Source: Escherichia coli (GTDB lineage: Bacteria; Pseudomonadota; Gammaproteobacteria; Enterobacterales; Enterobacteriaceae). From it: DNA of 64,000 bases. Shown here piece after piece: positions 1 through 64,000 of this stretch. Under the pieces are notes generated by a model. The model was not told where the DNA came from, made no database searches, and saw nothing but the letters and a program-made list of their open reading frames with translations. The translations under genes and the position numbers were made by a program. Each line of letters begins with the position of its first letter. Positions within the stretch are counted from its first letter, which is position 1. Location of the stretch: assembly GCF_011045215.1 (NCBI RefSeq), contig NZ_CP049202.1, one strand, 5' to 3'.

Positions 1-11
1 CTGCTCAGGGA

Positions 12-635
12 ATGCAGGCTAACCAGCAGATATTCTTTTTATCCGACGGCGCGGATAATCTGAGGGAACTGCAGTTCGGTATGTACCCTGAGTCAATTCA
101 TGTGCTTGACTGGTTTCATATTACGATGAGGCTGACGGTGTTAATGCAGTATGCAAAGGGACTGCAGGCATCAGATCCAGCGACGGGCAGTAAGGTGTTA
201 TCGCTTCTGGAAAGCAGTAAACGATACATCTGGCACGGTAATGTTGCCACTGCACTGGATCGTATTGACGATTGCGTTATGTACTGTGATGACCCTGAAC
301 TCAACTATGCAAACCTGAAAGCCCTGCAAAAACAGCTGGATGAGATGTATACCTACATCCGTAATAATCAGATGATGATCCCAAACTACGGAGAAATGCG
401 CCGGTATGGTGAGCCAGTTTCAACAGCATTTGTAGAGTCAACAATCAACGAAGTGATCGCCCGACGAATGGCCAAAAAGCAGCAGATGCAGTGGAGTAGA
501 AAGGGGGCGCATTATTTGTTACAGACCAGAACTGCAGTCCTGAATAACGAACTACAGGACAAATTCGCCAGTTGGTATCCCGGTTGTACGACAGACGCTC
601 AGAGTAGAGGGACGTTATCCGCGATGGCAGCATAG
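12..635 (+). mobile_element. IS-element DDE transposase, C-terminal portion (ORF may run off the window start; family not resolved)
   Basis: 207-aa ORF with transposase-like composition (FLSDGADN, HVLDWFH motifs); sits inside a Tn3-family tnpA remnant. Confidence 0.45.
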
Positions 636-655
636 CTACGGCCCCAAGGTTTTTC

Positions 656-877
656 ATGCTCTCCATCTCCAACGCGATCGTTTATTACAACTCGGCGATC
701 CTGTCACGTTTGCTGAAGCGACTGGAAACAGAAGGTAATGAAAAGGCCATTGAGGCTCTGACCAGGATATCACCAGTAGCCTGGCAACACATTTTGCTGA
801 ATGGGCATTATACCTTTCAGAACAGTAATGAACTTATTGACCTGGATACATTGGTAGTCGGTTTAAAACTGGGATAG
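656..877 (+). pseudogene. Tn3-family transposase TnpA, C-terminal remnant
   Basis: 73-aa ORF matching the extreme C-terminus of Tn3-family TnpA as recalled (NAIVYYNS...ISPVAWQHILLNGHY); far too short to be functional. Confidence 0.6.
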
Positions 878-910
878 CGGAAATTTCGGCGGTTCCGGCG
901 TAGAACCCCG
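873..910. repeat. putative Tn3-family terminal inverted repeat (GGGG outer end on minus strand)
   Basis: tnpA remnant ends inside it; minus strand reads GGGGTTCTACGCCGGAACCGCC... Confidence 0.3.
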
Positions 911-1031
911 AGTAGACCCACTAAGTGATATCGGAGATATTGAGTCCGAATATGACGGTTAACAACATGATAAATAATGGTTTTTATGCTAAGAGTGAGA
1001 CTTTTGGAGGAAATGGGCGCAGAACCCCAAA

Positions 1032-1769
1032 TTAAGAAACTCTGCTTCTTTGATAAAGCTGGCTGATTATACTTACAACAGCTATACTTTTAGTTTTCTC
1101 CAAAAACTCTTCAGGCACAAATTTTTCTGAACTAAGTTCATTTTGGAGTAATGTAACAATCCTTGCTGTTTTATCTGCATATTTTTGCCATTCATTTTTT
1201 AATTCCTTAACACTCTCCTTACGCAATTCAATATCTGCATTAAGTTCGTTAACTGTCATTTTCAAAATTGATATGCTTCTCTCCAGTTGCTCATACTCAG
1301 ATTTAAGCAAAGCAGTATTAAGTTTTTCACGTTTTGCTATCTCTTCCTGCATCACCAGTTTTGTATCCTGGACAGATTGAGCTAACTTCTCAGCATTTAT
1401 CGCTTCCACTTTTTTATCTGCCGTTTCCTTCTGCATCTCATATTCAGCTATCAATGACTTTTTAAATCCTTCACGCTCCTTTGCTTCTAAATATCGTTTT
1501 GTCCATGCAATCCCATAATTTAAATATGGTGATATGACGGACAGAAAAATGCCTACTGTGACAGGAGCTACTAAATACAACCAATAGAACTTTTCAGCAC
1601 TTGTGATTTGCTCTATACGGGTAGTCACTGATGATTTACTCATAAACAGGATAGCCAGGTTTTGCCAGTTAAAGCCACACCATGAAAGGGTTATGTATCC
1701 CCATAATGGCTTTTTCAGACGCTCCTTAACAACGTCGTTTACAGAATCTGTGATTGACTCATTATTCAT
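1032..1769 (-). CDS. hypothetical protein, two predicted TM helices plus long coiled-coil
   Basis: 245-aa ORF in an AT-rich stretch; hydrophobic segments near N-terminus, then E/K/L/Q-rich heptad-like region. Confidence 0.55.
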   Translation of the reverse strand: MNNESITDSVNDVVKERLKKPLWGYITLSWCGFNWQNLAILFMSKSSVTTRIEQITSAEKFYWLYLVAPVTVGIFLSVISPYLNYGIAWTKRYLEAKEREGFKKSLIAEYEMQKETADKKVEAINAEKLAQSVQDTKLVMQEEIAKREKLNTALLKSEYEQLERSISILKMTVNELNADIELRKESVKELKNEWQKYADKTARIVTLLQNELSSEKFVPEEFLEKTKSIAVVSIISQLYQRSRVS

Positions 1770-1846
1770 TTAGAAATCCCCCTTTAACTTTGTCTCTATC
1801 ACTTACAGGAAAAGAGCCGTCGGAAAGAAAACTGCTGATTGAGATA

Positions 1847-2140
1847 TTATTTCATTCGCTCACTGGCAATATTATAAACGTTACACCGCTCTCGTTTCCC
1901 TACAGCAATCACCCATATAACAATTTCTTCATCAATGACCTTATAAATAAGCCTAAACCCAGATGCTCTCAGTTTTATTTTAAAACATCCAGCTAGATCA
2001 CCATGAAGCCTGGCAGCACCAGTGTAAGGATTATGCTGTAGTTTTCTGAGTTTCTTTTTAAACTGGTCACGTATTGTCTTGTCCAGCTTATTCCACTCTT
2101 TAAGGGCCCTTTCGTCAAAGTCGATATTAAAGGTCATCAA
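1847..2140 (-). CDS. RelE/ParE-family toxin (type II TA)
   Basis: 97-aa basic ORF with RelE/StbE-like sequence, overlapping the stop of the upstream antitoxin ORF. Confidence 0.7.
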   Translation of the reverse strand: MMTFNIDFDERALKEWNKLDKTIRDQFKKKLRKLQHNPYTGAARLHGDLAGCFKIKLRASGFRLIYKVIDEEIVIWVIAVGKRERCNVYNIASERMK

Positions 2141-2381
2141 TATTCACCCTGATGCGTCTGGCAGGATTTTTCAGTCGTTCTCTGACAATATTCAGAATAT
2201 CTTCGTCCTCATCATTATCACTGACAACAACAGACACTTCATTGAAAGGGAGTTTTTCATTTTCAGCGACATAACGGAGAAAAAGGCGGAGAGCTTCTGA
2301 AGGTGAAAGATTGAGCTTTTCGAAGACCTGCCAGGCATTTTTCTTCAGTTCTTCATCGACACGAATTTGAACAGTACTCAT
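2127..2381 (-). CDS. RelB/StbD-family antitoxin
   Basis: internal ATG at 2381 gives 84 aa (MSTVQIRVDEELKK...) with acidic C-terminus; overlaps toxin start. Confidence 0.65.
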   Translation of the reverse strand: MSTVQIRVDEELKKNAWQVFEKLNLSPSEALRLFLRYVAENEKLPFNEVSVVVSDNDEDEDILNIVRERLKNPARRIRVNIDDL

Positions 2382-3083
2382 GATAATACTCCGGTAATAA
2401 AGTATGCAGGCAGTATATACGTGAACAGATGTAATGACAAATGTATTGACATGTGACCTATGCCGCGTCAGCGGCATGGAAGGCGGCACTCCGTTGTTTC
2501 ATGTGATACTGGTGTAAAACCGCCGAAGCCCGGCGTAAGCCGGTACTGATTGACAGATTTCACCTTACCCATCCCCAGCCCTGCCAGACTATACCCGCTT
2601 TCAGCTATGAGAGAGCTTCTGTGCGCGGTCGGAGTGGTCCCGACGAGGGTTTACCCGAAGTCGGGGCGTATCTCCGCGTTAGCGGGCCGTCAGGGCCGCT
2701 TACGAGCGTGTACACGATACGTCCAGCCAGAAGACTGACAGCGATGATGATGTAGTTACAACATTCATAATTAAAAGCGACTCTGTTCCGGCCCTTTGGG
2801 CCGGGGCGGGGCCGCTTTTCAGTTATGAGGGATGGGCACGGTGTTTCAGAACTGTGTCTGTCGGGGCCCGCCGCTTGCGGTGGGAGGTGCTTTTAAATTC
2901 TGAGCGGCGCGGCTTTGGCCGCTGCAAGCGAAGGCCTTTTTGTATTTGTTCATAGACGTTTCAGAGATAAAGACTTTCCCTGCGGTGGAACAACGCAGGG
3001 GATTAAATGAAGGGGGTAAGACTATATTGCAGGTTTGCTGTTTCAGGTTTGCAGCTTCTTAAAGTTCTTTGTTTGCGGATTTA

Positions 3084-3092
3084 TGTGGATAA
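3084..3092 (-). promoter_or_regulatory. DnaA box (TTATCCACA on minus strand) in putative oriR
   Basis: plus strand reads TGTGGATAA, about 165 bp downstream of the 342-aa rep ORF stop, as in R1/R100-type origins. Confidence 0.5.
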
Positions 3093-3210
3093 CTGAAACG
3101 ACGTGGCCACGTTCTGACGACCGGTGAGAGATTTTATGGCCGTGTATGGACGGATGTGGGGATTTCAGGTGGTTACGGGGGATTTCTGGCCGGACAGAAC
3201 CTGCGCCAAA

Positions 3211-3225
3211 AGCCCCGAAGGGGCT
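3211..3225 (-). terminator. rho-independent terminator-like hairpin after the rep ORF
   Basis: AGCCCC-GAA-GGGGCT stem followed by a U-run on the minus strand, 35 bp after the stop at 3259. Confidence 0.5.
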
Positions 3226-3258
3226 GGCGATGATTCAGTGCTGAAGGAATGGTGTTGT

Positions 3259-4287
3259 CTAGTGCGGTGGCGGGGCAGCCAGCGTCAGTTCAAGCTGACG
3301 CAACTCCCTGATGGCCAGTCGCTTCAGATGGTCATCGGAACAAAAATAGGCTTCATCCGGCGGCAGACGCTTCCTGAGATACTCTGCCATCTCATGAATC
3401 TGCTGGTCGGCAGGCAGTTTCTTCAGGCGATTAGCACGCTTACAGGCTGCAGCTTTCGCCCGACGGTGTTTCAGCGCATCCTGGCTGCGCTGCAGATACC
3501 AGCGTTTTCTGGCCGCATGTACGGAGATATCTTCATCCTCACGCAGTACACCTTCCCGGATGAGCTGCTGGCGGATTTCACTTTCACGCAGCCGCTTCTG
3601 CTGCTGTTCGTGAAGTTTAACCATATCGACGCCCAGCATCTGCCACCCTGCCGGTGTTATCCAGACATAGCGCGGCAGACGCTGGCGGGTTTCACGGTCC
3701 CACATCGTTTCTTCCGACACACCCAGCACACCAAAACGTACCTGTTCGGTCAGCAGACGGGAAAGCCGGGAGACCGTCACTTCCAGTTCCGGAATAACCT
3801 TCCCCTTGCTGTCTTTCGGGCTGATTTCTCTGGCCAGACGGGAAACACTCATGCCTACGGTATGTGTGCCCGCATCACTGAAGCTGACCAGAACCGGCCA
3901 GATGGCATCGAGGAGGCGTTGTTTTTCCGGACGGAAAGCATATTTGCGACCGGCGAACGTCCGTTTCTGCACGTAAAAAGGATGCAGAGACATGTGCATG
4001 CGCAGGCTCTGTTCGCCAGTCACCGGGTCCTTTTTCACCAGGCGGTGATAAGCGTGCCCAAGCTGCCCGCTCAGCGCCTTATAGCGCGCAGGACGATACC
4101 AGGTCGGATTTTCGCATTTGGGTTTAGTGGAGTGCTCACCACGACGACGCTTTGTGCGCTTCCTTTCCGGTTCAACCAGGAAAGTGGTCGCCCTTCCCGC
4201 TTCATAATCTTCCCAGAAACGGATTTGCTCTTCGGGAGGCAACTGAGCCCAGTGGCCTGGACGGGTATTTTTAATCACCATACCCAC
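3259..4287 (-). CDS. replication-initiator-like ORF (342 aa, basic); relationship to RepA1 unresolved
   Basis: long ORF ending at the terminator and DnaA box; overlaps the RepA1-like ORF in another reading frame; opposite-strand 430-aa ORF judged a shadow. Confidence 0.45.
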
Positions 4288-4816
4288 TCCGTAAGACAGC
4301 CAGACGTGCTTCAGTCAGCGCCAACGGAAATATCCCTAAAAACTCAAAAAAACGAGGCGTCAGCGTTATTGTGCAGCGCTTATTGTAAAAATCTGATGAC
4401 GGGGAACAGACTATAAACCCAAAATCTTCTTCCAGTGATTTAATTGCTCTGACAGCTCGCTCAATGGCTAAATGACCATGAGCATTTTTTCTGGCTAATC
4501 CGCAATCAAGTGCAAGTTCGGTTATAGAACGATGCACTTGATTTGAAACAGGATCGTAGTAGAAGCACATGCCTTGCAACAGTGCATCAATAGCTCTGCG
4601 ACGAAGAACGGAAGGCTTGCGTTTACGTTTACCATTAGCGCGCGCGCACGCAGAAGCTATATCGAATGCAAATGTTTCGGTAAACCCCACCGCTTTGCCC
4701 ATTAGCTTCTCACAGAACGGCAGCGTCCTGGCACCTTCACGGGGTGTGAATACCGGATTAGGGTTCTTTACCTGACGGTAATACGTTTGTTGAAGATCAG
4801 TCACACCATCCTGCAC
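4271..4816 (-). CDS. repA1: RepA1-like replication initiator, N-terminal region (IncFII RepA family)
   Basis: N-terminus (V)[24 protein letters not shown] and [13 protein letters not shown] match IncFII RepA1 as recalled; ORF stops after 181 aa instead of about 285. Confidence 0.55.
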
Positions 4817-4839
4817 TTACAATGCACAGAAGGAGTGAG

Positions 4840-5100
4840 CACAGAAAGAAGTCTTGAACTTTTCCGGGCATATAACTATACTCCCCGCATAGCTGAATTG
4901 TTGGCTATACGGTTTTTAGATGGCCCCGGTAATCTTTCTAGCTCGCCAAAGTTAAAGAAGATTATCGGGGTTTTCACTTTTCTGGCCCCTGTAAATCCAC
5001 ATCAGAACCAGTTCCCTGCCACCTTATGGTGTGGCCAGCCATAAAATTCCTTAAACGATCAGCAATCTATCACTCACGCCTGAGATAAGCAATAATGTGA
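4840..5100. promoter_or_regulatory. copA antisense RNA / leader-peptide control region of the RepFIIA replicon (approximate)
   Basis: position between copB and repA1 with local hairpins; boundaries not determinable by eye. Confidence 0.3.
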
Positions 5101-5104
5101 ATAT

Positions 5105-5362
5105 TCACGAAATCGCTCTGCGTTTCAGCTCTGATTCAATCAGTTTTTCAAGCATCTGCGCCTGGGTAATACCTTCCTCATCCGCCAGTTCACTCAGCCT
5201 GTCTTTTAACCGGGCCTGGATAACCGCATGAAAAGCCTTATGAGTGTTGCTTCTGCGAGCCAGAGAAGCTCTTTGTCTCTCTCTGGCCGGAACAGGGTTA
5301 CCTTTCCGGTATGCACGCTTAGTGCCTGATGAGGAAGTCACTGCATTTTCTGTCTGCGGCAT
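5105..5362 (-). CDS. repA2: CopB/RepA2 copy-number repressor
   Basis: 85 aa; [11 protein letters not shown]...[16 protein letters not shown] resembles R100/R1 CopB as recalled; sits upstream of repA1. Confidence 0.8.
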
Positions 5363-5421
5363 CTCGCCTCCTCAATACTCAAACAGGGATCGTTTCGCAG
5401 AGGATACTACAGTTTTTTTTA

Positions 5422-5558
5422 ATCAGCGACTTGAAAGTTGTGACGATGACATGTGTTGGCGCACAAATCATGTCTGATTACGACCGTTTAATGTGATTTT
5501 GATAATGAAATGACTGAAAAGCAGGAAATGCCTTAACCTGTGTGCCCCCGGGCGGGGC
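5422..5558. repeat. direct repeat copy A (~135 bp)
   Basis: near-identical to 6552..6682 (TTGTGACGATGA...GCGCACAAATCATGTCTGATTACGACCGTTTAATGTGATTT...). Confidence 0.85.
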
Positions 5559-5669
5559 TGGCGGCATCAGAGATATGGAAGATAACCTGAGAGGTTATCA
5601 ATTAAAACTTATTAGTGCCCAAGTGTTACATATCATAAAGAAATGATGCCGCAATAAAATTGCTCAGTC

Positions 5670-6152
5670 TCAGACTTTATAAAATAAGGTGTCAGGTGCC
5701 ACAACTGACTGGACAAAACCAAAACGCTCATAAAACGCTCTGGCGTCATCATCAATTGCATGCACCATAACCGCCTTAACGCCAACCTGTTCAGCCACAT
5801 TTACAACCCGGTGAATAGCATCACTCAGCAGCCATTTACCGAAACCATGCCCCTGGGTACAAACATCAACAGCCAGACGCCCTAACAGAACAACAGGAAC
5901 AGGATTAGGCATGTTATGCCGCAAACTGCGCCCAAGCTCGGCATGTGTGACGGAACCCGTAGCTAATGAGTAGAACCCCACAACACGTAAAGTCCCCTCC
6001 AGGCAAATAACGAACGTGCGGGAAGCATTGAGCATCTGGTTTTTCATAGCCCGACCACGTAACCAGTTACTTAGCACCTCATTTCCACAGTCAAATGGCT
6101 GAAGTATATGCTCATCCGTCAGCAATGCCGGCGCGGTGACATTTATTTCCAT
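5670..6152 (-). CDS. GNAT-family acetyltransferase toxin (TacT/AtaT-like)
   Basis: 160 aa with GNAT-like core; overlaps the stop of an upstream DUF1778-like antitoxin ORF. Confidence 0.7.
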   Translation of the reverse strand: MEINVTAPALLTDEHILQPFDCGNEVLSNWLRGRAMKNQMLNASRTFVICLEGTLRVVGFYSLATGSVTHAELGRSLRHNMPNPVPVVLLGRLAVDVCTQGHGFGKWLLSDAIHRVVNVAEQVGVKAVMVHAIDDDARAFYERFGFVQSVVAPDTLFYKV

Positions 6153-6433
6153 TCAGGCTTTACCGCCATCAGACGTTCACGCCCTTCTGCATTCTGCACA
6201 GGAGCTTCCAGTTGCGTAATAAACGAATCATAACGTTCGTTATCCAGCACAAATAAGCGTTGATCCAGGATAATGTTTTTAGCTTCCTGGTAAGCCAGTT
6301 CAATGATGAAATCAGTACGGTTCTTATTGACCAGGCTCGCAGCATAATCAATAACGGCTCGTTCCTCATCAGTTGCCCGGATGTTAATCTGGTTTTCTCG
6401 CGGTGTTTTACGGACGCTTGCAGCTGTAGACAT
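6143..6433 (-). CDS. DUF1778-family antitoxin (TacA-like)
   Basis: 96 aa from internal ATG (MSTAASVRKTPRENQINIRATDEERAVID...); 4-bp style overlap with the GNAT gene. Confidence 0.65.
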   Translation of the reverse strand: MSTAASVRKTPRENQINIRATDEERAVIDYAASLVNKNRTDFIIELAYQEAKNIILDQRLFVLDNERYDSFITQLEAPVQNAEGRERLMAVKPEWK

Positions 6434-6551
6434 AAAAACCTCAATTGGTAACAATTTGCTATACAATTAATGTTATCGCAAATGGTAACAAAACGCTATA
6501 CAAAATCACTTACGGGAAAAGTGATCACTGATAAAAACAATGACAGAGGCC

Positions 6552-6682
6552 TGAAAATTGTGACGATGATATATGCTGGCGCACAAATCATGTCTGATTA
6601 CGACCGTTTAATGTGATTTCGATAATGAAATAACTGAAAAGCAGGAAATGCCTTAACCTGTGTGCCGGCCCCGGGCGGGACC
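6552..6682. repeat. direct repeat copy B (~130 bp)
   Basis: near-identical to 5422..5558. Confidence 0.85.
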
Positions 6683-6765
6683 GGCTGTTTCCGGCATGTC
6701 GGGTGTCTGCCCCTGAAATACCTCACACTTCCGGAAAGCGGGGACTTCCGTCTCCGCCCGGCAGC

Positions 6766-6915
6766 TTACTTCCGTGCTTCGTAGGCCAGAGTTATCTGCA
6801 CCACTGTATTTCTCCTGTGAATATTCAGCTCACACAACCGTTCCCTGAATATCAGTGAAAAACACAACAACGTGGCGCACACAGCGAGCAACCCTATAAG
6901 GGCATATTTCGTCAT
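6766..6915 (-). CDS. srnB: Hok/Gef-family membrane toxin SrnB-like, with overlapping mok-like leader frame to 6972
   Basis: MTKYALIGLLAVCATLLCFSLIFRERLCELNIHRRNTVVQITLAYEARK matches Hok-family SrnB. Confidence 0.75.
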   Translation of the reverse strand: MTKYALIGLLAVCATLLCFSLIFRERLCELNIHRRNTVVQITLAYEARK

Positions 6916-7260
6916 AAACTTTGACCTCTCTGCAAGGAAGAGGCTACAATCAGTAGTGTTAAGGTACTTCATGCAGACCTCACGAGTTAATGGATTAACG
7001 AGTGGGGTCTTCGCATTTCTGGTACCTGCGTCTTGCCTGAACCAGAAAGGCTCAGACACCCGCAGCGATAATACCACATTCCCGTTTGCCGGCCATGTAC
7101 CTGCATTTTCCGGTTATTATTATAAAAACGCCGGGGACGGGGAAAATTTGCTTTTTCCCGTTTCCGGGGTTGGACAACTGAGCAACGCGAAGGCGTCAGT
7201 TATTTCTGTTTATTACATTCTTCTGTATATTTTCTTTTTACAATTCGACACTGCCTTATC

Positions 7261-7470
7261 TCACCTGACATATGCCCAGACCTCTTTGGGAACTCTGTCA
7301 TATAACCTGTTCATCGTTAATTCAGCAAGACGGTGGTCTGCTGCTGAATTGAAGGCCTCACGCTCACTGTCCGGTAAATCATAGGTGTTCTTACAGATAA
7401 TCTTTTCCAGTGTATTCACCGATGAACACCGCCGTAACTGATATAACCATTCCTGTTTTGTTTTCGCCAT
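7261..7470 (-). CDS. Hha/YmoA-family nucleoid-associated regulator
   Basis: 69 aa; LRRC..NTLEKII.KN.Y.L...E...F.SAADHRLAELTMN.LYD..P resembles Hha. Confidence 0.7.
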   Translation of the reverse strand: MAKTKQEWLYQLRRCSSVNTLEKIICKNTYDLPDSEREAFNSAADHRLAELTMNRLYDRVPKEVWAYVR

Positions 7471-7530
7471 ATTTATTTCCAGTCAGCATGATAATTATAT
7501 GTATTAAAATTCAACGATACAGTCTTTCAT

Positions 7531-7767
7531 TTAATGACTACACCGCTGTCTTTCGCTACAGTTCCCCCTGCAGCGCCGCTGGCAATGCTCTGCTCTTTGC
7601 AGGGCAGACTGTTGCCACTCTGCCCGGGAAGCCATCTGTGCGGCCCGACGCCACGCTCCGGCAGCCTCTCTCCATCGCCCCCTGACCTCCAGTCTGACCG
7701 CCTGACTCCCGGCTTGCTGATAATTCTGGCTCTGCGCATTTCGTGAACTTCGTCTGAGTCCATTCAT
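7531..7767 (-). CDS. hypothetical small basic protein (low confidence; two overlapping frames open here)
   Basis: 78-aa ORF with plausible RBS in GC-rich DNA between hha-like gene and finO. Confidence 0.25.
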   Translation of the reverse strand: MNGLRRSSRNAQSQNYQQAGSQAVRLEVRGRWREAAGAWRRAAQMASRAEWQQSALQRAEHCQRRCRGNCSERQRCSH

Positions 7768-7974
7768 TTTTCCTGTCCCCTTTTACCTTTCCCGATACCA
7801 GCGGAATTCAGGATAAACGTTACTTTCTGATTATTTTTTATCTCTTTGTGTCAAAAGTCATTTCGGATATCCAGGATAATACCCCTCATTTAACTTAAGA
7901 ATAAACATGTGTTACTATATCGCTGCGTAACTTTGTTTGAAGTTCATAATAAAAAATCAGGGGTGAACAGGATT

Positions 7975-8003
7975 TCCTCCATCACGCGATGGAGGATTTT
8001 TTT
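7975..8003 (+). terminator. hairpin plus T-run (rho-independent terminator-like), just beyond the 3' end of finO
   Basis: TCCTCCATC-ACGCG-GATGGAGGA followed by TTTTTTT on the plus strand. Confidence 0.4.
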
Positions 8004-8009
8004 ACTGCT

Positions 8010-8570
8010 CTATTTTTCTTCAAGTACAGCCCTGAGCTCTGCTTTTATCCGGTTCTGGCAACGGATTTTCTCCAGACGCGCTGCCGCATACGCTTCCTCC
8101 TCCTGAGAAATATGCTCCGTCACATACCCTTCCGTGTCATACCGGCAGGCACCGGCTTTCATCGCGCCAAGATAGCTTTCTGAACGGGTGATGGCCTTCA
8201 GCGCCCTGCGCAGTTTTTTATGCGAGAGCGGGATATTCCGCTGCGCCACGTCTTCCAGTAACACGTCCCGGATACCGCAGGCCAGAAGCCGGGGTGTGTC
8301 ACCGTCAAATAATCCCGGCCACCAGGGCTTCAGGGTGTTCACAGCCTCATCCAGTGTGGGCAGGTTCAGATAAATGGACAGCGCCTGTCTGGCCTGCGCT
8401 TTTTTTGCCGCCAGCTCTGCTTCCCGGGCCGCTTTCTCGGCCAGTTTCTGCTTTTTCACCTTCCATTTTGGTGGCGTGGTGACATTGATGATGGTTTTCC
8501 GGCTGCGGACAGGCGTCTCTCCTTCTGTTTTCCGCTTCAGTGTCAGTACCGGTCGTTTCTGCTCTGTCAT
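8010..8570 (-). CDS. finO: FinO fertility-inhibition RNA chaperone (uninterrupted)
   Basis: 186 aa from [14 protein letters not shown]...; closely resembles F/R100 FinO. Confidence 0.85.
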
Positions 8571-8624
8571 GCTGTGTTCTGCCTCTGACGAATCATCCTG
8601 TTGCGGCCAAAGATACCACACCCT

Positions 8625-9371
8625 TTACAGCGCCAGAACGCCCAGTACAACCAGATGACCAGCGTAGAATACCGGGAAAAAATCCCCGGGCCAGAAACGG
8701 GGTAATGATTTCCCTGCACAGGACACCAGACCAACGGTCAGTACCGTCATCACAAGGCCGGCTACAGCCGCCGCATCACTGGCAGCAAGGTTCAGTGCCG
8801 GAATAACAACCAGCAGACATGCGACCAGCGCCAAGCGTTCCGCCCTGTCTTCCGCCCGGTACAATCGGTGACTGACCGCCAGCATCAGCAGCCCGGTAAT
8901 ACCGTAACTGGTGCCGGACAAAAGCAACCACACTGCCAGCAGCAACATGATTCCCACGGAACGCCACCCACTGCGTATTTCACACCATGTCAGCACCTGT
9001 GCCGCAACTGCAAAGGCAAACAGGATATTCCCCTCATACCAGGGAAAGCCGGCCAGATAATATGCGAACTGGGCAATCACCGCCCATCCCCACAGCCGGT
9101 TAATGGTCACCTGCCGGATATGCGCATGACGGGACAGATTCAGCCCCCACACCAGGGCAAAAAGCGGAAAGGCTCCTCGACCGGCCAGAAACATCCACGT
9201 CTTATCCAGATGCAGAATGCGGTTTGCATGGTCCAGAACCATCAGCACCAGTGCCACCGTTTTGATGATATCCCGCTGTCCGGGTGACCAGACCAGCAAC
9301 GACTGCAACCAGGTATCGGTCCGGGCAGCCAGTGAATCATTACGTGTTGTGTTCGTGTTATCCGTTGTCAT
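8625..9371 (-). CDS. traX: TraX pilin acetylase
   Basis: 248-aa polytopic membrane ORF directly downstream of traI. Confidence 0.85.
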   Translation of the reverse strand: MTTDNTNTTRNDSLAARTDTWLQSLLVWSPGQRDIIKTVALVLMVLDHANRILHLDKTWMFLAGRGAFPLFALVWGLNLSRHAHIRQVTINRLWGWAVIAQFAYYLAGFPWYEGNILFAFAVAAQVLTWCEIRSGWRSVGIMLLLAVWLLLSGTSYGITGLLMLAVSHRLYRAEDRAERLALVACLLVVIPALNLAASDAAAVAGLVMTVLTVGLVSCAGKSLPRFWPGDFFPVFYAGHLVVLGVLAL

Positions 9372-9390
9372 CAGCGTTTATCTTCCTGTG

Positions 9391-12300
9391 TCAGTCTCCG
9401 CCCAGGGTTTTCTCTTTCTGCAGGTCACGAACCATATCCCGCTCCATCTGCTGCAGTCGCTCCTGCAGCAGATTTTCCCGGGCAACCTCCCGGACCGCTT
9501 CCCGCACCCGTTGTGGTTCACGCAGTACACTCTCCGGCAGCGCGGCTTCCCGTTCAGTTATGGCAGCCCGGTCACGCTCCTGCCCGGCAATCTCCCTGAC
9601 AGCCTGCTCTGTTTTGCCATCCGGCAGGTCAGGTTTGTTCTCTGCCATTTTACGGACAATTTCATCTGCGCGACGTTCCGTTTCACGGCGGATGGCCTCT
9701 TCAGCCTGCCGCTGTGCCAGTACCTCTGCCGTGACCGGTTCGCCATTTCCGGCCCCCGGCTGGACGCTGTTGTCCGGAATATCTCCCCACACGCGACCAC
9801 CGGTGATGGCACCGGGATTCCACGGGCGACCTTCACCGGCAATTCTCACCACCACACCGCTGTCAGGATTATCACGAGCAATCCGGACGCCATCCTGCAT
9901 GTTATCAGCCAGCAGACTCTCTCCGTTACGGCTGCCCTGCAGGGCCACGAACTGCGCATCTCCGCTGCCTTTCACCCGGCCTTCACCGCTGAATCCCCGC
10001 AGCCCGTTTCCGTCATCCGTAGTCAGTGGGTTCAGCCAGATACCGGCGGACTTGCCGTTACGGTCAAAAGCCGGCAGTGCCACATACGGCTGCGGATATT
10101 TGCGCCCCGGTGCAATAAACCGTGCAGGACTGTCTCCCCCGGCAAGTCCCGCCTGACGGAGAACGGCACGCCCTGCCGCCACGTCCCGCAGTTCCCGTGC
10201 CGTACTGAACAGTCGCTCTGCATTCATGACCTCCCGGTCAGCTTTCGGCTCCAGCACATCGTGGGCAGTCCCTTTCTGTACGGCATTGTTGATGGCATCC
10301 GTCCAGCCCTGACGGTCATCAGTGTACACCTGCACATGCTGCTTCATACGCGACAGGGCAACGTAGGCTGACTCAAAGCCGGCCATCTGTTTCCGGCCAC
10401 CTTCCGTGCCTTCAAGCGCGATGGCAAAGGTTTCACTCGCCCCCTGTGCACCGTGGGCAGTGATGGCATAGGCCAGGTCAATATGTTGTTCTGCCTGCTC
10501 CTGACCGGGGCGAATCACCCGGGTCTGCAGTCCGTCAGAAAGCGTGACACTGTCACCGGAAACCGCCGTCACCGTCCAGACGCTGTTGGCCACATAGCCG
10601 CGCTCCCGGTCACTCTTCGTGAAGCGCATCCGGTCACCGGTCCCCACCCGGATGGTGTCCGGGGTGTACAGTGTGACACCTTCAGCCACCGCCTCCCGGG
10701 GCGAAATCAGCCGCGTGTTACCTTCCGCATCCTGCAGGGTTATCAGCCCGTCACCCTTACTGATACCGGCAATCCGGTGATACACATTATCCACCAGGAC
10801 AAGTGCGTCCCGATGTGTCTCCCAGGTGGAGAGACGACGCAACTCCCCGTCGCGTATATTCGCTGTGTTCAGGACAGGCACCATGACCTGCTCTTTTCCC
10901 AGCTCACCGGCCTTTTCCCGTGCATCATGAATCATGCTGTTCAGTACGCGCCGGTCCTCATTCAGATGCGTGACAATCAGCGTCTGCTCCCGTGCTTCCG
11001 GCGTCCTGCCGGTATAATCGCGGACAATGGCTTCATACAGTGTCATGGGAATATCCGGAAAAGCCTCACCTTTCAGCATCGCCTTCTGCTGCGCTTCTGC
11101 CAGTTTCGCTTCCTGGCTGTGACTGAACTCCGTCACGGAGTGCTCCGGTACCCATGCGCCCTCCTGACGTGGCACCTGAGACGGTTTCACACTCTCAAGC
11201 CCGGACAGTGCCCTTTCCACATCCCGGTTAATCAGGCTGTATACCGCCTCCCGCAGCTCCGGCGTCTGACGCACAATCTCCTTCATGATGGCCACATCGG
11301 CAGCACTGCGCGTCTGCTGGAGACGGAAAGGCTGACCGGGCGCGATGGCCTGCAGCTGGTCCGTGTCACCACTGGCCACGGCACGACCACCACCGGCCGC
11401 AATCAGGGCGTATGCCCGTGCCATGTCGGTATTGCCCACCATTGAGCTCTCATCGAGCAGGAACAGCGTGTTGCTGAAATCCGGCGTTTCTCCGCTGCGC
11501 TGCTGCAGCTGCGTGTCATGCAGAAAGGACGCCAGTGTCTGTGCATCCACGCCAGCGCTGCGCATCTCCCCGACCGCACGGTGCGTGGGCCCCAGCCCCA
11601 CGACACGGGGACGCTCACTCTCCGGCAGCATGTTCACGGCTGACATCACCGCCCGGAACTGTGTGGTCTTACCCACACCGGCATAACCCTGCACCACCGT
11701 GAAGCGGTCAGAGGTTTCCAGTATCATGCGGGTGGCGGCACGTTGCCCCGACGTCAGTTTCTCCATAAGTTCGCCAGGTACTCTCTCCATCAGCGGCGTG
11801 ACAGCCTCCTTACCTTCGAGAATATGGCGAATAATGCTTTTTTCAGCCTCATATGACGCACGGGAAACCAGCAGGTCTGTGCCATAACCTTTTGCCACAT
11901 CCACATGCAGTAAATCACCGCGTTTTATCTGTGCATCGATTTCCCGCCCCAGGTCAGCAAAACTGGTTCCTTCTGCAGCAAACGACTTTGCCTCTGTCAG
12001 CAGGTCCACATGGCTGAAGGCCAGGTTTTTACTTTCCACCACCGGAAGGGCCAGATGAATGGCCTGCTGTGCCGGCGTGTGAAGTGCGGACTTCTGATGA
12101 CTGATAGCGGTTTCCAGCGATGTCTCACCGGCCCGCGCCTTTATCTGCTCAGAAACCACCGTAAAGGAGGGATGGCGGGCAAGTTTTTCCGCAGTACGGG
12201 TTTCATCCAGTGAGGAATACAGCCGGACATCACGACCGCTGCGGGCCAGACCGTTCAGGGTGGCGTTGTCCATTGCCATCTGTGTGACGGAGGCAAAAAC

Positions 12301-14661
12301 CTTCGCACTGTCGCTGACGGAATGCCCGGGCGTTTCCACCCAGCCGTTCTCCAGCTTCAGTGCCGTGAACGGTGAATCAGCCACAGGCAGGGTGGCCGGT
12401 TCAGCCCGCCCCGGCACAACAACCGTCATCGCATCTTCACTGACGGATGCCACCTGCAGGCGGTCACCGCCGGAGACGCGGAGTCCGGGGATTTGTCCCG
12501 TCACCCTCAGACGCTCGCCGTCTGCCACCGGCATTTTTTCCGGCCGGAACAGCGACCAGCTGCTGTCCAGAGAAGAAATACGCACCACCTGCGTTTCACC
12601 CTGCGCATCCCGCAGGGTCAGGCTGTGACTCTGCGCCGTCACCCGGTCTATCACATAGCGGTCATGACTGCGTGTCTCCGGGTTCCACTGCTCCATCACC
12701 ATCCCCGGGCGGTACATATCCCGCAGATAACGGCTCCGGCTGTCCAGCCAGACCGGTGACAGGGCGGTCATGGTTACTTCCGGGTGTCCGAGCACGCCCT
12801 GTGTTTTCAGCTCACTGCGAATGGCCTGTGTCAGTATGGCCTGTTCCCGTACCCCGCTGACCTGTGCCACGCTCTCTTCTCCGGCTTTCACGCTGGCCGC
12901 AAAATCTCCTGCCAGCCGGGCATAGCGGACATTACGGTCCGGTTCACTGATGATGGTGGCCGGTCGCTGTTCTCCCCCCAGCCAGCGATATGTGTTCACC
13001 CCGGCATCCTTCATGGCCATCAGCGCACTGCCTGTACCGGTTCGCTGCCCGCTGTCGGTTATCAGGACCTGTACGTTATGACGTGCGGCACCGTCCAGCA
13101 GGGTTAACGTCTCTTTCAGGGAGAGTTTTTCGCCCTGGTCAACGATAACAGTACTGCCCGGCGTGAAGGCCATGCCTTCCAGCAACTGACGACGTCCGGT
13201 TATCAGCTCACCGGACAGCCGTTCATCCTGCTTCAGGTTCATCTGCGAGCGACGGTCAGCAGCGATAATCTGCACTTCCCGCCCCTGCTCCCGGGCCATC
13301 ATGACCAGTTCAGCCACCCGCTCACGCTGCCCGGCTGCACCGCCCTGCCCGGACACAATGGCCAGCGACGGACGGTCCTGTGCCAGAACACTGACCGCAT
13401 CGCTGTAACCAGCCGTCCGGGGGACACTTTTCTCCGGATGTACGGTCACCCGGTTCTGTTTCATGATGTCACGACTGAGTGCCCGGACGGACAGCTCATC
13501 GAGCACATGAATTCCTGATGTGAACAGCCCCTTCTCACGGTCGAGGGGGATGAGTTGCTCACGACTGATGGCCTCATCGATACCGGCGCGTGCCCGTTCA
13601 ATCACACCATTTTCCGGCGGCAGTATACCGACCGTTCTGGCCAGCACGTCCGTATACGTGAACTGCACTTTTCGTTCACTTAATCCGGCAATGGCCTGTG
13701 TCACCGCCTGCTGCACATCCGGCCCCTCCAGTGAAACAGCCCCGGGCGCCTGCGTGCGGGTCTCTGCCCGTTGCTCCGCCGCGTCACGATACGCCCGGAT
13801 ATCGAACCCGGTTTCCTTCAGTGTCTGCATCCACTCGGTCATTTTGATTTCAGGATCGACGTGCTGTTTGGATTTTCGCGTATCCAGTGCTGCCACATCC
13901 CGGGATTTCAGCGAGGCGTCTTCCCCGACGGCCTCCCTGATAGCCTGCGAACGACTGGAAAAGGCCTCCACCGGTACGCCCGGCATCTCCCACATCCCGT
14001 GCTTACCGACCACTTCGGTTTCATAGCCCAGCGCCTCAACCTGCTCTTTCAGCTTTTCCCGGTAGAGTCTGCCAAAGGCAATCTGATTAGCGTACACATT
14101 CTCAATGAACCCTGTTTTTCCCACTTTGTCACTGCTCAGTGTCTTCCACTCGCCGTTATGCTGTGTAACATTGGCCACCACCGCATGCGTGTGTAACTGT
14201 GGTTCCTGATCGCGACTGGTGTCGTGATTAAAAAGCGCCATCACCAGATTACCGGTCAGCACCGTTTCTGACTGTCCGTCCGTCATAACCCGTGTGGAGG
14301 CCAGCGCCTCCACCTGACGGACAGCAAAATCCACGGCCTGGTTATGTGCATCAATAAGACGTTTATCACCGCCTAACATGGCCATCACGGAGACACTTTT
14401 GGGGGCGGAGAAGGTCAGGTCGTAGCCGGGACGATGCTTATTACTGCCATCCTGCATGCGGCTTAAATCCGCTCCGTCCGGCAGCCTGCCCTCCAGAAGA
14501 CGGGTAAAAACATCCTTATCGACACTGCCCTGCAGCCCCAGCTGTTCAGCCCCCCTGCCGGCCCAGCGTTCTCCCATGCTGCCCAGCACATAGTAATTAT
14601 CCTTGTCGGTATAATAGTTACCGGCACTTCCGGCCGATCTGACCTGCGCGATACTCATCAT
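9391..14661 (-). CDS. traI: TraI relaxase/helicase
   Basis: 1756-aa ORF, same length as F TraI; N-terminal relaxase region and P-loop helicase region. Confidence 0.95.
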   Translation of the reverse strand: MMSIAQVRSAGSAGNYYTDKDNYYVLGSMGERWAGRGAEQLGLQGSVDKDVFTRLLEGRLPDGADLSRMQDGSNKHRPGYDLTFSAPKSVSVMAMLGGDKRLIDAHNQAVDFAVRQVEALASTRVMTDGQSETVLTGNLVMALFNHDTSRDQEPQLHTHAVVANVTQHNGEWKTLSSDKVGKTGFIENVYANQIAFGRLYREKLKEQVEALGYETEVVGKHGMWEMPGVPVEAFSSRSQAIREAVGEDASLKSRDVAALDTRKSKQHVDPEIKMTEWMQTLKETGFDIRAYRDAAEQRAETRTQAPGAVSLEGPDVQQAVTQAIAGLSERKVQFTYTDVLARTVGILPPENGVIERARAGIDEAISREQLIPLDREKGLFTSGIHVLDELSVRALSRDIMKQNRVTVHPEKSVPRTAGYSDAVSVLAQDRPSLAIVSGQGGAAGQRERVAELVMMAREQGREVQIIAADRRSQMNLKQDERLSGELITGRRQLLEGMAFTPGSTVIVDQGEKLSLKETLTLLDGAARHNVQVLITDSGQRTGTGSALMAMKDAGVNTYRWLGGEQRPATIISEPDRNVRYARLAGDFAASVKAGEESVAQVSGVREQAILTQAIRSELKTQGVLGHPEVTMTALSPVWLDSRSRYLRDMYRPGMVMEQWNPETRSHDRYVIDRVTAQSHSLTLRDAQGETQVVRISSLDSSWSLFRPEKMPVADGERLRVTGQIPGLRVSGGDRLQVASVSEDAMTVVVPGRAEPATLPVADSPFTALKLENGWVETPGHSVSDSAKVFASVTQMAMDNATLNGLARSGRDVRLYSSLDETRTAEKLARHPSFTVVSEQIKARAGETSLETAISHQKSALHTPAQQAIHLALPVVESKNLAFSHVDLLTEAKSFAAEGTSFADLGREIDAQIKRGDLLHVDVAKGYGTDLLVSRASYEAEKSIIRHILEGKEAVTPLMERVPGELMEKLTSGQRAATRMILETSDRFTVVQGYAGVGKTTQFRAVMSAVNMLPESERPRVVGLGPTHRAVGEMRSAGVDAQTLASFLHDTQLQQRSGETPDFSNTLFLLDESSMVGNTDMARAYALIAAGGGRAVASGDTDQLQAIAPGQPFRLQQTRSAADVAIMKEIVRQTPELREAVYSLINRDVERALSGLESVKPSQVPRQEGAWVPEHSVTEFSHSQEAKLAEAQQKAMLKGEAFPDIPMTLYEAIVRDYTGRTPEAREQTLIVTHLNEDRRVLNSMIHDAREKAGELGKEQVMVPVLNTANIRDGELRRLSTWETHRDALVLVDNVYHRIAGISKGDGLITLQDAEGNTRLISPREAVAEGVTLYTPDTIRVGTGDRMRFTKSDRERGYVANSVWTVTAVSGDSVTLSDGLQTRVIRPGQEQAEQHIDLAYAITAHGAQGASETFAIALEGTEGGRKQMAGFESAYVALSRMKQHVQVYTDDRQGWTDAINNAVQKGTAHDVLEPKADREVMNAERLFSTARELRDVAAGRAVLRQAGLAGGDSPARFIAPGRKYPQPYVALPAFDRNGKSAGIWLNPLTTDDGNGLRGFSGEGRVKGSGDAQFVALQGSRNGESLLADNMQDGVRIARDNPDSGVVVRIAGEGRPWNPGAITGGRVWGDIPDNSVQPGAGNGEPVTAEVLAQRQAEEAIRRETERRADEIVRKMAENKPDLPDGKTEQAVREIAGQERDRAAITEREAALPESVLREPQRVREAVREVARENLLQERLQQMERDMVRDLQKEKTLGGD

Positions 14662-16814
14662 CAGAAATCATCTCCCGGCTCAACATCCTCCCCGCGCTCC
14701 CGGTGCACATTAATGTTCACCTCTTCACGACGCTGCATCTGCTGCTGGATGTCCGGATGATTTTCCTGTTGCCATGCCTCATAAGCGGCCATATCCACTA
14801 CTTCACCGGATTCACTGATCCCGGGTGGCAGTTGCTGTTCCATCTCTTCTTCCGGTTTCATTTTCAGCTCCTGCTCGATCCCCCCTGCCGGAACATTCAC
14901 ACCTGCATCTGACTTCTTATCATTGATGACAGAAGACACTGGCTGTTGTGGCTGTTCAGCCTGAACCACGTCTTCTCCGGAAACAACCTCCGGGACATCC
15001 GGTTCGAAGAGGCTGGCCATCTGGCGACCTTCTGCTTCTCTTGCGGCAAGCACGGCACTCAGGCGATTCTCCATTTCCGGATTGATTTCACGCGGAATAA
15101 ACTCCGGAGCAACCTTCGGACGTTCCTGATATTTCAGTGAGAGTTTTACTGCCGGATACGGTCCGGGCAGGGTGACATAACAGGTCAGATCCGGCAGAGA
15201 CTGAATGTCGGAATAACTGACCAGCGTCTGGCGCTCCATATCCTTACCGGTCGATACCCCGTCACGCACGGGATCAGCACCGTAGGAATACTGCTCGCTG
15301 GCTTTCAGGTGCTCTTTCTCACCAATTTCACCGGCAGCGAACTCTGCAATCTTATGGCTGGGAGAACGGAAAAAGGCACGGGTGTTCATGACGTCAAACA
15401 GCGTGGCAGCCGCTTTCTCACCGTAGATATCTTCCAGCTGGGCATAGGACTGGATACCAAATACATAGCAGCCACCAAACTTACGGGCTTCCGGCAGGAT
15501 CTCCACCAGGTCCGGCAGTTTGTGTAACGTGGGTAACTCATCACAGAAAAACCACACACGACGGCTACGGTTTTCTCCCATTGCCAGCAGACCACGAATG
15601 GCAATGGACAGCCACATGGAGATCACCGGCTTCAGGGAGGCATGGGTGTCGGCGTTCGACGAGATAAACAGCCAGCCGTTTTTCTGATCTTCCCGGACAC
15701 CACGCATCCAGTCACGGATGGTGAAGGGCTCACCGTTATGCTCAATCCCCTGCAGGTAACGGATGGCTTTCACGTAGTTGGTCAGCACAGCACGGATGGA
15801 AATCGCCGTTTTCTCGATTTTCTCTTCCACCAGGTTGGCCGCCGGTGAATTACGCAGGAAGGTACGCAGTTTTTCGATTTTGATGGAAAGCAGTGTGTCC
15901 ACCAGTTTGCTGTAACTGCGGTTGGGGTCATTACGCATCAGGTACGCCGCTTCCGCAAAAATGGTACGTCCTGAACCCTGCCAGAACGGGTCCTCTTTTG
16001 TGCCCATCGGGATCAGCGTGTTCGCGGTATTATCAAAATCCGGCTGTGTCAGGCACTCCTTCCACAAATCCCAGGCGGCACAGCGGGCATCCAGCGGATT
16101 CAGGATTTTATCGATGGAGGGATCATAGTAACTTTTAACAAATTCCCCTGAACGGTCATAAATCACCACCATATCTCCACGCTGACGGGCGTAGTTGGCC
16201 AGACGACGGATAACTTCCGACTTACCGGCCCCGACCGTGCCGTGCAGACAGAAGTTCTGGATTTCGGAATCCCGGATAATCGGCAGGTCGCCAATCCGTA
16301 TATCGGAGTCCTTGCCGTCTTTTTTCAGCATCCGGGCAACGTCTTTCGGGTTCTCCGTCAGCTGACGACCACCTGTGACTTCATTTTCGCTCTGTTGTTT
16401 ACCCTGACGCCCCAGAATCCAGGAGACAACAAAGAAGGTAATCAGGCAAATAACCAGTGCCACAACTGTGGCCAGAACGAATGCGGACCATAGCTGCTCT
16501 CCGCACCAGATCATATATTTATCATGCAGTACCTGAGCAGCATTCATCCGGAAGGTTTTGCCGTAATACTGGATCTCATATACCGGCTGGGACCTGATTA
16601 AATCCCGCATGCCTTCCAGCGTGGTACACCACCAGTAAATACAGCCGTTCACAAACGTCTGCCAGCTTATTTTTACCCATAAAACCAGACCAACGAGTAT
16701 CCAGAAAAAAATAAACAGGCAGTAAAGCATGATATTGGCGATCTGGCTGAACATGCGGATACGCATGGACGCAATCTGACCGCCCTGGGTCATATCCTTT
16801 GCGTTAAAACTCAT
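14661..16814 (-). CDS. traD: TraD type IV coupling protein
   Basis: 717 aa, N-terminal TM helices, Walker A (GTVGAGKS), Q/E-rich C-terminal tail. Confidence 0.95.
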
Positions 16815-16864
16815 GATGAAACTCCGGGAAAATCTGGAACAGAGCAGAAAAGGATGATGTGGGA

Positions 16865-17602
16865 TTAATTCACAGAAACAGACCAGGTGTACCCTGTATG
16901 CCGGTGGTGATAACCGCCTGCAGTCCTGCCGGAAGAGACCTTCTTTGTAACAATGTCAGTCAGGCGCAATACTTCAGACCAGTCACTCCCATGCGGAAAC
17001 TGGATCTGAATAAAAAGGCGTACCCGTTCACGATGATCCAGAACTGTGTCCGGTTCATAAAGCAGACCACTATCAGGAGAAACACGGGACGTTTTATTGA
17101 TGAGTTCGTATTTATCGGCATGAGACAGTGATGAAAGCGCCCAGGTAATATTTTCGCCCTGATGACCATCAATACGACTGTTCCCCGGCGTCCAGGCAAT
17201 TTCCTGCGCATTCGCCACGATGATCTGTCTCGATACTTCTGCCAGCTTTTTTGAAGTACAGAATACCGGTGCCAGCACACACAGGGACAAAAAATTGCAG
17301 CTGACCGCTTCCGGTTTAACCGGACTGCTCCCGGATTTTTCAGGAAAAGATATTTTTGTCAGTATTTCAGTTAATTCCTTATGCCTGAGAGAGTTAATAA
17401 AGTGCATGACAAGCATCATGAGAAACAATATAACAATAAGCCCTCCGATAACCACTAAAAGGTCAGTATCAATATTATTGTTGTACAGATAGTCTTTAGT
17501 GGTCGCTGTATTATCCTGTATCACCGGGGGGTATTCAGTTACAGGCTTCTCAGTAAATTGATTATTCTCACCAACATATTCAGCGATATTGTCTGATGTC
17601 AT
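16865..17602 (-). CDS. hypothetical single-TM protein encoded in the traT-traD gap
   Basis: 245 aa from ATG at 17602 with GGAG RBS; one hydrophobic helix ([21 protein letters not shown]). Confidence 0.6.
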
Positions 17603-17804
17603 AATGACTTTCTCCGGAAGCTTCCGGCTTCGCCGGCAACACTTCACGGTCGCACAAAGAATTTGCACAACCGCTCAGTGTTTTCATATTTATTTCGGAA
17701 ACGCCGGGGAGAAATAAAATTTATTTTATTTCTTTCCGGGGTTGGACAACGAGCAAAGCGAGGCGTCAGTCAGGAGGCCGGTCAGACCAGCCTCCTGAAG
17801 ATAA

Positions 17805-18536
17805 TCAGAGAATATTTGCGATTGATTTGGCCAGCTGGTCTTCGAGAACAGGCTTCGCCTCTTCAAATTTCAGGTTAACCTTGTTCGCACTGGAGACCAC
17901 ACGGGTCTGGTATTTATGCTGGTTACCTGTTTCAGTACTGGTCTGAATTTTCGCACCTGATGTGCCCTGACGCAGGGCGGCAACATTATCCGTTGTCACC
18001 GTTGCCTTAGTACGCTCTGCAATCTGCACATCCGTGATCATGGTATAGTTCACATCTTCCACCATCGCATCTGCAGCCATACCCACCAGACCGGCAGCAA
18101 GGCCCACACCGAGTGTGGCACCGGCAGAACTGGAATTATATCCGGTGATACCGGCACCTAACGCTGCACCAACTGCTGCGCCTTCATAACCACGGTTCAG
18201 CCATCCCTGAGACTCCCGCAGATCCATCTTATCGGCCTTCAGCACATTCGCCTGAATCCAGTAGTAGGCTTTATCCGGAGAAGTCACCACCTGATATCCT
18301 TTTGCTTTCACAGCATCAGCAATTTTGCCCTGCAGCCCACTCATGTCTTTATCAGACGTGTTTTTGATCTGCAGAAATACCGTGCGTTCGCTGGCGGGTT
18401 CAAGCCAGATGGTCTCACTCATCTGAGTCTTCACCTCAAGGTTACGCTTCTTGATTGCTGTGCTCATCGCACCACACCCTGAAAGGGCCAGAGTGGAACT
18501 GACCAGTGCAACCATCATTAGTTTTTTTGTTTTCAT
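17805..18536 (-). CDS. traT: TraT surface-exclusion lipoprotein
   Basis: 243 aa; lipobox LALSGC; strong match to F TraT. Confidence 0.9.
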
Positions 18537-18549
18537 CCAAAATATCCTT

Positions 18550-19059
18550 TTAACTAACAGATTCTTTTTTGAACAGACCTATTACTGAGACTATTGCAGA
18601 GAGATTATAACGATTTATATCTATAGTATAAATAAAGGAAAAAATTACAAACAGAGTTATCGATAAAAAACCAAATAAGAACGTATGGGCGAAGGAAACT
18701 ATTGAAAAAACAATCACAAACAACAAGATATAAGTTTTGTTCTTATCATACATAAAAGATATAACTTTCGACTCATCTCTGAATTTTTTAGGGATAGCAA
18801 GATACAACATCATTCCATTAGTAATGGCAACAAAAAGGATAAACCCCATTACGCCACTAAAACATATATCAAATCCGGCATCTCGGATATCAACTTTATC
18901 TGCCAGCAAACGGAGAAATGTCGGCCATAATAAAATCCATAAAAATACATACCCCCCTGGCTTTATGACTTGTAATAATGGCGGAATATTAACACCCTCT
19001 ACAGAGAGTACATCCTTTAGTTTCTGTGTCTCCGTTTTTATATCATAGTGAGTAATCAT
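18550..19059 (-). CDS. traS: TraS-like entry-exclusion inner-membrane protein
   Basis: AT-rich, highly hydrophobic 169-aa ORF between traG and traT. Confidence 0.55.
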
Positions 19060-21902
19060 AATGGTCCCTTCAGTTGATTCTTTTTCTCATCAATCATTTT
19101 TTTCACAGTCTCTTCTGATGGCTCAGGTATTATCTTTTGACTTTCTCGCTCTTCATTATATTTATTATTCTGAGATAATGCTTCTGTTTTATGGTGATTT
19201 TGTAGTTCAGAATACTGTTTTCTTACAATATTTTCCTCGCCTCGGATGCTGTTCTGAGTATCTCCGATATTACCTCGATATTCTGTGACCATATTATCAA
19301 CCTGATGTTTTACATCATCACGGATATTACTGTCCTGCGTTCTTTGATCAATAATGGCCTGATGCCCCTGATGGTCAGCAATAATATCCTGGCTGCCACC
19401 ACCCGAAGGTACGCTCTCCATTCCTTTACCAATATCGCCACGGGATTCACGCCAGGCATTATCAACACCAGGCTGTATCTGTTCCTGCACAAAAGACCAG
19501 GCCATCGCCCGACGGCGTTCTGCAATCTCCGGCGAACTGGTATTTGTCAGAATAGCTTCGGCATCCTGCGGTGCGTGTTTCATCACATACTGTGCAAACT
19601 GTTGCGACAAATCTTCACTCATCTGCCCACTCATGCTTTCAGTACGGGATGCCATTTCAGCATATTCATGGCTGCGGGTCATATTCGTCGTGTACTGGTC
19701 GTAACTCTGTTTCGCTGAGTTCAGGGCTGCAGACAGCTGGTCCACACGGGAATCGGCATTATTGTCAGTATGGCTGCCGGACTCACTGACTTTGCGACTG
19801 GTAAAGTAATCGCTGGCCTCTTTAAAGTCCTTACTGGCTTTAGCATCGATATCATGTCGAGCATCATGGGTAGCCCTGCTGCCACTACTTGCAGAATGTG
19901 AATCATCATCCGTTCGATCAAGACTTCCCTTAAATCCGCCTCTGACACCAACTCCACCACCAACCCCAAGAATTTTAGGTTTAATCCCCCATTCAGCATG
20001 AGCATCTGCATATCCGCCATACGAGAACTTAGAACCTGTTGATGCCAGTTCCTGAGTCGCCTGCTCATTACTGATATTATGCGCTTTCGCATAGCTTTCC
20101 ACTGCACTGCGCATACGGCTGGCCATCATGGAGTCCTGTGCGCTCATCGTGCTGTCAGCGCCACCGGTGACAGAATCACTGCTCCCCCGGTTAGAACCAA
20201 ACTGACTGAGCGTATTCCAGGCACTGGCAATACTGCTGCTGAACCCATGCAGGGCGCTTTCTGCTCTGTTCGATGCCTCCCGGGCCATTTCCTGTTGTGC
20301 CGCCGCAATCTGACGCGTTGCATTGATACCGACCGGTAAACGGGACATCGCTCCGCTTGCATCCATAACCATATTACCGTCACGGGTCTGTGTGGCGGTT
20401 GCGCCACTGCCGGTCTGGTACATCATCTGACCAAACGACGTGGTGCTGTTGGTGCTCCAGCTGAAGCCGTTCACGTTTTCCGTCTGCATGTTGCCGTAGG
20501 AGTAATTACCGTCAACCACACTGCCTGCTGCACTGGCCGTCGGACTGATAGATGAAGAGGCGAAGTGGCTGTACACACTGGAAAAACCTGCGCCAAGGCC
20601 TTTTACCATCATCCATGACAACGGGGGTATCATGACAGATATATATCCGGCAGTGGACGCCAGGTCGGAGTATTTCAGCTGTATCTGAGAGAGTTCAGAG
20701 AGCACGACCGGTGCACCATTCTGCTTTGCATAGAATGTCATGGCACTGTTCAGAATGGCATACAGCAACGGCCAGGTCTGGAACCACATCAGGGCAAACA
20801 CATAGCCCTTCAGTACAGACAGCGTTAACCTGTTGAAGACCGCCGCCAGTACCAGGAGCGGGAAGATACCAATGGTAATGCCCACCAGAATGGTCTGCAC
20901 CATCGGCAGGTTTCGCATCAGCACATGACCAATGGAGACATGTGCCAGACGCTGTTTCTCCATCGACGAGGTCGTGGCCAGACTGACCAGGCTGGCGGTA
21001 TCACCGTTACGGGCTGCATTACTGGTGATACCCTCTTTCAGGGCATTCATGGTGACGTTCTGGCGCATAATATGGCTGGCAGACTGGCTGGAGCCGTAGA
21101 AATAACTGTAACTGTCACTCACCAGTTGCCTGAATAACAGGTCCGGGTCCGGTCTGCCGCCAAATATCTGCTGGACATAATAATGCCAGGTCTTGCCTCC
21201 GGTATTCGTATCAAAATTCAGCTTATCCTTCAGTCCGACGGATGCGTCCTTACAGGACACAAACGGCTCTGAACTGTGCAGAAAACTGTAATTATTATTC
21301 GGCACCTGACGTAAAGGGCTGGGCTGAGAAAAGATTATGGTGTACGGGTCAGAGGAGGCCATCAGGTCTTCCAGCGTGTATTTGTGATTCAGGTAAATAT
21401 CACCCAGCACGCAGTTCTGGACGTAGTCCTGAAACAGATTGATGATTTCCGGATTCCGGGACAGAAAATCGGTGCTTTTCACAATCAGGTTCGCCCCGAA
21501 CAGCATGCCTGTCTTGCTGTAGGTGGCGCTGTCAGGCTGAGCGAACACCATCTCATAGCCGGCCACCATTGCATGCCCGATACGGGTCGTCAGTGAAAGT
21601 GGCATCGCCAGTCCGACCGGCACATTATCCACCCGATGGACTTTGACCAGGTCACTGTTATCAATAATCTGCACCGACGTGCGGACATTAACCAGCAGGC
21701 TGATAAGCACAAACACGGCCACCCAGCCCAGCAAATCCATCACGTTGTGCCGCTGTACCCATATCACGGCCACCGCGAGAACAGACAATGTGAGCGCAAT
21801 TTTTTCAATGGAATCCCACGTCCTGGTTCCCATAAAGGCGGCAATGGCGTTCAGGTTATTCCGCAACCATTCACCACCGGCAATCACATAAACTTCATTC
21901 AC
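19056..21902 (-). CDS. traG: TraG mating-pair stabilisation / entry-exclusion protein
   Basis: 948 aa with N-terminal polytopic membrane domain; position and size as F TraG. Confidence 0.9.
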   Translation of the reverse strand: MNEVYVIAGGEWLRNNLNAIAAFMGTRTWDSIEKIALTLSVLAVAVIWVQRHNVMDLLGWVAVFVLISLLVNVRTSVQIIDNSDLVKVHRVDNVPVGLAMPLSLTTRIGHAMVAGYEMVFAQPDSATYSKTGMLFGANLIVKSTDFLSRNPEIINLFQDYVQNCVLGDIYLNHKYTLEDLMASSDPYTIIFSQPSPLRQVPNNNYSFLHSSEPFVSCKDASVGLKDKLNFDTNTGGKTWHYYVQQIFGGRPDPDLLFRQLVSDSYSYFYGSSQSASHIMRQNVTMNALKEGITSNAARNGDTASLVSLATTSSMEKQRLAHVSIGHVLMRNLPMVQTILVGITIGIFPLLVLAAVFNRLTLSVLKGYVFALMWFQTWPLLYAILNSAMTFYAKQNGAPVVLSELSQIQLKYSDLASTAGYISVMIPPLSWMMVKGLGAGFSSVYSHFASSSISPTASAAGSVVDGNYSYGNMQTENVNGFSWSTNSTTSFGQMMYQTGSGATATQTRDGNMVMDASGAMSRLPVGINATRQIAAAQQEMAREASNRAESALHGFSSSIASAWNTLSQFGSNRGSSDSVTGGADSTMSAQDSMMASRMRSAVESYAKAHNISNEQATQELASTGSKFSYGGYADAHAEWGIKPKILGVGGGVGVRGGFKGSLDRTDDDSHSASSGSRATHDARHDIDAKASKDFKEASDYFTSRKVSESGSHTDNNADSRVDQLSAALNSAKQSYDQYTTNMTRSHEYAEMASRTESMSGQMSEDLSQQFAQYVMKHAPQDAEAILTNTSSPEIAERRRAMAWSFVQEQIQPGVDNAWRESRGDIGKGMESVPSGGGSQDIIADHQGHQAIIDQRTQDSNIRDDVKHQVDNMVTEYRGNIGDTQNSIRGEENIVRKQYSELQNHHKTEALSQNNKYNEERESQKIIPEPSEETVKKMIDEKKNQLKGPL

Positions 21903-23275
21903 AGCGTGCTCCCTCCGAAGTGATAGTTGTTCTGGTAACGACTGAGCATGCGGGCGGAAAGCTGCTGACGCATATAGCTCATCTGACGATCGACAACCAG
22001 CAGCGCATCCTGCTGTACCTGCACCTGTGACTGAAACGCCGCAATCTGCCGGGTGGCATCATTCATGTTGTCGTTAATATGCTCGATAACCGCTTCGTCA
22101 TAATTTCCCGTGGCCACCATCGCCCGGGCCTGCTGTATCAGCTCCTGAATGTACTGCAGCAGGATGTCGTAACCGATATAGTCCGTCAGCTGGTAAATCA
22201 TGCTGTTGGAAACACCGAGCATCTGCGGGTCAACCAGGTATTTGAAGACGGGGATGGTGGTACTGGAAATAAAGCCTTTTTCCTTGTCATCCAGAGGTGT
22301 GTCACTGACCGCCTTGTTCTGAATGCTGGCCAGAAGTTTAGTAATCTGAGACTTCAGTGCATTATCCCGGCTGATGGTCACCGGTGTGTCAGCCACCACT
22401 TTCAGGCATTTATCAGAATCGTTGCAGTGATAAATTTTTGCTGTGCCGCCTTCCATCATGGCCCGGATAATTGAGCGGTCAGTGGTTCTGGCCGACAGCG
22501 GTGTGATTTCGCCGTTGGGACCAAACACCAGTGAGCCGGTCAGCGTCATCACAAACTCTTTCAGCTCTTTGTTGCCGTCAAACATTCTGTTTTTGGAAAG
22601 CGCATTCCACATGATGTTGATGTTTTTGGTCACCCGCTCCTTATCCTTGTCGCCGGCTTTATCCCTGACGCTGTCAGATTTCCCGCCAACGGTACATCCC
22701 TGCCGGGAAGCCGCCCAGTCAGCAAAAATATTGCTCTCACCGGCAATGTCCTGACAGACTTTCTGCTGGGACACCTGCGTCCGGGGGAAAAGCCCGCCGA
22801 TAATCCCCTGTGCAGCCTGGCAGGAACTGAGGTTCATACTGTTAATGTCGCTTGCCATTTTCTGCAGGAAGTCTTTTGCAGTTTTGATTTCCGGCACCGT
22901 TGTCTGCAGGGCAAGGTCAAAAAAGTAACCGGCAGCATTGCTCATAATCTGCTTAACAAAACGCTGCAACTGCTCACCATTGATGTAACTGAACGAACCG
23001 AGATAGGCGTCAATGCCGCCACATCCGGCATTGATATCCGGCAGCGTCATGGAAATCAGCTGAACATTTTTGACCTGAGTACGGGCATACAGGGAGCCAC
23101 CGTAAGCATAGCCGGCGGCCTGCCCCTGCCAGACGCCCGGCTGTGTGGTATTGGAAGCAAACCCCAGCTTGTTAAAGAACTGATTCATGTCGCTGTTCAC
23201 ATCCGCTGACGCTGCGGGTGTGACCGTCAGTAAAGCGGCACAAAGAACCAGAAGAGGTTTAATGCGTGGCATCAT
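21899..23275 (-). CDS. traH: TraH pilus assembly protein
   Basis: 458 aa with signal peptide, same size as F TraH. Confidence 0.9.
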   Translation of the reverse strand: MMPRIKPLLVLCAALLTVTPAASADVNSDMNQFFNKLGFASNTTQPGVWQGQAAGYAYGGSLYARTQVKNVQLISMTLPDINAGCGGIDAYLGSFSYINGEQLQRFVKQIMSNAAGYFFDLALQTTVPEIKTAKDFLQKMASDINSMNLSSCQAAQGIIGGLFPRTQVSQQKVCQDIAGESNIFADWAASRQGCTVGGKSDSVRDKAGDKDKERVTKNINIMWNALSKNRMFDGNKELKEFVMTLTGSLVFGPNGEITPLSARTTDRSIIRAMMEGGTAKIYHCNDSDKCLKVVADTPVTISRDNALKSQITKLLASIQNKAVSDTPLDDKEKGFISSTTIPVFKYLVDPQMLGVSNSMIYQLTDYIGYDILLQYIQELIQQARAMVATGNYDEAVIEHINDNMNDATRQIAAFQSQVQVQQDALLVVDRQMSYMRQQLSARMLSRYQNNYHFGGSTL

Positions 23276-23684
23276 TCTCGCCCTCCCTTAATTTGTTCTC
23301 CCGGCGCATACGGCGTTTCAGCAGGAATATCCGGACACCCCCGAATATTATTTCGCACAACGGCAACAGAGAAGCCGCAGCAAGAAAACCAGCTGCAAGC
23401 GCATATAACATAATCGGAATGACATACATCAGGATGTTCCACATATAACGAAAATTATTTAATTCCGGGTCAGCTTTCCACGAATCAATACCGGCACTGA
23501 AAAAATCATGCATAACGTTCCTTACAATCAATCCGGCAACAAAGAAAACCACAAAAAGCCAGAAATATTTTTTTGCATTATCACAGCTGCGCTCAATACC
23601 CCGCTTAATTTTTCTGATTTTGAATTCCTGATTCTTTTTGTTTTCTTTCATTATAAGTTTCCTCTGATATTTCTGATAATTCAT
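23259..23684 (-). CDS. trbF: TrbF-like small membrane protein
   Basis: position upstream of traH; hydrophobic; assignment by synteny. Confidence 0.45.
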   Translation of the reverse strand: MNYQKYQRKLIMKENKKNQEFKIRKIKRGIERSCDNAKKYFWLFVVFFVAGLIVRNVMHDFFSAGIDSWKADPELNNFRYMWNILMYVIPIMLYALAAGFLAAASLLPLCEIIFGGVRIFLLKRRMRRENKLREGENDATH

Positions 23685-23901
23685 TCAGACCGGTCATGCG
23701 GCTGTAATATATTTCAGACACCGAAATCCATCCCACAATTGCCCCCACAAAAAACACAACAGAAACAGAAAAGGTAAGACACAGCGAAACGACAATTTCT
23801 ACAGGGCTGGCGGGATAAAAAAGCCCCTGACGGATAAAGGGGATATTCAGGCTGACGATTATTCCTGTCGCGATGCCGGATATTCCGGCAATGAGTAACA
23901 T
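23605..23901 (-). CDS. trbJ: TrbJ-like small membrane protein
   Basis: about 98 aa from an internal start; position between trbB and trbF. Confidence 0.4.
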   Translation of the reverse strand: MLLIAGISGIATGIIVSLNIPFIRQGLFYPASPVEIVVSLCLTFSVSVVFFVGAIVGWISVSEIYYSRMTGLNELSEISEETYNERKQKESGIQNQKN

Positions 23902-23908
23902 CACCTGC

Positions 23909-24454
23909 TTATTTCGCACCTTTTTTCCCTCCGTACATCTGCAGAACGGTATCCATCCGCGCCATAAAACCAGCGGCATCCGTTGCCCCCTGTAAAAGCG
24001 GTAATGCCTCAAGCGTGTTGACGTTGACCAGGAAGGTGGTCGGTGTGGCCACCGGGATATTCGGGAAGAAGGTCTGCATTACGTCAGGTGGTGCCGGTAA
24101 TGCCTCCGGAAAAGCCGAATCCCCCTGACCATCCAGGGTGTAGGGAAAAACGGAAAAACCGTACTGTTGTGCCAGCTGTTTCAGCACCGGGTCAAACTGG
24201 TGACAGTAAGGGCAATGTCCCTGCATAAACAGCACCACCTTCCAGTCGGCCAGGTTAACCTGCCTGCCGTTGCTGAGGCGGAACCAGCGGGGAGCCGTTT
24301 TTTCTGTTCTGGCTGACGTACCTGCTGCTGGTTGTGCTGGCTGCGCGGCCATACCCTGCGGATTCCAGAGTCGTTCAATTTCATCCCGGGTGGAGGCCCG
24401 CACACCTGTGGCCATTATCAACAGAATGACCGGCAGTAATTTAGTGAGAGACAT
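23909..24454 (-). CDS. trbB: TrbB periplasmic thiol-disulfide isomerase
   Basis: 181 aa, signal peptide, CPYC thioredoxin-fold motif. Confidence 0.8.
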   Translation of the reverse strand: MSLTKLLPVILLIMATGVRASTRDEIERLWNPQGMAAQPAQPAAGTSARTEKTAPRWFRLSNGRQVNLADWKVVLFMQGHCPYCHQFDPVLKQLAQQYGFSVFPYTLDGQGDSAFPEALPAPPDVMQTFFPNIPVATPTTFLVNVNTLEALPLLQGATDAAGFMARMDTVLQMYGGKKGAK

Positions 24455-24725
24455 GTCCGCCCTCCTGCTGCCCTTCCATCATGGCCTGTTGCCTGGCTTC
24501 CAGTGCCTCACGCTCTTCCCGGCTGACACGTGCAATCCATGCATCCAGCACCTGGTATGCGCCGAACAACACAAGGATGGCCGCAATCAACTCCGCCAGA
24601 AAAAAAGCCATCCAGGGTTTGCTGTAAACAAGACGGGCGACGATATGAAACCAGACACCCAGGGAAAATACCCACATTCCCGTAATATCAAGCCGGGGTA
24701 AAGAGAATCTGCGTTTACCTATCAT
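24441..24725 (-). CDS. traQ: TraQ pilin chaperone
   Basis: 94-aa membrane ORF at the conserved position. Confidence 0.7.
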   Translation of the reverse strand: MIGKRRFSLPRLDITGMWVFSLGVWFHIVARLVYSKPWMAFFLAELIAAILVLFGAYQVLDAWIARVSREEREALEARQQAMMEGQQEGGHVSH

Positions 24726-24805
24726 GTTAAACTCCGGTTATTATTTACATGAGAGTATTTATGTCTGTAATATTCGCGTTTGTGTGATATTAATCAGAGG
24801 TACAA

Positions 24806-25120
24806 ATGGAAAAGCGATCTTTTAAAGAAAAACTGGAAATAATCAGAAACATAATAAGAGAGTCGTTACTGGGAAATGCGGCAATTATTGCGCTGATATA
24901 TGCAGCATCACATTCATTACCGGTCAATGCCTTCCCTGACTATCTTGTAATAAGTTTATTAAGTATCGCAGCAGGCATCGTTGTATTATGGTTATTTTCA
25001 ATTATCTATATTTATTTTTGTGAGCTATTCAGAAGCCACTGGATTGCGGTATGGTTTATCATATGGTCTTCAGTAATCAACCTCATTATTTTGTATGGTT
25101 TTTATGACCGTTTTATATGA
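24806..25120 (+). CDS. artA: ArtA-like ORF, antisense to the tra operon
   Basis: 104-aa hydrophobic ORF on the opposite strand between traQ and trbA, as in F. Confidence 0.45.
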   Translation: MEKRSFKEKLEIIRNIIRESLLGNAAIIALIYAASHSLPVNAFPDYLVISLLSIAAGIVVLWLFSIIYIYFCELFRSHWIAVWFIIWSSVINLIILYGFYDRFI

Positions 25121-25121
25121 C

Positions 25122-25469
25122 TTAGCCTGTCATAAGCCCCCTTATAAAAAACCACATCACTCCGGACCATACCGATGACAACATAATACAGATAAATATT
25201 CTTCTGAACCTGTCGAAGCTCGTAACGTCCGGTAATGCGGCCGCAACTATTGAAACAACCATTGCTGCGCCCTGATTCATAATTGCACCACACAGAAACC
25301 AGAGACTGGCGGTAAGCACATATAAACACGCAATATTAATAACAAGGAAAACCAGTGAGCTCAGGAGAAACATTTTCCTGTCATTACGCTCAGAAAAGAA
25401 ATAACCGGCAATAATGACAAATATTAACAGAACAACACCTGTAAACATTTTCAAATAATCTTCACTCAT
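25122..25469 (-). CDS. trbA: TrbA-like membrane protein
   Basis: 115-aa hydrophobic ORF between traF and artA. Confidence 0.5.
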   Translation of the reverse strand: MSEDYLKMFTGVVLLIFVIIAGYFFSERNDRKMFLLSSLVFLVINIACLYVLTASLWFLCGAIMNQGAAMVVSIVAAALPDVTSFDRFRRIFICIMLSSVWSGVMWFFIRGLMTG

Positions 25470-25484
25470 AAATCAAATCCGCGA

Positions 25485-26258
25485 TTAAAAATTGGGTTTA
25501 AAATCTTCAGAAACGTTCAGGAACTGTTTTGCCAGGTCGTCCTGCGAAATAAAGCCGTATGATAACGGGCGAACACTGCCCTGTTTCGGGTCAACCAGCA
25601 TCATGGCCGGGAAATATTTCACGCCGAGGCGCTGCGCCTGCCCCTGGTCAGTCCGGGAATCCGGCAACAGCGGATTAATCACGCCATCCACGGAAACGGG
25701 AATAACACTCAGACCATACGTATCCCGGAAGCCATTAATGACCTGCGCCAGCTGCCCGTCGATAGGGTCCTGACCCCGGTAAAAAAACATGATGCCGTAA
25801 TGCTCTGCCAGTCTGGCAATAGCCTGTCGCTGCTGCGCCTGGTCTGCCGCCAGCTGGTTCCGGACCGTGCCGTTGTAATGGCTGTACTGCAGGTTATAGT
25901 CCAGTTCGGGATGCGCCAGCATGGCCTTTCTGGCGCTCATGGTGAAAAGCCCGGCCTGCTGAGTCCAGTAATTCTGCAGCCGGAAATATTTCACAAAATT
26001 ATCCACGCCGGGATACAGAATGGCTTCGTACAGCGCCCGCTTTGTTGCCGTCTGCAGCGCGGCCAGTTTCTGCATAATATCCGGCTCCTGACGGGGGGCT
26101 GCAGGTACAGGTTTATTTTCTTTTTCCTTTGGACTTATTTTCTCGTTATACCACTGCCAGCCTGCATCTTTCCCTGACGCCGGAAAAATAAAGCAGCAGA
26201 GTAACAGTGGCAGTAATGCTTTATTCATCTTCATTCCTTTCATCATTTTTTCTTTCAT
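25485..26258 (-). CDS. traF: TraF thioredoxin-like pilus assembly protein
   Basis: 257 aa with signal peptide; synteny and recalled similarity. Confidence 0.85.
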   Translation of the reverse strand: MKEKMMKGMKMNKALLPLLLCCFIFPASGKDAGWQWYNEKISPKEKENKPVPAAPRQEPDIMQKLAALQTATKRALYEAILYPGVDNFVKYFRLQNYWTQQAGLFTMSARKAMLAHPELDYNLQYSHYNGTVRNQLAADQAQQRQAIARLAEHYGIMFFYRGQDPIDGQLAQVINGFRDTYGLSVIPVSVDGVINPLLPDSRTDQGQAQRLGVKYFPAMMLVDPKQGSVRPLSYGFISQDDLAKQFLNVSEDFKPNF

Positions 26259-26481
26259 CAGCTTTCTGCAGGCCAGTCAGGGCAGAAAAACAAAAATACA
26301 GAATAAACAGGAGCACACCGGAGTAAAGGATAACGAAAGCAGCGGCAAGCATCCCGTCTGCCGTGGTTTCTTTTACCGTATCCCACGACCAGATAATTAC
26401 CGGGGAAATGACAATCGCTGTAATCAAAAGCCGGATAAGAAAATCAATAAAACGGTTCGACGTGAATATGACTTTCATCAT
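26221..26481 (-). CDS. trbE: TrbE-like small membrane protein
   Basis: 86-aa hydrophobic ORF between traN and traF. Confidence 0.5.
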   Translation of the reverse strand: MMKVIFTSNRFIDFLIRLLITAIVISPVIIWSWDTVKETTADGMLAAAFVILYSGVLLFILYFCFSALTGLQKADERKNDERNEDE

Positions 26482-26504
26482 TTTCCCCGGTTATTTTCCA
26501 TACC

Positions 26505-28379
26505 TTACAGTCCTGCCTGTTTCAGCTGGTCAGCAATCTGCTCTTTCACTTTCTGCGTCAGAACACCACTGTCCGGGATTTTCTGGTTATTCATCAGGTC
26601 TTCGTAGAAGTTAGTGAAATCCAGTCTGTCGAACTGAATTTTCTGCAGCTCATCAACCGTAATCCCCCGACAGTCAGGATGCTTCGCACTGCCAAAACTG
26701 ATACGCAACTGACCGTTGCGCCCCTGCTGCTGGACTATCTGCGCCAGCTTCGAATCAAACTGACAGTAGCTGCGTTTTTTCTCCAGACAGACGCCCAGCA
26801 CTTTCTTCGAACAGAACTCCCCGACGCTGACGGTCAGTTTGTTTGATTTTTCTTTAGCCAGGGCTTTTTCATCACTGCTGCATTTGGCCAGCCCGATATC
26901 CTGTCCCCAGCCGCTGTCCTTACAGCAGTTGCTGTATCCGGCTGCTGCCTTCTTACAAAATTTCGCCTGACCGGTGAAAGCACGGACATCCACCCCGTTC
27001 AGCGCCGCAATATCCTTACCTGCAGCGGCCAGTGCCGCCAGCTGAGAAACAGCTTCGGCAAAATCATTACTCTGCCCGCTCTGAGCCTTATCGCATTCGC
27101 CATCGAGACAGAAGACGTCTCCCCCACAGAGCATCACTTTCCCGGATGTTTTTGACTCACAGGAGTACGTGGCATATTCATGCAGACAGGCACCTTCTTC
27201 GGAGTAAAAGGCGCACTGGTGTGACACCAGGGTACAGGCTGGATTGTCGGTGTAGGTCTGACAGGTTCCCTTGTCTGCTGACTGTGTGACATACGTGTCC
27301 CGGTATGCCCAGCAGCTCTGGTACATGCTGTATGACTGACCGTCTTTCACCAGCGTCCTGTTCCCGCCAGCCTCCGTACATTCTGTTTTTGTCAGTTTCC
27401 CCAGCTCCTTGCTGAACGGGCAGCTTTCAGACCAGACAACATACGGGGTGTACGAGGCTTTTTTTACCCTGACAACCAGACGCAGCTTCATTGCCGTATG
27501 ACGTTTGAATTTTGTATTCCCGACCCGGACGGGGTGAGATGACGTAAAAGCCACACCGGCAGTCAGTGTTTTCTGTACTGGTGTAAATGAGGCATCTGCT
27601 GAGTATTTGGCATTCCAGCTCAGTGGGGTTCCCAGTACTGTAATTGTCATAGGTACACTCTTCTGCAGGTAAGTACGACTCCAGCTGTAATGCGCATCGA
27701 CAATTTCACCGGTAACGGGAGAGGTAATGGAGACAACATACTGACCATTCACTTCACGTGCAGGTAGCTGACTCATTTCATACTCCAGCGTCCGGGTTTC
27801 CCATGTGGTACTCCCCTGCAGCTCCATACGGGCAGTTCGTGTGCAGTACTGCTCCACCTGTAAATCCCTCTCACAGGTATAATTCGTGTATTCACTCCGG
27901 CTAATCTCCTGCGCACTGCACTGCTGCCCGGTGTTTCCCACAATGCTGTCAGCCCGGTTCACCACATCCCTGTCGGTCTGGATAAACGGTGCATCCGGTG
28001 AAAGAATGTCTTTCGGCTTGTTCATGAATGACTCTGTGATGGTTTTTCCGGTTTCACCGGTCGCCCATTCCGTGGTGCCGTCATTTTTCAGGCCGCCATC
28101 CCCGCCGGCAGTCACGCCACCGTAATATTTTGTCTCGTCCGGATTCGCGTTATAGCCGGGGATACTCTCCTGTGGCTTAAAGCCCTGAATACTGCTGCTT
28201 CCCTGTCCTTTGATCTGGTGAGCAAAATCAGAGCCGGCCCGGTAATCACTGTTGCTGTCAGCAAACACAGAAAAGCTCAGGAAAAAAACAATTGCACAAA
28301 GATTGCACGGCTTTACGGAATAATTAAAATTCAGAGATCTGAAAAAGGTATTTATCTTTTCTTTCATAACCTGAACCAT
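26505..28379 (-). CDS. traN: TraN outer-membrane mating-pair stabilisation protein
   Basis: 624 aa, signal peptide, cysteine-rich C-terminal half. Confidence 0.85.
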   Translation of the reverse strand: MVQVMKEKINTFFRSLNFNYSVKPCNLCAIVFFLSFSVFADSNSDYRAGSDFAHQIKGQGSSSIQGFKPQESIPGYNANPDETKYYGGVTAGGDGGLKNDGTTEWATGETGKTITESFMNKPKDILSPDAPFIQTDRDVVNRADSIVGNTGQQCSAQEISRSEYTNYTCERDLQVEQYCTRTARMELQGSTTWETRTLEYEMSQLPAREVNGQYVVSITSPVTGEIVDAHYSWSRTYLQKSVPMTITVLGTPLSWNAKYSADASFTPVQKTLTAGVAFTSSHPVRVGNTKFKRHTAMKLRLVVRVKKASYTPYVVWSESCPFSKELGKLTKTECTEAGGNRTLVKDGQSYSMYQSCWAYRDTYVTQSADKGTCQTYTDNPACTLVSHQCAFYSEEGACLHEYATYSCESKTSGKVMLCGGDVFCLDGECDKAQSGQSNDFAEAVSQLAALAAAGKDIAALNGVDVRAFTGQAKFCKKAAAGYSNCCKDSGWGQDIGLAKCSSDEKALAKEKSNKLTVSVGEFCSKKVLGVCLEKKRSYCQFDSKLAQIVQQQGRNGQLRISFGSAKHPDCRGITVDELQKIQFDRLDFTNFYEDLMNNQKIPDSGVLTQKVKEQIADQLKQAGL

Positions 28380-28392
28380 ACTGGAGAATGAA

Positions 28393-28614
28393 GTGATGTC
28401 ATCTCAACTTCAGAACTGTGTTGATTGTGGTAAAGCATTAAGTCGAACAGCCACAACGTGCGGGAATTGCAGCTCAACGGACCCTTTTGGAAAAAAACGG
28501 CGCAGTGATCGCTTTTACCAGTGGTTTGTAGGGCTGTTTATTACGGCTATTATTATTGCTGGCGGATTATGGTACATGGGGCTTCTTGACGTACCGGGAT
28601 TACTACTCAGATAA
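28393..28614 (+). CDS. hypothetical zinc-ribbon plus TM protein, antisense to tra
   Basis: 73 aa; CVDCG...CGNC followed by a hydrophobic helix. Confidence 0.35.
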   Translation: MMSSQLQNCVDCGKALSRTATTCGNCSSTDPFGKKRRSDRFYQWFVGLFITAIIIAGGLWYMGLLDVPGLLLR

Positions 28615-28983
28615 CGACTTCAGTAACGATATCAGTGTTCTGAAATCGGCACATAACGAGTGACGACAATACCGGTTATACCAGTAATGAGGGGTGTCGG
28701 GCTGAAGCCTGAAACAGAGCTGAAACTCACTGTTAAAAGCCCCCTTCACCGACCATCCCCATGCCAGACGTGGTATTGCTGATTCAGCATCCTGCCGCAG
28801 TCGCTGCTCAAGAAGGGCAGCCATTTTTACCGGACAGGCAAAGGCAATATAAGGAGGCAGCTTTGTAACAGGGAAACCATGTCCCTGACAGGAAGCATAT
28901 GTGCGGAAGCCGTGAATGTTCATCGCGGCCACCAGGGCACGGATCTCCGGATCAATCTGATAATACCCGGCAGGTAAAGTCAT
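28603..28983 (-). CDS. hypothetical protein encoded between trbC and traN
   Basis: 126-aa ORF overlapping the trbC stop (tra-operon style coupling). Confidence 0.45.
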   Translation of the reverse strand: MTLPAGYYQIDPEIRALVAAMNIHGFRTYASCQGHGFPVTKLPPYIAFACPVKMAALLEQRLRQDAESAIPRLAWGWSVKGAFNSEFQLCFRLQPDTPHYWYNRYCRHSLCADFRTLISLLKSLSE

Positions 28984-29636
28984 TTTTGTTTATCTCCCGG
29001 GTTATTCAGCAACGCCCGAGCCACCTGCCGGCAGTCCCCCGTGGCGGCCACTTTCTCCAGCGCCTGGCCGACCCGCAGGTTCCCCCGGATAATGTCGTAT
29101 CCCTGACTGCAGAACACCACCAGTGCCGGTACACTGCGAATGCCGTACTGTGAAAACAGCGTCGGGTCGATCTGAACACCATCAGTCGCGCCGTCTTTCA
29201 CCAGGGACAGCACGGCTTCAGCGGTGGTCTTCAGGTCATTGTTCACCATGCCCCGCAGTGTGGCGGGTATACCGTAGTGCCGGGTTTCGCCCAGCATCCG
29301 TTTCAGCCCCTCTTCGGGAATGGAAAACGACACAAAATACAGGGCACCCTGCCGGGGTTTCCCGTCCTGCGAAGCCTGCTGTTTACGAACCAGCTCATCC
29401 AGAAAATGGTTATCTGAACGCTGAAGGGGGTTTTCCAGCACCAGTTTCTCCGCCCAGGCCTTCAGCTGATGGTCAGGTTTTTCACGCAGTTGTCTGCTTA
29501 AATTTTCCTGCTGCTTCAGGAACTGGCGGTTTTCAGGAGTGTTCACATTTTCTGAGGCATGAACAGTGATATGCATCCCTGCAGTCAGGGCAAAAAGCGC
29601 AAATATTTTCCAGTTCATGATATATCCTGATGGCAT
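28980..29636 (-). CDS. trbC: TrbC periplasmic pilus assembly protein
   Basis: 218 aa with signal peptide; size and position as F TrbC. Confidence 0.8.
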   Translation of the reverse strand: MPSGYIMNWKIFALFALTAGMHITVHASENVNTPENRQFLKQQENLSRQLREKPDHQLKAWAEKLVLENPLQRSDNHFLDELVRKQQASQDGKPRQGALYFVSFSIPEEGLKRMLGETRHYGIPATLRGMVNNDLKTTAEAVLSLVKDGATDGVQIDPTLFSQYGIRSVPALVVFCSQGYDIIRGNLRVGQALEKVAATGDCRQVARALLNNPGDKQK

Positions 29637-29645
29637 TATTACAAT

Positions 29646-30098
29646 TTAATTACCCGTAGGGTTTTCTCTCAGTTTTTCTGCCAGTTTTAAAAAAGCATCA
29701 AATTCTTTCTGATCTGCACATATTTTACTGGCTGTAACCGACACGGTTATTCCTGATATGTTATTGGCAGAGTCTTTAACATCATTATTATGGACGGAGA
29801 CATTATCGGGACTGAAAATATAAACCTTTTCTCTGGGATAATCCCTGTCCACATCCTCCCGCCACTGAATCTGTTCTTTATCAAAACGGTGATACATTAT
29901 TGAGGAAAACCGGCACAGCCAGTCGTCAATGCATGACAGCTTATCCAGTAATTGTTGCGAATGACGGACCTCACTGGCAAGCTGCCGGCACTCCATAATG
30001 CACCGTGACACACCACCATTTGCATTCACAAGCGCTTTCATTTCCAGCAGAACACCCATATCAAGTATTCTGGAGCCATATTTTATATTATTACTCAT
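29646..30098 (-). CDS. hypothetical soluble protein (AT-rich cargo between traU and trbC)
   Basis: 150-aa ORF with no recognisable motif. Confidence 0.5.
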   Translation of the reverse strand: MSNNIKYGSRILDMGVLLEMKALVNANGGVSRCIMECRQLASEVRHSQQLLDKLSCIDDWLCRFSSIMYHRFDKEQIQWREDVDRDYPREKVYIFSPDNVSVHNNDVKDSANNISGITVSVTASKICADQKEFDAFLKLAEKLRENPTGN

Positions 30099-30441
30099 TA
30101 CATCCTCCTCTGTTTTTGTTTACACACTTACCTGGCATAAACGCATCAGAGCACAAATATTTAAAAAACACAGCAGCAAAAGCACACACAAATGCAGCTT
30201 TCAGATATAGCCGGACCAGAAACATTTTCCCTGACATATCTGACTGTTGCCATTCATAAATAACCTCACTGAGGACACTATCAGGAACAAAATAAAACAA
30301 TATTGCAGGTGCCATTACCAGATTAAAAGGAAACCATTTTAATGGTTCATTTATCAGCCGGATAAGCACACAACCTGTTCTTTTTAAATTATGTGTGTAT
30401 TTACTTTTTATCATCTCAATTTTCATAGATATTCCTCTCAT
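30091..30441 (-). CDS. hypothetical membrane protein (AT-rich cargo between traU and trbC)
   Basis: 116-aa ORF with hydrophobic segments. Confidence 0.45.
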   Translation of the reverse strand: MRGISMKIEMIKSKYTHNLKRTGCVLIRLINEPLKWFPFNLVMAPAILFYFVPDSVLSEVIYEWQQSDMSGKMFLVRLYLKAAFVCAFAAVFFKYLCSDAFMPGKCVNKNRGGCNE

Positions 30442-30454
30442 TTGTTAACTCGAT

Positions 30455-31447
30455 TTACAGGAAGACACAGTTACGTTTACGCCACATCAGGTAGCCGAAG
30501 TTTTTCTTTGTGTTGGGCGGATTTTTCCCGGTTTCCCAGCGGGTCACGCTGCGCCCGAACGGGTGGCACTGTCCGCTGTCCGGGTACATATTCACCATCT
30601 GGTAACGCCAGCGTTCTTTGGGCAGGATTGGGGACGGATATTCATTACAGACGGCGTTATTTTTCCCGATGGTTTCCATAATCATGCCCTGACGGTGCAG
30701 CTTGAACGCCATGCGTTCACTGACCAGCAGGGAGGACTGCAACGGACTGGACTCATTACTCACCCAGCCATTGAACGGGTACATGCTGCCCTGCGAGCCG
30801 GCACACCAGAACAGAACATCGAGAGGCATATTAAAGGCGCTGGCAATCGCATCTGCTGCACAGGCCCCCTGTGCTATCGGATTGGCAAAGATGACAGCTT
30901 CCGGATTGAGAATGGTGGTCAGGCTGCTGTCCGTCCAGGTGGGGTCAATTTCAGAAAGATAAGCGATATCCAGGTCACCACCTTCCAGACAGCCCAGCGA
31001 TGTGATGATGTTAAGCCAGTACGTCAGCGGGTATTTGTACCAGTGAACGTGATAGAACGCCCCGTTCACCTGCTTCTCATCCTTTTTCGCCGTTCCCTGT
31101 GCCGTTTTACCAAAAGCCGGCAGGCTGAAGCCCAGGTTCACCATGCATCCCGGTGACCGGGTGACGTCCGTCAGCGCCATCGGCTCCCAGTAACCAATGG
31201 CCAGCCCGATACGCCTGAACAGCGGCGGCGGTGCCGGACAAATCTGAATGGGCATCGACGGGTTCGCCGTGTCGGGGACCTTACCCTGACTGACTTTGAT
31301 ACTGCCCAGCGAGAGCGGGAAAATACAGCTCCAGCAGATATCCGTGATCGGGTTTACAAAACGCCCCTCACAGGCAGAATCCGCAGACGCCGCAGGGACA
31401 TGACCGGCGAGAAGGAATAACATCAGCAGCCACAGGCTTCGCTTCAT
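30455..31447 (-). CDS. traU: TraU pilus assembly / DNA transfer protein
   Basis: 330 aa, same length as F TraU, signal peptide. Confidence 0.9.
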   Translation of the reverse strand: MKRSLWLLMLFLLAGHVPAASADSACEGRFVNPITDICWSCIFPLSLGSIKVSQGKVPDTANPSMPIQICPAPPPLFRRIGLAIGYWEPMALTDVTRSPGCMVNLGFSLPAFGKTAQGTAKKDEKQVNGAFYHVHWYKYPLTYWLNIITSLGCLEGGDLDIAYLSEIDPTWTDSSLTTILNPEAVIFANPIAQGACAADAIASAFNMPLDVLFWCAGSQGSMYPFNGWVSNESSPLQSSLLVSERMAFKLHRQGMIMETIGKNNAVCNEYPSPILPKERWRYQMVNMYPDSGQCHPFGRSVTRWETGKNPPNTKKNFGYLMWRKRNCVFL

Positions 31448-32076
31448 TTTCTGCCCTCCTCTGCCGGAATAAATTCCACCTTCAGGAAGCGATCGCCGGG
31501 AACGGCGCTCACCCGTGCCGGGACCTGATCAATGCCGAGGCGCTGGCAGAGCACACCGTTCTGGTCAAAGTAAACACGGCTGTCCAGAGACTTCTGCATC
31601 TCCGGGATACTGCCCTGCACGAGGATAATTTTGCTCTCCAGTGTGGGCGGCGTCTGGCGTTTCATCCAGGCCACCTGCGCCGGATCATCGCCATTGATGA
31701 AATACAGCGTCTGGTTAAAAGGAACATACTGCAGCGGATTCATCACTTCACCCTGACGGGCAAACACCCGCCCTTCGTTATCCCGGATATCCGCAGCCAG
31801 TCTGACGGACGGGTCAAACAACCGGCTGCCGTATTTCTCCGTGCGTCCGATACCGGGCACGGCAGGGGGCCGCAGACTGTTGCGGATCACCCGCTCCTTA
31901 AAGGCATCCATTTTCCGGCCCATCTCACCGGACTGCTCCAGTGCCGTCAGGCGCTGCATGATCACCGTCAGCATGTCCGGCTCCTTTACCGGCCACAGAT
32001 CGCCCCAGGTACCAAGATCGGCGGCGGCCACACTCTGCCCCCATATCAGCAGGGCAATCAGCCCCCGGCATCTCAT
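31444..32076 (-). CDS. traW: TraW pilus assembly protein
   Basis: 210 aa from internal ATG at 32076, overlapping the trbI stop. Confidence 0.8.
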   Translation of the reverse strand: MRCRGLIALLIWGQSVAAADLGTWGDLWPVKEPDMLTVIMQRLTALEQSGEMGRKMDAFKERVIRNSLRPPAVPGIGRTEKYGSRLFDPSVRLAADIRDNEGRVFARQGEVMNPLQYVPFNQTLYFINGDDPAQVAWMKRQTPPTLESKIILVQGSIPEMQKSLDSRVYFDQNGVLCQRLGIDQVPARVSAVPGDRFLKVEFIPAEEGRK

Positions 32077-32453
32077 GGTTCCGCCCTCATTCGCCGGGCA
32101 ATATCCTGCTGGATTTCCCGGGTGATATCCGGTGCCCCCTGTACCACAGCAGGCGACACCAGAATGACCGCGTGGTGTTTCTGCTGCCACGCCTGCAGGC
32201 TGGCTTCCAGTGCCGTGTTAAAACGCGCTGAAAGGGCTTTTGACTGCGCTTCTGACAGTTGTTTCTGACTGGCGCTGTCAAAAAACGCATCCACGGTCTG
32301 TTTCATGTTGAAGGCGACAGTCACCGGTGCGTTCAGTCTGACAATGCCGTAACTGACGACCGTATTTATTGCCAGTATCCCTGCCAGCGCCAGCCACCAC
32401 GAATGTCGTGATACCTTCTTTCTTCGGTCTTTTAATTTCACATCAGTACTCAT
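32073..32453 (-). CDS. trbI: TrbI inner-membrane protein
   Basis: 126 aa with one TM helix, downstream of traC region. Confidence 0.7.
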   Translation of the reverse strand: MSTDVKLKDRRKKVSRHSWWLALAGILAINTVVSYGIVRLNAPVTVAFNMKQTVDAFFDSASQKQLSEAQSKALSARFNTALEASLQAWQQKHHAVILVSPAVVQGAPDITREIQQDIARRMRAEP

Positions 32454-32536
32454 AATAATGCCCCTGTTTTCTCTGTTTCCTCTTTGCGGTAATATGCTTC
32501 CCTGATTTTCAGGTAAGTTAAAAAGGTGCGTTTTAT

Positions 32537-33644
32537 ATGACGAAAAAAATCCTCTTATTTTCCCTGATTTTTATTTTTAGTATCACCGGCACTTTTTCTC
32601 TTATGATAAACGGCAAACAGAAAAAAAGTGCAGATAAAATCATTCCCGCAATCAACGCTAAATATAATAATAAATGGCTTACACACAGATTAATAAAAAT
32701 GGACTATGATAATGGAACGGCTTTATCTGTTATTCAGAAAGCATGGAATAACACCGAATACTTCATCCTCTCAGCCAGAAAAAAAATGCCAGTCAGCCAC
32801 AACCACTCTTAATTTTCTTTACTGCACAAATGATTTGCTTGGCGAAATGTTTCCTTATAAGGAATCCAATATGGTCAGCCCGGCATATGCCAGTCAGTTC
32901 TCTGATTGCGATCTGAATGTCTATCTTCTCATTGACGCAGCAAAAGAATCTGGCAGGCAGATTGAGATCATATTCGCCCCCTTCCACGCTTTTATTTCAT
33001 ATATTGATGATAATAATGCAAGAGCATACTGGGAAACAACCGCCAACCATAATAAAGGTTCTGTTGCGGATTTAAATGATAATCACTGGTATCAAAAAAC
33101 ATTCAATAAATTCTATTATGTTCCTCGTAGTGAAAATTACATAGAATCACTCTACTCTGTACTGATTGCAAATAGTGTAGACTCATCACATAAAAAAGAA
33201 ATATACAACAATCTTAAGCCGGAAATAAAAAAGACACCATTAGCCTATGATCTGTACTACAGCATGAAAAATGAAATCTCGTCTCAGGATGCCGAACAGA
33301 TTAATCTTTTGTTAAGAGAAGACATTACCTCATCATATAAACAACTTCTTCTTACCGGATACTTCATTAAAAACAACAATACAGAAGCAGCCCAAAAAAT
33401 CATTGACAACATACGAGCAAAAAACTGTAAATCAGACTGCATTAGGTTTAAGAAAAAAGTGTACTGGTACTTTTTTCCATCATATCTGATCTCTCAATAT
33501 GCATCGGAATTTGGCGTCACACTATCCCTTGAAGATATATATTATTATTACGCATTCAATATTATCATTATTCTGTTTAGTTCCCTTTTATTTTTGCCTA
33601 AAAGCAGAGATAAGAACAAGAAAAGGCGTGAGAACAATAAATAA
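32537..33644 (+). pseudogene. secreted Y/N/K-rich protein gene, antisense to tra, apparently frameshifted at an A8 tract
   Basis: 91-aa ORF with signal peptide continues as a 312-aa ORF in another frame; both frames read KK across the A8 run at 32779..32786. Confidence 0.45.
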
Positions 33645-34004
33645 CAGAGCAGGCACACCCCCATCCATAAGGAAACTCAGGGGGAGACTGCAGGTTACAG
33701 GCACCATGATATAGCATCCCATCACGATCAAAGGGCGATGACGACACAGTTCTGTATATTCATATAACCCGGTTCTGCCATATAAATCCCTGACAAGCAA
33801 AGACGGAGCAATCATAAACAAAACGCTTACAATGGCATAAATCATCAGCACATATTTTGTTTCTCTCAGAAATGGTTCCGGTGTATTTATTTCTGATTCA
33901 ACAAAACGCTCATACCAGTACAGAAACAGGTCGCCACAGGCCACACTGTTAAGGATAAAAAATAAGACAATATCAGATACCTTCTTTATATGACAAAATT
34001 TCAT
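33588..34004 (-). CDS. hypothetical polytopic membrane protein between traC and trbI
   Basis: about 138 aa from internal start; convergent 3' overlap with the plus-strand ORF. Confidence 0.4.
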   Translation of the reverse strand: MKFCHIKKVSDIVLFFILNSVACGDLFLYWYERFVESEINTPEPFLRETKYVLMIYAIVSVLFMIAPSLLVRDLYGRTGLYEYTELCRHRPLIVMGCYIMVPVTCSLPLSFLMDGGVPALLFIVLTPFLVLISAFRQK

Positions 34005-34026
34005 ATATACCCCTTGTGACCAACCC

Positions 34027-36672
34027 TTAACCCCAGTTTCCTGACATTCGTTCGCCGGACATTTCATGCTCTTTTAACCAGGCTTCCAGCGAAGCCATCT
34101 CCGGCCCTGACTTCTTCCACGCCAGCTGCCACACCGCCTCATGAATACTCAGGCCCTCTTTACGCTTCTGCTGCACAAACTCAAAATCCGGGCCGTCGGA
34201 GCTGTACATGGCACGGCTTAACGGGTCCACAAACAGACGGTGCCAGGAGGAATGGTTTTCCACCTGCAGCAGGAAGGAACTGAACCACTGGTCTTTAGCC
34301 GCACCAAACTTGCCAATCATGTCCCGCTGCAGTGGCAGGAACTGGTCCGGGAATAACTGGTTATATTTCGCGAACTCCTTCGCACTCTGTTTGAGGATAA
34401 TTTTGTAGGAGGAGTTACCCCATGCCGCACGGGCCGCACTGGAGGCCTTGTCAGAGTCAAAGTCGACGATGTTCTGTGTGATGGTGATATAGGCACCGGT
34501 ATGACGGCGACAGGTGCGGTAACCTTTTTGAATAAACTCACCGACTTTACGATTTTTGAAGTCCAGCAGACGCCAGCCTTCATCAATGACGTTCAGTTTT
34601 TTGAGAGTACGCGGCGTGCGGTACATCCTGTTCTCGATGTAGATAATCAGGGAGAACATCACCGCAACCAGCAGGGACGGACGGTCTTCCAGTCCACCCA
34701 GCTCCAGCACCACCATTCTGGCATCATCCCGCAGGGACGGTTCATCAGAGTTAAAATACCGGCCGTAAGTGCCGCCAGCGGTATATTGATCCAGAAGGAC
34801 AATCATTTCATCCAGACGGCTGCGGATGGTCGGAGACTCGACATACTGGTCGTTATCACGGGCGTTTTTCAGGAAATCCACCACATCATCGATGCGCGCC
34901 TTATTCTTTTTAGCCAGCCAGGAGGCCCTGACCGCCTGCAGCAGCAGACCTTCATGTACTTCATCCAGGTTACCGTTGGGGCTGGCCATCACCGACAACT
35001 GGTCACGGACACGCTCCGCTGACTGGTCAATATCAGTGATGTTCGCAAACGGGTTAAAACGCAGGGTTTCACCGTCCAGATATACGCCCCCCATGTTCTC
35101 ACACAGGGACTTGTAGCCATCCCCCATGTCGAACACCACGGCAAAGCCCCCGGAGTCCAGCACGCTGCGGATAAGTGGCTGTATCAGTCCGGTTTTACCG
35201 GCCCCGGAGGTGCCACAGACCGCCATGTTGTAGTTGGTGTTATTCATCCCCTTAAAGAAGATATCGATAAACGCCAGCTGGTTACGGTAGGTGGGCGCCA
35301 GCAGACCTGCCGGTGTCAGGGGATTATCCGCCACTAACGGCATCAGGTTGGCCACATTAAAACTCTCTGCCCGCTGTACCACTCCGGCCTCTTTCAGCTG
35401 TTTAAACAGCCCTTTCCCGGCCATAAAGGGCAGGCAGGTCAGGAAATTGCGCATGTGGTTAAAGCGCGGTGAAATCAGCTCAAAACCGTTTTTACGAAAG
35501 CTGTTCAGGATGTCCTGCTCCACTTCCAGTGCCGTTTCATTATTGTCCCTGCAGAAGGCTGTGATGTTGAGGAAGTAGGACACGACAGAAGACTGGCCGG
35601 AGCCCAGCCGCTGGCGCAGTTCCCCCCACTCCTTCGCCTCCTTTTCAACTGACGGAAACCATTTGGCATAGGAGGTCTTCGACTTTTTCTCCAGGTCCAT
35701 GTACTTCAGGTTGGCTTCGCTGTGGGTTTTCACCTGGTCTTCCACCACCAGAGTCAACGTCAGGATGAACGGGCAGGAAATGGACATTTCCGGGTTCAGC
35801 AGATTGCTGTAGTTGTCGGCCATGTTCCACAGGAAGGCGATTTCCGGGTTACGGGCCAGATGGAAATTCAGGATGCGGGCCGTGCTGTTCCTGCCGTTCT
35901 CACGCAGGCCCAGCGTCAGGTAATCAGCCCGGACTTTCAGGTCAAAACTGTCCTCCACACACTGATAATTCAGATCAGAATACGGATCCAGCTGACGTCT
36001 TTTCGGGTACAGAGAGTCCGGATTATGGTTAATCATCTCCCCGACAATCTCGATGAAAGCCTGTGCATCCACTGTCTGTGTGGTGATTTTTGCGCCGTGA
36101 AAAGAGGCACGGATGATTTTCACCAGATTTTCCATTTCCAGAATGTCAGCCCGGCTTTTTTTCTTCGAGGGAGAACAGTACGAGATAAACACCCGGTAAT
36201 GGCGCAGGGTCAGGGGCAGATTCATCCCCTCCGGCAGCGGGAACTGTGTCGCTGCCGCTTTCATATAATAGGCACGGGTAATGGCGTTAAACCGTTCAGC
36301 CTGTTCACCTGACCAGGAGAACTCACGCAGCCCGTATTCAATCCTGTCACCAACCAGCTGACTGGACATCAGATGGATACACAACGGAATACCGCGCGGC
36401 AGTTTGGTGCGCAGCATATGATCGAGAGCCTCCACAATGGACTCATTCGCACCATTGATGGGAATGGCTTCCAGCATAAAGCCCATCGTGGTGTCATTCA
36501 TGAACAGGCCGGACTCCTGGTTGTAATCACGGTACGGCAGCAGACGGCTGAACTGCGGGAAGCTCATCTCACCGAGGATCTGATTAGCCTGAGAGGATTC
36601 ATCCGGTAATTTAAGCGCAGTCAGCAGTGAATTAACCGCCTGAGTGACGGTCTCAAGTGGGTTTTTACTCAT
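34027..36672 (-). CDS. traC: TraC VirB4-like ATPase
   Basis: 881 aa; Walker A GTSGAGKT. Confidence 0.95.
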   Translation of the reverse strand: MSKNPLETVTQAVNSLLTALKLPDESSQANQILGEMSFPQFSRLLPYRDYNQESGLFMNDTTMGFMLEAIPINGANESIVEALDHMLRTKLPRGIPLCIHLMSSQLVGDRIEYGLREFSWSGEQAERFNAITRAYYMKAAATQFPLPEGMNLPLTLRHYRVFISYCSPSKKKSRADILEMENLVKIIRASFHGAKITTQTVDAQAFIEIVGEMINHNPDSLYPKRRQLDPYSDLNYQCVEDSFDLKVRADYLTLGLRENGRNSTARILNFHLARNPEIAFLWNMADNYSNLLNPEMSISCPFILTLTLVVEDQVKTHSEANLKYMDLEKKSKTSYAKWFPSVEKEAKEWGELRQRLGSGQSSVVSYFLNITAFCRDNNETALEVEQDILNSFRKNGFELISPRFNHMRNFLTCLPFMAGKGLFKQLKEAGVVQRAESFNVANLMPLVADNPLTPAGLLAPTYRNQLAFIDIFFKGMNNTNYNMAVCGTSGAGKTGLIQPLIRSVLDSGGFAVVFDMGDGYKSLCENMGGVYLDGETLRFNPFANITDIDQSAERVRDQLSVMASPNGNLDEVHEGLLLQAVRASWLAKKNKARIDDVVDFLKNARDNDQYVESPTIRSRLDEMIVLLDQYTAGGTYGRYFNSDEPSLRDDARMVVLELGGLEDRPSLLVAVMFSLIIYIENRMYRTPRTLKKLNVIDEGWRLLDFKNRKVGEFIQKGYRTCRRHTGAYITITQNIVDFDSDKASSAARAAWGNSSYKIILKQSAKEFAKYNQLFPDQFLPLQRDMIGKFGAAKDQWFSSFLLQVENHSSWHRLFVDPLSRAMYSSDGPDFEFVQQKRKEGLSIHEAVWQLAWKKSGPEMASLEAWLKEHEMSGERMSGNWG

Positions 36673-36798
36673 ATGAGTATTCCTTAGTGCGTTTAAAAAA
36701 GGAAAATATCAGTCTGTGGGCCGTGGATATATCACGCAGTGCCATTCTTAAAACCACAGCACAAATAAGAGATGGAGGCTTTTAACAGGAAAACAGGA

Positions 36799-37161
36799 TT
36801 AACGTTCCTTTACTGAATGAGCATCATTTAATGCCTGAAGTTGTTTTTCGCGTATCTTATTGCGCTCGTTTTCTCTTACCCGTTTCACCTCTGCCATTTC
36901 GTTTCTTTCTCTACACGCTGATGCAAGCTCTTTTGCCTTACCAAGACTTAAAGGTTCAGGCTGATAATCAGATGTGTCAGACTTAATAGCTTCCTTAAAT
37001 GCTTCTGCTGCACAGGGGGTATCCTGTGTAATCTCTGTCAGTTGTTCTGGTGTTGCAGGTTGTTGCTCAAGGTAATCATTGTAAAAAAGACCACATATCA
37101 ACATAGCCATAACACCAACAAATATAAAAGCCAGAACAGATTTTAAATATATCGACTTCAT
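36799..37161 (-). CDS. hypothetical single-TM protein (traR-traC gap)
   Basis: 120-aa ORF, hydrophobic N-terminus, charged C-terminus. Confidence 0.45.
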   Translation of the reverse strand: MKSIYLKSVLAFIFVGVMAMLICGLFYNDYLEQQPATPEQLTEITQDTPCAAEAFKEAIKSDTSDYQPEPLSLGKAKELASACRERNEMAEVKRVRENERNKIREKQLQALNDAHSVKER

Positions 37162-37406
37162 TTCATTTTAGCCTTATATAATTCCCATTGTCGGATATAC
37201 TCCTCATACTGAGCCACTGGCACATTAACGATGACTCCGGCACACTCCAGTTTATTAACCGGTTCAGTAAATGCGCCTGTCGGTATATTCACTTCCAGAA
37301 ATTTACAGTCATTTTTCCAGTATCTCCCGACATCCAGTTCATCCATCGTGAATGACTGACTGGCGAACACAACAAGCGTAATAAAAGAAAAACATCCAGT
37401 AAGCAC
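37158..37406 (-). CDS. hypothetical small protein (traR-traC gap)
   Basis: 82-aa ORF with N-terminal hydrophobic segment. Confidence 0.4.
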   Translation of the reverse strand: MLTGCFSFITLVVFASQSFTMDELDVGRYWKNDCKFLEVNIPTGAFTEPVNKLECAGVIVNVPVAQYEEYIRQWELYKAKMK

Positions 37407-37558
37407 ACTACAAACTAATATTTTTCATCTGCTGATCTGCAGACTGAATTTTTCAGGGATAACAAACATAGCCAGTAAGTTAACAACACAGATAACCACA
37501 AGAAAGAGACACAGGAATATAAACCAGTCGATATTATTTCCTTCGAAGTAGTAAGCTC

Positions 37559-37777
37559 TCATTGCCCACCACCATTCAGTGTTTCCATCACATTGTTCAA
37601 AGGTTCATTTGTTTTAACTTCAATACACTCCCCTGTATTTCCAAAGCCCCTGCCTCCATGCGCTTCGATTGTCCGAAGAACCTGCACGCATACGTCCGTA
37701 TTTGGCATGGGAGTAACATTCCAGCTTCCGCCACCGTTAATATTTTTTATCAGCACAAGAAAAATAAAGGTATGCAT
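37559..37777 (-). CDS. hypothetical small secreted protein (traR-traC gap)
   Basis: 72-aa ORF with signal-peptide-like start. Confidence 0.35.
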   Translation of the reverse strand: MHTFIFLVLIKNINGGGSWNVTPMPNTDVCVQVLRTIEAHGGRGFGNTGECIEVKTNEPLNNVMETLNGGGQ

Positions 37778-37855
37778 TCTTTATTACCTCCAGTTAAATA
37801 TTAATCACTGAATATTCATTCAGTTAACTATGAGGTCAGAAACACCGCAGATTTT

Positions 37856-38329
37856 TCATTCGGATTTACTCTCTTCAGAAAACTGCCGGATGGTATCCTG
37901 TTCACGCTGACGAGTGGCAGACTCCTGCATTGCATCCACTTTCTCCTGCCAGAGACGCCGGATATCCTTTTCATCCCGACCAGTCAGTTTTTTACCGGAC
38001 AGCAGACGGTTAAGCAGTTCCTGTCTCGCATCCGGTATGTCTTCAGTCAGACGCATAAGCTGAAGCAGGCTCTGACGGCTGAGGACCATGAGTGATTCTG
38101 GCAGGAGGGTGAAGAAGCAAATAAAACAGCATACCGCACCACTGCAGGCAAGGACCGCAAACAGGATTTTCAGATATATACCATCAACGCCGAACGCAGC
38201 AATAACACAGGGAATCCATGCAATACACGCACAAAACGCCAGGATGTTATATATTCGGTTATGTCTGCGATATATCTGTTGATGTTCATCCAGAATAAAA
38301 TCGATTTTTTCAGCTTCTGATTTATGCAT
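37856..38329 (-). CDS. hypothetical membrane protein (traR-traC gap)
   Basis: about 157 aa from internal start MHKSEAEK...; two hydrophobic helices. Confidence 0.45.
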   Translation of the reverse strand: MHKSEAEKIDFILDEHQQIYRRHNRIYNILAFCACIAWIPCVIAAFGVDGIYLKILFAVLACSGAVCCFICFFTLLPESLMVLSRQSLLQLMRLTEDIPDARQELLNRLLSGKKLTGRDEKDIRRLWQEKVDAMQESATRQREQDTIRQFSEESKSE

Positions 38330-38543
38330 AGTGTTTCCTCTGCCTTTCCTGATACGCCTGACATTCAACACATAACGTCACACCGGGAAATATTTTCCGC
38401 CGGGCTTCCGGAACAGGATTTCCGCATGCTTCACAGAGATAAACAGGAATACCATGAACATTTATTTTCTGGCGTATCCGGTTTATTCCTGTCATGGTCA
38501 GTTGTTCTGTCACTGAATATGCTTCATCGGCTTCATCACTCAC
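38322..38543 (-). CDS. traR: TraR DksA-like zinc-finger protein
   Basis: 73 aa with C4 zinc finger (CEACGNPVPEARRKIFPGVTLCVEC). Confidence 0.85.
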   Translation of the reverse strand: MSDEADEAYSVTEQLTMTGINRIRQKINVHGIPVYLCEACGNPVPEARRKIFPGVTLCVECQAYQERQRKHYA

Positions 38544-38677
38544 GGAATATTCCTCCCGACATGTTCTGACACGCTACCGCCCATCCCTTTTCACGCACAG
38601 GGCACTCGTTTTACAGGCAGATTTTGAATACAGAAAGCCCGCCGGCATTGCCGGCTGATATACAACTTCAGGGCCAG

Positions 38678-39193
38678 TTAATTAATACGTGGTTTTCCCC
38701 ACGCAGACGGTTTAATAACAAAAAACACACTGGATGGCTGATGATAAACATCCTGATTATCAATATAAGGCGCTATCCATAATGCTGCCGTCTGCTCACC
38801 CGTTCTTAGCGGACGGGGAGGCGTTACCGGCACAACTGAACTGACCGGAACAACCGTTTTCACTTCCCGGGCAGCGGTAAACAGCGGGCGTGGCGCCAGC
38901 AGTTTCTGCTCCGGAAGTGCCGTCACCGCAGGTCTGCTGCCGGACGGAGTGGTCGCGGTGACGGTCTGCACCGGCATTGTCCGGAAGTTCCCTTCAGCCA
39001 GGCGCGGCAGTGATGCCGCAACCGGCTTTGCTTCTGAGGACTGCTCCAGTTTTTTGGCCTTATCATTGGCCTGCTCCATCGTCATACAGGTATCGGATGT
39101 GGTGGCGTTACACTCAAATTCCGTACTGGTTCCGGCACAGCCGGAAAGTAATAAGGTCCCCAGCAGAGGAATAAATAAAGAAATCTGTTTCAT
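38678..39193 (-). CDS. traV: TraV outer-membrane lipoprotein
   Basis: 171 aa; lipobox LLSGC. Confidence 0.85.
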   Translation of the reverse strand: MKQISLFIPLLGTLLLSGCAGTSTEFECNATTSDTCMTMEQANDKAKKLEQSSEAKPVAASLPRLAEGNFRTMPVQTVTATTPSGSRPAVTALPEQKLLAPRPLFTAAREVKTVVPVSSVVPVTPPRPLRTGEQTAALWIAPYIDNQDVYHQPSSVFFVIKPSAWGKPRIN

Positions 39194-39441
39194 TGTCCCT
39201 CACCTTTCTCATCGCAGTTCACAAAATCATTCTTCAAATCCCTGACCGTACAGGTTTTTACAATGTCAGGATTTTCAAAAACCGTACTCCGTGATGATTT
39301 ATAAACATATGCCACAATGCGTTTCCCACCCGCATCAGGTTCTGGTGCACTGACTTCACATAACGGAGGTGTTATTCCGGACTCATACAGCACCGGATAA
39401 TTTATTTTTTTGACGCTGCCATCAGAAACCAGCTTATTCAT
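39190..39441 (-). CDS. trbG: TrbG-like protein
   Basis: 83 aa, same size and position as F trbG. Confidence 0.5.
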   Translation of the reverse strand: MNKLVSDGSVKKINYPVLYESGITPPLCEVSAPEPDAGGKRIVAYVYKSSRSTVFENPDIVKTCTVRDLKNDFVNCDEKGEGQ

Positions 39442-39754
39442 CGAAGGGGTCCTTATATTTCTGAATAATTCTGTCGATTAGTTCTTTCACCGGAACAGAT
39501 TTTCCGCCACCGGATTGTCCGGCAACCACAATATGCCCCGGAGAAGAAAATAAACTCATCGACATACCCTTCTTCATCACACCGACAGCAGCCATATTAA
39601 AATTGTCCGGCAATGACTCAGAACCGAATTTCTCCGGTGCAGGAAGGACGATTCTTGTGGCGCAGTTACTGAGAACAGCATGAATAAAATCATCTGACAC
39701 GGTTTTACCCGGCACAGAGAGGGCTGTAATAACATTAATATTACGCATGTTCAT
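39434..39754 (-). CDS. ORF at the trbD position with a C-terminal Walker-A-like motif
   Basis: about 106 aa from internal start; GQSGGGKS motif near the C-terminus. Confidence 0.4.
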   Translation of the reverse strand: MNMRNINVITALSVPGKTVSDDFIHAVLSNCATRIVLPAPEKFGSESLPDNFNMAAVGVMKKGMSMSLFSSPGHIVVAGQSGGGKSVPVKELIDRIIQKYKDPFDE

Positions 39755-40331
39755 TTTTATCTCCGTTGTTTCTGATTGTTCTGTCATCAGGGAAATAAAC
39801 ATGGCATTCCCTGATTTTTCCCGGCAGGGAAGTGTCTTCTGCAAGAACTTCCTTCAGACGCTCATCTGCAGTTGCCACCCGGACACATTTCATTTTTCCG
39901 GGTCGCATCGGATATTTTCCGGAGATCACCGCCAGCGAGACATACATCAGTGCCAGCGTTGCCCATAATGCGGTGAACAGTTGCATCAGAGACTAGTCAG
40001 TCTCCCTGGCATATTCTGCAGCATCCCCCCGGCGAAAACCGCACGTTACAGACGGAGGCATCGCTAAATCGGAACCAAAACTGTTCGAGCAGTATCGGAC
40101 CGGATACAGCCCGGCTGGCGTTCTGCCCCTTACAAACTCGATCTCCTGAACCAGCAATTTCCCCGGTGTGGTGTTGTCCTTCCATAAAACAAACAGAGCC
40201 ATCAGGGCCATTGTGGCCAGTGGCAGAATGACGGCGTATTTCAGACACCAGAACAGTCCTCGCAGAACCCGGGCGACAACATACCGGGCGGCATGGCCCG
40301 CCTGACGGGACGACGTATTATTTGCCATCAT
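39741..40331 (-). pseudogene. traP: traP interrupted by an in-frame amber codon
   Basis: 112-aa and 81-aa ORFs share one frame, separated by TAG at 39993..39995; total about 196 codons as F TraP. Confidence 0.6.
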
Positions 40332-41745
40332 TGCCCCCTCCCTGACTGCCGGACATAAACTGCTGCGGATTCAGGTTGCCCAGTTGCTTCAGCATCTGGT
40401 CAGTATTAAAGCCGTTAAGATGACTTTCAGCTGATGGCGGAACAGGAACCGGACTTTCCGGATTGTCTTCTTCCGCTCTGCTCTGCGTGCGTTCCAGCGC
40501 CATCTCTTCCACGGTTTTCAGCTGGAAGCCGTCCTGGAACACCACGGTCACTTCGTTGCCCGCACCAATCGGTATCACCGGGTGATACTGTTCGGCACGT
40601 TTGATGTAGTAGTCACTTAGCGTCTGTGCGGCTTTCGATGCGCCGCCACCGATACCCATTTTAAGGACATCGCCGACCCCGTAAGCAGCAGTGGCACCCA
40701 GCCCGACAGCCGGCTGGGAGGCGCGCTCCATTCCCTGACCGATACCGTCAACAAATCCCGCGCCCCATGCCCAGCCGAGGATTTTGCCGTTACGCATCAC
40801 CACTTCGCCCTTGATACCGTTTTTACCCCGGAAGCTGACATGCCCCTTAATCGGCATATCAATGGTTTTGCCGTCCTTCAGGCAGCTGATATTGCGGGTG
40901 CGTACAATGGCACGCTCACTGGACACATCCCCCCAGGCTTCCAGACCCACAAAACATCCCGTTGCGTCATACGTCTTGCTGTTCGGCATTTCCACCAGGC
41001 CGGTGATACGCAGCTGCATCGGCACCGTGGATTCATTACCGGTGACAGAGGCATTGGCATCAGCCCCTTCAATCAGCATGGCTTTCGCAAAACTTCCTGA
41101 CGGAATGTACGGCAGTGATGGTCCCTGTTTTCCCTCATTACGGGTAAACACCTTACGCTGTATCCGGTTAGGTACCGGCACAGACTGGTACGTCACCTGT
41201 GGTGGTGGCGTGACACCATTCCCGGGATAAAACGCCGTCGGCGGTGGAACAGCAACGCTGCCCTGCGGCGGGAAGGATACGGGGGTGTTTCCTGGCTGTG
41301 GTTCGCCTTCCGGGCCGGGCGGTGAGGCAGGCATCTGCGGTACAGGCTCACCGGTCGCCGTGACGGGATTAGCACCCAGGGCTTTTACCTGCTCTGCCAG
41401 GGCGGCATTGTCCTGTCCCAGCTTTTCAATACGACGCTGGTCATCACCGCGCTGTTTGTTCAGAACATCCAGCTCACGACGGATTTCCTCATACTGCTTC
41501 TGCATCTGCGCTGCCGTCACCTGCATCTCGGTGGTGGCATGCTGACGCACCTTGTCATCAAAGGTCGTATCCACCACACCGGTCATATCCGGCACAGGCT
41601 CCTGTTCAGCCACGGTTTCACCGTTACCGGACATGTCCACATCAGACAGATACAGTGCCCCACCAATCGCGGAGGCTGTACCGACAACCACAATCCCCAG
41701 CCACAGGTACTGCTTGCGTTTCACAATGGTATTGATACTGGCCAT
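40318..41745 (-). CDS. traB: TraB VirB10-like protein
   Basis: 475 aa, same length as F TraB; proline-rich linker. Confidence 0.9.
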   Translation of the reverse strand: MASINTIVKRKQYLWLGIVVVGTASAIGGALYLSDVDMSGNGETVAEQEPVPDMTGVVDTTFDDKVRQHATTEMQVTAAQMQKQYEEIRRELDVLNKQRGDDQRRIEKLGQDNAALAEQVKALGANPVTATGEPVPQMPASPPGPEGEPQPGNTPVSFPPQGSVAVPPPTAFYPGNGVTPPPQVTYQSVPVPNRIQRKVFTRNEGKQGPSLPYIPSGSFAKAMLIEGADANASVTGNESTVPMQLRITGLVEMPNSKTYDATGCFVGLEAWGDVSSERAIVRTRNISCLKDGKTIDMPIKGHVSFRGKNGIKGEVVMRNGKILGWAWGAGFVDGIGQGMERASQPAVGLGATAAYGVGDVLKMGIGGGASKAAQTLSDYYIKRAEQYHPVIPIGAGNEVTVVFQDGFQLKTVEEMALERTQSRAEEDNPESPVPVPPSAESHLNGFNTDQMLKQLGNLNPQQFMSGSQGGGNDGK

Positions 41746-42473
41746 CAGTTGCCCTCCCCGTCACGGATGACATACACATCCATGCGCGCACCTGCCAGTA
41801 ACTGGCTGGCAGGCTGGCTGAACATCACGGCACGGGTTCCCGGCTGCCAGAAGTCACTTTCCCGGATATTCAGGGCAGACAGCGTTTTATTTTCCACGGC
41901 AAAGCGGACCATCTTCAGGTGATTCCCCGTCCATACGGCATCTGCCACTGAAGACAGCCCCGCCGGGGCCTGCAGGGTTTCCTTTGTCACCGGGACCTGA
42001 TACCAGCCTGCGGGTAATTTTCCGCCACGGACGGCCTGGCTGATGGTCACAAGCAGGGATTCGTAAGGCGTGGACGTTTCCCACGCACCGGCTTCTTCTC
42101 CGGTTCCGCGCAGGTCACTGACCAGCTGAATGGTACGCCCCGCGCCTTCACGGGGAACGGCCTGAATGGAAAGATTCAGACCACGTTCTGTTTCCAGAAT
42201 GAACGTAAAGGGCTTTTTGTTGACGGTGGCAACCACCACACCGCCGGAGGCGGTCTGCTCATTATTGGTCAGGGCACCATCCAGACTGTTCACGGCGATA
42301 ATCCGGTCACCGGGAACGGTAAACAGATTCGGGCTGGTATTGCTGATGGCAATACTGGCCTGACCACCGTTCACCATTGGCACCACGGTGGGGGCCAGCG
42401 TACCGTTTGCGGCCATCACGCTGCAGGAAAAAAACAGGCTGCCGAATATTATTGCCGTATTATTTTTTCTCAT
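41745..42473 (-). CDS. traK: TraK secretin-like protein
   Basis: 242 aa with signal peptide. Confidence 0.9.
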
Positions 42474-43026
42474 CGTCTGTTTCCCCGAAATTATCCAGCC
42501 AGGTCACCCCGTTTTCCCGCTTCAGAATAAGGATGTAATGTTTGATATCAGTGAAAGGTTTTGAATCACCAATCCAGGTTTTAAGCACACCACGAATTTC
42601 CACACGGCCATACTGAGGCCAGACACGAACACTGGTCTGGAAAAAGGCTGAGTTCACGTTATCGTTTTTAATACGCTTCGCTTCTTCAGCCAGAATAACT
42701 TTCATCTGGTTCTGTGCGCCCGGACGGATATATTGCAGAAGCGCCTGATGTGAGGCATCGACGGTTTCTGATGAAACATTCAGGCGGAGGGCAATAAATG
42801 ACAGCGCCATCTGCTGTAAATAAGAGGCATCTGCACTATTCTGCGACACGGCAAAGGGGGCATTAAATGCCATTGGCGTCACGGCAGTGCGTTGCTCATT
42901 CTGAAGACGGTAGTTATTCACCCCCTGAATGACGTTAACAGAGAGGCTGAGAACAATAAGCACTGACATAAATATAAAGGCGATGGCCATTACACGACTG
43001 GTACTTAAACGGGCACCGTGTTCCAT
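42460..43026 (-). CDS. traE: TraE pilus assembly protein
   Basis: 188 aa with N-terminal TM helix. Confidence 0.9.
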
Positions 43027-43047
43027 ATAACAATCCTGGTATCAGTT

Positions 43048-43359
43048 CTATTTAATCCACTGCCGGAAACACGAATCGGGAATATTATGAAAAATACCGC
43101 GCAGCAGGGCTGTTGGCATATACCAGTAAATCAGGTCACGTAACCAGGAACTGCCCCGCCCCTTTTTCAGTTTTTTAATCCCGAAATAAACCAGAACCGC
43201 TGCACCAATACCGAACAGATATTTCGATGTTGTGATACCCCAGCCAGTACAGATTGCTGCGGGTATCAGTTCATCCAGTGGCAGGCCAAAGTAGCGGCTC
43301 TGGTTGGTCAGTGTTTCCGGGAAACGATATTTCTTAAGTTTATTCTCGTCTCCCGACAT
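43048..43359 (-). CDS. traL: TraL pilus assembly protein
   Basis: about 100-aa membrane ORF between traA and traE. Confidence 0.8.
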
Positions 43360-43373
43360 CGTTTTATTTCCTG

Positions 43374-43733
43374 TCAGAGGCCAACGACGGCCATACCCAC
43401 AGCAATAAATACAGAAATGATGGCAAAACCGGCCAGGAACTTGACGTTTTTGGTCATCATGTACATGACCGCACCGACCAGAACTTCAGCCAGAACAACC
43501 CATTTAACAACACTGGAGTCCTTACCGAAGGTCGCCTTAACCGTGGTGTTACCGCTTGCCATCAGGTCCTGGCCCTGTGCTGCCATTGCCAGCTGCGGGA
43601 AGAACATCATCAGAACAGCAGCCGGGATCACAGCGCGAACCAGGCGAAGCATATTCAGACGAGTGAATTTAGAAAAAAACGACTTCTTTTTGACGGGCGC
43701 AGAAGCACCCTGAACACTTAAAACGGCGTCCAT
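43374..43733 (-). CDS. traA: TraA propilin (F-type)
   Basis: 119 aa; ...[75 protein letters not shown] near-identical to F-like pilins. Confidence 0.95.
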
Positions 43734-43775
43734 ATGATTCCTCTGTTTAATATTGATAGTAAAAAATAAAACTCT

Positions 43776-43991
43776 TTATATATCGTCTATGTCTTCAGCT
43801 TCCTCCTTTACTAAAGATGCATTATAAAAGTCGGGAAAACGATTGAGATGATCTTTTAGTCTAATGAACACCTCATTAGTTTTTGTTCTTCCGCTACGAT
43901 CCCTGGCTGCTAAAAGTTTCTGATTAGTTGTCTCATCCAGTATTAATAAGACTTTGTTACCTGGTGCGGCTCTGGTTCTCCCTCTGCTCAC
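43776..43991 (-). CDS. traY: TraY ribbon-helix-helix oriT-binding protein (non-ATG start likely)
   Basis: 71 aa resembling the short R100-type TraY. Confidence 0.75.
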   Translation of the reverse strand: MSRGRTRAAPGNKVLLILDETTNQKLLAARDRSGRTKTNEVFIRLKDHLNRFPDFYNASLVKEEAEDIDDI

Positions 43992-44126
43992 GTTCCCTCC
44001 GCATAATTACTTGAGATAATAAAATATAATCATATAAATCATCTTTAATGAAAACAAAAATAGAGTAAATTATATTAACAAAAACGGGAACCAATGGTTC
44101 CCGCAAAATAACAAAAAGTTAACAGC

Positions 44127-44774
44127 TTATCTTCCCAATATTTCTTTTACTTTAGCATATAAAGGAAGTATCTTTTCCGTTCTAATCATTTCATCCAACC
44201 AGAGATCTCTAGAACTAAATCCATATCGTTTAAATAATTTCATGGTTTTCTTCTTTGATTTAGACACAGTGATGTTCATCTTTGCTGATGAATAATGATG
44301 GCTAAACCCTATCAGATATGGCTCAATGCCTACATATTCATCAGAGGGTACAATTAATTCATTGGAGTATTTAGACACAACAAACGATGACAGATTATCA
44401 TTTGCTACCCAAATAAACCTCCAGATGAAGAAATAGCCGCATGGTGTTATAACACTTTCTATGATCACACTCCATAACGTATTATTAAGTAATATGTCAT
44501 TATTACAATTTACACCATAAATAGAAGAGCATGATTCAATCTCTGCTCTGGATAACTGTAATTTACATTCCAACGTTAAACTATCAAACCATTCATCACA
44601 TGAATTAAAGGACGATCTGATAAGTTTTTCAAAGCAGTTATTTTCCTTAATAAAAGAACCATCCTCGAAGCGGATACATACAGGATATTTTAAAAACGAA
44701 ATAGCCTCTCCAAGACTATGAGGGAAATGCAATTGACTGATGAGTGCTCTTTCTCTACGATCCATCGCACACAT
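44127..44774 (-). CDS. traJ: TraJ transfer activator
   Basis: 216 aa from ATG at 44774 preceded by GGAGG; position between traY and traM. Confidence 0.7.
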
Positions 44775-44857
44775 AGGAACCTCCGTTAAGGATTCTATGG
44801 ACAGTCGATGCAGGGAGTGGCTGCTCCCTGCATCGGCGATTTTCAGTTTCAATTTTT
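44771..44857 (+). ncRNA. finP: FinP antisense RNA (approximate ends)
   Basis: plus-strand stem-loop over the traJ RBS/start, then perfect stem-loop GATGCAGGGAG...CTCCCTGCATC followed by a U-rich tail. Confidence 0.45.
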
Positions 44858-44964
44858 AACGTGGCATTAACCACGTAATCAATATACTAATTATTCTGAT
44901 TATTGTCATCAGTTCGAACCATAAAAAACTCTGATATTTGAACAAAGTCAAAATTTATTTCCCT

Positions 44965-45348
44965 TTATTCATCATCATTTTTTGGAAAGAACCTTTCCAT
45001 CTCAACCGACACCTTCTCTCTGATATCTTCAACCATATTGGCATATTCAAACTTCGGGTTTCCGGAAACATGAGGGCTAAGAGACTCAATACCTAAAATC
45101 TTTGCCACTGTTGACTGCGTTTTTACAACACATTCAAGAAGAAGTTTATTAAACTCTGCCTGATTAAATGCTGATTCTTTTCGTTCCATCTGCGCTTCAT
45201 AAACTCGCAATCCTAACTCAAGCAACATAGAGGCAATACTTGAATAACTAACATCTTTCTCTTTTGCTCCCTCTGCTCGCCTCTGCACAGCAATAGCATT
45301 TATTTTTTCAGACACATGGTCATTAACATAAACCTGAATTTTGGCCAT
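44965..45348 (-). CDS. traM: TraM relaxosome accessory protein
   Basis: 127 aa; closely resembles F-like TraM. Confidence 0.9.
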   Translation of the reverse strand: MAKIQVYVNDHVSEKINAIAVQRRAEGAKEKDVSYSSIASMLLELGLRVYEAQMERKESAFNQAEFNKLLLECVVKTQSTVAKILGIESLSPHVSGNPKFEYANMVEDIREKVSVEMERFFPKNDDE

Positions 45349-45779
45349 AACACACCTTATTTATCTTCCTAAACAAACAATATGTTTTCGTGCTCTCTAT
45401 TCTTCACCTTACGACGAATCGCCATTAGATTCATCATACTAAAATTACGATTCACTATACGAATCAGCAATCATCAAATGACGAATCTAATATAGATTCA
45501 CGCGCCAAGTAAATAGATGTTTTCAAAAAAATAGTCATTACTGAATCATTGACAATTCGTGATAGATTCACTATCGAATCTATCACGAATCCCTGCAATA
45601 TAATTCAAAATTATATAATATAAATACACTTCATTAATTACATGATTTAAAACACAAATCAGCAAAAACTTGTTTTTGCGTGGGGTGTGGTGCTTTTGGT
45701 GGTGAGAACCACCAACCTGTTGAGCCTTTTTGTGGAGTGGGTTAAATTATTTACGGATAAAGTCACCAGAGGTGGAAAA
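45349..45779. promoter_or_regulatory. oriT with nic site between 45688 and 45689 on the plus strand, plus TraM-binding repeats
   Basis: TTTTTGCGTGGGGTGT/GGTGCTTTTGGTGGTGAGAACCACC matches the F oriT nick region; GAATC/GATTC repeat motifs at about 45400-45590. Confidence 0.85.
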
Positions 45780-46289
45780 ATGAAAAAATGGATGTTAGCC
45801 ATCTGCCTGATGTTTATAAATGAGATCTGCCATGCCAATGATTGCTTTGATCTTTCAGGCCGGGATTACAAAATAGATCCTGATTTACTGAGAGCAATAT
45901 CATGGAAAGAATCCCGTTACCGGGTTAATGCCATCGGTATTAATCCGGTAACGGGATATGGCAGCGGACTGATGCAGGTAGATTCCCAGCATTTTAACGA
46001 ACTGGCCCGCTATGGAATTAATCCGGAACATCTGACAACAGATCCCTGCATGAACATTTATACCGGTGCTTATTATCTGGCAATAGCCTTTAAAAAATGG
46101 GGCGTCTCCTGGGAGGCCGTTGGTGCATACAATGCCGGATTCAGGAAGACCGAACGCCAGAACCAGAGACGTCTTGCCTACGCATCAGATGTTTACCGGA
46201 TTTATACCGGGATAAAAAGCAGTAAAGGTATCCGGATTCCGGCCACGAAGAAATCACTTCCGGAAATTAACAGCGTGCAGAACAATTAA
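45780..46289 (+). CDS. lytic transglycosylase, gene X / orf169
   Basis: 169 aa from ATG at 45780; signal peptide; SLT-like core. Confidence 0.85.
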
Positions 46290-46707
46290 TCTTACAGACA
46301 TTGTCAGATACCGGTTATGCCGCAAAAGCGGCATGGAAGGCCACACACAAAAATATCATATGAGTGACAATACTGACTGGCCGAAGCCCCGCGAAGCGGG
46401 AACCCATCTTATATATACCCGGTAACTGCGCAGCCTCCTGCCAGACCATTTTTCGCGGGCACAATATTTACAGACAACCGGAAAGCCAGTTGATGAAATT
46501 GAGGTATATCAGACGACACAGCGATGCCGAAGAATGATAATATAAGTAAAGCCCCGAAAATTTTTCGGGGCTTTACTTATATTATCATGACTTCCACTTT
46601 CTGAACTGTTCGGCAATCACCCATAACGCCTTGTTGATTCTTATATCACCATCAATACCTGTAATGGCTCTTGTCCTAGTATTTTTCCCGGAGGCACTTT
46701 GCCCCGA

Positions 46708-47406
46708 TCATCCACCTTTTATCATATTCTCCTGAACCCGCTGCCAGGTTGTCCAGAGATCGTTCTGTTTATCCTCCCAACGATGGGGAGTAATTATCTG
46801 TTCAGGCGTCACTGGCGTTTTATTTTCATCTTCATACCTGACCATCAGTGCAGCTCTGCTAAATAAATGTTGCTCGTCACTGTTAAGATGAATTTCTTTC
46901 ATCGCCTCCATATTATCAGTGACCTTATCAAAGATACCGAGTACTTCATACGCTCCCTCGATAACCTGCTCGACAATATCACCTTTATGTGGAACGCGGA
47001 TTTCGCCAAAATTATTTCCGCACACCAGGCCATTTGTGCAGACAAAACGAAAAATTCCGGGGATCATCTGATAACTGGATGAACCATCATGTGAATTAAG
47101 CAGGATAATTTCAGGAACTTCCTGCCCGTTAATATGCCCTTCCCTGCGAAGACGTAACATATGTTTACTGTATTCGCGACGTCCCAAATCACGAACCCGA
47201 CTCTGACAGGCAAAGAATGGCTGGAAACCTTCATCACGTAACTTATTGATGATATTGATTGTTGGAATATACGTATAACGTTCACTCCGGGACTCATGTT
47301 TATCACCGGAAAATACCGAAGGCACGAACTGCATTAATTCATCATCCGTTAAAGGACGTTCACGGCGGATGGAATTATACCGACCAAAACGGGAAGCTAA
47401 TCGCAT
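46708..47406 (-). CDS. leading-region hypothetical protein (orf273-position)
   Basis: about 232 aa from internal start; conserved position next to gene X. Confidence 0.5.
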   Translation of the reverse strand: MRLASRFGRYNSIRRERPLTDDELMQFVPSVFSGDKHESRSERYTYIPTINIINKLRDEGFQPFFACQSRVRDLGRREYSKHMLRLRREGHINGQEVPEIILLNSHDGSSSYQMIPGIFRFVCTNGLVCGNNFGEIRVPHKGDIVEQVIEGAYEVLGIFDKVTDNMEAMKEIHLNSDEQHLFSRAALMVRYEDENKTPVTPEQIITPHRWEDKQNDLWTTWQRVQENMIKGG

Positions 47407-47524
47407 AACAGCTACTCCTTTATGAAAGAATAAATTTAATAAAAAATTTTTCCGCTTAATATCATCCCTCCTGGTCACCATTAACAAGATTGCAACAATC
47501 AGGAGGAATATTCATCACATCCAG

Positions 47525-47811
47525 TCAGCAGATCGCCCGGATATCGAGGCCGGCACGCTTAATCTGACGCAGGAACTGTTTGAAGTGATCGGCTTCCGCA
47601 ATGTTGATATGGCGGAACTGCGTATCCACACCCCGGCTGAGCGCGTAGCTATAGCTGAAGGCCATCTTTTCCGGGTGGCTTTTGCGATATTTTTTCAGCT
47701 CAGTCAGGCTGCTGAATTCTAGGACGTCCCACTCTTCCCCGGTGTTTTTTTCTTCCCGGCAACAAGAAGCGTGTACGACGCGGTGTTAACGTGGATATTT
47801 CGGGTACTCAT
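47525..47811 (-). pseudogene. orf95-like leading-region gene with a frameshift in an A7 tract
   Basis: MSTRNIHVNTASYTLLVAGKKKTPG then stop; a 1-nt shift at 47745..47751 restores a 95-codon protein. Confidence 0.5.
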
Positions 47812-47837
47812 CCTGCTTTCTCCTCTCTCTGGTTTTC

Positions 47838-48380
47838 AGCCCCCATCATCTTTTGAGTTTCGGGAGCCGCGGTTTTGACGTTTTGCGGGGACCTGCCTTT
47901 TGTTCCCTCCGGTATTCACCATCATCTTTTTGAGAACCTTCGCCGCAAGGGGCATCACTGCCACGGCCGGAAACGACTGTCCGGGGGCAGACCGCAAAAG
48001 TTTTTGCCTGCTTCTGGGCAAAAACTTTTGCGGGATGTGCATTTCACCCCTGGACTGGCGGAGACGGTTGTGGCTGTATCAGCCCCCGGCGACAGGGGAT
48101 TAAACAGGTGAATGGCACCGGACAGAACAACGGGCAGGGACCCGCCGCAGCGACGTGAAGCGCGGTTTGCGAAACGGCGTTGCCCCTTACATCCCGGCGG
48201 CCTTTTGCCGGGATGCCGGGAGCGCAGGCCACGGCGCGACAGAGGCGGCGCGACCGGAACGGTCGCTGCAAGCCCGGGGTTTCGCGTCAGGGATGGAAGC
48301 CCGCCAGGGCGGAGACAGCTTCGCTGGCTCCGTTCACGACAGCCCGCCCCGCCAGGGGGACGCCCGGAAAAGGCATAAGC
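47838..48380. repeat. ~540-bp structured repeat, copy 1 (candidate single-strand promoter, Frpo/ssi-like)
   Basis: about 95 percent identical to 53226..53790; contains perfect 15-bp inverted repeat GCAAAAGTTTTTGCC...GGCAAAAACTTTTGC and longer imperfect arms. Confidence 0.6.
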
Positions 48381-48709
48381 AGGAGAACAACAAAACAGAC
48401 AATAATCAGGGCAGCAGTAATCAGAGTCAGAACAGGAGGAAAAAGAGAATAATCAAAGGGAAGGTGATGTGATTTCTGACAGGTCATAAACAGAGAAGGC
48501 GGGGGAAAAGAACGGGCGCCGCAGGCGCACGTTCATCCCCGTTCCCGGAGGGAAACGGCCTTCCTGGCAGTCTGGTTGTTCATGCCCGTACAATGCCAGC
48601 AAGGAGAAAGGGGCCACCGGCGAACCAGCAGCCCCTTTATAAAGGCGCTTCAGTGCAGTCAGACCAGCATCAGCCCTGAAAAGGCGGGCCTGCGCCCGCC
48701 TCCAGGTTG

Positions 48710-48868
48710 CTACTTACCGGATTCGTAAGCCATGAAAGCCGCCACCTCCCTGTATCCGTCTCTGTAACGAATCTCGCACAGCGATTTTCGTGTCAGATAA
48801 GTGAATATCAACAGTGTGAGACACACGATCAACACACACCAGACAAGAGAGCTGCGTGGTAGTTTCAT
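48710..48868 (-). CDS. hok: Hok/FlmA membrane toxin, with overlapping mok-like frame to 49009
   Basis: [52 protein letters not shown], near-identical to Hok. Confidence 0.85.
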
Positions 48869-49142
48869 GGCCTTCTTCTCCTTGCGCAAAGCGCGGTAAG
48901 AGGCTATCCTGATGTTGTCTAAGCATGCAGGGGCCTCGTGGGTTAATGAAAAATTAACTACGGGGCTTTTGTCCTTCTGCCACACAACACGGCAACAAAC
49001 CACCTTCACGTCATGAGGCAGAAAGCCTCAAGCGCCGGGCACATCATAGCCCATATCCCTGCACGCTGACCACACTCACTTTTCCTGAAAATAATCCGCT
49101 CATTCAGGCTGTTTACGGGTAATCTGTGTGATTGTTGCCGCA

Positions 49143-49862
49143 TCACGCTGCCTCCCGGAGTTTGTTCGGCACCATCCACCGCTCCATCTCACGGACAGCG
49201 TGACCGGCCTCTCTTGCTGCAAGACTGGCTTCCGCAATAACCTGCCAGAACGGCATATCCTGCCACTGCCAGCGTTCCATTCCGGACAGTGACGGAAAAC
49301 GCTCGCCCCACTGCCAGAACAGGGTTTCCAGGTCATGCTCTGCCACCCGGTCACTCCAGCGTGCATGCCAGCTTCCGACTGTTTCCGGCGAATGGAATGC
49401 CAGTTCGATTTCAGCCTGAGCGACCAGCTCCTGGTACGCACGGGCTTTCTGCTCTGCCTCCCGTGCCTGCTGGCGGCTGTACTTCTGCATGACCAGCGCG
49501 GATTTATGGCGACTGCGCTCCCTGACACGAAACCGCACCGACGGAAACAACCGCTCTGCTGCATCACCGGGAAGGGGAAGGAGGCAGACCTCGCCCTGTA
49601 TTTCAATCAGCACATCGATGACATACAGCCACTGAAGACGGTTGCCGTGCAGTTCTTCTGCGGTCAGGGACGGCATGAAAAATCGCAGGTCAGACAGCGA
49701 TATCCTGCGGCTTCCGTTCAGACAGCGGAAAAACGCCCCCGCATACGGATATTCCGCCAGCGTGTTACCCTGATGGCGGCGTTTTTCTGTCTCCGCCACC
49801 GCCCGCCATGCGGCCTGTTGCTCTGTGCTGAGCGGAACCAGTGCCTGTGAACGTACGCTCAT
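49143..49862 (-). CDS. psiA: PsiA
   Basis: 239 aa, directly downstream of psiB with overlapping stop/start. Confidence 0.85.
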
Positions 49863-50296
49863 ACCTGACCTCCTTCCGCCATCAGGATATGGATGATGTC
49901 GTTAACGCTGTACCCTTGCGTATCCAGTGACGCCGCCAGTGCCAGTGAATGGCTGACGGCTTCCGGTGCAAACCGCCGCTGTACCTGAACCACCGCAAAC
50001 GGCTCACCACCGGCATTCACCAGAACCAGCACCCAGACCTGAGAGACATCGCCCGGTGAACATAACGCCAGGTGAAAACGTTCGTGGGCAGGCGTGAAAC
50101 GGACCTGGACGGGGAAAAAGCCGCCAAACTCGCTGCCGTACTCGCCGTTCATCGTCCAGTTATCCGGCGCATCCAGCTCCCGCATCACGGCGTGAGTCAG
50201 CTCACGGCGTTCATCACTTCCGGCAGCCCGGATATCTTCATATTCCTGTGCGTTCATGGTCTGTAATACATTCAGGGTCAGTTCAGTTTTCATCAC
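49859..50296 (-). CDS. psiB: PsiB SOS inhibitor
   Basis: 145 aa; strong resemblance to F PsiB. Confidence 0.9.
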
Positions 50297-50347
50297 GGTA
50301 TCTCCCTTGCTGCCGCCCCGTCTCCGGCGGGGCGGTGTGGTTGTTCA

Positions 50348-52306
50348 TCAGGCGGCATCAGCCAGGTTATCGGTGCGTTCAGTGGCATCCGTCTGTGGGC
50401 GTGGTGCACACATCCAGCCAGGCACCCAGCGGTTGTCTTTCATGTGGAACTCTGCATGTTCAGCCGCATCGCCTTTCTTCATCTTCTCCGCGTCCCGTGC
50501 AGCACCGGACAGTCCTGCCTCATTCAGGGCTGCGATAATCTGCGGCTTTTTCAGGTGTCCGAAGAAGTTTGCTTTTGTCGGCTGCCACCAGTCGCGCATG
50601 TGAAAGCCGATGGCGCTTTCCAGCGAATCCAGCGGACTGCGTGACGTGTGACCATACTCACGGGTCTGAACACCGTGGATGCTGCACGCAGTGCAGAAAC
50701 TGAGCAGGGACAACAGCACCTCCTGACTGAGTGACAGGAACGTCGCCATGTCCCGTGACCATCCCTCCGGTAACAGGGCCGCAAGACGGGCTTTTTCTGC
50801 CATCATCGCCATGAACGCGGCACCTTCCTTCCCTGACGGCGCATCGCTGGTCAGCGAATAATGTTTACATTCCAGGCTGATTTGTGCTGGTTTACTGTAC
50901 GCTCCGCTGCCAAACACATTCAGGCAGAGCGTCCATGCCAGCAGTGCCAGAGATTTGTCCGGTTGCTGCATGAGTGCTGTCTGGACTGCCAGCGTGCGTT
51001 CGGAAGACATTTTCGTCAGCAGTGGCAGACTGATTTCCTCCACTGATGCTTTCTCCTGCACCTGTTCCGTGCGGTCAGCGTCATCAGTCGCGTCATCTTC
51101 ACTGCGCAACTGCACACCACGCTGGACACATACGTTTCCATAACGCCAGGACACCACCACGCCACTTCCGGCACGCATCTCCGGCGTCCACGCCCTGACC
51201 TTCGCCATGCAGTCAATCAGCTTCATTTCTGCTTCCAGCAGGTCGGATTCCTCACACTGATTTTCCAGCGCGTCGTAACGTGCCATCAGTTCGTTCAGGC
51301 GTTCTTCTTCCGCCTCCGTCAGCACAGCTTCCGGCTCCGGCAGACTGCGGTATGTTCCGGCATCCTCACGGCAGAAACCGACAGGCTCCATACGTCCAGC
51401 ACACCATTCCCAGCCTTCGGCTTCCCGAAGGTGTTCAGCAACAGCCTGGAGTTTTTCCAGCAGGGCGGCATCGAGCGCCACGCAGTCCACATAGCCACCC
51501 TCGTTGTCGCTGAACAAATCGGTGCGCAGTTCATCTGGCGAGAAGGCATCAGCCCCCACGAAGCGGAATTTACTGTTCCCCGCCACCACCACTTCACTTT
51601 CGGTCACCAGACGACGAATGGTCTGTACTTCCGGTTTTCCGCCCCATCCCGACTGACAGGCAGCTTCAAACACCTGTACCTGACGTGCGGTGTCGTTCTC
51701 CAGCGCCAGCGCCTGACAGTGCTCTGTGGTGATGCGGTCTTCTGCCAGCGCATCGAGGATGACAGGCGCAAGGTCAGCCAGTTTCAGCATTCGCTGAACG
51801 TGGCGGGGTGAATAGCCCAGCAAATCACCGATTTGTGCAGGTGTTTTGCCTTCCTGCGCCATTGCGCGGAATCCGGCAATCTGTTCGGCAGGGTGCATAT
51901 CCCGACGATGACCGTTTTCAGTCATTGATGCGGCAGTCGCCAGTTCCTGCGGAATGACCTTCACACGGACAGGCCAGTCAGCCGGAATGATGCCACGCTC
52001 TGCCAGCATGTTGAGTGCTGCCAGTCGGCGACCACCTGCGGCGACACCGTGGCGGTCACCTGGCAGGGCATGAACAACCAGATTCTGTAACAGGCCGACA
52101 CCTTTAATGGAGTCCGCCAGTTCGCTGACGGACTCCGCAGAATACGGCACCGTGCGCACATTCAGCGGTGACTTAATCAGTGAGGACAGCGGCACGCTCA
52201 CTTCCTCCGTCTGCGCCAGCAGGGCAGACAGGGCAGTCTCCTGCTCTTTTGACGGTTTACGGCTGGATTTACGCTCCGTTTTTGTCTTAGACTCTGTAAC
52301 TGACAT
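50348..52306 (-). CDS. ParB-like nuclease-domain protein (leading region)
   Basis: 652 aa with N-terminal ParB/Srx-like region. Confidence 0.75.
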   Translation of the reverse strand: MSVTESKTKTERKSSRKPSKEQETALSALLAQTEEVSVPLSSLIKSPLNVRTVPYSAESVSELADSIKGVGLLQNLVVHALPGDRHGVAAGGRRLAALNMLAERGIIPADWPVRVKVIPQELATAASMTENGHRRDMHPAEQIAGFRAMAQEGKTPAQIGDLLGYSPRHVQRMLKLADLAPVILDALAEDRITTEHCQALALENDTARQVQVFEAACQSGWGGKPEVQTIRRLVTESEVVVAGNSKFRFVGADAFSPDELRTDLFSDNEGGYVDCVALDAALLEKLQAVAEHLREAEGWEWCAGRMEPVGFCREDAGTYRSLPEPEAVLTEAEEERLNELMARYDALENQCEESDLLEAEMKLIDCMAKVRAWTPEMRAGSGVVVSWRYGNVCVQRGVQLRSEDDATDDADRTEQVQEKASVEEISLPLLTKMSSERTLAVQTALMQQPDKSLALLAWTLCLNVFGSGAYSKPAQISLECKHYSLTSDAPSGKEGAAFMAMMAEKARLAALLPEGWSRDMATFLSLSQEVLLSLLSFCTACSIHGVQTREYGHTSRSPLDSLESAIGFHMRDWWQPTKANFFGHLKKPQIIAALNEAGLSGAARDAEKMKKGDAAEHAEFHMKDNRWVPGWMCAPRPQTDATERTDNLADAA

Positions 52307-52369
52307 ATATTTCTCCTTTGACCGGGATGGTTGTATGTCTGCCGGACGCGTTCCCGTCCGGCACCTCTC

Positions 52370-53205
<836 letters not shown>

Positions 53206-53225
53206 GATGTGTCTCCTTCTGTTGA

Positions 53226-53790
53226 TGTTTTCAGCCCCCATCATCTTTTGAGTTTCAGGAGCCGCGGTTTGACGTTTTGCGGGGACCTGCCTTTTGTTCC
53301 CTCCGGTATTCACCATCACCTTTTTGAGAACCTTCGCCGCAAGGGGCATCACTGCCACGGCCGGAAACGACTGTCCGGGGGCAGACCGCAAAAGTTTTTG
53401 CCTGCTTCTGGGCAAAAACTTTTGCGGGATGTGCATTTCACCCCTGGACTGGCGGAGACGGTTGTGGCTGTATCAGCCCCCGGCGACAGGGGATTAAACA
53501 GGTGAATGGCACCGGACAGAACAACGGGCAGGGCCCCGCCGCAACGACGGAGAGCGCGTGCGCGAAACGGCGTTGCCCCTTACATCCCGGCGGCCTTTTG
53601 TCGGGATGCCGGGAGCGCAGGCCACGGCGCGACAGAGGCGGCGCGACCGGAACGGTCGCTGCAAGCCAGGGTTTCGCGTCAGGGATAGAAGCCCGCCAGG
53701 GCGGAGACAGCTCCGCTGGCTCCGTTCACGACAGCCCGCCCCGCCCCGCCAGGGGGACGCCCGGAAAAGCCATAAACAGGAGAGGAACGG
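53226..53790. repeat. ~540-bp structured repeat, copy 2 (candidate single-strand promoter upstream of ssb)
   Basis: near-identical to 47838..48380, ends about 20 bp upstream of the ssb RBS. Confidence 0.6.
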
Positions 53791-53817
53791 AAAGAAGAGG
53801 AAGAGGAAAAAGAAAAA

Positions 53818-53841
53818 GAAGAAGAAGAAGAAGAAGAAGAA
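53818..53841. repeat. (GAA)8 trinucleotide microsatellite
   Basis: gaagaagaagaagaagaagaagaa read directly; absent from repeat copy 1. Confidence 0.9.
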
Positions 53842-54018
53842 CAATAACAAGCACGGTAACCACAGAAAAATAACATCAGAAAAAAACATTCCGGACACAT
53901 CACAAACAGGAAGGGTAACGGGCGACGCGTCAGCGTGGCCCGCTTCCCTTCCGGCAGGCGTCAGCCTGCCAGGGGTTTTCGCGCGGGCTGACAGGCGGCC
54001 TCCACCGCCTGCCCTGTA

Positions 54019-54210
54019 TCACCTGTTTCTGCTGCCCTGAAGGATGTACTGACCGCCGAGGAATACAGCCTGCTGATTCGCCACAAAATCGCAGATTTCA
54101 TCAACAATCTGCGCCGTGGTGAGCGGTTTCTGCCCCATTTCACGACGTCGTGCATTAATCACAGCTTTGTAATTACGCAGAATTTCGCGGGTTTCCGTGC
54201 TGATATTCAT
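54019..54210 (-). CDS. hypothetical small protein
   Basis: 63-aa ORF coupled to the stop of the upstream ORF. Confidence 0.4.
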   Translation of the reverse strand: MNISTETREILRNYKAVINARRREMGQKPLTTAQIVDEICDFVANQQAVFLGGQYILQGSRNR

Positions 54211-54629
54211 TACCCGTTCTCCCCGTCCAGCGCCTGACGCATCACCCGCATAATCTCACGTTCTTCCCTGACAAATGCGTCACCGTCGCCCCCGTTCTCG
54301 CTCCCGACAGCATGGAGGCGATAAATTTCACTACCAGCCATCACCATCACTTTTTCCAGCAGCACCGCAGGGACTGTTACAAGACGGTTTACGCGCTTTT
54401 CCTCCATCAGTTCATTGACAATATCGGAAACAACTCTGTCACATGCGCCATATACAAAAGCATCGTCCAGCCGCTGCATGACGGTTTCCAGCTCATCGTC
54501 TGTCAGACTCCAGTCCTGGGCTATGTGACGCACATCCCCACGGGTCAGCACCACGGCAAAAACGCATTCACTGTCCGGCACGTCTGTATCCAGTACATCG
54601 CGAATGATTTCTTTAACAGTACAGTACAT
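54210..54629 (-). CDS. leading-region hypothetical protein, paralogous to 56333..56767
   Basis: 139 aa; shares MY.T..E...., SLTD.E..TV..R..D and VTVPA.LL motifs with the 155-aa ORF. Confidence 0.55.
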   Translation of the reverse strand: MYCTVKEIIRDVLDTDVPDSECVFAVVLTRGDVRHIAQDWSLTDDELETVMQRLDDAFVYGACDRVVSDIVNELMEEKRVNRLVTVPAVLLEKVMVMAGSEIYRLHAVGSENGGDGDAFVREEREIMRVMRQALDGENG

Positions 54630-54675
54630 GTTCTCGTCTCCTTTACAGGGGCGGCATTGCCGCCCCGTCCGTTAA

Positions 54676-55101
54676 TCAGTCCAGTGCCGCGTAAATCGCG
54701 TTGCATTCAGGGTGAAATTCGATGTGACGCCACAACTGCGCATCACGCATCCGGTAAAGCTGAGTCAGCCCCGCATCACCGCTGTCGTGGTACAGCCACA
54801 ACTGACGGTTAATCACAAGGGAAGTCAGAATGACACCTGCGGCATCAGCACTCACAGTACGGTCAAACCAGTTTGCACCGTTCACCATGTGGAAACGGTC
54901 GCCATCCGGCATCATGTAACCGCCACCGTCCGGCAGGCGGATGAAGTGCCAGAATCCGCCTTCATATTCCGGCATCATTTTTTTCGCCAGCGCGTATACA
55001 GACGCTTCGGCATACAGAAAATCCTGGCCAAACAGGTAAGGCAGAAAAGACAGACGGTCGCACTCTTCAACGTTCAGAGTGACAGATTTCGCATATTGCA
55101 T
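54676..55101 (-). CDS. antirestriction-like protein (KlcA/ArdB-type, tentative)
   Basis: 141-aa acidic protein at the position where F-like leading regions carry an antirestriction homolog; assignment from recall only. Confidence 0.45.
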
Positions 55102-55138
55102 GATGTTTTCCTCCGTTGTTCACATATTCCGCGACACC

Positions 55139-55372
55139 GGGCGGTGCCGTGCCTCCATAAAAGCCGGGCGATAAGGCGGGGATGCAGGGGCGCAAGGGAA
55201 GCCGCAGCCTGACGCACACGGCTGACGGGAGTTGGAGGGTGAGACCGCGAAATCTGAGCGGGTGAACGACCGGAAAATCACGGCAGACGGGAAGAAAGGA
55301 CCGGGTGACCGCAGCGGCAAAGCGTACCCTTGCATCCCTGCCAGCCCGGCTAAGATGGAGGCACGGCACAGC
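55139..55372. promoter_or_regulatory. long imperfect inverted repeat (candidate single-strand promoter)
   Basis: arms GGCGGTGCCGTGCCTCCAT... and ...ATGGAGGCACGGCACAGCC with about 60-nt pairing, directly upstream of 54676..55101. Confidence 0.45.
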
Positions 55373-55517
55373 CCGCACACGACGCTGAGGCCACATAACT
55401 GAAAAACCACAAGGCCATGCCCTGCATGGCCGGGTAAAGCGGAGCCGGCGGCGACTTCCTTTGTGCTCTGTCCGGGGACCGGCAGGAAAAAGGCGGGGAT
55501 TTACCCCGCCAACGTCA

Positions 55518-56288
55518 TCATTTCCGGATTTTTGCCAGGGCATCCGCCATGCTGCGGATTTCGGCCCGGGCTTCCCGGACCACCTCCCGCAGAACACCAC
55601 GGTCAAACCAGCGGCGGGGCGGTTCATCCGGTATACGCAGCACATCGCAGGCCAGCCCACTGGACAGGATATGCTCAATACAATCGCTGACCAGGTACAT
55701 TTCCACCGACGAAAAACGTGCTCCCCGGTTCACGATGGCATCGAGCACCACGGGCAGGTTTTCGTCATCTTCATCGAGCCAGCAGGGGTGATCGCTTTCC
55801 TTCACAACCAGACGAAAGCGGCGCGTCTGGCGGGTCAGCAACGTCTGACCGGTGGTGGTCAGCGCCGCCCGGATACGCCGCGCATCGTCTGCCACCTGGT
55901 AACAGATGCTTCGTATTGCATCGCGCACCGCCGCAAGTACAGCCCTGATTTCGTCTTCTGCCAGCCACTCACCGGCATACGGGAAAGACACCTGCGTTCC
56001 GTCTGCCGGAAGTACCGGCAGCGACTGCCACTGACTGCCGGACAGAACAAGTTCCGCCCCGGTTCCGGTCAGTTTCTGAATGGCAGAGGCCAGGTGCGGC
56101 GGCAGTACGCCGCCGTGACGGTTGATAAGTAACGTCGCCAGCCGGGGCGTATCCAGCCGCACGTAAATGCTGATCCAGCCCGGATGGTTCGGATTTCGCT
56201 GGTCAACATCCGTCTCTTCCGGCCAGCCCTGCGCCAGCAGCAGGTTACGGGCGTGGCGACAAATCAGTGCATTCAGCGTTTCGTTCAT
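55518..56288 (-). CDS. leading-region hypothetical protein (256 aa)
   Basis: long ORF with protein-like composition; no motif recognised. Confidence 0.55.
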
Positions 56289-56332
56289 GATTCATGGTCT
56301 CCCTGAATCGCCGCCCGCAGGCGGCGATAACA

Positions 56333-56767
56333 TCAGTCGTTTTCGCGTGTGTTGTTTTTCAGCAGGGCGCGGGCCTGATTAACCACCGCCAGTCGGCGGG
56401 TGACGCATTCCGGGACGACGAGGCCGTTATCACGGGCGGCCCACTCACGTTTCCACAGTGCCTGTTCAGCGGTCTGAATCAGGGACGCCAGCAGTTCAGC
56501 AGGGACGGTCACCTGGCGGTTTTCGCTCACGTTGCTGATAATCTCCATCACCGCGGCGGAAGAAATACCGGATTCAGTCCTCTGGTCTTCCGGGATGTCC
56601 TCCATGCGCGCCAGGACGGTCCTGATTTCATGATCGGTCAGAGAAATTTCCATACCGTCAGCCAGTGCCTGAATCTCTTCCGGAGACCAGATAACCAGCA
56701 TCAGCGGCGTGTCTCCCGGATACTTTGCTGCCAGCTCCCGGCAGAGCGTTTCGCATGTTCCGTACAT
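56333..56767 (-). CDS. leading-region hypothetical protein, paralogous to 54210..54629
   Basis: about 144 aa from internal start MYGTCETL... Confidence 0.55.
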   Translation of the reverse strand: MYGTCETLCRELAAKYPGDTPLMLVIWSPEEIQALADGMEISLTDHEIRTVLARMEDIPEDQRTESGISSAAVMEIISNVSENRQVTVPAELLASLIQTAEQALWKREWAARDNGLVVPECVTRRLAVVNQARALLKNNTREND

Positions 56768-56780
56768 TCTCGTCTCCTTC

Positions 56781-57002
56781 TCAATCTTTAAAGCACGCAT
56801 CCAGTTCCAGAATTTCGGTATATGCCTCCATCAGGAGGCGGTTTGCGCGAAACAACGTCTGACGCACCAGACGTTCCGGCAGGGTGTCAGCATTAAAGCT
56901 GTACCGCCGCTCCATCTCATTCATGGTTGTACGCAGGTCGCACATGGCATTGGCCACCTCCGCCACTTCGGCGCGAAGTTTTTCGTGTCCGGCATAGTTC
57001 AT
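56781..57002 (-). CDS. hypothetical small protein
   Basis: 73-aa ORF abutting the methyltransferase gene. Confidence 0.35.
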   Translation of the reverse strand: MNYAGHEKLRAEVAEVANAMCDLRTTMNEMERRYSFNADTLPERLVRQTLFRANRLLMEAYTEILELDACFKD

Positions 57003-57686
57003 TTACGCAGCCTCCGGCATAAACCAGTCATCATTCGCGGCCCCCTGCTGCATGGCCCGTTGCACGGCGGCAAGGCGTTGCTGCCCGGCACGGTGATACT
57101 GCTCAAGCAGCTCGATACCGATATACCGGCGTCCGGACTGGAGGGCGGCGACGCAGGTTGAGCCGCTGCCTGCAAACGGGTCCAGCACAATTGCGTTCGG
57201 GTGTGTGAAGCTCTCAATCAGCGGTTGCAGGCTGGTAACGGGCTTTTCCGTCGGGTGATGGCGATTGCCCGAATATTTCCAGCCCAGCACGTCCGGCGGC
57301 GGGTTTTGTGGCAGACGTGGACGGCCTTTTGCCAGGATGTAGGCGCATTCGTGGCGATAGCCCACATATGCGGCCTTCGATGTGTAGTTTTTGGTGAAGA
57401 CCAGGTGACCAACAACGCTGAATCCCGCATTTTTCCAGGCGGCAATAAAGCGATCGACGCGGTTCCAGCCATAGAAGCTCACCATTAACGCGTCTTTTTT
57501 CAGCACGCGGTACATCTCATTACAGGCCGGTTGCAGCCATTCATCGGTTTTATCTCCGGCGATGGTGCGCCCGGAACGGTCACGAAAACCGACGAGATAT
57601 GGCGGGTCAGTTAATATGAAATCAATGGCGTTATCAGGGATACGCGTCATAACATCGATGCAGTTACCAAGAACAAAACGGGACAT
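57003..57686 (-). CDS. orphan DNA methyltransferase (DPPY motif, N6-adenine/N4-cytosine class)
   Basis: 227 aa with DPPY catalytic motif and FAGSGST AdoMet-binding motif; no adjacent restriction endonuclease gene. Confidence 0.85.
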   Translation of the reverse strand: MSRFVLGNCIDVMTRIPDNAIDFILTDPPYLVGFRDRSGRTIAGDKTDEWLQPACNEMYRVLKKDALMVSFYGWNRVDRFIAAWKNAGFSVVGHLVFTKNYTSKAAYVGYRHECAYILAKGRPRLPQNPPPDVLGWKYSGNRHHPTEKPVTSLQPLIESFTHPNAIVLDPFAGSGSTCVAALQSGRRYIGIELLEQYHRAGQQRLAAVQRAMQQGAANDDWFMPEAA

Positions 57687-58034
57687 AATAACGCTCCTTC
57701 TCTTACAGAGGGCACCGGGAGGGCACCCCTGTGGTGCCCGTTCCCCGCTGCCTGTGGGCTGTTCACCGCGTCCGGTAACGGGTCAGGCCGACCGTGGAAT
57801 ATCGCAGCCGTCGTCTTTTTGACGGCGAGAATATGCCGCGAAAGCGGCTTGAAGGGCGTTCATCAGAAAAGGGCGACAGGCTGGCGTACACTGTCACCGG
57901 TACCAGCCGGGAGCAGTAAAAGCGCCCGTCCCGTGCCCGCCGGACGCGGGACACTGACCACAGGCAGCGTTCCTGCCGCGCCGCGTCAGCCGGCGCAGTA
58001 AAAAGAGGAGCACGGCGACATCCTTTGTCGGAAA

Positions 58035-58062
58035 AGAAACGGGCGGTTGCCCGCCCGTCTCC
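58035..58062 (-). terminator. rho-independent terminator-like hairpin after the 323-aa ORF
   Basis: GGGCGG-GCAA-CCGCCC then U-rich run on the minus strand. Confidence 0.45.
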
Positions 58063-58070
58063 GTCATACT

Positions 58071-58997
58071 TCATCCGCCATAATGCGCCACATTGTCGAC
58101 TATCCACGCAGGTCCGGTGACTTCCGGCAGCTCATCGTCATCTGTCGGGGAAGAGCATTCCAGTTCCCCCCACAGCACATCAACGAGCTCTCCGCGCTCA
58201 TACAACTGCCAGCCACAGAAATTGCAGCCCTGTTCGGCGTACCAGTGCTCCAGCGTGCAGCCGAAACGGCGGCTTAATTCTGCAACAACGTTGCTTTCCG
58301 GCTGACACCACGGCGTGTCGAAATCCACCTGAATGAAGTTGTCTCCCTGACGGCTGATATTCACCTCATACCTCACAGGCCACTTCACGCCATACTGTTC
58401 CGTATACCAGTGATACGCAGAAGGAACACCGTTCAGAACACCACCGTTAAAGCCATTCACTTCAACATCCAGGCGGGTGGGCAGAACCGTCAGCAGGTCA
58501 AACGGCATGGTTTTTTCCGGCAGTACATTGTCACACAGACGGTTCCACCACACCGATACATCCTCGTTACTCCAGAAGCCACACCAGTCACCTCTTTTGG
58601 CGGTGAAATGCACGGTGATGGTTTCTCTGACCTCATCCGGTAATCCTTCCCAGCGACGCTGGCCAGTACCACTCTGCAGCCAGAGTTCATGCAGCATCAG
58701 GCAGTTTTGCTCATCCAGCAGTACACCGTCCTGCAGGTATGTCAGCCAGCGGGTGAACGCGATATTCTCCGGCGATACAACACCACGTCCGGCAGCCGTC
58801 AGTCCGGGGCACGGTTCAAACTGCACATCTTCAGTGGTCTGCAGAAGTCCGGCACTTCCGGCCAGAAATAGCTGAATACCTTCATTTGTGGCGCGGCGAT
58901 AAAGCGGTATGACTGCACCGCTGGCCAGTCGTTTAATCTCAGCGATCTGTGCCGGTTCACCAGAAAAATACATACGATTCGAGCACCAGTTTAGCAT
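58071..58997 (-). CDS. leading-region hypothetical protein (about 309 aa)
   Basis: W-rich ORF with its own upstream hairpin and downstream terminator. Confidence 0.55.
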   Translation of the reverse strand: MLNWCSNRMYFSGEPAQIAEIKRLASGAVIPLYRRATNEGIQLFLAGSAGLLQTTEDVQFEPCPGLTAAGRGVVSPENIAFTRWLTYLQDGVLLDEQNCLMLHELWLQSGTGQRRWEGLPDEVRETITVHFTAKRGDWCGFWSNEDVSVWWNRLCDNVLPEKTMPFDLLTVLPTRLDVEVNGFNGGVLNGVPSAYHWYTEQYGVKWPVRYEVNISRQGDNFIQVDFDTPWCQPESNVVAELSRRFGCTLEHWYAEQGCNFCGWQLYERGELVDVLWGELECSSPTDDDELPEVTGPAWIVDNVAHYGG

Positions 58998-59019
58998 GGG
59001 AATTCTCCTCTCACATGCG

Positions 59020-59195
59020 GCCTCCATCAGGCCGTGCCGCACCTGTAACCGGGCGACCGCATACGAATGCAGGTGCGGCCCCGAAGCCGCAGCGCGTGGA
59101 GGAGGAACGACGAAACGTGACCGGGTGAGGAGGCCTGCGACAGCGACACACTTGCATCGGATGCAGCCCGGTTAACGTGCCGGCACGGCCTGGGT
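59020..59195. promoter_or_regulatory. long imperfect inverted repeat (candidate single-strand promoter)
   Basis: arms CAGGCCGTGCCGCACCTG and GTGCCGGCACGGCCTGG with nested inner arms, about 25 bp upstream of the 58997 start. Confidence 0.4.
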
Positions 59196-59351
59196 AACCA
59201 GGTATTTTGTCCACAGAACCGTGCACAAAATGCTGTGGATAAGCTGGACACAACAGTCCACAGCAGGCATACAGCCACACTCTCAGAGAATTGAGCGTTT
59301 TTTAGTCACAATAATGACATTTGACTGTGTGTGGATTCAGTTATTAGAATA

Positions 59352-59367
59352 CTGTATATACATACAG
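59352..59367. promoter_or_regulatory. LexA (SOS) box
   Basis: CTGTATATACATACAG fits CTGT-N8-ACAG, 24 bp upstream of the impC-like start. Confidence 0.75.
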
Positions 59368-59390
59368 CAAAAGAAAAGGGAGATGAGAAC

Positions 59391-59639
59391 ATGATCCGCA
59401 TTGAAATTCTTTTCGACCACCAGAGCACAAAAAACCTCAAATCAGGCACACTTCAGGCGCTACAGAATGAAATCGAACAACGTCTGAAACCACACTACCC
59501 GGAAATCTGGCTACGTATAGACCAGGGCAGCGCCCCGTCTGTATCTGTCACTGGAGCCCGCAACGACAAGGATAAAGAACGTATCCAGTCTCTGCTGGAA
59601 GAAATCTGGCAGGACGACAGCTGGCTGCCCGCAGCATGA
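59391..59639 (+). CDS. impC: DinI-like protein (ImpC-type)
   Basis: 82 aa from ATG with GGGAG RBS; DinI-like sequence; first gene of an SOS operon. Confidence 0.7.
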   Translation: MIRIEILFDHQSTKNLKSGTLQALQNEIEQRLKPHYPEIWLRIDQGSAPSVSVTGARNDKDKERIQSLLEEIWQDDSWLPAA

Positions 59640-60073
59640 GTACCGTTTATCACCGTCCGGCTGACCCTTCAGGCGATGACAGTTACGTGCGACCGTTGTT
59701 TGCCGATCGTTGCCAGGCCGGTTTTCCTTCGCCTGCCACTGATTATGCTGAGCAGGAACTGGATCTGAACAGCTATTGCATCAGCAGACCTGCAGCCACC
59801 TTCTTTCTGCGCGCCAGCGGTGAATCGATGAACCAGTCTGGCGTGCAGAATGGTGATCTGCTGGTAGTGGACAGGGCCGAAAAACCACAACACGGGGACA
59901 TCGTTATCGCTGAGATCGACGGTGAGTTCACCGTCAAACGACTGCTGTTGCGCCCACGCCCGGCACTGGAGCCGGTTTCAGACAGCCCGGAGTTCCGCAC
60001 ACTGTATCCGGAAAACATCTGTATTTTTGGTATTGTCACTCACGTGATACACAGGACGCGGGAGTTACGCTGA
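59636..60073 (+). CDS. impA: UmuD-like protein (ImpA-type)
   Basis: 145 aa with LexA/UmuD-like peptidase region (...GESMNQSGVQNGDLLVVDR...). Confidence 0.85.
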   Translation: MSTVYHRPADPSGDDSYVRPLFADRCQAGFPSPATDYAEQELDLNSYCISRPAATFFLRASGESMNQSGVQNGDLLVVDRAEKPQHGDIVIAEIDGEFTVKRLLLRPRPALEPVSDSPEFRTLYPENICIFGIVTHVIHRTRELR

Positions 60074-61343
60074 TGTTTGCACTGGCTGATATCAACAGTT
60101 TCTACGCCTCATGTGAAAAAGTTTTCCGCCCGAACCTTCGCAACGAACCGGTCATCGTACTCAGCAATAACGATGGCTGTGTGATCGCGCGCAGCCCGGA
60201 GGCAAAAGCCCTTGGCATCAGAATGGGGCAGCTCTGGTTTCAGGTGAGACAAATGCGCCTGGAGAAGAAAATACATGTATTTTCCAGCAATTATGCGCTG
60301 TACCACAGCATGAGCCAACGGGTTATGGCTGTTCTGGAGTCGCTTTCTCCCGCAGTTGAGCCCTACTCAATTGATGAAATGTTCATTGATTTGCGGGGGA
60401 TAAATCATTGCATCTCTCCGGAGGTTTTTGGTCATCAGCTCAGGGAACAGGTAAAGAGCTGGACAGGACTCACCATGGGGGTGGGCATTGCGCCTACAAA
60501 AACGCTGGCTAAAAGTGCACAGTGGGCAACAAAGCAATGGCCACAGTTTTCCGGTGTGGTCGCGCTGACGGCAGAAAACCGTAATCGGAGCTTGAAGCTA
60601 CTGGGGCTGCAGCCAGTTGGTGAGGTCTGGGGAGTAGGACGCAAACTGACGGAAAAGCTGAATGCGCTGGGTATTAACACAGCACTGCAACTGGCGCAGG
60701 CTAACACGGCATTCATCCGGAAAAACTTCAGCGTCATTCTTGAGCGTACGGTACGCGAACTCAACGGCGAGTCCAGCATATCCCTGGAAGAAGCACCACC
60801 GGCAAAACAGCAGATTGTCTGTAGTCGCAGTTTTGGTGAACGAATCACAGACAAAGATGCCATGCACCAGGCTGTTGTTCAGTATGCAGAGCGGGCCGCA
60901 GAGAAACTACGTGGGGAGCGTCAGTATTGTCGGCAGGTGACGACATTTGTACGGACATCCCCCTTTGCAGTAAAAGAACCCTGTTACAGCAATGCCGCTG
61001 TGGAAAAGCTTTCATTGCCACACAGGACAGCCGGGACATTATTGCCGCCGCATGCAGAGCCTTAAACCATGTCTGGCGTGAAGGGTACCGCTATATGAAG
61101 GCAGGAGTCATGCTGGCTGATTTCACACCATCGGGTATAGCGCAGCCGGGATTATTTGATGAAATCCAGCCCCGTAAAAACAGTGAAAAGTTAATGAAAA
61201 CACTCGATGAACTGAACCAGTCGGGAAAAGGGAAAGTGTGGTTTGCGGGGCGAGGAACCGCCCCTGAATGGCAAATGAAACGGGAAATGCTATCGCCTTC
61301 GTATACAACACAATGGACTGAGATCCCCATTGCTTCATTCTGA
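60073..61343 (+). pseudogene. impB: UmuC-like Y-family DNA polymerase (ImpB-type) with frameshift near 61010-61020
   Basis: 330-aa ORF (MFALADINSFYASCEKVFRP...) continues as a 138-aa ORF in another frame; together about 423 codons. Confidence 0.75.
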
Positions 61344-61347
61344 TATA

Positions 61348-61776
61348 TCAGAATAATTTTTTCATTTTAAGACGCACATCATTCATTGCCTCCTGCACCG
61401 AATCAGTAGCAGAAGGAGGCATTTTTTCAACAGATTGCGAAGCACCGAGTTCAGTCAACACAGCTCTGATATCGGCCTGAGAAGGCTTCCATCCAGTCGT
61501 CTGACTGAGTAAGGTTACAACCTGATCTGCTGAAAACTCCTCGCTCAAAATGGCTGTCAGCAATACAGGCAGGCGAGGATCAAGTTGGTGTAACGCCATT
61601 CCAGAAATAAATGCATTCCGGAACAGCTCACCACGCTCAGAACGCGGAACGGACTCTATCGCTTCCAAAGTTTGAAAGTCTGCAGCTTTTTCCGGATGCA
61701 GATAAAGTGTGTATTTTTTCCTTTTCCGTTCATCGTCCACAATATTACTCCTCTTTGAAAGCCGCGATAGCTTCAA
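61348..61776 (-). CDS. parR: ParR/StbB-like partition adaptor
   Basis: 142-aa ORF directly downstream of the ParM-like gene. Confidence 0.6.
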   Translation of the reverse strand: MKLSRLSKRSNIVDDERKRKKYTLYLHPEKAADFQTLEAIESVPRSERGELFRNAFISGMALHQLDPRLPVLLTAILSEEFSADQVVTLLSQTTGWKPSQADIRAVLTELGASQSVEKMPPSATDSVQEAMNDVRLKMKKLF

Positions 61777-62716
61777 CCAGTGCTGTCTGTGGCGACTCCA
61801 TCATCACTACTTTTTGCCCAAGATGGTGCCATGCCGTTTTTATCGAATCATAGATCAACGGGGCCCCACCACCGACAACATAAACACGATTCACATGATG
61901 GAAATCACCGAGCTCATTGACTACTTGCTCCCCCAAACTGGCAATAGCCCCCTCAATGGTATTAAGGACCAGATCAGTTTTTGTTTCGTCATTTATAACC
62001 TGCCGAACAAAGTCCGGGTCATTACGACGTTTAATCAATTCATCTGCAACGAGGAAACTGGTATCACTGGATGCCATGCGCAATGCACTCATTGCAGCTT
62101 TCGTAACTGAAGACACACCAATGCCAGAATTACCATGAATGGCACTTACAGAGTCAAATTGACCAACGATAACACCAACATCAAGCGTAGTGCCGCCAAT
62201 ATCAACTACCAGCGATTTTTCGAACTGACCAACTTTATCCACGACCAGACGAGAAAACACAGCTGGCAATGATTCAGGCATCACATCAACGTGTTCAATG
62301 GTGAAAACATCGCCTTTATTAAGACGAATCGGCCTCATTAAATTCTCAATTTTACGCTGAATGTTGAGTTCATTTTTTTGACACTCTTTCGTATAGAACT
62401 CACTGATAGGCAAAGTCACAGTCAATGATACAGGCTGAGGCGCTAATCCACTATTCAGTAAAGCGTGATGCACAGCTAACAGGTTAACATCCGTATATTG
62501 ATACTCAATATGAGTCGTAAGAATAGATTGGTTGCTAACTTCATCATACGTGTATTTTTTACCATCCAGTTCATAGTTAAATGTCTGGCGAATTCCTAAC
62601 CCGTCAACCTTCCATCCATGACGAAATGAGTTTTGCGACAACGACTTACAGATTTTTCCATTATCATTCCATGCCAACTTGATTGTTGTTGAACCATCAT
62701 CGCAGTATACGTTCAT
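61745..62716 (-). CDS. parM: ParM/StbA actin-like partition ATPase
   Basis: 323 aa; DDGSTTIKL, DIGGTTLD and VVGGGA motifs as in R1 ParM. Confidence 0.85.
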   Translation of the reverse strand: MNVYCDDGSTTIKLAWNDNGKICKSLSQNSFRHGWKVDGLGIRQTFNYELDGKKYTYDEVSNQSILTTHIEYQYTDVNLLAVHHALLNSGLAPQPVSLTVTLPISEFYTKECQKNELNIQRKIENLMRPIRLNKGDVFTIEHVDVMPESLPAVFSRLVVDKVGQFEKSLVVDIGGTTLDVGVIVGQFDSVSAIHGNSGIGVSSVTKAAMSALRMASSDTSFLVADELIKRRNDPDFVRQVINDETKTDLVLNTIEGAIASLGEQVVNELGDFHHVNRVYVVGGGAPLIYDSIKTAWHHLGQKVVMMESPQTALVEAIAAFKEE

Positions 62717-62719
62717 CTA

Positions 62720-62940
62720 TAGCCCCTTAAATACTCAATCTGAGTAAATCATTGTTTCTAGTTGCAAGGTAATACTCAATTTGAGCACTATCATAGTTAT
62801 GAAATCACAAAACACAAGTATTATTTATTACATCACATAACGCACTTCATATTTCACACTTCATAAATATGAACACATATTGACACCTCAGGTTACCGTG
62901 TCAAAATATCATCATACTTCACATATCACATTTATGAGGT
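62720..62940. promoter_or_regulatory. centromere-like repeat region between the divergent par operons
   Basis: AT-rich, iterated AATACTCAAT and TCACA/TTCATA motifs. Confidence 0.45.
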
Positions 62941-62944
62941 TGCA

Positions 62945-63589
62945 ATGATTACTGTAGTTGGTGGGAACAAAGGTGGTTCAGGGAAAACTACCATTGCATC
63001 AAACCTGGCTATTGCTCTCGCAAATAAAGGAAGGGAAGTCTGCCTGTTAAACGGAGATCTACAACGAACAGCCGCAAAACATCATGCGGAACGAGAAGCT
63101 GCAGGACTGTTACCAGCAATAACCCTTGTTGAGAAATTTGATAACCTGACACAAACACTACAGGCTCTGAATGAAAAGTTCGATGATGTAATAGTGGATG
63201 TCGCAGGAAGAAACTCAAAGGAATTCATAACGAGTGGAGTTGTCGCACATCAAATAATTGCGCCACTACAGTGTTCTCAACCAGATCTGGATACTCTTAC
63301 AGAACTAGAACAACAGATAGACGCAATGCGTAACCTTAACCCGGAACTTAAGGTTTATTGTTTACAAAGTATGGCAACAACCAATCCGGTTTTGAGGGGA
63401 AATGAGAGAAAAGAATTCCTTGAATATCTTGAAGAATTCCCAACAATTCAAGTCCTTGATTCAGTTATTTGTTTCAGAAAAGTCTATCGCGATTGCATGA
63501 GCAACGGCACCGGTGTAGTAGAAACGAACAATACAGCAGCCAAAGCAGAAATTGAACATTTAATGAATGAGGTATTTGGCCCATGGTGA
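62945..63589 (+). CDS. parA: ParA-family small Walker ATPase (type Ib partition)
   Basis: 214 aa; deviant Walker A GGNKGGSGKTT. Confidence 0.85.
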   Translation: MITVVGGNKGGSGKTTIASNLAIALANKGREVCLLNGDLQRTAAKHHAEREAAGLLPAITLVEKFDNLTQTLQALNEKFDDVIVDVAGRNSKEFITSGVVAHQIIAPLQCSQPDLDTLTELEQQIDAMRNLNPELKVYCLQSMATTNPVLRGNERKEFLEYLEEFPTIQVLDSVICFRKVYRDCMSNGTGVVETNNTAAKAEIEHLMNEVFGPW

Positions 63590-63858
63590 AGAAACCCAGC
63601 CAGCAAGCATTAAACAGAGCTGCAGTTACGGTAGAACAAGCAGAGGCTCTGGCTCAGCGCCTTGCGGATAAACCATACGGCGCGCCGGAAAAACCCGAAC
63701 CAGAAAAACAATGTCGGACGACAATCTCTCTTGGTGAAAGCATGCTTGTCACAATAGAAGATCTGGCATTGAGGAATAAACGCAATGGTAAAGATCCAAA
63801 AAATGTAAGTGCCATCGTCAGAGTAGCCCTTGAGCAATACTTAAAAACACTAACGTAA
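63583..63858 (+). CDS. parB: small ParB/ParG-like ribbon-helix-helix protein
   Basis: 91-aa ORF translationally coupled to parA; basic; followed by repeats at 63860-64000. Confidence 0.6.
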   Translation: MVKKPSQQALNRAAVTVEQAEALAQRLADKPYGAPEKPEPEKQCRTTISLGESMLVTIEDLALRNKRNGKDPKNVSAIVRVALEQYLKTLT

Positions 63859-64000
63859 TAATCAATAAGTTATTACTTATGAAATCACACTTGTGAATTC
63901 ATACTTTTTAAGCACCCTTGCATACAAGAGATCACATATTGCAGTGGTCTCTTTTTTTACAGAATAAATCACAATTCATAATTATGATTTATGAATTATG

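Follow-up and report, generated by a model that had tools for sequence, protein, structure and literature searches.

In the F plasmid (NC_002483) the genes traT and traD are separated by a gap of 252 bp without an annotated CDS, as the original prediction had assumed, whereas the corresponding gap measures 990 bp in the stretch of Escherichia coli DNA analysed here (64,000 nucleotides, in the following called the window). The window represents an F-like plasmid whose entire tra operon is encoded on the minus strand, and the enlarged gap houses an open reading frame of 245 codons. This raises the question of which gene is found at this position, whether it is a genuine one and what its product could contribute to conjugation. 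It had been proposed to be an unusual, extra gene for a membrane protein, with a possible role in exclusion, recipient recognition or phage defence.

Identity and distribution of the gene between traT and traD

The genes and signals of the interval are the following.

14661-16814, minus strand: traD, the downstream flank of orfE/yhfA, with traI directly after it
16815-16864, minus strand: spacer of 50 nt between the orfE/yhfA stop codon and the traD start, containing the traD ribosome binding site
16865-17602, minus strand: orfE/yhfA CDS, 245 aa plus stop, from the ORF list, its translation and the same CDS annotated in R100
17612-17615, minus strand: Shine-Dalgarno sequence GGAG, read from the sequence, 9 nt 5' of the orfE/yhfA ATG
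17622-17804, minus strand: structured non-coding segment 3' of traT, 183 nt, 99.5% identical to F (alignment, BLAST, RNA fold)
17805-18536, minus strand: traT, the upstream flank of orfE/yhfA, with traS and traG further upstream

The reading frame starts with an ATG at 17602 and ends with a TAA at 16865-16867 (minus strand), and both the frame and the good ribosome binding site that had been claimed for it are indeed present. A longer form of 267 aa, starting from a GTG at 17668, was rejected because it would have to extend through the structured segment, which does not code for protein in F, and because it is the ATG that owns the ribosome binding site.

The classic IncFII plasmid R100 contains a CDS of 245 aa (WP_000199905.1, at 75462-76199) between traT and traD. 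The exact R100 sequence is named "OrfE protein" in UniProt/UniRef (Q99389), and the gene was named YhfA by Ochi et al. 2009, who also stated that a similar ORF is absent from F (PMC2762410). The window protein shares position, length and architecture with the R100 protein, the difference being that the window allele is rare: only three PLSDB records contain a sequence at least 99% identical to it. In comparison to the common R100-like alleles the window ORF shows about 93.6% nucleotide and about 91% protein identity, and the protein matches the main clusters of the family with 91% identity at 100% coverage. It also has the complete family architecture in alignments and hydropathy plots, namely N-terminal tail, TM helix, invariant segment and conserved C-terminal domain. 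We are therefore highly confident that the window ORF is an R100-type orfE/yhfA and a genuine accessory gene of R100-type tra operons.

The gene is widespread. In PLSDB the ORF is found in 1,885 records, of which 1,797 carry it nearly full-length and 1,866 (99%) are predicted to be conjugative (MOBF/MPF_F). The 990-bp interval as such matches 4,033 PLSDB plasmids, and a query with traT and traD as anchors finds 4,273 records, which gives a prevalence of about 44% (1,885/4,273) among plasmids with this traT-traD pair. This agrees with an evenly spaced sample of the anchor matches, in which spans of about 1,651 bp (F-type gap) and of about 2,390/2,378 bp (with yhfA) occur at roughly 28 to 20. 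The survey of the interval across F-like plasmids, which had been suggested as a check, thus reveals two main classes. Among 60 sampled plasmid matches most are full-length and annotated as CDS, and 1,209 of 5,426 complete E. coli genomes (22%) possess the gene, almost always on plasmids. All homologues come from Enterobacteriaceae, and every homologue whose context was read lies in the traT-traD gap and is oriented like its neighbours (the window, R100 and seven further loci, including those of the most divergent allele, P0074, and of P0027). The annotation is always "hypothetical protein", and the exact window protein is listed in NCBI nr as 'MULTISPECIES: hypothetical protein [Enterobacteriaceae]'.

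The idea of an extra gene could therefore not be maintained, as the gene is common and has long been annotated in a well-studied F-like plasmid. orfE/yhfA is an ordinary, long-annotated, uncharacterised gene and not a new one. As a discovery it carries little weight, having been part of the R100 sequence and of the output of annotation pipelines for decades. Some value lies in the gap in knowledge, because it encodes a selected, predicted membrane-anchored protein inside the best-studied conjugation operon. No functional study of yhfA/orfE was found in the searched open-access literature, and the only other mention is a passing GWES co-selection link in a 2025 preprint on ST131. F is the standard model in the laboratory and does not have the gene, which may explain why nobody has studied it. 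Should yhfA be found to affect transfer, exclusion or phage sensitivity, this would be relevant to the spread of IncFII resistance plasmids.

Coding status and anatomy of YhfA

Nine copies of the ORF, all of them intact, were collected, one from the window and eight from other loci. The dN/dS values, determined by the Nei-Gojobori method and pooled over six close alleles, separate the annotated frame (0.27) from the other two sense frames (1.05 and 1.06) and from two of the three antisense frames (1.16 and 1.34). The third antisense frame also shows a low value (0.34), which we would expect from the codon geometry as we read it, since the third positions of its codons fall on those of the annotated frame. 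Within the protein, dN/dS is 0.47 for the N-terminal tail, 0.77 for the TM helix, 0.59 for the linker and 0.21 for residues 101-245. For the C-terminal part it stays near 0.21-0.23 even in comparison to the most divergent allele, at a dS of about 1.2-1.4. orfE/yhfA is a genuine coding gene under purifying selection.

These values have to be weighed against the reading that yhfA is a decaying or functionless frame which is called by default in annotation pipelines. Many database entries are indeed truncated or frameshifted: naturally IS-truncated and N-terminally disrupted forms are frequent, with truncations by IS26 and ISEc8, a form of 180 aa comprises 921 cluster members, and variants of 213 aa occur as well. 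The very low confidence of the AlphaFold models described below points in the same direction. However, low dN/dS values of 0.21-0.27 are restricted to the annotated frame, the C-terminal domain is conserved at a dS of about 1.4-1.8, the full-length clusters have thousands of members, and most of the frameshift variants are singletons from draft assemblies that enter a neutral frame. We regard a functionless ORF as very improbable and this reading as largely refuted.

The 213-aa variants are frameshift hybrids which switch, at different points, into an alternative frame inside yhfA that is open for 106 codons (16960-17280, minus strand) and evolves neutrally (dN/dS about 1.05). As a second product of the gene they were rejected, since they are frameshifts into a neutrally evolving frame; they are assembly errors or pseudogenes.

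The protein can be divided as follows.

17303-17602, minus strand: variable N-terminal module, residues 1-100, with acidic tail, TM helix and linker; AT-rich, GC 0.39-0.41
17396-17458, minus strand: TM helix, residues 49-69, Kyte-Doolittle maximum 3.2 (19-residue window)
17258-17299, minus strand: invariant hydrophobic Cys-rich segment, residues 102-115, beginning with CN[FL], mean hydropathy 2.06
16868-17257, minus strand: conserved C-terminal domain, residues 116-245 (about 130 aa), predicted to be alpha/beta, without recognisable fold

Residues 1-47 are acidic (2 K/R versus 9 D/E) and rich in Asn, Thr and Pro, and this tail is probably disordered. It is followed by the strong hydrophobic helix that had been claimed as the single TM helix of the protein, which is also the only region with a pLDDT of 70-80 in the AlphaFold model. 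A charged linker containing Pro and Ser (residues 70-101) leads to the shorter hydrophobic segment, which the original prediction had not mentioned. This segment is the most conserved stretch of the protein; it includes three invariant Cys and is nearly invariant in all alleles including P0074; at residue 104 the window allele has F instead of L. Either a second passage through the membrane or a buried core is conceivable for this segment. With one TM helix the positive-inside rule favours the N-terminus outside and the C-terminus inside, while with two spans both orientations score about equally, so that the topology is ambiguous by this rule. A reading of the Cys-rich segment as a lipoprotein or internal signal peptide was rejected as it lacks a lipobox: Cys 102, 108 and 115 are preceded by VS, SL and VF, which do not match [LVI][ASTVI][GAS]C, and lie 100 residues from the N-terminus.

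The C-terminal domain could not be placed, as had been stated before. YhfA has no match in Pfam or NCBIfam, no defence family of PADLOC-DB v2 matches at E<=1, PHROGs gave no match, and sequence and profile searches of the PDB yielded no significant match (best E = 0.33). An exhaustive phmmer search of 1.84 billion representative proteins found only the own family, fragments and frameshift variants, none of them outside the interval; one marginal match (E = 1e-5) was to an unrelated repetitive protein of 1,272 aa. A profile search of all ORFs of the window for a paralogue found only yhfA itself. Similarity to TraS, TraT or TraG is absent, and an enzymatic or nucleotide-binding motif was not detected. 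By these searches YhfA appears to be a taxonomically restricted orphan. AlphaFold2 reached a pLDDT of 39 with the full-length alignment, and a pLDDT of 45 and a pTM of 0.44 with the C-terminal domain alone, both alignments being shallow with only one truly divergent member. A fold search with the predicted C-terminal domain gave no significant match outside the own family. From the two approaches that had been proposed, sequence search led to the known R100 family, but structure prediction produced only poor models.

In size and layout YhfA resembles the bitopic T4SS subunits of the VirB8/TraE type, which likewise combine a short N-terminal tail and a single TM helix with a C-terminal domain, there of about 140 aa, but YhfA has neither a match to the Pfam VirB8/TraE profile nor a recognisable NTF2-like fold.

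Polymorphism of the traT-traD interval and of the N-terminal module

The segment between traT and yhfA contains a perfect GC hairpin of 13 bp (17770-17798, minus strand) and an AU-rich inverted repeat (17700-17743, minus strand), which forms a hairpin too, and both lack a U-tract. In this traT-proximal flank the window is F-like and not R100-like. F-type and R100-type intervals part at about 17621/17622, within CCGG-containing palindromes. The whole segment might function in RNA stability or processing, or as a site of recombination.

A third state of the interval is found in the E. coli plasmid M19 (NZ_CP010222.1; L011:1416-1532), where an unannotated small ORF for a hydrophobic protein of 38 aa, MSIFKILDQMFPGNPFTWLFAVLIINVLVLCLLRKRK, is located with an AAGGA ribosome binding site exactly at the yhfA site. 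In pSLT-like Salmonella plasmids (L012, about 1197-1313) a TGA interrupts a related copy, and sequences related to the small ORF are limited to 21 PLSDB records, most of them from Salmonella. The interval of F looks like a deletion of this M19-type ORF. Judged from such comparisons, the traT-traD site is occupied by either of two unrelated genes for membrane proteins or is empty. The traT and traD anchors can be 99% identical in plasmids with and without yhfA, which implies that recombination shuffles the interval independently of its neighbours, and whether the gene is present or absent does not depend on the TraT and TraD N-terminal alleles.

Such a polymorphic interval, holding yhfA, the small ORF of M19 (interrupted in the pSLT-like plasmids) or nothing as in F, could suggest that the site is a cargo slot and YhfA a passenger without relation to conjugation, such as a novel single-gene, membrane-acting phage defence or abortive-infection factor, or an anti-defence factor. 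The GC content of the interval below that of the tra core and the status of YhfA as an orphan without known fold fit to this reading. It is set back by the fact that, unlike typical mobile defence genes, yhfA was never found outside this interval or outside F-like plasmids, and also by the lack of PADLOC or PHROGs matches and of a detectable enzymatic or nucleotide-binding motif. A passenger of this kind is in our opinion quite unlikely.

Variation is also found within the gene. At least three N-terminal allele types, R100/window, P0027 and P0074 (compared as window 17303-17602, minus strand, L005:6001-6300 and L006:6001-6300), share their architecture and are nearly unalignable. The N-terminal dS exceeds 1.6 between alleles whose C-terminal domains differ by a dS of only 0.16, which indicates a recombination breakpoint near codon 100. 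The GC content of the 3' half of yhfA is 0.47, in comparison to about 0.53 in the neighbouring tra genes.

In one common allele of 259 aa (WP_000199914.1; L010:1501-2280, NZ_CP019009.1; also the cluster members P0169 and P0171) the loss of the stop codon extends the frame across the spacer and gives it a 4-nt overlap with the traD start codon. This overlap would couple the translation of yhfA and traD.

Possible roles of YhfA

orfE/yhfA is dispensable, because F and about 56% of the related plasmids lack the gene and because it is frequently disrupted in nature. The explanation that we favour, though tentatively and short of even confidence, is that of a real, non-essential accessory gene of the F-like tra operon whose product would assist the mating apparatus as an envelope factor. 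Its transcription would come, by read-through, from the promoters of the tra operon and of traT. This is the most likely mode, since traT and traD point in the same direction as yhfA and a convincing separate promoter was not found: directly upstream of yhfA, no promoter better than chance was found on the coding strand of the traT-traD interval. The distance of just 50 nt between the yhfA stop and the traD start, and the allele that overlaps this start, fit to such a coupled expression, while membership in the operon is supported by the confinement of all homologues read to the traT-traD gap and by the predicted conjugative nature of 99% of the carriers. The predicted product would be a small protein anchored in the inner membrane and built of four parts, the acidic N-terminal tail, one TM helix, a flexible linker and the C-terminal domain of about 130 aa beginning with the Cys-rich segment. 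It may act at or near the coupling protein TraD in the inner membrane, or at the T4SS, and would modulate conjugation rather than being required for it. Confinement to the operon, orientation, closeness to traD and the membrane anchor point, with low confidence, to such an auxiliary inner-membrane mating factor. The uncoupling of gene presence from the TraT and TraD N-terminal alleles argues against a tight co-adaptation with TraD.

The accessory trb/orf genes of F are not required for transfer. Like yhfA, these genes (trbA, trbE, trbF, trbH, trbJ, traP) are located within the operon, small, variably present and often membrane-anchored. There is no sequence relationship to yhfA, and the likeness, which we use as an analogy, is one of genomic behaviour only. 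The variable conservation of trb/orf genes among F-like plasmids has been described (PMC5102898).

Alternatively YhfA might work together with traS and traT, produced in plasmid-carrying cells under the control of the traT promoter and having its effect on the recipient side, be it exclusion, protection from lethal zygosis or protection of the envelope. yhfA is the next gene after traS-traT. The closest good match to a promoter, which is also the only strong sigma-70-like one nearby on this strand, lies upstream of traT (18632-18604), and between traT and traD no canonical terminator better than chance was found on the coding strand. The traT promoter could thereby place yhfA in a constitutively expressed exclusion unit and not in the donor-specific machinery. 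Moreover, the N-terminal module is AT-rich and hypervariable like exclusion genes (GC of traS about 0.28-0.36). TraS is similarly adjacent, AT-rich, hypervariable and located in the inner membrane, but with its 150-170 aa it is hydrophobic throughout, whereas YhfA combines one clear TM helix with a conserved, soluble-looking domain, and YhfA has no similarity to TraS, TraT or TraG. Furthermore, one N-terminal type of YhfA occurs with at least three types of TraS (169-aa, 161-aa and 165-aa) among the few loci examined, so that YhfA does not behave as a partner in exclusion specificity. F shows full exclusion with traS and traT and without yhfA. We therefore consider a role on the recipient side unlikely. 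The roles put forward originally, exclusion, recipient recognition or phage defence, are still unsupported, as PADLOC, Pfam, NCBIfam and PHROGs provide no match and the alleles do not track the TraS type in the few loci examined.

A further-reaching proposal is doubtful but deserves to be named: YhfA may represent a new fold and serve R100-type plasmids as a functional module specific to their lineage, which could modulate the coupling protein TraD or be a new kind of envelope-protection or exclusion factor. If this were true, the traT-traD site would be a swap point for alternative membrane proteins, occupied by the 245-aa YhfA, a hydrophobic 38-aa peptide or nothing, which tune transfer or host fitness in the clinically dominant IncFII resistance plasmids.

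Three further observations concern the neighbourhood of the interval. The GC content of traS (18550-19059, minus strand) is 0.28-0.36 versus about 0.53 in the flanking tra genes, consistent with its known hypervariability. In M19, about 290 bp of additional sequence directly after traT (L011:1001-1290) replace the usual hairpin and include an ORF of 51 codons, MNRAEFRLSQALILLGYDEDKYPLYSSHNLL... The traD/traI junction is another indel polymorphism of the distal tra operon: in the window traI begins at the end of traD (14661), as in R100, while in F (NC_002483; L004:7958-8674) about 715 bp lie between the two genes, with a vapBC toxin-antitoxin pair on the opposite strand.

Follow-up and report, generated by a model that had tools for sequence, protein, structure and literature searches.

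At the junction of trbC and traN, the transfer operons of some F-like plasmids carry two open reading frames (ORFs) that face one another, and this raises the question of whether both are genes, to which protein families they belong and how they might work together. In Enterobacteriaceae, resistance and virulence genes are carried mainly by F-like plasmids. The window analysed here is a stretch of 64,000 nucleotides from Escherichia coli (contig NZ_CP049202.1), and its minus strand holds an F-type tra operon in the order traF, trbE, traN, the ORF pair, trbC, two further uncharacterised ORFs and traU. A record identical to the window is that of plasmid A of E. coli C5 (NZ_CP010123.1), an IncFIB/FIC plasmid with an MPF_F mating-pair system. 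The larger ORF of the pair, with 126 codons, reads in the direction of the operon, while the smaller one, with 73 codons, reads against it.

A probable foreign cassette at the trbC–traN junction

The original prediction stated that trbC is followed directly by traN in F, and regarded the two ORFs as cargo. That statement is correct, since trbC (78378-79016) directly overlaps traN (79013-80821) in F, and the two genes likewise abut in R100. Both the 126-aa gene and the small gene are absent from F and R100, and neither matches a tra family of NCBIfam or Pfam. The extent of the sequence not shared with F was set by alignment with F, an HNH-type plasmid and a deletion-type plasmid (Table 1). Over positions 28200-28700 the GC content is 0.39-0.47, compared with 0.51-0.62 in the tra genes on either side. 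The interval is best explained as the central part of a foreign cassette of some 0.75 kb that inserted exactly where trbC meets traN in an F-like tra operon. The arrangement of the two ORFs was also described accurately: the 126-aa ORF overlaps the trbC stop, and the zinc-ribbon and transmembrane (TM) ORF converges on it, both with exactly the coordinates given. The overlap with trbC is an ATGA on the minus strand, and the two ORFs share 12 nt at their 3′ ends.

Table 1. Features of the trbC–traN interval and its flanking genes, with positions in the window
Feature	Position	Strand	Description
traN	26505-28367	-	flanking gene
TraN leader	28260..28367	-	cassette-borne; 36 residues, MKEKINTFFRSLNFNYSVKPCNLCAIVFFLSFSVFA, then DSNSDY; replaces MKRILPLILALVAGMAQA of F
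Stretch of the trbC–traN junction not shared with F	28260..29017		approximate; right edge, in the 3′ tail of trbC, uncertain
Weak promoter-like TTGCAC-N16-TAAAAT	28303..28330	+	candidate for the small gene; inside the traN leader codons; read by hand
GGAG Shine-Dalgarno	28383..28386	+	9 nt upstream of the ATG at 28396; GGAGAATG invariant in 6 of 6 aligned copies
Small gene	28393..28614	+	73 aa with the GTG start, 72 aa with the ATG start at 28396; predicted tail-anchored zinc-ribbon inner-membrane protein, DUF2116-like
Overlap of the 3′ ends of both genes	28603..28614	both	12 nt, dual-coding: LLR and stop on the plus strand, LSE and stop on the minus strand
126-aa gene	28603..28983	-	predicted cytoplasmic TYW3/Taw3-like protein; D11, T28-Y-A-S31-C32-Q-G34-H35; putatively translationally coupled to trbC
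ATGA	28980..28983	-	trbC TGA stop overlaps the ATG of the 126-aa gene; plus strand reads tcat
trbC	28980-29618/29636	-	flanking gene

Of the two possible starts of the small gene, the ATG is the one kept in its homologues. The assignment of TTGCAC-N16-TAAAAT as its promoter is only suggestive. The -10-like element of this candidate, ATTAAAAT or ATTAATAT, is kept in the window and at loci L002 and L006-L009, and a scan places the -35 element one base away (ATTGCA, spacer 17), with a best score of 8-9 of 12. The consensus promoter scan gave no plus-strand site at threshold and no convincing sigma-70 promoter for the small gene. Its only hit is a minus-strand site whose -10 element is not visibly conserved among the aligned copies. 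A search of 27800-29300 for known RNA families returned none at E ≤ 1.

A replaced TraN leader

The 36-residue TraN leader is found in window-type plasmids and in the deletion derivative, and the 18-residue leader MKRILPLILALVAGMAQA in F and the HNH-type plasmids. In a comparison of the N termini, both leaders join one and the same mature sequence, DSNSDYRAGSDF. DNA homology with F restarts at GCT GAC AGC AAC (A, then DSN), at the codon of the Ala that precedes the cleavage site, and the sequence is identical thereafter. These alignments show that the cassette brought a leader that replaced the signal peptide of TraN.

The first ~17 leader codons, together with the stretch up to the ATG of the small gene, are also conserved beside the small gene at loci L006-L008. 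There, the start of the leader opens an upstream ORF of 64-76 aa that ends a few bases past the traG start codon. The short leader overlies the 5′ region of the small gene and is predicted to restart translation of the downstream tra gene. The conservation of the leader start next to the small gene in L006-L008 implies a three-part mobile unit, composed of the large gene, the small antisense gene and the sense-strand leader.

States of the slot and their prevalence

The trbC–traN junction, a hot spot for cargo, occurs in at least five alternative states. In the first, represented by F and R100, trbC and traN are directly adjacent. In the second, the pSLT type, the order is trbC-HNH-traN and the 126-aa gene is missing. 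The third, found in about 540 plasmids of the IncFII and pKPC type, has trbC, a 123-aa homologue, an HNH gene and traN, all on one strand. The fourth is the window type (about 115-120 plasmids), with trbC, the 126-aa gene, the convergent small gene and traN. The fifth, the pTA142-3 type (L005), resembles the fourth, with most of the small ORF deleted; as this plasmid lacks the small gene yet is typed as conjugative, the small gene is dispensable. Altogether, the 126-aa gene is present in 713 PLSDB plasmids. Among complete E. coli genomes, 428 of 5426 (about 8%) carry it, and in 132 of these the match covers 80% or more of the cassette query; of the 457 matching places, 452 lie on plasmids.

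The third state brings up the possibility that an HNH homing-endonuclease insertion brought in the 126-aa gene as its passenger and left the small ORF behind, for in those ~540 plasmids a 140-aa HNH gene on the same strand follows the 126-aa homologue and overlaps the traN start. We consider this very improbable. The HNH family occurs in 2706 plasmids, far above the number with the 126-aa gene, and occupies the pSLT-type slot by itself, which marks it as an independent cargo sharing the slot. Moreover, the small ORF is encoded by the opposite strand, evolves under purifying selection and has its own homologues, and an HNH gene accompanies the pair in no integrative and conjugative element (ICE) and at no traH–traG locus. 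A functional link between the 126-aa gene and the HNH endonuclease was rejected on the same grounds of the 2706 plasmids and the pSLT-type arrangement. The window locus itself contains no HNH gene.

Other parts of the window hold further cargo. A second cargo island separates traU from trbC and consists of a 150-aa ORF (29646-30098, minus strand) and a TM-rich ORF of 111/116 aa (30091-30441, minus strand), with a GC content of 0.35-0.45. Neither ORF of this island matched Pfam, NCBIfam or PHROG, and for the 150-aa protein PADLOC gave just a weak 'E1-E2' match (E = 7e-4). A related pair occupies the same traU–trbC slot at locus L013 (3450-4339), and F has nothing there. Between traC and traR, four consecutive CDS annotated as 'hypothetical protein' (35213-36746, minus strand) form another cargo block inside the tra operon. 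Outside the operon, an IncFII-type repA (3964-5509, minus strand) is annotated as two overlapping CDS (3964-4986 and 4976-5509), a split that points to a frameshift or to two fused rep genes.

Selection on the two reading frames

Both ORFs were compared between the window copy and L002 (92% DNA identity) and L006-L008 (76-79% protein identity). For the small ORF, dN/dS is 0.10-0.19 at a dS of about 0.9-1.4, its length of 219 nt is invariant, and it contains no internal stop. As a frame control, the other five frames across the small ORF were scored in the same way: four of them have dN/dS of at least 0.6, and all five contain 2-7 stops. The lone antisense frame with a low dN/dS shares its third positions with the small ORF, and has 3-4 stops. 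By tblastn, the small gene is intact and full-length in 119 PLSDB plasmids. For the 126-aa gene, dN/dS is 0.11-0.20 in all pairs, including plasmids without the small gene; L003 and L004, both of which lack the small gene, give 0.14 when compared with each other. These substitution patterns show both ORFs to be genes under strong purifying selection.

It could still be argued that only the 126-aa gene is real and that the plus-strand frame of 73 aa stands open in the spacer by chance. In favour of this, the RefSeq record identical to the window leaves the small ORF unannotated, though PGAP calls it a CDS in some records (WP_135276000.1), and the scan found no strong promoter for it. We regard this explanation as hardly credible, however, given the low dN/dS in precisely the frame of the small ORF and its invariant length. 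The Cys ligands and the DPFG motif of the encoded protein are retained down to 32% identity, and its homologues form ~70 clusters, always accompanied by the same partner. As far as sequence evolution goes, a chance open frame is refuted. In a Burkholderia gladioli plasmid, tblastn matched the small protein marginally (E = 5e-4); this place contains no intact ORF, has no partner gene and was taken as noise.

A small membrane protein with a zinc ribbon

In the 73-aa numbering, the small protein has two pairs of cysteines, C9xxC12 and C23xxC26, followed by a basic patch, GKKRRSDR (net +4), and a single hydrophobic segment, for which the best 19-residue Kyte-Doolittle window scores 1.97 (residues 45-63). 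Among its homologues the invariant positions are, in the 72-aa numbering, C8, C11, C22, C25 and the motif S-x-DPFG, after which come a basic stretch, the TM helix and a short tail. Pfam gives a weak DUF2116 match (i-E 0.0043, 17.4 bits) and a weak Zn_ribbon match, and weak zinc-ribbon matches are all that Pfam, NCBIfam, PHROG and PADLOC together yield; the Pfam and NCBIfam models for tra families leave the protein unmatched. Some of the homologue clusters point the same way as the DUF2116 match, with P0192 and P0199 named DUF2116 by NCBI and P0212 and P0224 carrying a precomputed Pfam DUF2116 hit. Judged by these features, the small protein is a DUF2116-like zinc ribbon with a predicted TM anchor. 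By the positive-inside rule, the net charge of +4 on the flank that precedes the TM helix would place the ribbon on the cytoplasmic side.

The 126-aa protein distantly resembles TYW3/Taw3

The 126-aa protein has no significant match in Pfam (none even at E ≤ 10), NCBIfam, PHROG or PADLOC, and all its AFDB50 neighbours are labelled 'Uncharacterized protein'. Literature searches, which took in the 'Five shades of F' paper and a preprint of 2026 about the diversity of F-like tra regions, turned up neither gene. The original prediction had proposed a homology search and left room for the 126-aa ORF to be a known conserved tra accessory gene. It is not: in the ~700 PLSDB plasmids that carry it, it is always a 'hypothetical protein'.

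An exhaustive profile search places the protein in a family of 417 clusters at 50% identity. Near-invariant in this family are D11, T28, S31, C32, G34, H35, P44, Y45, F48, W77 and D113, among others; the motif T-x-A-S-C-[QE]-G-H is present in most of the 146 representatives examined, and D11 is conserved in at least 90% of the close homologues. An AlphaFold model built on an 89-sequence alignment has a pLDDT of 92.6 and the topology alpha-beta-beta-alpha-beta-beta-alpha. When the profile was compared with all PDB chains, the top three matches were Taw3 proteins (best E = 0.0018). The alignment spans the Asp helix and the motif strand (vD..I..L...N....T.aSC.G[HR]), and in the three Taw3 chains D11 is matched by the Asp of YLDPDI, KVDFDI and EVDEDI. 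TYW3 is also the only Pfam family matched by any member, weakly and in 3 of 25 long members (best 1.7e-3).

The TYW3/Taw3 class is defined by its alpha/beta fold (SHS2 plus RAGNYA in SsTaw3), the motif (S/T)xSSCxGR and two invariant residues, an Asp and a His (Currie et al., 2017; PMC5311493). In SsTaw3, D25 contacts the sulfonium of S-adenosylmethionine (SAM) and H73 its carboxylate (PMC5311493). When the 126-aa protein is held against this definition, D11 supplies the invariant Asp, the role of the residue being taken from PMC5311493. Of the six specified positions in the signature motif four are kept (T/S, S, C and G), and the other two are changed from Ser to Ala and from Arg to His. H35, the sole near-invariant His of the family, lies within the motif, and a counterpart of Taw3 His73 was not identified from sequence. 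Nor does the protein reach the Pfam threshold for PF02676. The 126-aa protein is best described as distantly TYW3-like in its predicted fold and in what appears to be an active-site remnant, and it is not a member of TYW3.

Because the SAM-contacting Asp and most of the signature motif are kept, the protein is predicted to act by itself and probably to bind SAM or a similar nucleotide-like ligand. The invariant Cys, His and two Asp of the family would fit other chemistries too. Wybutosine is not known to occur in bacteria, and the Taw3 substrate, yW-86 in tRNA-Phe, is therefore not expected for the 126-aa protein. Pfam detects no recognisable fused domains in the long family members, some of which are tandem duplications. 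In P0049, P0088, P0131 and P0137, the family profile matches two stretches and the motif-like sequence is repeated, giving apparent tandem TYW3-like domains; this duplication hints that the single-domain proteins may act as dimers.

The pair on other mobile elements

All 12 locus types with the small gene that were examined have a TYW3-like gene opposite it, convergent and with overlapping 3′ ends, and the length of the overlap ranges over 12-99 nt across the paired loci. In more distant F-type tra regions (L006-L008), the pair lies between traH and traG and overlaps by 15 nt. On Serratia pE36_1, its two members are at 49% and 50% identity and stand beside a PFL_4706-type conjugative ATPase gene (ICE-type). 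The pair was also found at L012, in a Rubrivivax contig (L018, Betaproteobacteria) and in a Cellvibrio contig (L019), on a Pectobacterium island beside AlpA- and integrase-like genes (L017), and in an ICE region with genes for a type IV pilus, VapBC, SSB and topoisomerase III (L021/L022). Four look-ups that set out from divergent small-protein homologues (L026, L028, L029 and L030) returned an SCQGHG partner every time, with overlaps of 24-84 nt. Taken together, these loci show that the pair moves as a unit, with its convergent, overlapping layout kept across tra slots and ICEs of Gamma- and Betaproteobacteria.

Searches seeded from the large gene gave a different picture from those seeded with the small one. 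About half of the distinct contexts reached in this way have no small gene (the HNH type, L014, L015, L016 and L023), and a narrower family alignment used as a seed for genome searches yielded 7 genome loci and 1 viral locus. The large gene stands without the small one together with HNH at L003, L004 and L013, after deletion at L005, and at L014, L015, L016 and L023. As the small gene is never found without the large one, and the large one is often alone, the dependence runs one way, with the small gene needing the large.

Several of the more distant loci have features of their own. In a Pantoea stewartii tra region (L014), the TYW3-like gene (2229-2699, plus strand) is convergently overlapped by a different ORF of 110 aa (2686-3018, minus strand) with three predicted TM segments, and 4 of the 146 family representatives have a fused TM segment; this ORF and the fused segments are weak hints that membrane association matters. 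At L023 (4495-5651, plus strand), the start of a 216-aa family member lies 4 nt ahead of the end of an SNase (thermonuclease) gene; Dam and C5 DNA methylases, DUF5131/GapR and a Zeta toxin belong to the same cluster, which is carried by a RepC-type replicon. An IMG/VR phage contig (L020, 3549-4428, plus strand) encodes a 225-aa relative (…NASCQGHG…) with an N-terminal extension, immediately followed by a co-directional, Cys-rich ORF of 66 aa that has no TM helix.

A proposed mechanism and its alternatives

On balance, we lean towards reading the whole locus as a foreign cassette that encodes a cytoplasmic TYW3-like protein and a membrane-tethered zinc-ribbon partner, with the expression of that partner set against tra transcription. 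In this model, the 126-aa gene would be read with the tra operon, its start coupled to the trbC stop, and the small gene would be expressed from the opposite strand with its own Shine-Dalgarno sequence. The 126-aa protein would be a cytoplasmic enzyme or ligand-binding protein that shares the descent of its fold with TYW3/Taw3. The small protein would be an accessory partner, a cytoplasmic zinc ribbon held at the inner membrane by its C-terminal helix, which may tether, sequester or modulate the large protein; a physical interaction between the two is suggested by their linkage. To reach traN, the tra transcript would have to cross the entire small gene in antisense, and for this reason expression of the small gene should be independent of, and probably anticorrelated with, tra transcription. 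The small gene would be expressed mainly when tra is silent, and its own transcription could dampen traN. At the other loci, the conserved 3′ overlap may impose the same reciprocal control on both mRNAs.

A broader and more tentative version, to which we give only a modest chance, holds that an unrecognised bacterial branch of TYW3/Taw3 and a membrane zinc-ribbon partner form a self-contained two-gene system for modification, exclusion or addiction. Such a system would be reciprocally controlled by convergent transcription and, in F-like plasmids, coupled to the on and off states of tra.

The main alternative gives the same layout a different function, that of an addiction or toxin-like module. 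Over-expression of the small membrane protein would be harmful, the pair would stabilise its element, and the check on the small protein would come either from convergent antisense transcription (of the large gene or the tra operon), as at 3′-overlapping type I toxin-antitoxin loci, or from the large protein as an antidote. At every locus, indeed, the gene for a small single-TM protein is convergent and 3′-overlapping with its partner; the finding that the small gene never occurs alone, whereas the large one often does, is the pattern that a toxin–antidote pair predicts; loss of just the small gene is tolerated (L005); and the pair at L021 adjoins a VapBC-type toxin-antitoxin locus in an ICE maintenance region. 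We nevertheless hold this to be unlikely. Most type I toxins known have fewer than 60 aa, and they lack a folded cytoplasmic zinc-ribbon domain, a type I antitoxin is a non-coding RNA and not a conserved enzyme-like protein, and the toxin models of NCBIfam and PADLOC match neither protein. The large protein is equally constrained in more than 500 plasmids without the small gene, which argues that it has a function of its own.

That function could lie in establishment or anti-restriction, with the TYW3-like protein a nucleic-acid (DNA or RNA) methyltransferase or a SAM-consuming enzyme and the small protein a local accessory. The predicted fold and the motif do relate the 126-aa protein to a class of methyltransferases that depend on SAM. 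The pairs on ICEs lie among SSB, topoisomerase III, ArdA, ArdC and AcaB genes, and the L023 member, with its 4-nt overlap after the SNase gene, shares a cluster with orphan Dam and C5 DNA methylases. F-like plasmids, however, carry the gene inside the tra operon and outside the leading region, which is the first to enter the recipient. The Arg of the Taw3 motif is not conserved, no counterpart of His73 was identified, DNA-methylase motifs and a target-recognition domain are absent, and the association with nucleases is not robust, HNH occurring in the same slot without the gene. Weighing these points, we think an establishment function quite improbable, and the preferred reading remains that of a TYW3-like protein with a membrane-tethered partner expressed against tra.

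What is new here is the recognition of both genes as members of unannotated families, the large one being, by its profile and motif, a bacterial mobile-element variant of the wybutosine-synthesis fold class. A predicted TYW3/Taw3-like fold with an active-site remnant is a first structural lead for a 'hypothetical protein' encoded in ~700 sequenced plasmids, and it places the 126-aa protein in a wider, unannotated proteobacterial family. A conserved convergent and overlapping pair is an unusual arrangement for functionally linked bacterial genes, and suggests built-in antisense control. The insertion of cargo between trbC and traN also rewrote the signal peptide of TraN, the mating-pair stabilisation protein. 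As far as we know, the TYW3 class has so far been characterised only in the archaeal and eukaryotic wybutosine pathway; if the 126-aa protein binds SAM, the class would extend to bacterial mobile elements.

Comparison with known systems

Four known systems offer points of comparison. TYW3/Taw3 proteins (PF02676; PDB 1tlj, 2drv, 2qg3, 2dvk) are about 190 aa long, so that the 126-aa protein has ~60 residues fewer; it also differs in being bacterial, in residing on mobile elements and in being paired with a membrane zinc-ribbon protein. The small protein shares with DUF2116 (PF09889, 'probable treble clef') a short N-terminal CxxC...CxxC ribbon, to which its subfamily adds the S-x-DPFG-KR motif, a C-terminal TM helix and strict linkage to a TYW3-like gene.

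The original prediction noted that antisense genes inside the tra operon are rare and named artA, the classical antisense gene of the F tra operon, as the known case. This view is upheld. In the window artA is annotated at 24806-25120 (plus strand), separate from the small gene and unrelated to its product, and the small protein was considered and rejected as an ArtA homologue when no sequence similarity was found. What the two genes have in common is that each is a protein-coding gene opposite the tra strand and inside the operon, presumably with its own promoter. They differ in that artA occupies the trbA–traQ slot and is a gene of the F backbone, whereas the small gene comes with a mobile partner and is found outside F-type systems as well.

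Type I toxin-antitoxin loci with convergent, 3′-overlapping transcripts, such as txpA/ratA and bsrG/SR4 of Bacillus subtilis, come close to the layout of the pair: they too have a gene for a small membrane protein whose 3′ end is overlapped by a convergent transcript, on mobile elements. In the pair described here, by contrast, the partner encodes a conserved enzyme-like protein, and the small protein is longer and has a predicted folded zinc-ribbon domain.

Follow-up and report, generated by a model that had tools for sequence, protein, structure and literature searches.

In Escherichia coli, Salmonella, and Klebsiella, resistance and virulence genes are carried mainly by F-like plasmids, and the transfer operons of these plasmids have been studied for decades. 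The stretch of DNA analysed here, 64,000 nucleotides of E. coli contig NZ_CP049202.1 (the window), holds such an operon, and two small genes lie between its traU and trbC genes. What are these genes, and how did they come to lie there? The first-pass annotation had placed two open reading frames in operon orientation at this junction and had read them as a novel foreign cargo. We confirmed both frames at 29646..30441 on the minus strand, whereas the cargo reading turned out to be only partly right. Judged by sequence comparison, the pair brings together alleles of two widespread accessory families, in a combination that is uncommon, at a junction known to be variable.

Anatomy of the traU–trbC junction

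In the window, the upstream flank is formed by traU (30455..31447, minus strand, 330 aa, stop codon TAA at 30457..30455) and the downstream flank by trbC (28980..29618, or up to 29636, minus strand), which encodes 212 aa from the ATG at 29618 and shows an AGGA 6 nt upstream. Both flanks are annotated, TraU by name, in NZ_CP010123, a plasmid with 99.4% identity. The stop of traU is separated from the start of trbC by a slot of 836 nt (29619..30454, minus strand) with a GC content of 34–44%, against 54–59% in traU and trbC, in line with the AT-richness described before. The statement that traU abuts trbC in F was likewise borne out, the gap in NC_002483 being 8 nt long and carrying no gene.

Gene 1 (30091..30426, minus strand) was initially given a length of 116 aa. 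The reading frame does extend that far, up to an ATG at 30441, but the start is likely the ATG at 30426, giving a protein of 111 aa, because a putative Shine-Dalgarno sequence GAGG (30434..30437, minus strand) lies 7 nt before it, whereas the ATG at 30441 adjoins that ribosome-binding site. PGAP made the same choice in NZ_CP010123, at the equivalent of ATG 30426. Gene 2 (29646..30098, minus strand) encodes 150 aa and is preceded by a GGAGG (30108..30104) 5 nt before its ATG. Stop and start of the two genes overlap by 8 nt (30091..30098, minus strand; ATGAGTAA), which suggests translational coupling; the same overlap is annotated at six further loci (L001, L020–L022, L027, and L028). Both genes are on the strand of the tra operon and tightly packed between traU and trbC. 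Promoter- and terminator-like matches in 28300..31000 occur at about chance expectation, and no convincing promoter or terminator splitting the gene pair from traU and trbC was found in this interval. An RNA element was considered and rejected, as Rfam gave no match across the traU–trbC region.

Both open reading frames are, as far as their sequences can tell, genuine protein-coding genes and not chance frames, because intact homologues with conserved motifs persist down to about 30% identity and dN/dS stays below 1. In the two families, the motifs are kept over a range of 28–97% identity, and gene 1 homologues are intact down to 28%. Values of dN/dS (Nei-Gojobori) were 0.22–0.57 for gene 1 and 0.13–0.53 for gene 2, compared with 0.03–0.08 for traU among close relatives (0.19–0.25 in two distant pairs) and 0.14–0.55 for trbC. 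The opposite view, that there are no genes at all and that an AT-rich spacer with chance frames plays at most a regulatory role, such as binding of H-NS, could appeal to the AT-rich DNA within the operon and to the missing functional annotation of both frames, and the tra operon is regulated by H-NS. We regard it as the most improbable of all readings considered here, since it leaves the conserved motifs in intact frames and the purifying selection unexplained, and since canonical ribosome-binding sites and helical AF2 models, called confident, also argue against it.

Contents of the slot in other plasmids

Presence and absence of the genes were mapped across F-like plasmids, as the first-pass annotation had proposed. 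For this, window traW-traU was fused directly to trbC, a plasmid collection was searched with this query, and 60 records spread over the ranking were taken; insert sizes were read from the 41 rows with both flanks joined and ranged from 8 to 1287 nt. The slot was empty, as in F, in 17 of the 41 rows (8–9 nt), while 13 displayed the R100 type with gene 1 only (343 nt). Five inserts measured 942–946 nt, a length matching the pHNEPSSH018 type (945 nt), two 994–996 nt, and another two 1287 nt, the three-gene type; single rows showed 589 nt and 836 nt, the latter being the window type. In this sample of 41 plasmids of the F/R100 lineage, roughly 40% of the slots are thus empty and roughly 60% carry cargo. 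The exact arrangement of the window is rare, since, of 4394 flank-matching plasmid records, only 46 match 80% or more of the 1.3-kb query.

The occupants differ considerably. R100 has a 343-nt slot with a gene 1 homologue of 101 aa and a pSLT-like plasmid carries one of 102 aa, while pHNEPSSH018 and p397Kp combine a 102-aa gene 1 homologue with a 173-aa gene 2 homologue. At loci L002 and L027–L029, a 154-aa P-loop protein, gene 1, and gene 2 follow each other in that order, and individual genes of this three-gene cassette occur as pseudogenes caused by homopolymer frameshifts. At L020, L022, L023, and L025, one or two additional small membrane-protein genes precede gene 1. Altogether, at least five unrelated low-GC genes for small membrane proteins occupy the slot in different plasmids, and inserts of the F/R100 lineage show a GC content of 34–45% against 53–58% in their flanks. 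In databases, the products are called "hypothetical protein" or, from their position only, "conjugative transfer protein". At the loci inspected, both families were almost confined to F-type transfer operons, gene 1 even to the traU–trbC slot alone.

The gene 1 family

The product of gene 1 revealed two hydrophobic segments with hydropathy peaks of 1.58 and 1.95, helix 1 being borderline hydrophobic, so that its earlier description as a membrane protein stands. An AF2 model built from a 39-sequence alignment (pLDDT 69) shows a helical hairpin with helices at residues 2–30, 32–46, 49–61, and 64–92. The protein is predicted to span the inner membrane with two helices, both termini lying inside and an acidic loop of about 18 residues facing the periplasm. 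This orientation is deduced solely from the positive-inside charge bias: the family means of K+R and D+E are 4.2 and 1.2 for the N-terminus, 0.6 and 4.2 for the loop, and 3.5 and 1.5 for the C-terminal tail. Helix 1 and the loop are best conserved, the N-terminus and the tail most poorly, and K30, P33, Y45, P48, W59, and D63 are invariant in the family.

A profile search placed 192 clusters at 90% identity in this family, and tblastn found relatives in 1976 plasmid records. Gene 1 can be assigned to a family, as yet nameless, of R100-type membrane-protein genes at the traU–trbC junction: it is significantly similar to the R100 and pSLT frames along most of its sequence, with tblastn E-values of 2e-24 to 1e-10. 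The frames from R100 (WP_000224416.1), a pSLT-like plasmid (WP_010999945.1), and IncFII plasmids such as pHNEPSSH018 (WP_000412447.1) encode 101–103 aa with 30–57% identity to gene 1. They share with it the slot, the strand, a similar size, two predicted hydrophobic helices, and the invariant K/P/Y/P/W/D residues. The window allele differs from them by a C-terminal tail of 10–13 residues (GKCVNKNRGGCNE), which runs into the gene 2 start; in R100 and pSLT, gene 1 is solitary and no gene 2 follows. At every homologue locus inspected (L001, L003–L007, L009, L019–L023, L025, L027, and L028), gene 1 was found at the traU–trbC junction and in the orientation of the operon. A sequence search of the PDB and a Foldseek search of AFDB50 returned nothing for gene 1, nor did it match PADLOC-DB v2.

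The gene 2 family

For gene 2, neither a signal peptide nor a hydrophobic segment was found, in agreement with the earlier view of a soluble protein. The AF2 model (pLDDT 73) displays a bundle made up of helices only, with residues 99–114 disordered, and a cytoplasmic all-helical protein is predicted. Residues E36-C37-R38 are invariant among its homologues, and a segment around I57-D58 ("ID") is conserved. Relatives were detected by tblastn in 709 plasmid records, while an exhaustive profile search recovered just 18 among 1.84 billion representative proteins.

Gene 2 belongs to an unnamed family of helical proteins with an ECR motif that is found in F-type (MPF_F) transfer operons. A counterpart in the same slot, WP_015059014.1 (173 aa; pHNEPSSH018 and p397Kp), shows 32% identity. 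Another, P0252 (122 aa), comes from a remote F-type lineage (TraU 69% identical to that of the window), where it too is encoded at the traU–trbC junction. Alignment of gene 2 with the P0252 family by hhalign gave a probability of 98.5% (E 3.9e-15), and the profile of that family (A6) matches gene 2 at 5e-11. The shared core reads GG-x5-[IL]-[LM]-E-C-R, followed by [FY]-I-[DE], with E-C-R invariant, and both WP_015059014.1 and P0252 have the GG...ECR and ID-x-W motifs in common with gene 2. Like gene 2, the P0252 type with its ECR core resides inside F-type operons, in this case of Salmonella, E. coli, Citrobacter, Yersinia, and Enterobacter; it occurs in 228 plasmid records from at least 11 genera. 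In contrast to gene 2, it lacks the C-terminal third, has a GC content equal to that of its flanks, overlaps the start of trbC, and has no gene 1 partner. Further relatives were seen at the traC/trbI junction in Serratia fonticola and at the traW/traU junction in S. marcescens. One 180-aa relative on Klebsiella-type plasmids (L017) has two N-terminal hydrophobic helices and lies near repA, outside the transfer operon.

A search of the PDB gave nothing for gene 2, and Foldseek against AFDB50 found its own family only. A single weak PADLOC match to an E1-E2 system (E 7e-4) drew notice for an E2-like region at the N-terminus together with the invariant cysteine; we regard it as a chance match, absent in five relatives and at odds with the predicted all-helical bundle.

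Are the two genes a unit?

Throughout the F/R100 lineage, each gene 2 inspected comes after a gene 1 and in most cases overlaps it by 8 nt. Conversely, gene 1 is often solitary (R100, pSLT-like, and others), and relatives of gene 2 are solitary in other lineages. Each gene occurs without the other, and the two do not form an obligate pair. At L002 and L029, gene 1 carries a frameshift from T7 to T8 beside an intact gene 2. Two small overlapping genes, the first of them hydrophobic, might call to mind a toxin-antitoxin or addiction pair with a hydrophobic toxin and a soluble partner that neutralizes it. Since co-occurrence of the genes is not obligate, we rejected this reading as largely refuted; the solitary copies on both sides, the retention of gene 2 next to a frameshifted gene 1, and the absence of any match to a toxin or antitoxin family leave it very improbable.

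In one contig, from a single short-read assembly (L009), a gene 1-like and a gene 2-like sequence are fused in frame (P0067), with a second gene 1 copy ahead; the fusion has substitutions at gene 1 positions that are invariant elsewhere. Together with the L017 relative, this fusion suggests, if thinly, that the ECR domain acts on the cytoplasmic side of the membrane.

History of the slot

How the genes came into the slot is best seen in comparison with R100. While traU of the window is about 99.7% identical to R100 TraU at the amino-acid level and shows a dS of 0.07, gene 1 has a dS of 1.34, an approximately 18-fold jump at the traU stop codon. In a mosaic alignment, the divergence breaks at this stop codon and just ahead of the trbC ribosome-binding site. 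No direct or inverted repeats flanking the slot were found, and a mobile-element origin was rejected for this reason. The sharp break in dS and the absence of repeats at the edges point to homologous recombination across the conserved flanks, and not to transposition, as the route by which the cassette was replaced.

The proposed separate acquisition therefore holds insofar as the slot has a history apart from its flanks. A one-off insertion of foreign DNA, on the other hand, is not supported, given the presence of the gene 1 family in the same slot of R100, of pSLT-like plasmids, and of some 2,000 plasmid records in all, and given the gene 2 relatives in F-type operons of several genera, some of them with flank-like GC and an overlap with the trbC start.

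Possible functions

Searches of Pfam, NCBIfam, PHROGs, and PADLOC gave no usable match for either protein or its relatives, and neither the PDB nor the AlphaFold DB held a relative indicating a function. Both profiles were also run against all open reading frames of the window and revealed no paralogue and no match to another tra or trb product. The statement that neither protein resembles a transfer protein was thus upheld, there being no Tra or Trb match in Pfam or NCBIfam and no copy in F. The homology and structure searches suggested earlier found relatives, none of which points to a function; hence the genes are conserved accessory genes of the operon, as the first-pass annotation had allowed for, but the described function that was to go with this was not found.

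In the full-text literature, we found no paper describing these open reading frames. A comparison of F-like conjugation regions ("Five Shades of F") profiled named tra genes only (PMC5102898). The R100 tra region reportedly has 40 open reading frames against 37 in F, with frames such as YhfA and YfhA found in R100 only (PMC2762410), and the tra region of pED208 reportedly carries the uncharacterised orfX1-4 (PMC10939261).

We tentatively propose, giving it not quite an even chance, that the two genes form an accessory module of the F-like transfer operon, one that is dispensable and associated with the membrane and that is located in an exchangeable slot between traU and trbC. DNA transfer as such does not depend on the module, since F and about 40% of the sampled relatives do without it. 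The operon strand, the lack of a convincing promoter or terminator, the good ribosome-binding sites, and the overlap make it probable that the pair is transcribed with the tra operon, and its products would then be made only in transfer-competent, piliated cells. Helix 1 and the periplasmic loop, being the most conserved parts of gene 1, may contact a conserved partner in the envelope. In view of the L017 relative with its membrane helices and the one fusion contig, the gene 2 product may work on the cytoplasmic side of the inner membrane, perhaps attached to the gene 1 product. The module would tune or protect the envelope of cells with an active F-type secretion machine and not be a structural part of it, and the slot would be refilled through homologous recombination in the conserved flanks.

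Similar small genes are known from other transfer regions. The small Trb and Art proteins of F (TrbA, TrbE, TrbJ, TrbF, and ArtA) and orfX1-4 of pED208 are likewise small, often membrane-located, dispensable, and co-transcribed among tra genes; TrbA, TrbE, TrbJ, TrbF, and ArtA show no sequence relationship to gene 1 or gene 2 when the two profiles are compared with the frames of the window. Several observations count against an accessory module. The dN/dS values are high for a component of a machine, and the low GC content suits foreign cargo. Searches for family, fold, and literature all came back empty, the two genes are found apart, and a frameshifted gene 1 sits beside an intact gene 2 at L002 and L029.

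The other slot occupants, unrelated small membrane proteins, fit a hotspot of cargo or immunity genes at least equally well. According to such an explanation, small inner-membrane proteins co-expressed with the pilus would guard piliated cells, with gene 2 as a cytoplasmic partner, against pilus-dependent phages, competing plasmids (by exclusion or fertility inhibition), or lethal zygosis. Within transfer operons, small membrane proteins frequently serve as exclusion factors, as TraS does in F and TrbK in RP4, and this precedent speaks for an immunity or exclusion role, as do the at least five unrelated low-GC genes sharing the slot, the highly diverse alleles swapped by recombination, the relaxed dN/dS, and an expression that would track pilus production. 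TraS of F-like plasmids in particular resembles gene 1 as a low-GC, highly polymorphic inner-membrane protein of the tra operon with swapped alleles, yet it is encoded after traG, is larger, and has no sequence similarity. Gene 1 is also set apart from TraS by its loop, which is predicted to be exposed: the loop is conserved, not variable, and belongs to the best conserved parts of the protein, the opposite of what an arms-race interface would lead one to expect. No defence match in PADLOC, PHROG, or NCBIfam is common to the relatives, and the gene 2 relatives with native GC and coupling to trbC look like residents of the operon. Furthermore, male-specific phages are propagated to this day on hosts of R100 and R1, plasmids that carry a gene 1 homologue. 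On balance, we consider an immunity or exclusion role unlikely, although it is the main rival of the accessory module. A more far-reaching version appears less likely still: the junction would be a dedicated hotspot, serviced by recombination, for swappable small inner-membrane proteins, of which at least six unrelated kinds were seen, plus the ECR protein, all of them expressed only with the pilus and together forming an arsenal for immunity and exclusion that shields piliated cells from phages using the pilus or from rival conjugative elements.

The genes might also be hitch-hikers unrelated to conjugation, which settled at a permissive, well-expressed site and serve the host or its niche, or are nearly neutral. 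Low GC, the absence from F and about 40% of the sample, the frameshift pseudogenes in the three-gene cassette, and the rarity of the window arrangement (the 46 records mentioned above) would suit such cargo. We nevertheless hold it to be unlikely, as both families were, where inspected, almost confined to F-type transfer operons, with gene 1 in one slot, as the gene 2 family has so few representatives, and as purifying selection acts on the genes over a deep divergence.

Relevance for F-like plasmids

About 60% of the sampled plasmids of the F/R100 lineage hold at least one functionally undescribed gene between traU and trbC. As textbook plasmids such as R100 and the pSLT-like ones contain a relative of gene 1, genetic tests would be within easy reach. 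If pilus or secretion activity is modulated by the products, they would help to explain differences in transfer rate among closely related plasmids. If they are immunity factors, the slot would be a new site where plasmids store defence genes, and an arsenal of the kind outlined above would bring the logic of defence islands into the operon of a secretion system. Should neither apply, the slot would still be useful for tracing recombination between F-like plasmids.

Variants of the traU–trbC slot

The exchangeable slot between traU and trbC has a three-gene version in four comparison loci (L002, L027, L028 and L029; positions are local to each locus), in which the first gene encodes a 154-aa minimal P-loop protein with the Walker A sequence GEEDTGKST (L002, 1772-2236; L027, 372-836; also in L028 and L029). 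This protein gave weak matches to generic ATPase or defence models and nothing stronger. In L028, its gene is unannotated and an A4-to-A3 length change is present; gene 1, encoding the predicted two-helix inner-membrane protein, is frameshifted by T7-to-T8 in L002 and L029, and gene 2, encoding the all-helical protein, is unbroken in the three-gene loci. These homopolymer changes may be genuine or may be sequencing errors.

A different arrangement was seen on a single Logan contig (L009, 4349-5539), with traU followed by a 103-aa gene 1 copy, a 259-aa fusion and trbC. The fusion has a further copy of gene 1, this one degenerate, running in-frame into a gene 2 homologue; it may reflect a genuine deletion at short microhomology, or may be an assembly artefact.

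Relatives of gene 2 were also encountered in other settings. The Klebsiella sp. plasmid NZ_AP022191 (L017, 1222-1761) encodes a 180-aa relative with two N-terminal hydrophobic helices, which lies outside any transfer operon, upstream of repA, with a DUF2726 gene on one side and a phospholipase-D-family gene on the other. Many of the 72 plasmid records with below 60% identity in the search with P0252, a 122-aa gene 2 relative, appear to be of this type. The homologue P0002, 89% identical to gene 2, is located on a 31-kb contig labelled Staphylococcus aureus at NCBI, most likely a contaminated or mislabelled enterobacterial plasmid contig.

Directly 3' of traU, various plasmids carry additional, unrelated small membrane-protein genes, which are low-GC throughout in the F/R100 lineage. 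They encode proteins of 122 aa (L020, 1971-2339), 161 aa (L023, 1480-1965), 144 aa and 125 aa (L025, 715-1149 and 1944-2321) and, in Serratia marcescens, more than 128 aa (L018, 2806-3189). Family searches with the genes from these four loci were without a match.

Other junctions and the plasmid backbone

The trbC–traN junction of the window (28393-28983) is likewise cargo-bearing. A 126-aa minus-strand ORF (28603-28983) has a 4-nt overlap with the trbC stop, and a 73-aa plus-strand ORF (28393-28614) encodes a CxxC...CxxC arrangement followed by a hydrophobic helix; family searches with both ORFs gave no match. Other plasmids have a 123-aa ORF and an HNH endonuclease at this junction.

In the closest plasmid, as in F and R100, trbI adjoins traC directly; in the window the two are parted by a second low-GC island (32454-34100, GC 31-42%). 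This island contains a 312-aa plus-strand ORF (32706-33644), antisense to the operon, and a 159-aa multi-pass membrane ORF on the minus strand (33588-34067), overlapping the 3' end of traC; neither matched in NCBIfam or PADLOC. The island is rare, being present in 24 of 3471 matching plasmid records, and CP056356.1 combines it with window-type traU–trbC cargo.

Between traT and traD, a 267-aa minus-strand ORF (16865-17668) had no match in NCBIfam or PADLOC; R100 carries a 245-aa hypothetical ORF at the equivalent position. Rfam matches at gathering score (4889-4979, 6905-7061, 21077-21162, 44768-44876 and 48866-49037) comprised CopA, two sok antitoxin RNAs, corresponding to two hok/sok loci, an antisense-to-traG RNA, and FinP with the traJ 5' UTR, and therefore identify the window as an IncF plasmid backbone.

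Follow-up and report, generated by a model that had tools for sequence, protein, structure and literature searches.

The window, a 64,000-nt stretch of Escherichia coli DNA, contains an F-type transfer operon in which traC and trbI, both on the minus strand, are separated by a gap of 1,573 bp. The initial annotation had described here an AT-rich segment of 1.6 kb splitting the two genes, with a plus-strand gene that changes frame at a run of eight adenines and a convergent minus-strand gene for a polytopic membrane protein; the segment is real and each of the positions given for it holds. GC content is 0.32-0.41 over positions 32350-34000, compared with 0.50-0.63 in the flanks. The features of the locus are the following:

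32073..32453, minus strand: trbI, downstream of the module in the tra direction, preceded by a Shine-Dalgarno of its own (AGGGG); N-terminus divergent
32357..34063, no strand: variable segment; in a BLASTN comparison with NZ_CP010123, homology ends at 32356 and resumes at 34064
32537..33644, plus strand: enzyme gene, antisense to the tra operon; disrupted, 368 aa after repair, a pseudogene in the window
32537..32812, plus strand: open reading frame of the 5′ fragment, 91 aa, comprising the first 82 native codons, N-terminal TM helix included, and a tail of 9 codons out of frame
32779..32786, plus strand: A8 run, where the +1 frameshift occurs; the nearest intact alleles have A7, most orthologues an AGAGAAA-type sequence
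32907..33035, plus strand: codons of the predicted catalytic triad, Cys124 (32907-32909), His150 (32985-32987) and Glu166 (33033-33035), now in the downstream frame
33588..33644, no strand: overlap of the convergent 3′ ends of the enzyme and partner genes, 57 nt
33588..34004, minus strand: partner gene, 138 aa, four predicted TM segments, on the strand of the tra operon, intact in the window
34027..36672, minus strand: traC, 881 aa, upstream of the module in the tra direction, with a divergent 3′ end

What separates traC from trbI is a rare accessory module of two genes within the F-type transfer operon. The direct adjacency of traC and trbI, given for F in the initial annotation, is true of the plasmids devoid of the insert, such as the empty-site plasmid NZ_CP010123, where the traC stop overlaps the trbI start. 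The insert is borne by 24 of the 3,484 matching PLSDB plasmids and by 4 of 5,426 complete E. coli genomes, traC abutting trbI in the others; by these counts, the module does not belong to the core genes found in most F-like transfer operons. Since homology to the empty-site plasmid breaks inside both neighbors, the variable segment also replaces the 5′ end of trbI (~34 codons) and the 3′ end of traC (~10 codons). A transposon-like origin was ruled out, as the insert has neither terminal inverted or direct repeats nor target duplications. An internal terminator making the insert polar on trbI was also rejected: a terminator-like site is absent from the insert and the tra transcript can thus read through. 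An Rfam scan gave zero matches inside the module; AS-traG RNA was located in the window at 21077-21162.

The plus-strand gene does change frame exactly at the A8 run; the window has just one other homopolymer of 8. A Shine-Dalgarno-like AAGGTG lies 9 nt upstream of its ATG, and the downstream frame, which stays open over 32706-33644, is shifted by +1 from the upstream frame and shares 107 nt with it. Removal of one A restores a single open reading frame, as had been expected, with a length of 368 rather than about 369 aa; searches with the repaired protein returned a record 100% identical to it (P0088), present on at least 41 contigs and in 75 index blocks, and relatives carry annotated intact CDSs of 368 aa. 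In the window the enzyme gene is, as read from its sequence, dead, because translation would end after 91 codons, ahead of the catalytic residues. The convergent membrane protein also proved to be real. Its frame is open on the minus strand from 33588 to 34067, hydropathy revealed four hydrophobic segments, and the most likely start is the ATG at 34004, giving 138 aa; this start lies 22 nt after the traC stop, with AAGGGG 6 nt before the ATG. The partner is annotated as a 138-aa CDS in relatives and its exact sequence occurs on 45 contigs. The dN/dS values, 0.24-0.33 for the enzyme gene and 0.13-0.54 for the partner, indicate that both genes are real.

The run length, A7 or A8, is the sole difference over the whole module between the window and the intact alleles L044, L046, L049 and L050. 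The A8 allele was found on two flank haplotypes, one shared by the window and L039 and the other in L038, as well as in GCA_009820175.1 and in the Logan assembly of SRR3213947, which has a different backbone. The exact 91-aa and 257-aa frameshift products are recorded from several assemblies (QIF16477.1, MXC53907.1, EFK5197625.1), and the 91-aa product matches exactly P0089/WP_160521696.1, found on 3-4 contigs. Furthermore, an 11.6-kb block with 97.9% identity to CP056356 has no isolated 1-nt indel apart from A8, and this comparison ruled out pervasive homopolymer error in the window. The recurrence of A8 in independent assemblies and on two plasmid haplotypes indicates that it is a real, heritable slipped-strand mutation, and that it arose at least two times.

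The model obtained with AF2 from a deep alignment of the 368-aa protein had a pLDDT of 93.5 and a pTM of 0.89; an AlphaFold model on a shallow alignment of 9 sequences (pLDDT 51) was discarded. The predicted fold consists of a transglutaminase/papain-like core followed by TPR-like helices, with a TM helix at each end of the protein. Foldseek matches in AFDB were described as “transglutaminase-like” and “SirB1 N-terminal domain” proteins, the best match among solved structures was menin, and a profile search against PDB sequences gave only weak TPR matches. In the model, helix 124-137 has Cys124 at its N-terminus, and His150 and Glu166 belong to strands 150-156 and 162-166, respectively, with Cys at a helix N-terminus and a sheet carrying His and Asp/Glu, as in the core fold of the superfamily. 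In an alignment of 50 sequences, Cys is conserved in 49, His in all 50, and the third position is Glu in 48 and Asp in 2; the cysteine pairs 84/96 and 297/301 are each present in 46 of the 50. Scans with Pfam (E <= 0.001), NCBIfam, PADLOC and PHROG returned nothing matching the enzyme or the partner, and a Pfam scan of 50 family members gave one TPR_19 match alone; the class of the enzyme thus rests on the predicted structure and on the conserved residues. On these grounds, the enzyme is a membrane-tethered protein with a predicted transglutaminase/papain-like Cys-His-Glu domain, TPR-like helices and a putative activity. It is an inner-membrane protein, with the large domain predicted to be periplasmic. 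The C-terminal tail is rich in Lys/Arg, and several lysines follow TM1 in the window allele, so that the positive-inside argument is weaker at the N-terminal end. Of the signal-peptide, secreted protein proposed in the initial annotation, the hydrophobic N-terminus is retained, as a TM helix; free secretion is at odds with the second, C-terminal TM helix.

Some known proteins resemble the enzyme in part. It differs from the bacterial transglutaminase-like cysteine proteinases (BTLCP), such as LapG (PDB 4fgo) and Caulobacter HvyA, in matching no Pfam family, in having two TM tethers where BTLCP are soluble, in the extra TPR-like domain and in the third residue of the triad, which is Glu and not Asp. 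A LapD-like gene is also absent, the neighbor being the 138-aa 4-TM protein and not a LapD-like receptor. Like SirB1/YchA-like proteins and menin, the enzyme has a transglutaminase-like core fused to TPR repeats. However, SirB1-like proteins are cytoplasmic, and the two TM anchors, the conserved cysteine pairs and the lack of a match to Pfam Transglut_core2 or TPR_9 distinguish the enzyme from this group; menin, in turn, is a non-catalytic eukaryotic scaffold, whereas Cys-His-Glu is conserved here.

A word-indexed protein search recovered only close relatives, with at least 78% identity, and the wider family was reached by an exhaustive profile search. Family members occur in 112 PLSDB plasmids, 102 of which (91%) are typed as conjugative. 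Module copies inside conjugation operons are all antisense and occupy seven junctions, five F-type and two I-type:

traC and trbI, F-type: the window
traU and trbC, F-type: L014, L041, L043
traH and trbB, F-type: L017, L022, L023, L025, L051, L055
traD and traT, F-type: L024
traQ and traF, F-type: L040
traI and traJ-like, I-type: L015
traT and traU-like, I-type: L054

By its profile, the partner was located next to the enzyme gene in 25 loci. In every copy inspected, a small hydrophobic ORF converges on the enzyme gene and overlaps its 3′ end; this ORF was identified by profile in L014, L015, L017, L022, L023 and L025, and the same arrangement was seen by eye in L024, L040, L041 and L043; L051, L054 and L055 were left out of this survey. 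The overlap in distant modules is comparable to that of the window (62 nt in L014, 81 nt in L015, 170 nt in L017, and others). The enzyme and its 4-TM partner are therefore a conserved module with overlapping 3′ ends. Family members lying outside conjugation operons and devoid of the partner are also present (L042, L053, L030, L029, L019), which indicates that the link to conjugation is not obligatory; the contexts of L026-L032 were partly annotated, by BLAST to an in-house reference set and by eye. A family copy in Enterobacter adjoins candidate T6SS-like genes.

Genes or RNAs encoded opposite the long tra transcript are known in F, namely artA and AS-traG, and ArtA is annotated in NZ_CP010123. 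However, artA is located at trbA/traQ and the products are unrelated to those of the module; moreover, unlike both artA and AS-traG, the module is a rare two-gene insert with a partner on the sense strand, and is found again at unrelated operon sites as well as in I-type systems. Hotspots of the SXT/R391 ICEs hold variable cargo between conserved transfer genes, and, similarly, the module is accessory DNA of lower GC content at intergenic junctions, leaving the conserved conjugation gene set undisrupted; here, however, one module is found at many junctions in one orientation, and not many cargos at one junction. A description of the module was not found in the literature on the insert, on the protein family and on SirB1/transglutaminase proteins, including an F-plasmid comparison (PMC5102898).

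The enzyme gene has been inactivated more than once. Most orthologues read AGAGAAAAA at the position of the run, the tract being mostly AGAGAAAAATG or AGAGAAGGATG; A7 and A8 are confined to one sub-lineage, where a recent G-to-A change, replacing Glu by Lys, gave rise to the A7 run; replication slippage then added the eighth A. Other lineages carry different lesions: a stop codon at W70 (TGG to TAG) in L034-L037, whose product is listed in 68 index blocks, and, in L008-L011 (at least 23 contigs), a start codon put out of frame by a 1-nt loss at an A run adjacent to it. Counting A8, there are at least three independent knock-outs of the enzyme gene, each with an intact partner ORF; the disrupted alleles of CP101951 and NZ_CP076277 were left out of the count, because these assemblies may be error-prone.

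Taken as a whole, the locus is probably best explained as an accessory module in the tra operon, with the enzyme killed by slippage at the A run and with the following mode of action for the two proteins. The large domain of the enzyme, predicted to be periplasmic, may act on an envelope or mating-apparatus protein, as a cysteine protease or a transglutaminase, with the TPR part holding the substrate, and the 4-TM partner may restrain the enzyme, or shield against it, within the membrane. The partner would be read on the tra transcript and the enzyme from a promoter of its own, head-on to the tra transcript; a simple promoter scan upstream of the enzyme gene did not find a strong sigma-70 promoter. 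From this layout, expression would be reciprocal, the enzyme being made with transfer silent and the partner with transfer on. The repeated loss of the enzyme, with the partner kept, suggests that making the enzyme has a cost or that it restricts transfer.

More speculative, and rather unlikely in its full form, is the proposal that this is a new module specialized for life in conjugation operons, in which enzyme and partner would swap with the state of the operon and knock-outs like A8 would be selected de-repression events. With transfer silent, the protease-like enzyme might attack proteins of the mating apparatus or of the envelope, and so take pili apart, keep out rival plasmids or block pilus-specific phages; with transfer on, the co-transcribed partner might protect the mating apparatus. 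If this reading is true, the A8-type knock-outs would have a parallel in F, which has lost finO. Should the enzyme have its target in the transfer machinery or the envelope, it would represent a new accessory control on plasmid spread, including that of E. coli and Salmonella plasmids for resistance and virulence; the natural A7, A8 and stop-codon alleles, which lie on nearly identical backbones, are isogenic material for testing it.

The two genes could also be a toxin-immunity or addiction pair, in which an envelope-damaging enzyme is countered by a 4-TM immunity protein, with no specific link to conjugation. The tight linkage of the genes would fit such a pair, as would a small, polytopic and fast-evolving partner, its integrity in all three knock-out lineages in which the enzyme was lost, and a GC content of the module below that of the host operon in three different settings. 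However, the enzyme is anchored in the membrane of its own producer without an evident delivery route, the PADLOC defense and toxin models gave zero matches, solitary family members exist without the partner, and the consistent antisense placement at seven mating-pair-formation junctions would be left unexplained; such a pair is thus considered a doubtful alternative to the accessory module proposed above.

As to the A run, the initial annotation had offered slipped-strand phase variation or a sequencing error as its possible meanings. Slippage is supported as the origin of A8, the nearest intact alleles differing from the window by A7 versus A8 alone; an evolved switch, that is a contingency locus turning the enzyme on and off reversibly, is distinctly improbable. 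The likeness to homopolymer contingency loci is real, as a mononucleotide run in a coding region changes length and toggles the frame (A7 in, A8 out), and the derivation of A8 from A7 at least two times, by independent +1 events, also fits a hypermutable switch. Another lineage is out of frame at the A run beside the start codon, and three A runs of at least 7 fall in the first 250 nt of the gene, ~5x their density in the rest of the window, a richness due to AT-rich, Lys-rich coding. Nevertheless, the tract is not kept across orthologues, being absent from most of them and born of a recent Glu-to-Lys substitution; the gene is also killed by an irreversible nonsense codon. Of the other length variants, A7 is present in the nearest intact alleles, but neither A6 nor A9 was seen at the site. 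Finally, A7/A8 is short for an efficient contingency switch. The lack of conservation of the run, together with the different knock-outs of other lineages, thus points to recurrent gene loss rather than to a programmed on/off switch, and this is what the history of the enzyme gene looks like from the alleles compared.

The A8 allele might, on the contrary, still make some full-length enzyme, through slippage of RNA polymerase on the run or a +1 ribosomal shift. The downstream frame is in the proper register for this, being +1 to the upstream frame with a 107-nt overlap, and in E. coli slippage during transcription of long A/T runs is an established phenomenon. However, slippage on 8 A is expected to be inefficient and, since it is not conserved, the run cannot be a selected recoding site, so that residual expression is regarded as very unlikely.

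Even less probable is an error of sequencing or assembly as the source of the extra A, in which case the actual plasmid would have an intact gene. Indel errors typically fall in homopolymers, and the nearest relatives differ by one base alone; in addition, L057 has two +1 A insertions in other runs and L056 a +1 T in another run, with traC unannotated in the same assembly. Against this stand the exact frameshift products deposited from several assemblies, the two haplotypes and the independent Logan assembly, the 11.6 kb free of any other isolated 1-nt indel and the large tra genes of the window, which are all intact. That the two plus-strand ORFs are separate genuine genes is scarcely credible: they are annotated separately in some records (WP_160521696.1 and WP_160521697.1), but these carry the same A8 allele, the only source from which separate proteins were found, whereas all other relatives have a single protein of 346 to 369 aa spanning both parts, as do distant homologues with 20-38% identity, and the AF2 model is one compact fold across the junction. 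Taken alone, the frameshift makes an ordinary pseudogene, and the annotation should join the two ORFs into one gene marked as disrupted.

An F-type transfer operon, with TraI, TraD, TraG, TraH, TraN, TraU, TraW, TrbI, TraC and TraB all intact, lies on the minus strand of the window. Between traC and trbI the GC content is 0.32-0.41, against 0.50-0.63 in both flanks, and this stretch comprises the following features.

Features of the traC-trbI stretch
32453, minus strand: trbI start
32537-32812, plus strand: upstream ORF, 91 aa
32706-33644, plus strand: second open frame
32779-32786, plus strand: A8 run, site of the frame change
33588-34004, minus strand: partner ORF, 138 aa, ending at 33588, most likely ATG start at 34004
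34027, minus strand: traC stop, 1,573 bp from the trbI start

The coordinates, GC content and ORFs confirm the AT-rich insert with an antisense gene and a convergent minus-strand membrane protein gene described in the initial annotation. That account was also right that in F traC is directly next to trbI: the insert occurs in 24 of the 3,484 PLSDB plasmids with a flank match and in 4 of 5,426 complete E. coli genomes, and in NZ_CP010123, where the site is empty, the traC stop and the trbI start overlap. Homology between the window and this plasmid is lost at 32356 and regained at 34064, so that the variable segment also supplies a different TrbI N-terminus and a different TraC C-terminal tail. 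No terminal repeats or target duplications marking a transposon were found at the insert.

Neither the product of the plus-strand gene (hereafter the enzyme; P0088 in its repaired form) nor the partner has a curated family match. An exhaustive profile search for the enzyme brought up 79 representatives, of which 40 scored below 1e-30; almost all are 340-430 aa long and carry one hydrophobic segment at either end. The AlphaFold model, built with a 50-sequence alignment (pLDDT 93.5, pTM 0.89), has transmembrane helices at residues 2-27 and 331-350, a helical repeat region at about 200-325, with a weak TPR profile match at about 250-303, and an alpha/beta core in which Cys124 opens helix 124-137, while strands 150-156 and 162-166 carry His150 and Glu166, respectively. 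Among solved structures the best match was menin, followed by LapG (8.5), a bacterial TGase (7.8), TglA (7.4), the putative transglutaminase-like protease 3isr (7.0) and arylamine N-acetyltransferases; Foldseek against AFDB returned family members labelled "transglutaminase-like domain-containing", followed by SirB1-N-terminal-domain/TPR proteins, and against the PDB menin was again among the matches. Cys124 is conserved in 49 of the 50 sequences and His150 in all 50, while the acidic residue at 166 is Glu in 48 cases and Asp in the other two; this conservation supports a presumably active enzyme. By structure and conserved residues, and without a curated sequence model, the predicted fold belongs to the transglutaminase/papain-like superfamily. 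The membrane helices at both ends, the strongly basic C-terminal tail and the cysteine pairs 84/96 and 297/301 (each retained in 46/50) indicate that the large domain would be periplasmic, with a membrane anchor at either end. The enzyme is not a LapG-type soluble protease, nor is it one of the core tra genes. Its gene is under purifying selection (dN/dS 0.24-0.33), as is that of the partner (0.13-0.54), a protein with four hydrophobic segments by hydropathy profile and lacking a soluble domain.

In F-like plasmids of E. coli and Salmonella, trbI and traC flank the pair in every case; more distant members occupy other transfer-operon junctions, which brings the total to seven.

Junctions occupied by the module (L numbers are loci from other plasmids or assemblies)
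traC/trbI, F-type: window and close relatives
traU/trbC, F-type: L014, L041, L043
traH/trbB, F-type: L017, L022, L023, L025, L051, L055
traD/traT, F-type: L024
traQ/traF, F-type: L040
TraI-lipoprotein gene/DotB-like ATPase gene, I-type: L015
traT/traU-like, I-type: L054

At all seven the enzyme gene runs against the operon, an outcome with a chance of roughly 1/128 if insertions are independent and orientation random. A second shared feature is a small hydrophobic ORF, encoded on the operon strand, which follows the upstream tra gene and overlaps the 3' end of the enzyme gene; it was detected by profile in 25 loci and by eye in L024, L040, L041 and L043 (L051, L054 and L055 were outside this check). 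The GC content of the module is below that of the host operon in three settings, and 102 of the 112 PLSDB plasmids that encode a family member are typed conjugative. Partnerless members occur elsewhere, on a Klebsiella MOBH plasmid, a Providencia plasmid, a Gilliamella and an Enterobacter chromosome, and as an IS-flanked Arsenophonus copy. On the Enterobacter sp. 10-1 chromosome (L029, 5295-9077) a 415-aa member immediately follows, in the same orientation, ORFs that by eye resemble type VI secretion baseplate or lipoprotein genes.

The partner start lies 22 nt past the traC stop and has its own Shine-Dalgarno, trbI also has its own by sequence reading, and no terminator-like site was found within the insert; thus, the tra transcript should cross the partner and then the enzyme gene in antisense. 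Expression of the two proteins may then be reciprocal. The enzyme would act as a periplasmic cysteine protease or transglutaminase, its TPR part gripping a protein substrate, and the partner would hold it in check within the membrane; the placement of the module suggests a substrate in the mating apparatus or the envelope. As to function, the chief competing reading is that the module is a plain toxin-immunity pair.

In the window the enzyme gene is broken. CP056356, NZ_CP041414, CP057013 and pN51a, the first relatives compared, each have one annotated 368-aa plus-strand CDS, relative to which the window has one extra A; removal of one A yields a 368-aa protein. The ORFs and these intact CDSs bear out the proposal that the gene switches frame exactly at the A8 run, and a single fused protein does exist, its exact sequence being on at least 41 contigs, at 368 rather than the expected 369 or so residues. 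That the extra A is a one-off sequencing error, as had been considered, is unlikely, since the window and CP056356, 97.9% identical over an 11.6-kb block, differ there by no other isolated single-base indel, and A8 recurs in GCA_009820175.1 (2.8 kb identical to the window) and in the Logan assembly of SRR3213947 (flanks 2-5% different). The 91-aa and 257-aa frameshift products are on record in other assemblies (QIF16477.1, MXC53907.1, EFK5197625.1, WP_160521696/7). The suggested check of related plasmids found the in-frame A7 allele at seven loci, with which two haplotypes were resolved: in the first, the window and L039 (A8) match L044, L046, L049 and L050 (A7) with 0-1 module differences; in the second, L038 (A8) shares its flanks and a T at 33657 with L045, L047 and L048 (A7). 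Two independent +1 slips are the simplest reading. The window module has 33 differences from its closest PLSDB relative, CP056356 (L001), clustered in the 3' third (33489-34057), where CP056356 matches the NZ_CP041414 type; these two plasmids encode identical partner proteins. This clustering suggests recombination within the module.

The slipped-strand switch proposed initially stands as to slippage, given A8 and A7 on two haplotypes, and is not supported as an evolved phase-variation locus. Changes in tract length do toggle the reading frame, which fits the formal definition of such a tract; however, the run lacks the conservation of a contingency locus. Most orthologues have AGAGAAAAATG (Arg-Glu-Lys-Cys) or AGAGAAGGATG, and AGAAAAAAATG, which originated by a Glu-to-Lys substitution, is limited to the sub-lineage of the window. 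Moreover, other lineages lost the gene by different routes: L034-L037 have a TAG stop in place of TGG at codon 70 (allele product in 68 index blocks), while in L008-L011 (at least 23 contigs) a 1-nt loss in the A run of codons 2-5 puts the ATG out of frame, the first usable start being Met23, beyond the first transmembrane helix. Two more disrupted copies, CP101951 (L056; +1 T at codon 120; traC also unannotated) and NZ_CP076277 (L057; two +1 A insertions in A6 and A8 runs, codons 218 and 230), may be assembly errors and were left out of the knock-out count, these assemblies being possibly error-prone. The first 250 nt of the enzyme gene hold three A runs of at least 7, about five times the density of the remaining window, making it an easy slippage target. 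As read from these alleles, its history appears to be one of recurrent loss of function, some losses arising by slippage at recently formed runs, and the A run is probably not an evolved contingency locus; the frameshift by itself is ordinary. The partner ORF is intact in every enzyme-knock-out lineage, and the repeated enzyme loss with the partner kept suggests that the enzyme carries a cost; the parts still functional in the window would be the partner and the antisense DNA alone. No paper describing the insert or the protein family was found in the literature; the disabled module represents known kinds in a hitherto undescribed form and would merit experimental work on a modest scale.

Other sense-strand ORFs of no assigned function, mostly in AT-rich patches, lie between core tra genes; none has an NCBIfam match, and relatives carry similar ones annotated as hypothetical.

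Other inter-tra ORFs
16865-17668, minus strand: 267-aa ORF at traD/traT
28603-28983, minus strand: 126-aa ORF at trbC/traN
29646-30441, minus strand: 150-aa and 116-aa ORFs at traU/trbC
36799-38371, minus strand: 120-, 82-, 72- and 171-aa ORFs at traC/traR

The window traP (39993-40331, minus strand) is apparently truncated, with a divergent patch at 40046-40127; its 112-aa ORF aligns with the TraP model over positions 1-113 of 197 only, under the curated cut-off, and the region immediately downstream has many small indels relative to two relatives. At 40928, traB has C6 in the window and C7 in NZ_CP010123 (L013), whose gene table lacks traB; the latter may have a frameshift or a sequencing error.

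RNAs identified with Rfam
4889-4979: CopA-like RNA
6905-7061 and 48866-49037: two sok antitoxin RNAs
21077-21162, plus strand: AS-traG antisense RNA inside traG
44768-44876: FinP with the traJ 5' UTR

The two sok RNAs imply two hok/sok loci. In the leading region, the stretches 47832-48417 and 53227-53783, about 550 bp each, both align to two repeated places in CP056356, which points to a repeated element near these loci.

What the first reader, a model, noticed from the sequence alone, without database searches (positions are those of the whole stretch)
36799..38329. Four small membrane or secreted ORFs between traR and traC
As I recall F, traR is followed directly by traC. Here four ORFs of 120, 82, 72 and about 157 aa, most with hydrophobic N-termini, fill 1.5 kb. 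They may be accessory T4SS components or unrelated cargo.
Basis: partly seen in the sequence, partly recalled or inferred. Interest (0 to 1): 0.4.

Follow-up and report, generated by a model that had tools for sequence, protein, structure and literature searches.

The report
R100-type small ORFs between traR and traC
The small genes between traR and traC are the uncharacterised accessory genes already annotated in R100-type F-like plasmids (yfiA, yfiB, yfiC), plus a fourth gene that R100 has deleted and that a stop codon disrupts here, so the finding is ordinary.

Summary
The window holds an F-like tra operon on the minus strand. ORFs of 120, 82, 72 and 157 aa do lie between traR (38322-38543) and traC (34027-36672).

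- **Three are R100's own genes.** The 157-aa ORF is yfiA (90% aa identity), the 72-aa ORF is yfiB (97%) and the 120-aa ORF is yfiC (79%).
- **The "82-aa ORF" is not a gene.** It is the tail of a 134-codon gene (37158-37562) cut by a GGA>TGA nonsense codon at 37425-37427. The gene is intact in about 30 E. coli plasmids and in over 2,300 Klebsiella F-like plasmids.
- **R100 and F are deletion derivatives.** R100 keeps a 9-codon scar of the 134-codon gene. F's 159-bp traR-traC spacer is a frameshifted relic of yfiA.
- **The genes are real but unassigned.** All four families sit almost only on conjugative MPF_F plasmids and evolve under purifying selection (dN/dS about 0.1-0.6). They overlap their neighbours by 4-8 nt and match no Pfam, NCBIfam, PADLOC, PDB or Tra/Trb family.
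- **They are dispensable for DNA transfer.** F lacks them, and they carry lesions in several plasmids.

The most likely role is small envelope proteins made together with the pilus machinery. That role is inferred, not shown. Verdict: already known, low interest.

The parts
38322..38543 (-). traR (73 aa, GTG start), the upstream flank. Its stop overlaps the yfiA start by 8 nt.
   Evidence: NCBIfam PRK13715 TraR E=6.5e-54 and Pfam zf-dskA_traR E=6e-13. 97% identical to R100 TraR.
37856..38329 (-). yfiA-family gene (157 aa). Predicted inner-membrane helical hairpin (TMs about 29-47 and 55-73). The N-terminal 20 residues and the C-terminal about 75 residues are conserved, charged and predicted to be cytoplasmic.
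   Evidence: 90% aa identity to the R100 157-aa ORF. Named yfiA in OZ026781. GAGGA Shine-Dalgarno before the ATG at 38329. 153 homologues, all 'hypothetical' and all Enterobacteriaceae. Found on 2,925 PLSDB plasmids. AF2 model is all-helical with pLDDT 78. dN/dS is 0.2-0.5 in the termini and 0.9-1.3 in the TM hairpin.
37559..37777 (-). yfiB-family gene (72 aa). The most conserved of the block, with two conserved Cys (30, 51) and no TM-length hydrophobic segment.
   Evidence: 97% identity to the R100 72-aa ORF and 69% to the Klebsiella pKP6701 72-aa ORF in the same interval. dN/dS 0.09-0.26. GGAGG Shine-Dalgarno. Found on 3,601 plasmids. Best Kyte-Doolittle 19-mer score is 0.9.
37158..37562 (-). 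134-codon gene ('ORF134'), a pseudogene here. It has two TMs and a C-terminal alpha-beta3-alpha domain with a conserved Cys pair (86, 107), which I infer to be periplasmic. Its start overlaps the yfiB stop (ATGA) and its stop overlaps the yfiC start (ATGA).
   Evidence: One frame with an internal stop. Intact 134-aa orthologues at 92-97% in E. coli plasmids and 53% in Klebsiella. AF2 pLDDT 85. R100 keeps only a 9-codon scar.
37425..37427 (-). Premature stop codon TGA (Gly46 GGA>TGA) inside ORF134.
   Evidence: Codon comparison with CP010123 and CP101951. The same allele is present in two independent public assemblies: SRR22308413 contig L015 (99.7% identical over 1,122 bp) and ERZ27287286 contig L016.
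37158..37406 (-). It is the C-terminal fragment of ORF134 from an internal GTG and is probably not translated on its own.
   Evidence: No Shine-Dalgarno upstream. In frame with 37425-37562.
36799..37161 (-). yfiC-family gene (120 aa). One N-terminal TM (about 8-26), then a charged helical domain with a conserved Cys pair (50, 83), which I infer to be periplasmic.
   Evidence: UniRef name 'YfiC protein'. 79% identity to the R100 115-aa ORF and 100% to CP010123. Homologues of about 40% identity follow ORF134 in Klebsiella plasmids. 36 invariant columns.
34027..36672 (-). traC (881 aa, VirB4-type ATPase), the downstream flank. It starts 126 nt after the yfiC stop.
   Evidence: ORF list. Annotated traC in every matching plasmid.

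Best explanation
**What it is (shown).** The interval holds the ancestral accessory block of F-like (MPF_F) tra operons: yfiA, yfiB, ORF134 and yfiC.
- It lies on the tra strand between traR and traC. I infer that it is read as part of the long tra transcript.
- The genes overlap their neighbours: traR/yfiA by 8 nt, yfiB/ORF134 by 4 nt and ORF134/yfiC by 4 nt.
- Three genes are R100's own. The fourth, ORF134, is intact in a minority of E. coli plasmids and in most Klebsiella F-like plasmids. R100 has deleted it, and a nonsense codon inactivates it in this plasmid.
- F has lost the whole block.

**What the proteins look like (predicted).**
- YfiA is a membrane hairpin with conserved N- and C-terminal parts predicted to be cytoplasmic.
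- ORF134 (two TMs) and YfiC (one TM) each carry a domain with a conserved Cys pair, inferred to be periplasmic.
- YfiB is a 72-aa protein with two conserved Cys and no transmembrane segment.

**How it most likely works (inferred).** The proteins would be made only in cells that express the tra operon. They are dispensable for DNA transfer. They would act as auxiliary envelope factors that adjust pilus or T4SS assembly, or buffer its cost to the envelope, in the way of F's non-essential trb genes.

The confidence figure applies to the identity and evolutionary statements. I put the functional part at about 0.35.
For: **Identity**
- R100 carries ORFs of 137, 157, 72 and 115 aa between traR and traC.
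- The window's ORFs are 90%, 97% and 79% identical to the last three. Names come and PMC5052281.

**ORF134**
- One frame with a TGA at codon 46. Intact orthologues exist.
- 2,553 plasmids carry it, 2,339 of them Klebsiella.
- It holds the same relative position in pKP6701.
- The R100 scar reads MSAYCFEGK*, a 375-nt in-frame deletion.

**F relic**
- yfiA codons 1-28 match at 79% (E=1e-12). After a frameshift, codons 29-46 match at 67%.

**Real genes**
- dN/dS is 0.09-0.26 for yfiB, 0.26 for ORF134 against Klebsiella at dS 1.2, 0.13-0.55 for yfiC and 0.25-0.6 for yfiA.
- Shine-Dalgarno motifs or ATGA overlaps precede each start.

**Link to conjugation**
- 97-98% of the plasmids carrying each family are typed conjugative.
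- No promoter-like or terminator-like excess lies inside the block.

**Dispensability**
- F lacks the block.
- yfiB is frameshifted or truncated in L009-L011, plasmids that MOB-suite (via PLSDB) types as conjugative.
- ORF134 is frameshifted in L012/L013, and the yfiC-like gene is frameshifted in pKP6701.
- An ORF134'-yfiC fusion occurs on 127 contigs.

**Topology**
- Kyte-Doolittle scan and Cys positions. AF2 models.
Against: - No experiment or publication was found that assigns any function.
- There is no homology to any Tra/Trb protein: hhalign probability is below 22%.
- G+C is 38-41% against 52-58% in the core tra genes.
- Distant relatives of the ORF134 domain sit outside tra operons, in Providencia p15793C_57 and pKP04VIM. 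Both points fit acquired cargo as well as they fit accessory factors.
- Frequent loss could mean the genes contribute little.
- Topology and compartment are predicted, not measured.
Confidence: 0.85

Rival explanations
1. The block is unrelated cargo riding in the tra operon. On this reading the small genes serve the plasmid or host in ways unconnected with T4SS assembly, for example host manipulation like TraR, competition with other elements, or protection from male-specific phage. They sit in the traV-traC slot only because insertions are tolerated there and the tra promoter supplies expression.
For: - G+C is 38-41% against 52-58% in the flanking core genes.
- The slot's content varies: F has none, R100 has 4 ORFs, CP023355 has 5, and Klebsiella pKP6701 has six different annotated small ORFs (plus an unannotated frameshifted yfiC-like frame) and no annotated traR.
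- TraR, which shares the slot, is a host RNA-polymerase regulator rather than a T4SS part (PMC2613031, PMC9239242).
- Distant ORF134-domain homologues lie in arrays of small ORFs outside tra operons.
- A second low-GC insert sits between traC and trbI in this same plasmid.
Against: - The close family members are almost confined to MPF_F conjugative plasmids and keep the same position and order in E. coli and Klebsiella lineages, although synonymous sites are saturated.
- No PADLOC defence model or informative PHROG match was found.
Confidence: 0.35
2. YfiA is a specificity determinant of the immunity or exclusion kind. Its hypervariable membrane hairpin would recognise a variable partner, and R100 carries two alleles in tandem (yfhA and yfiA).
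For: - The hairpin (codons 21-80) comes in at least four very different allele classes between conserved termini.
- dN/dS is 0.9-1.3 in the hairpin against 0.2-0.5 in the termini.
- R100 and CP023355 carry tandem paralogues with different hairpins.
Against: - dN/dS near 1 with retained hydrophobicity is what a mere membrane anchor under relaxed constraint would show.
- No partner is identified.
- There is no similarity to TraS, TraT or colicin immunity proteins.
- F has lost the gene without a known exclusion defect (background knowledge).
Confidence: 0.08
3. The ORFs are chance or decaying open frames with no function.
For: - Function is unknown, no domain matches, and lesions are common in individual plasmids, including this one.
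Against: - Each family is on thousands of plasmids, with dN/dS well below 1 at large distances and full-length conservation between E. coli and Klebsiella.
- Shine-Dalgarno motifs and coupled starts are present.
- AF2 models are confident.
- This reading holds only for the 82-aa fragment and ORF134 in this particular plasmid.
Confidence: 0.03

Closest known systems
R100 (NC_002134 / AP000342) yfhA-yfiA-yfiB-yfiC block between traR and traC
   Same: - It has the same position, strand and order, and the same 8-nt traR/yfiA overlap.
- YfiA is 90% identical, YfiB 97% and YfiC 79%.
- The function is equally unknown.
   Different: - The window lacks yfhA, which is a tandem duplicate of yfiA codons 1-129 fused to the last 7 codons of traR.
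- The window keeps the full-length ORF134 frame, with a nonsense codon. R100 has only a 9-codon scar.
E. coli plasmids CP010123 (strain C5 plasmid A), CP101951 and NC_019094 (p417H-90), which carry the four-gene arrangement
   Same: - The architecture is the same: yfiA, yfiB, ORF134, yfiC.
- Against CP010123, yfiB and yfiC are 100% identical and ORF134 is 97% identical at protein level.
   Different: - ORF134 is intact in these plasmids.
- CP010123 carries a different yfiA hairpin allele, 59% identical.
- Only about 31-35 PLSDB records, and 35 of 5,426 complete E. coli genomes, have this arrangement.
traV-traC interval of Klebsiella F-like plasmids (for example pKP6701, NZ_AP018754)
   Same: - It holds homologues of yfiB (69%), ORF134 (53%) and a yfiC-like frame.
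- They are in the same order, with the same ATGA coupling of ORF134 to yfiC.
   Different: - No traR or yfiA is annotated.
- It has additional ORFs of 136, 96, 105 and 132 aa.
- The 96-aa protein shares the ORF134 C-terminal domain (hhalign probability 99.6%).
Non-essential small trb genes of F (trbD, trbG, trbI, trbE, trbA, trbJ, trbF)
   Same: - They are small proteins, mostly membrane or periplasmic, encoded inside the tra operon.
- Their loss does not abolish transfer (background knowledge of F genetics, for example Maneewannakul and Ippen-Ihler 1993, cited in PMC5102898).
   Different: - There is no sequence or profile similarity to any of them.
- The analogy is functional only and is not tested.

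Membership tests
R100-type traR-traC accessory ORFs (yfiA, yfiB, yfiC) | Located between traR and traC, on the tra strand. | tested here: met
   ORF map. R100 map.
R100-type traR-traC accessory ORFs (yfiA, yfiB, yfiC) | Full-length sequence orthology to R100 YfiA, YfiB and YfiC. | tested here: met
   90%, 97% and 79% aa identity over full length. DNA identity is 86-94%.
R100-type traR-traC accessory ORFs (yfiA, yfiB, yfiC) | Every ORF of the finding has an R100 counterpart. | tested here: not met
   The 82-aa ORF, which is part of ORF134, has no R100 gene. R100 keeps only the scar MSAYCFEGK* at the same site. The gene therefore belongs to the same ancestral block but not to R100's present gene set.
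ORF134 family (2-TM plus Cys-pair domain; unnamed hypothetical proteins of F-like plasmids) | A 134-aa intact reading frame with the conserved C-terminal motif W-x2-DC-x2-LE-x-NI-x-G-x-F-x3-N-x-L-x-C-x3-I-x-NV. | tested here: inconclusive
   The motif and all 134 codons are present. Codon 46 is TGA, so no full-length product is expected. It is a member by descent and a pseudogene by state.
F-type T4SS (MPF_F) Tra/Trb components | Sequence or profile homology to a known Tra/Trb protein of F or R100. | tested here: not met
   No match in Pfam or NCBIfam. Apart from the block's own R100 and Klebsiella homologues, hhalign against the 54 proteins of the traM-finO regions of F, R100 and pKP6701 gave at most 22% probability. 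That top hit is an artefact of a traV-yfiC fusion sequence in the alignment.
F-type T4SS (MPF_F) Tra/Trb components | Required for pilus formation or DNA transfer. | not testable with these tools
   The evidence is indirect. F lacks the block, and plasmids typed conjugative by MOB-suite (PLSDB) carry lesions in it.
Known anti-phage defence systems (PADLOC) | Match to a defence-system protein model. | tested here: not met
   No families at E<=1 for any of the four proteins.
DksA/TraR zinc-finger regulators | C4 zinc-finger domain PF01258. | tested here: not met
   Only the flanking traR has it. The QRKHYA tail of R100 YfhA is a fusion with the 3' end of traR, not a zinc finger.

The most novel reading that the evidence does not exclude
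yfiB, ORF134 and yfiC form a conserved, co-translated envelope module of F-like plasmids, with yfiA coupled to traR. The module has been kept in the traV-traC slot since before the E. coli and Klebsiella F-like lineages split. On this reading it has a real but conditional role in conjugation that laboratory F genetics never saw, because F had already deleted it. Possible roles are mating efficiency or host range in natural settings, control of pilus dynamics, or relief of envelope stress together with TraR.
Probability: 0.3. Interest if true: 0.45.

Novelty: already known. Interest (0 to 1): 0.15.

Why it matters
The direct importance is small. These genes are annotated, as yfiA/B/C or 'hypothetical protein', on thousands of sequenced F-like plasmids, and nothing here changes how conjugation is understood.

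Two points are useful.

1. **Annotation.** The 82-aa ORF should be recorded as part of a nonsense-disrupted 134-codon gene, not as a gene in its own right.
2. **Evolutionary direction.** The textbook F arrangement, with traR next to traC, is a deletion derivative that still carries a yfiA relic. R100 carries an ORF134 scar. The model plasmid on which tra genetics was built therefore lacks a block that most natural F-like plasmids keep under purifying selection.

That makes the block a reasonable, cheap target for deletion studies in clinically relevant IncF plasmids.

Tried and rejected
- **Family libraries.** Pfam, NCBIfam, PADLOC and PHROGs scans of all the ORFs gave nothing significant. The best were E=0.01-0.04 chance-level hits, including a PHROG 'superinfection exclusion' hit at E=0.037 for YfiC.
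- **PDB sequence searches.** Profiles of three families and the YfiB sequence gave nothing below E=0.1.
- **Exhaustive HMMER search with YfiB.** Against 1.8 billion representatives it returned only a small family plus noisy fragments and glycine-rich chance hits.
- **hhalign against 54 proteins of the transfer regions of F, R100 and pKP6701 (Tra, Trb and the other annotated ORFs).** No relation was found except ORF134 to Klebsiella Kp_96.
- **Literature.** Seven full-text searches found the gene names only (PMC2762410, PMC5052281) and no functional study.
- **Other features of the interval.** No Rfam family lies in it. Repeats are only short chance pairs. There is no excess of promoter-like or terminator-like sites.
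- **Sequencing error as the cause of the TGA.** I rejected this because two independent assemblies carry the same allele.

Full report
**Context.** The window is an F-like plasmid of the MOBF / MPF_F type.
- Rfam finds FinP and the traJ 5' UTR, AS-traG, CopA and two sok RNAs.
- The tra operon runs on the minus strand: traB 40318-41745, traV 38678-39193, traR 38322-38543 and traC 34027-36672.
- More than 3,700 PLSDB plasmids match the 2.2 kb around the finding. They are almost all Escherichia, Klebsiella, Salmonella or Shigella, and 96% are typed conjugative.

**Observation.** One of them is mis-called.
- Coordinates 37158-37562 are a single 405-nt frame whose codon 46 is TGA at 37425-37427.
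- In the closest relatives the codon is GGA, and the frame encodes an intact 134-aa protein.
- The "82-aa ORF" is therefore the tail of this gene, read from an internal GTG that has no Shine-Dalgarno. The 45-aa head (37425-37562) was overlooked.
- The stop is not a one-off read error. A Logan contig from SRR22308413 (99.7% identical over 1,122 bp) and an ENA metagenome contig carry the same TGA. The 82-aa product is a database cluster of 17 sequences.

**Identity.**
- F has a 159-bp traR-traC gap with no annotated gene.
- R100 has four genes there, of 137, 157, 72 and 115 aa. The literature and some annotations call them yfhA, yfiA, yfiB and yfiC (PMC2762410; PMC5052281).
- The window's 157-, 72- and 120-aa proteins are 90%, 97% and 79% identical to R100 YfiA, YfiB and YfiC.
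- The window lacks yfhA. That gene is a tandem duplicate of yfiA codons 1-129 fused to the last seven codons of traR.

**The fourth gene.** ORF134 has no R100 gene, but it is not new.
- It is on 2,553 PLSDB plasmids, of which 2,339 are Klebsiella and 76 are Escherichia.
- It is intact in about 30 E. coli plasmids with the same four-gene order.
- In Klebsiella pKP6701 it lies in the traV-traC interval after a yfiB homologue (69%) and before a yfiC-like frame. It has the same ATGA overlap with that frame.
- Alignment of the R100 yfiB-yfiC spacer with the window shows that R100 retains the first eight codons, the last codon and the stop of ORF134 (MSAYCFEGK*). This is a clean 375-nt in-frame deletion.

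**F is also a derivative.** F's 159-bp spacer encodes yfiA codons 1-28 (79% identity, E=1e-12). After a frameshift it encodes codons 29-46. The four-gene block is therefore ancestral, and both R100 and F are deletion derivatives.

**Are they genes?** Yes.
- dN/dS against relatives is 0.09-0.26 for yfiB and 0.26 for ORF134 against Klebsiella (dS 1.2). It is 0.13-0.55 for yfiC and 0.25-0.6 for yfiA.
- Starts are preceded by GAGGA, GGAGG or AAGG motifs, or overlap the upstream stop. The overlaps are 8 nt for traR/yfiA and ATGA for yfiB/ORF134 and ORF134/yfiC.
- No excess of promoter-like or terminator-like sites interrupts the block.
- Each family is on 2,500-3,600 plasmids, of which 97-98% are typed conjugative.
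- In complete E. coli genomes, 888 of 5,426 carry part of the block. Nearly all copies are on plasmids, and 35 genomes have the full four-gene form.

**What the proteins look like.**
- *YfiA.* It has a hydrophilic conserved N-terminus (MHKSEAEKIDFILDEH), two internal TM helices and a conserved charged helical C-terminal half. The hairpin exists in several very different alleles. It evolves at dN/dS 0.9-1.3, against 0.2-0.5 for the termini.
- *YfiB.* It is 72 aa with two conserved Cys and no TM-length hydrophobic segment.
- *ORF134.* It has two TMs and a confident alpha-beta3-alpha C-terminal domain with an invariant or nearly invariant Cys pair (pLDDT 85). The same domain follows a single TM in the 96-aa Klebsiella protein (hhalign 99.6%).
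- *YfiC.* It has one N-terminal TM and a charged helical domain with an invariant Cys pair.
- The compartments are inferred from charge distribution and the Cys pairs. They were not measured.

**Function.** Nothing assigns one.
- There are no Pfam, NCBIfam, PADLOC or meaningful PHROG matches.
- There are no PDB relatives by sequence and no informative structural neighbours.
- There is no profile similarity to any Tra or Trb protein of F, R100 or pKP6701.
- No functional paper turned up in seven full-text searches.

What can be said is as follows.
- *Shown.* The genes are dispensable for transfer as such. F lacks them, and individual plasmids typed conjugative by MOB-suite carry frameshifts or truncations in yfiB, ORF134 or the yfiC-like gene.
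- *Shown.* Even so, they are retained under purifying selection in a fixed position across deeply diverged F-like lineages.
- *Inferred.* They are made with the pilus-assembly genes and act in the envelope as auxiliary factors, by analogy with F's non-essential trb genes. I put this at about 0.35.

**The main rival** is cargo unrelated to T4SS assembly, also at about 0.35. Four observations support it.
- The block's G+C is 38-41%, against 52-58% in the core genes.
- The content of the slot varies between plasmids.
- TraR, which shares the slot, is a host regulator.
- Distant ORF134-domain homologues lie outside tra operons.

**Verdict.** This is the standard R100-type block, plus the ancestral fourth gene that R100 deleted and that is a pseudogene here. 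It is already known and of low interest. The worthwhile residue is the corrected annotation and the inference that the F and R100 arrangements are deletion derivatives.

Noticed in passing
window 32454-34026: A 1.57-kb low-GC (32-40%) block lies between trbI (32073-32453, minus strand) and traC. It holds a 312-aa ORF on the opposite strand (32706-33644) and a 159-aa hydrophobic ORF (33588-34067, minus strand) that overlaps the traC stop. Neither has a Pfam match. Only 24 PLSDB plasmids carry the block, all E. coli and all typed conjugative, so it is much rarer than the finding examined here.
   Followed up: partly
window 39741-40331: traP is split into two ORFs. 39993-40331 matches Pfam TraP positions 1-114, and 39741-39986 matches positions 118-202. 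It is therefore a second disrupted non-essential tra gene in this plasmid.
   Followed up: partly
L006 (R100) 5699-6112: R100 yfhA (137 aa) is a tandem duplicate of yfiA codons 1-129 with a different TM-hairpin allele. It is fused in frame to the last seven codons of traR (QRKHYA).
   Followed up: partly
L006 (R100) 6873-6903: The R100 yfiB-yfiC spacer is a 9-codon scar of ORF134 (MSAYCFEGK*), left by a 375-nt in-frame deletion.
   Followed up: yes
L005 (F plasmid) 7575-7741: F's 159-bp traR-traC spacer is a frameshifted relic of yfiA codons 1-46. F's 'traR directly followed by traC' layout is therefore derived, not ancestral.
   Followed up: yes
window 37856-38329 (codons 21-80 of yfiA): The YfiA membrane hairpin occurs in several very divergent alleles between conserved termini. 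Its dN/dS is 0.9-1.3, against 0.2-0.5 in the termini. Relaxed constraint and diversifying selection cannot be told apart here.
   Followed up: partly
L017 4863-5234 (Providencia p15793C_57); L018 3875-4315 (pKP04VIM): Distant homologues of ORF134 (about 33% identity) have the same architecture of two TMs plus a Cys-pair domain. They lie in long same-strand arrays of small hypothetical ORFs outside any F-type tra operon, one of them downstream of topB.
   Followed up: partly
protein clusters P0134 and P0174: Two natural fusion variants exist. One is a 175-aa ORF134'-YfiC fusion, seen on 127 contigs. The other is a YfiC domain fused to the TraV lipoprotein signal peptide. Both show repeated deletions within this interval.
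   Followed up: no
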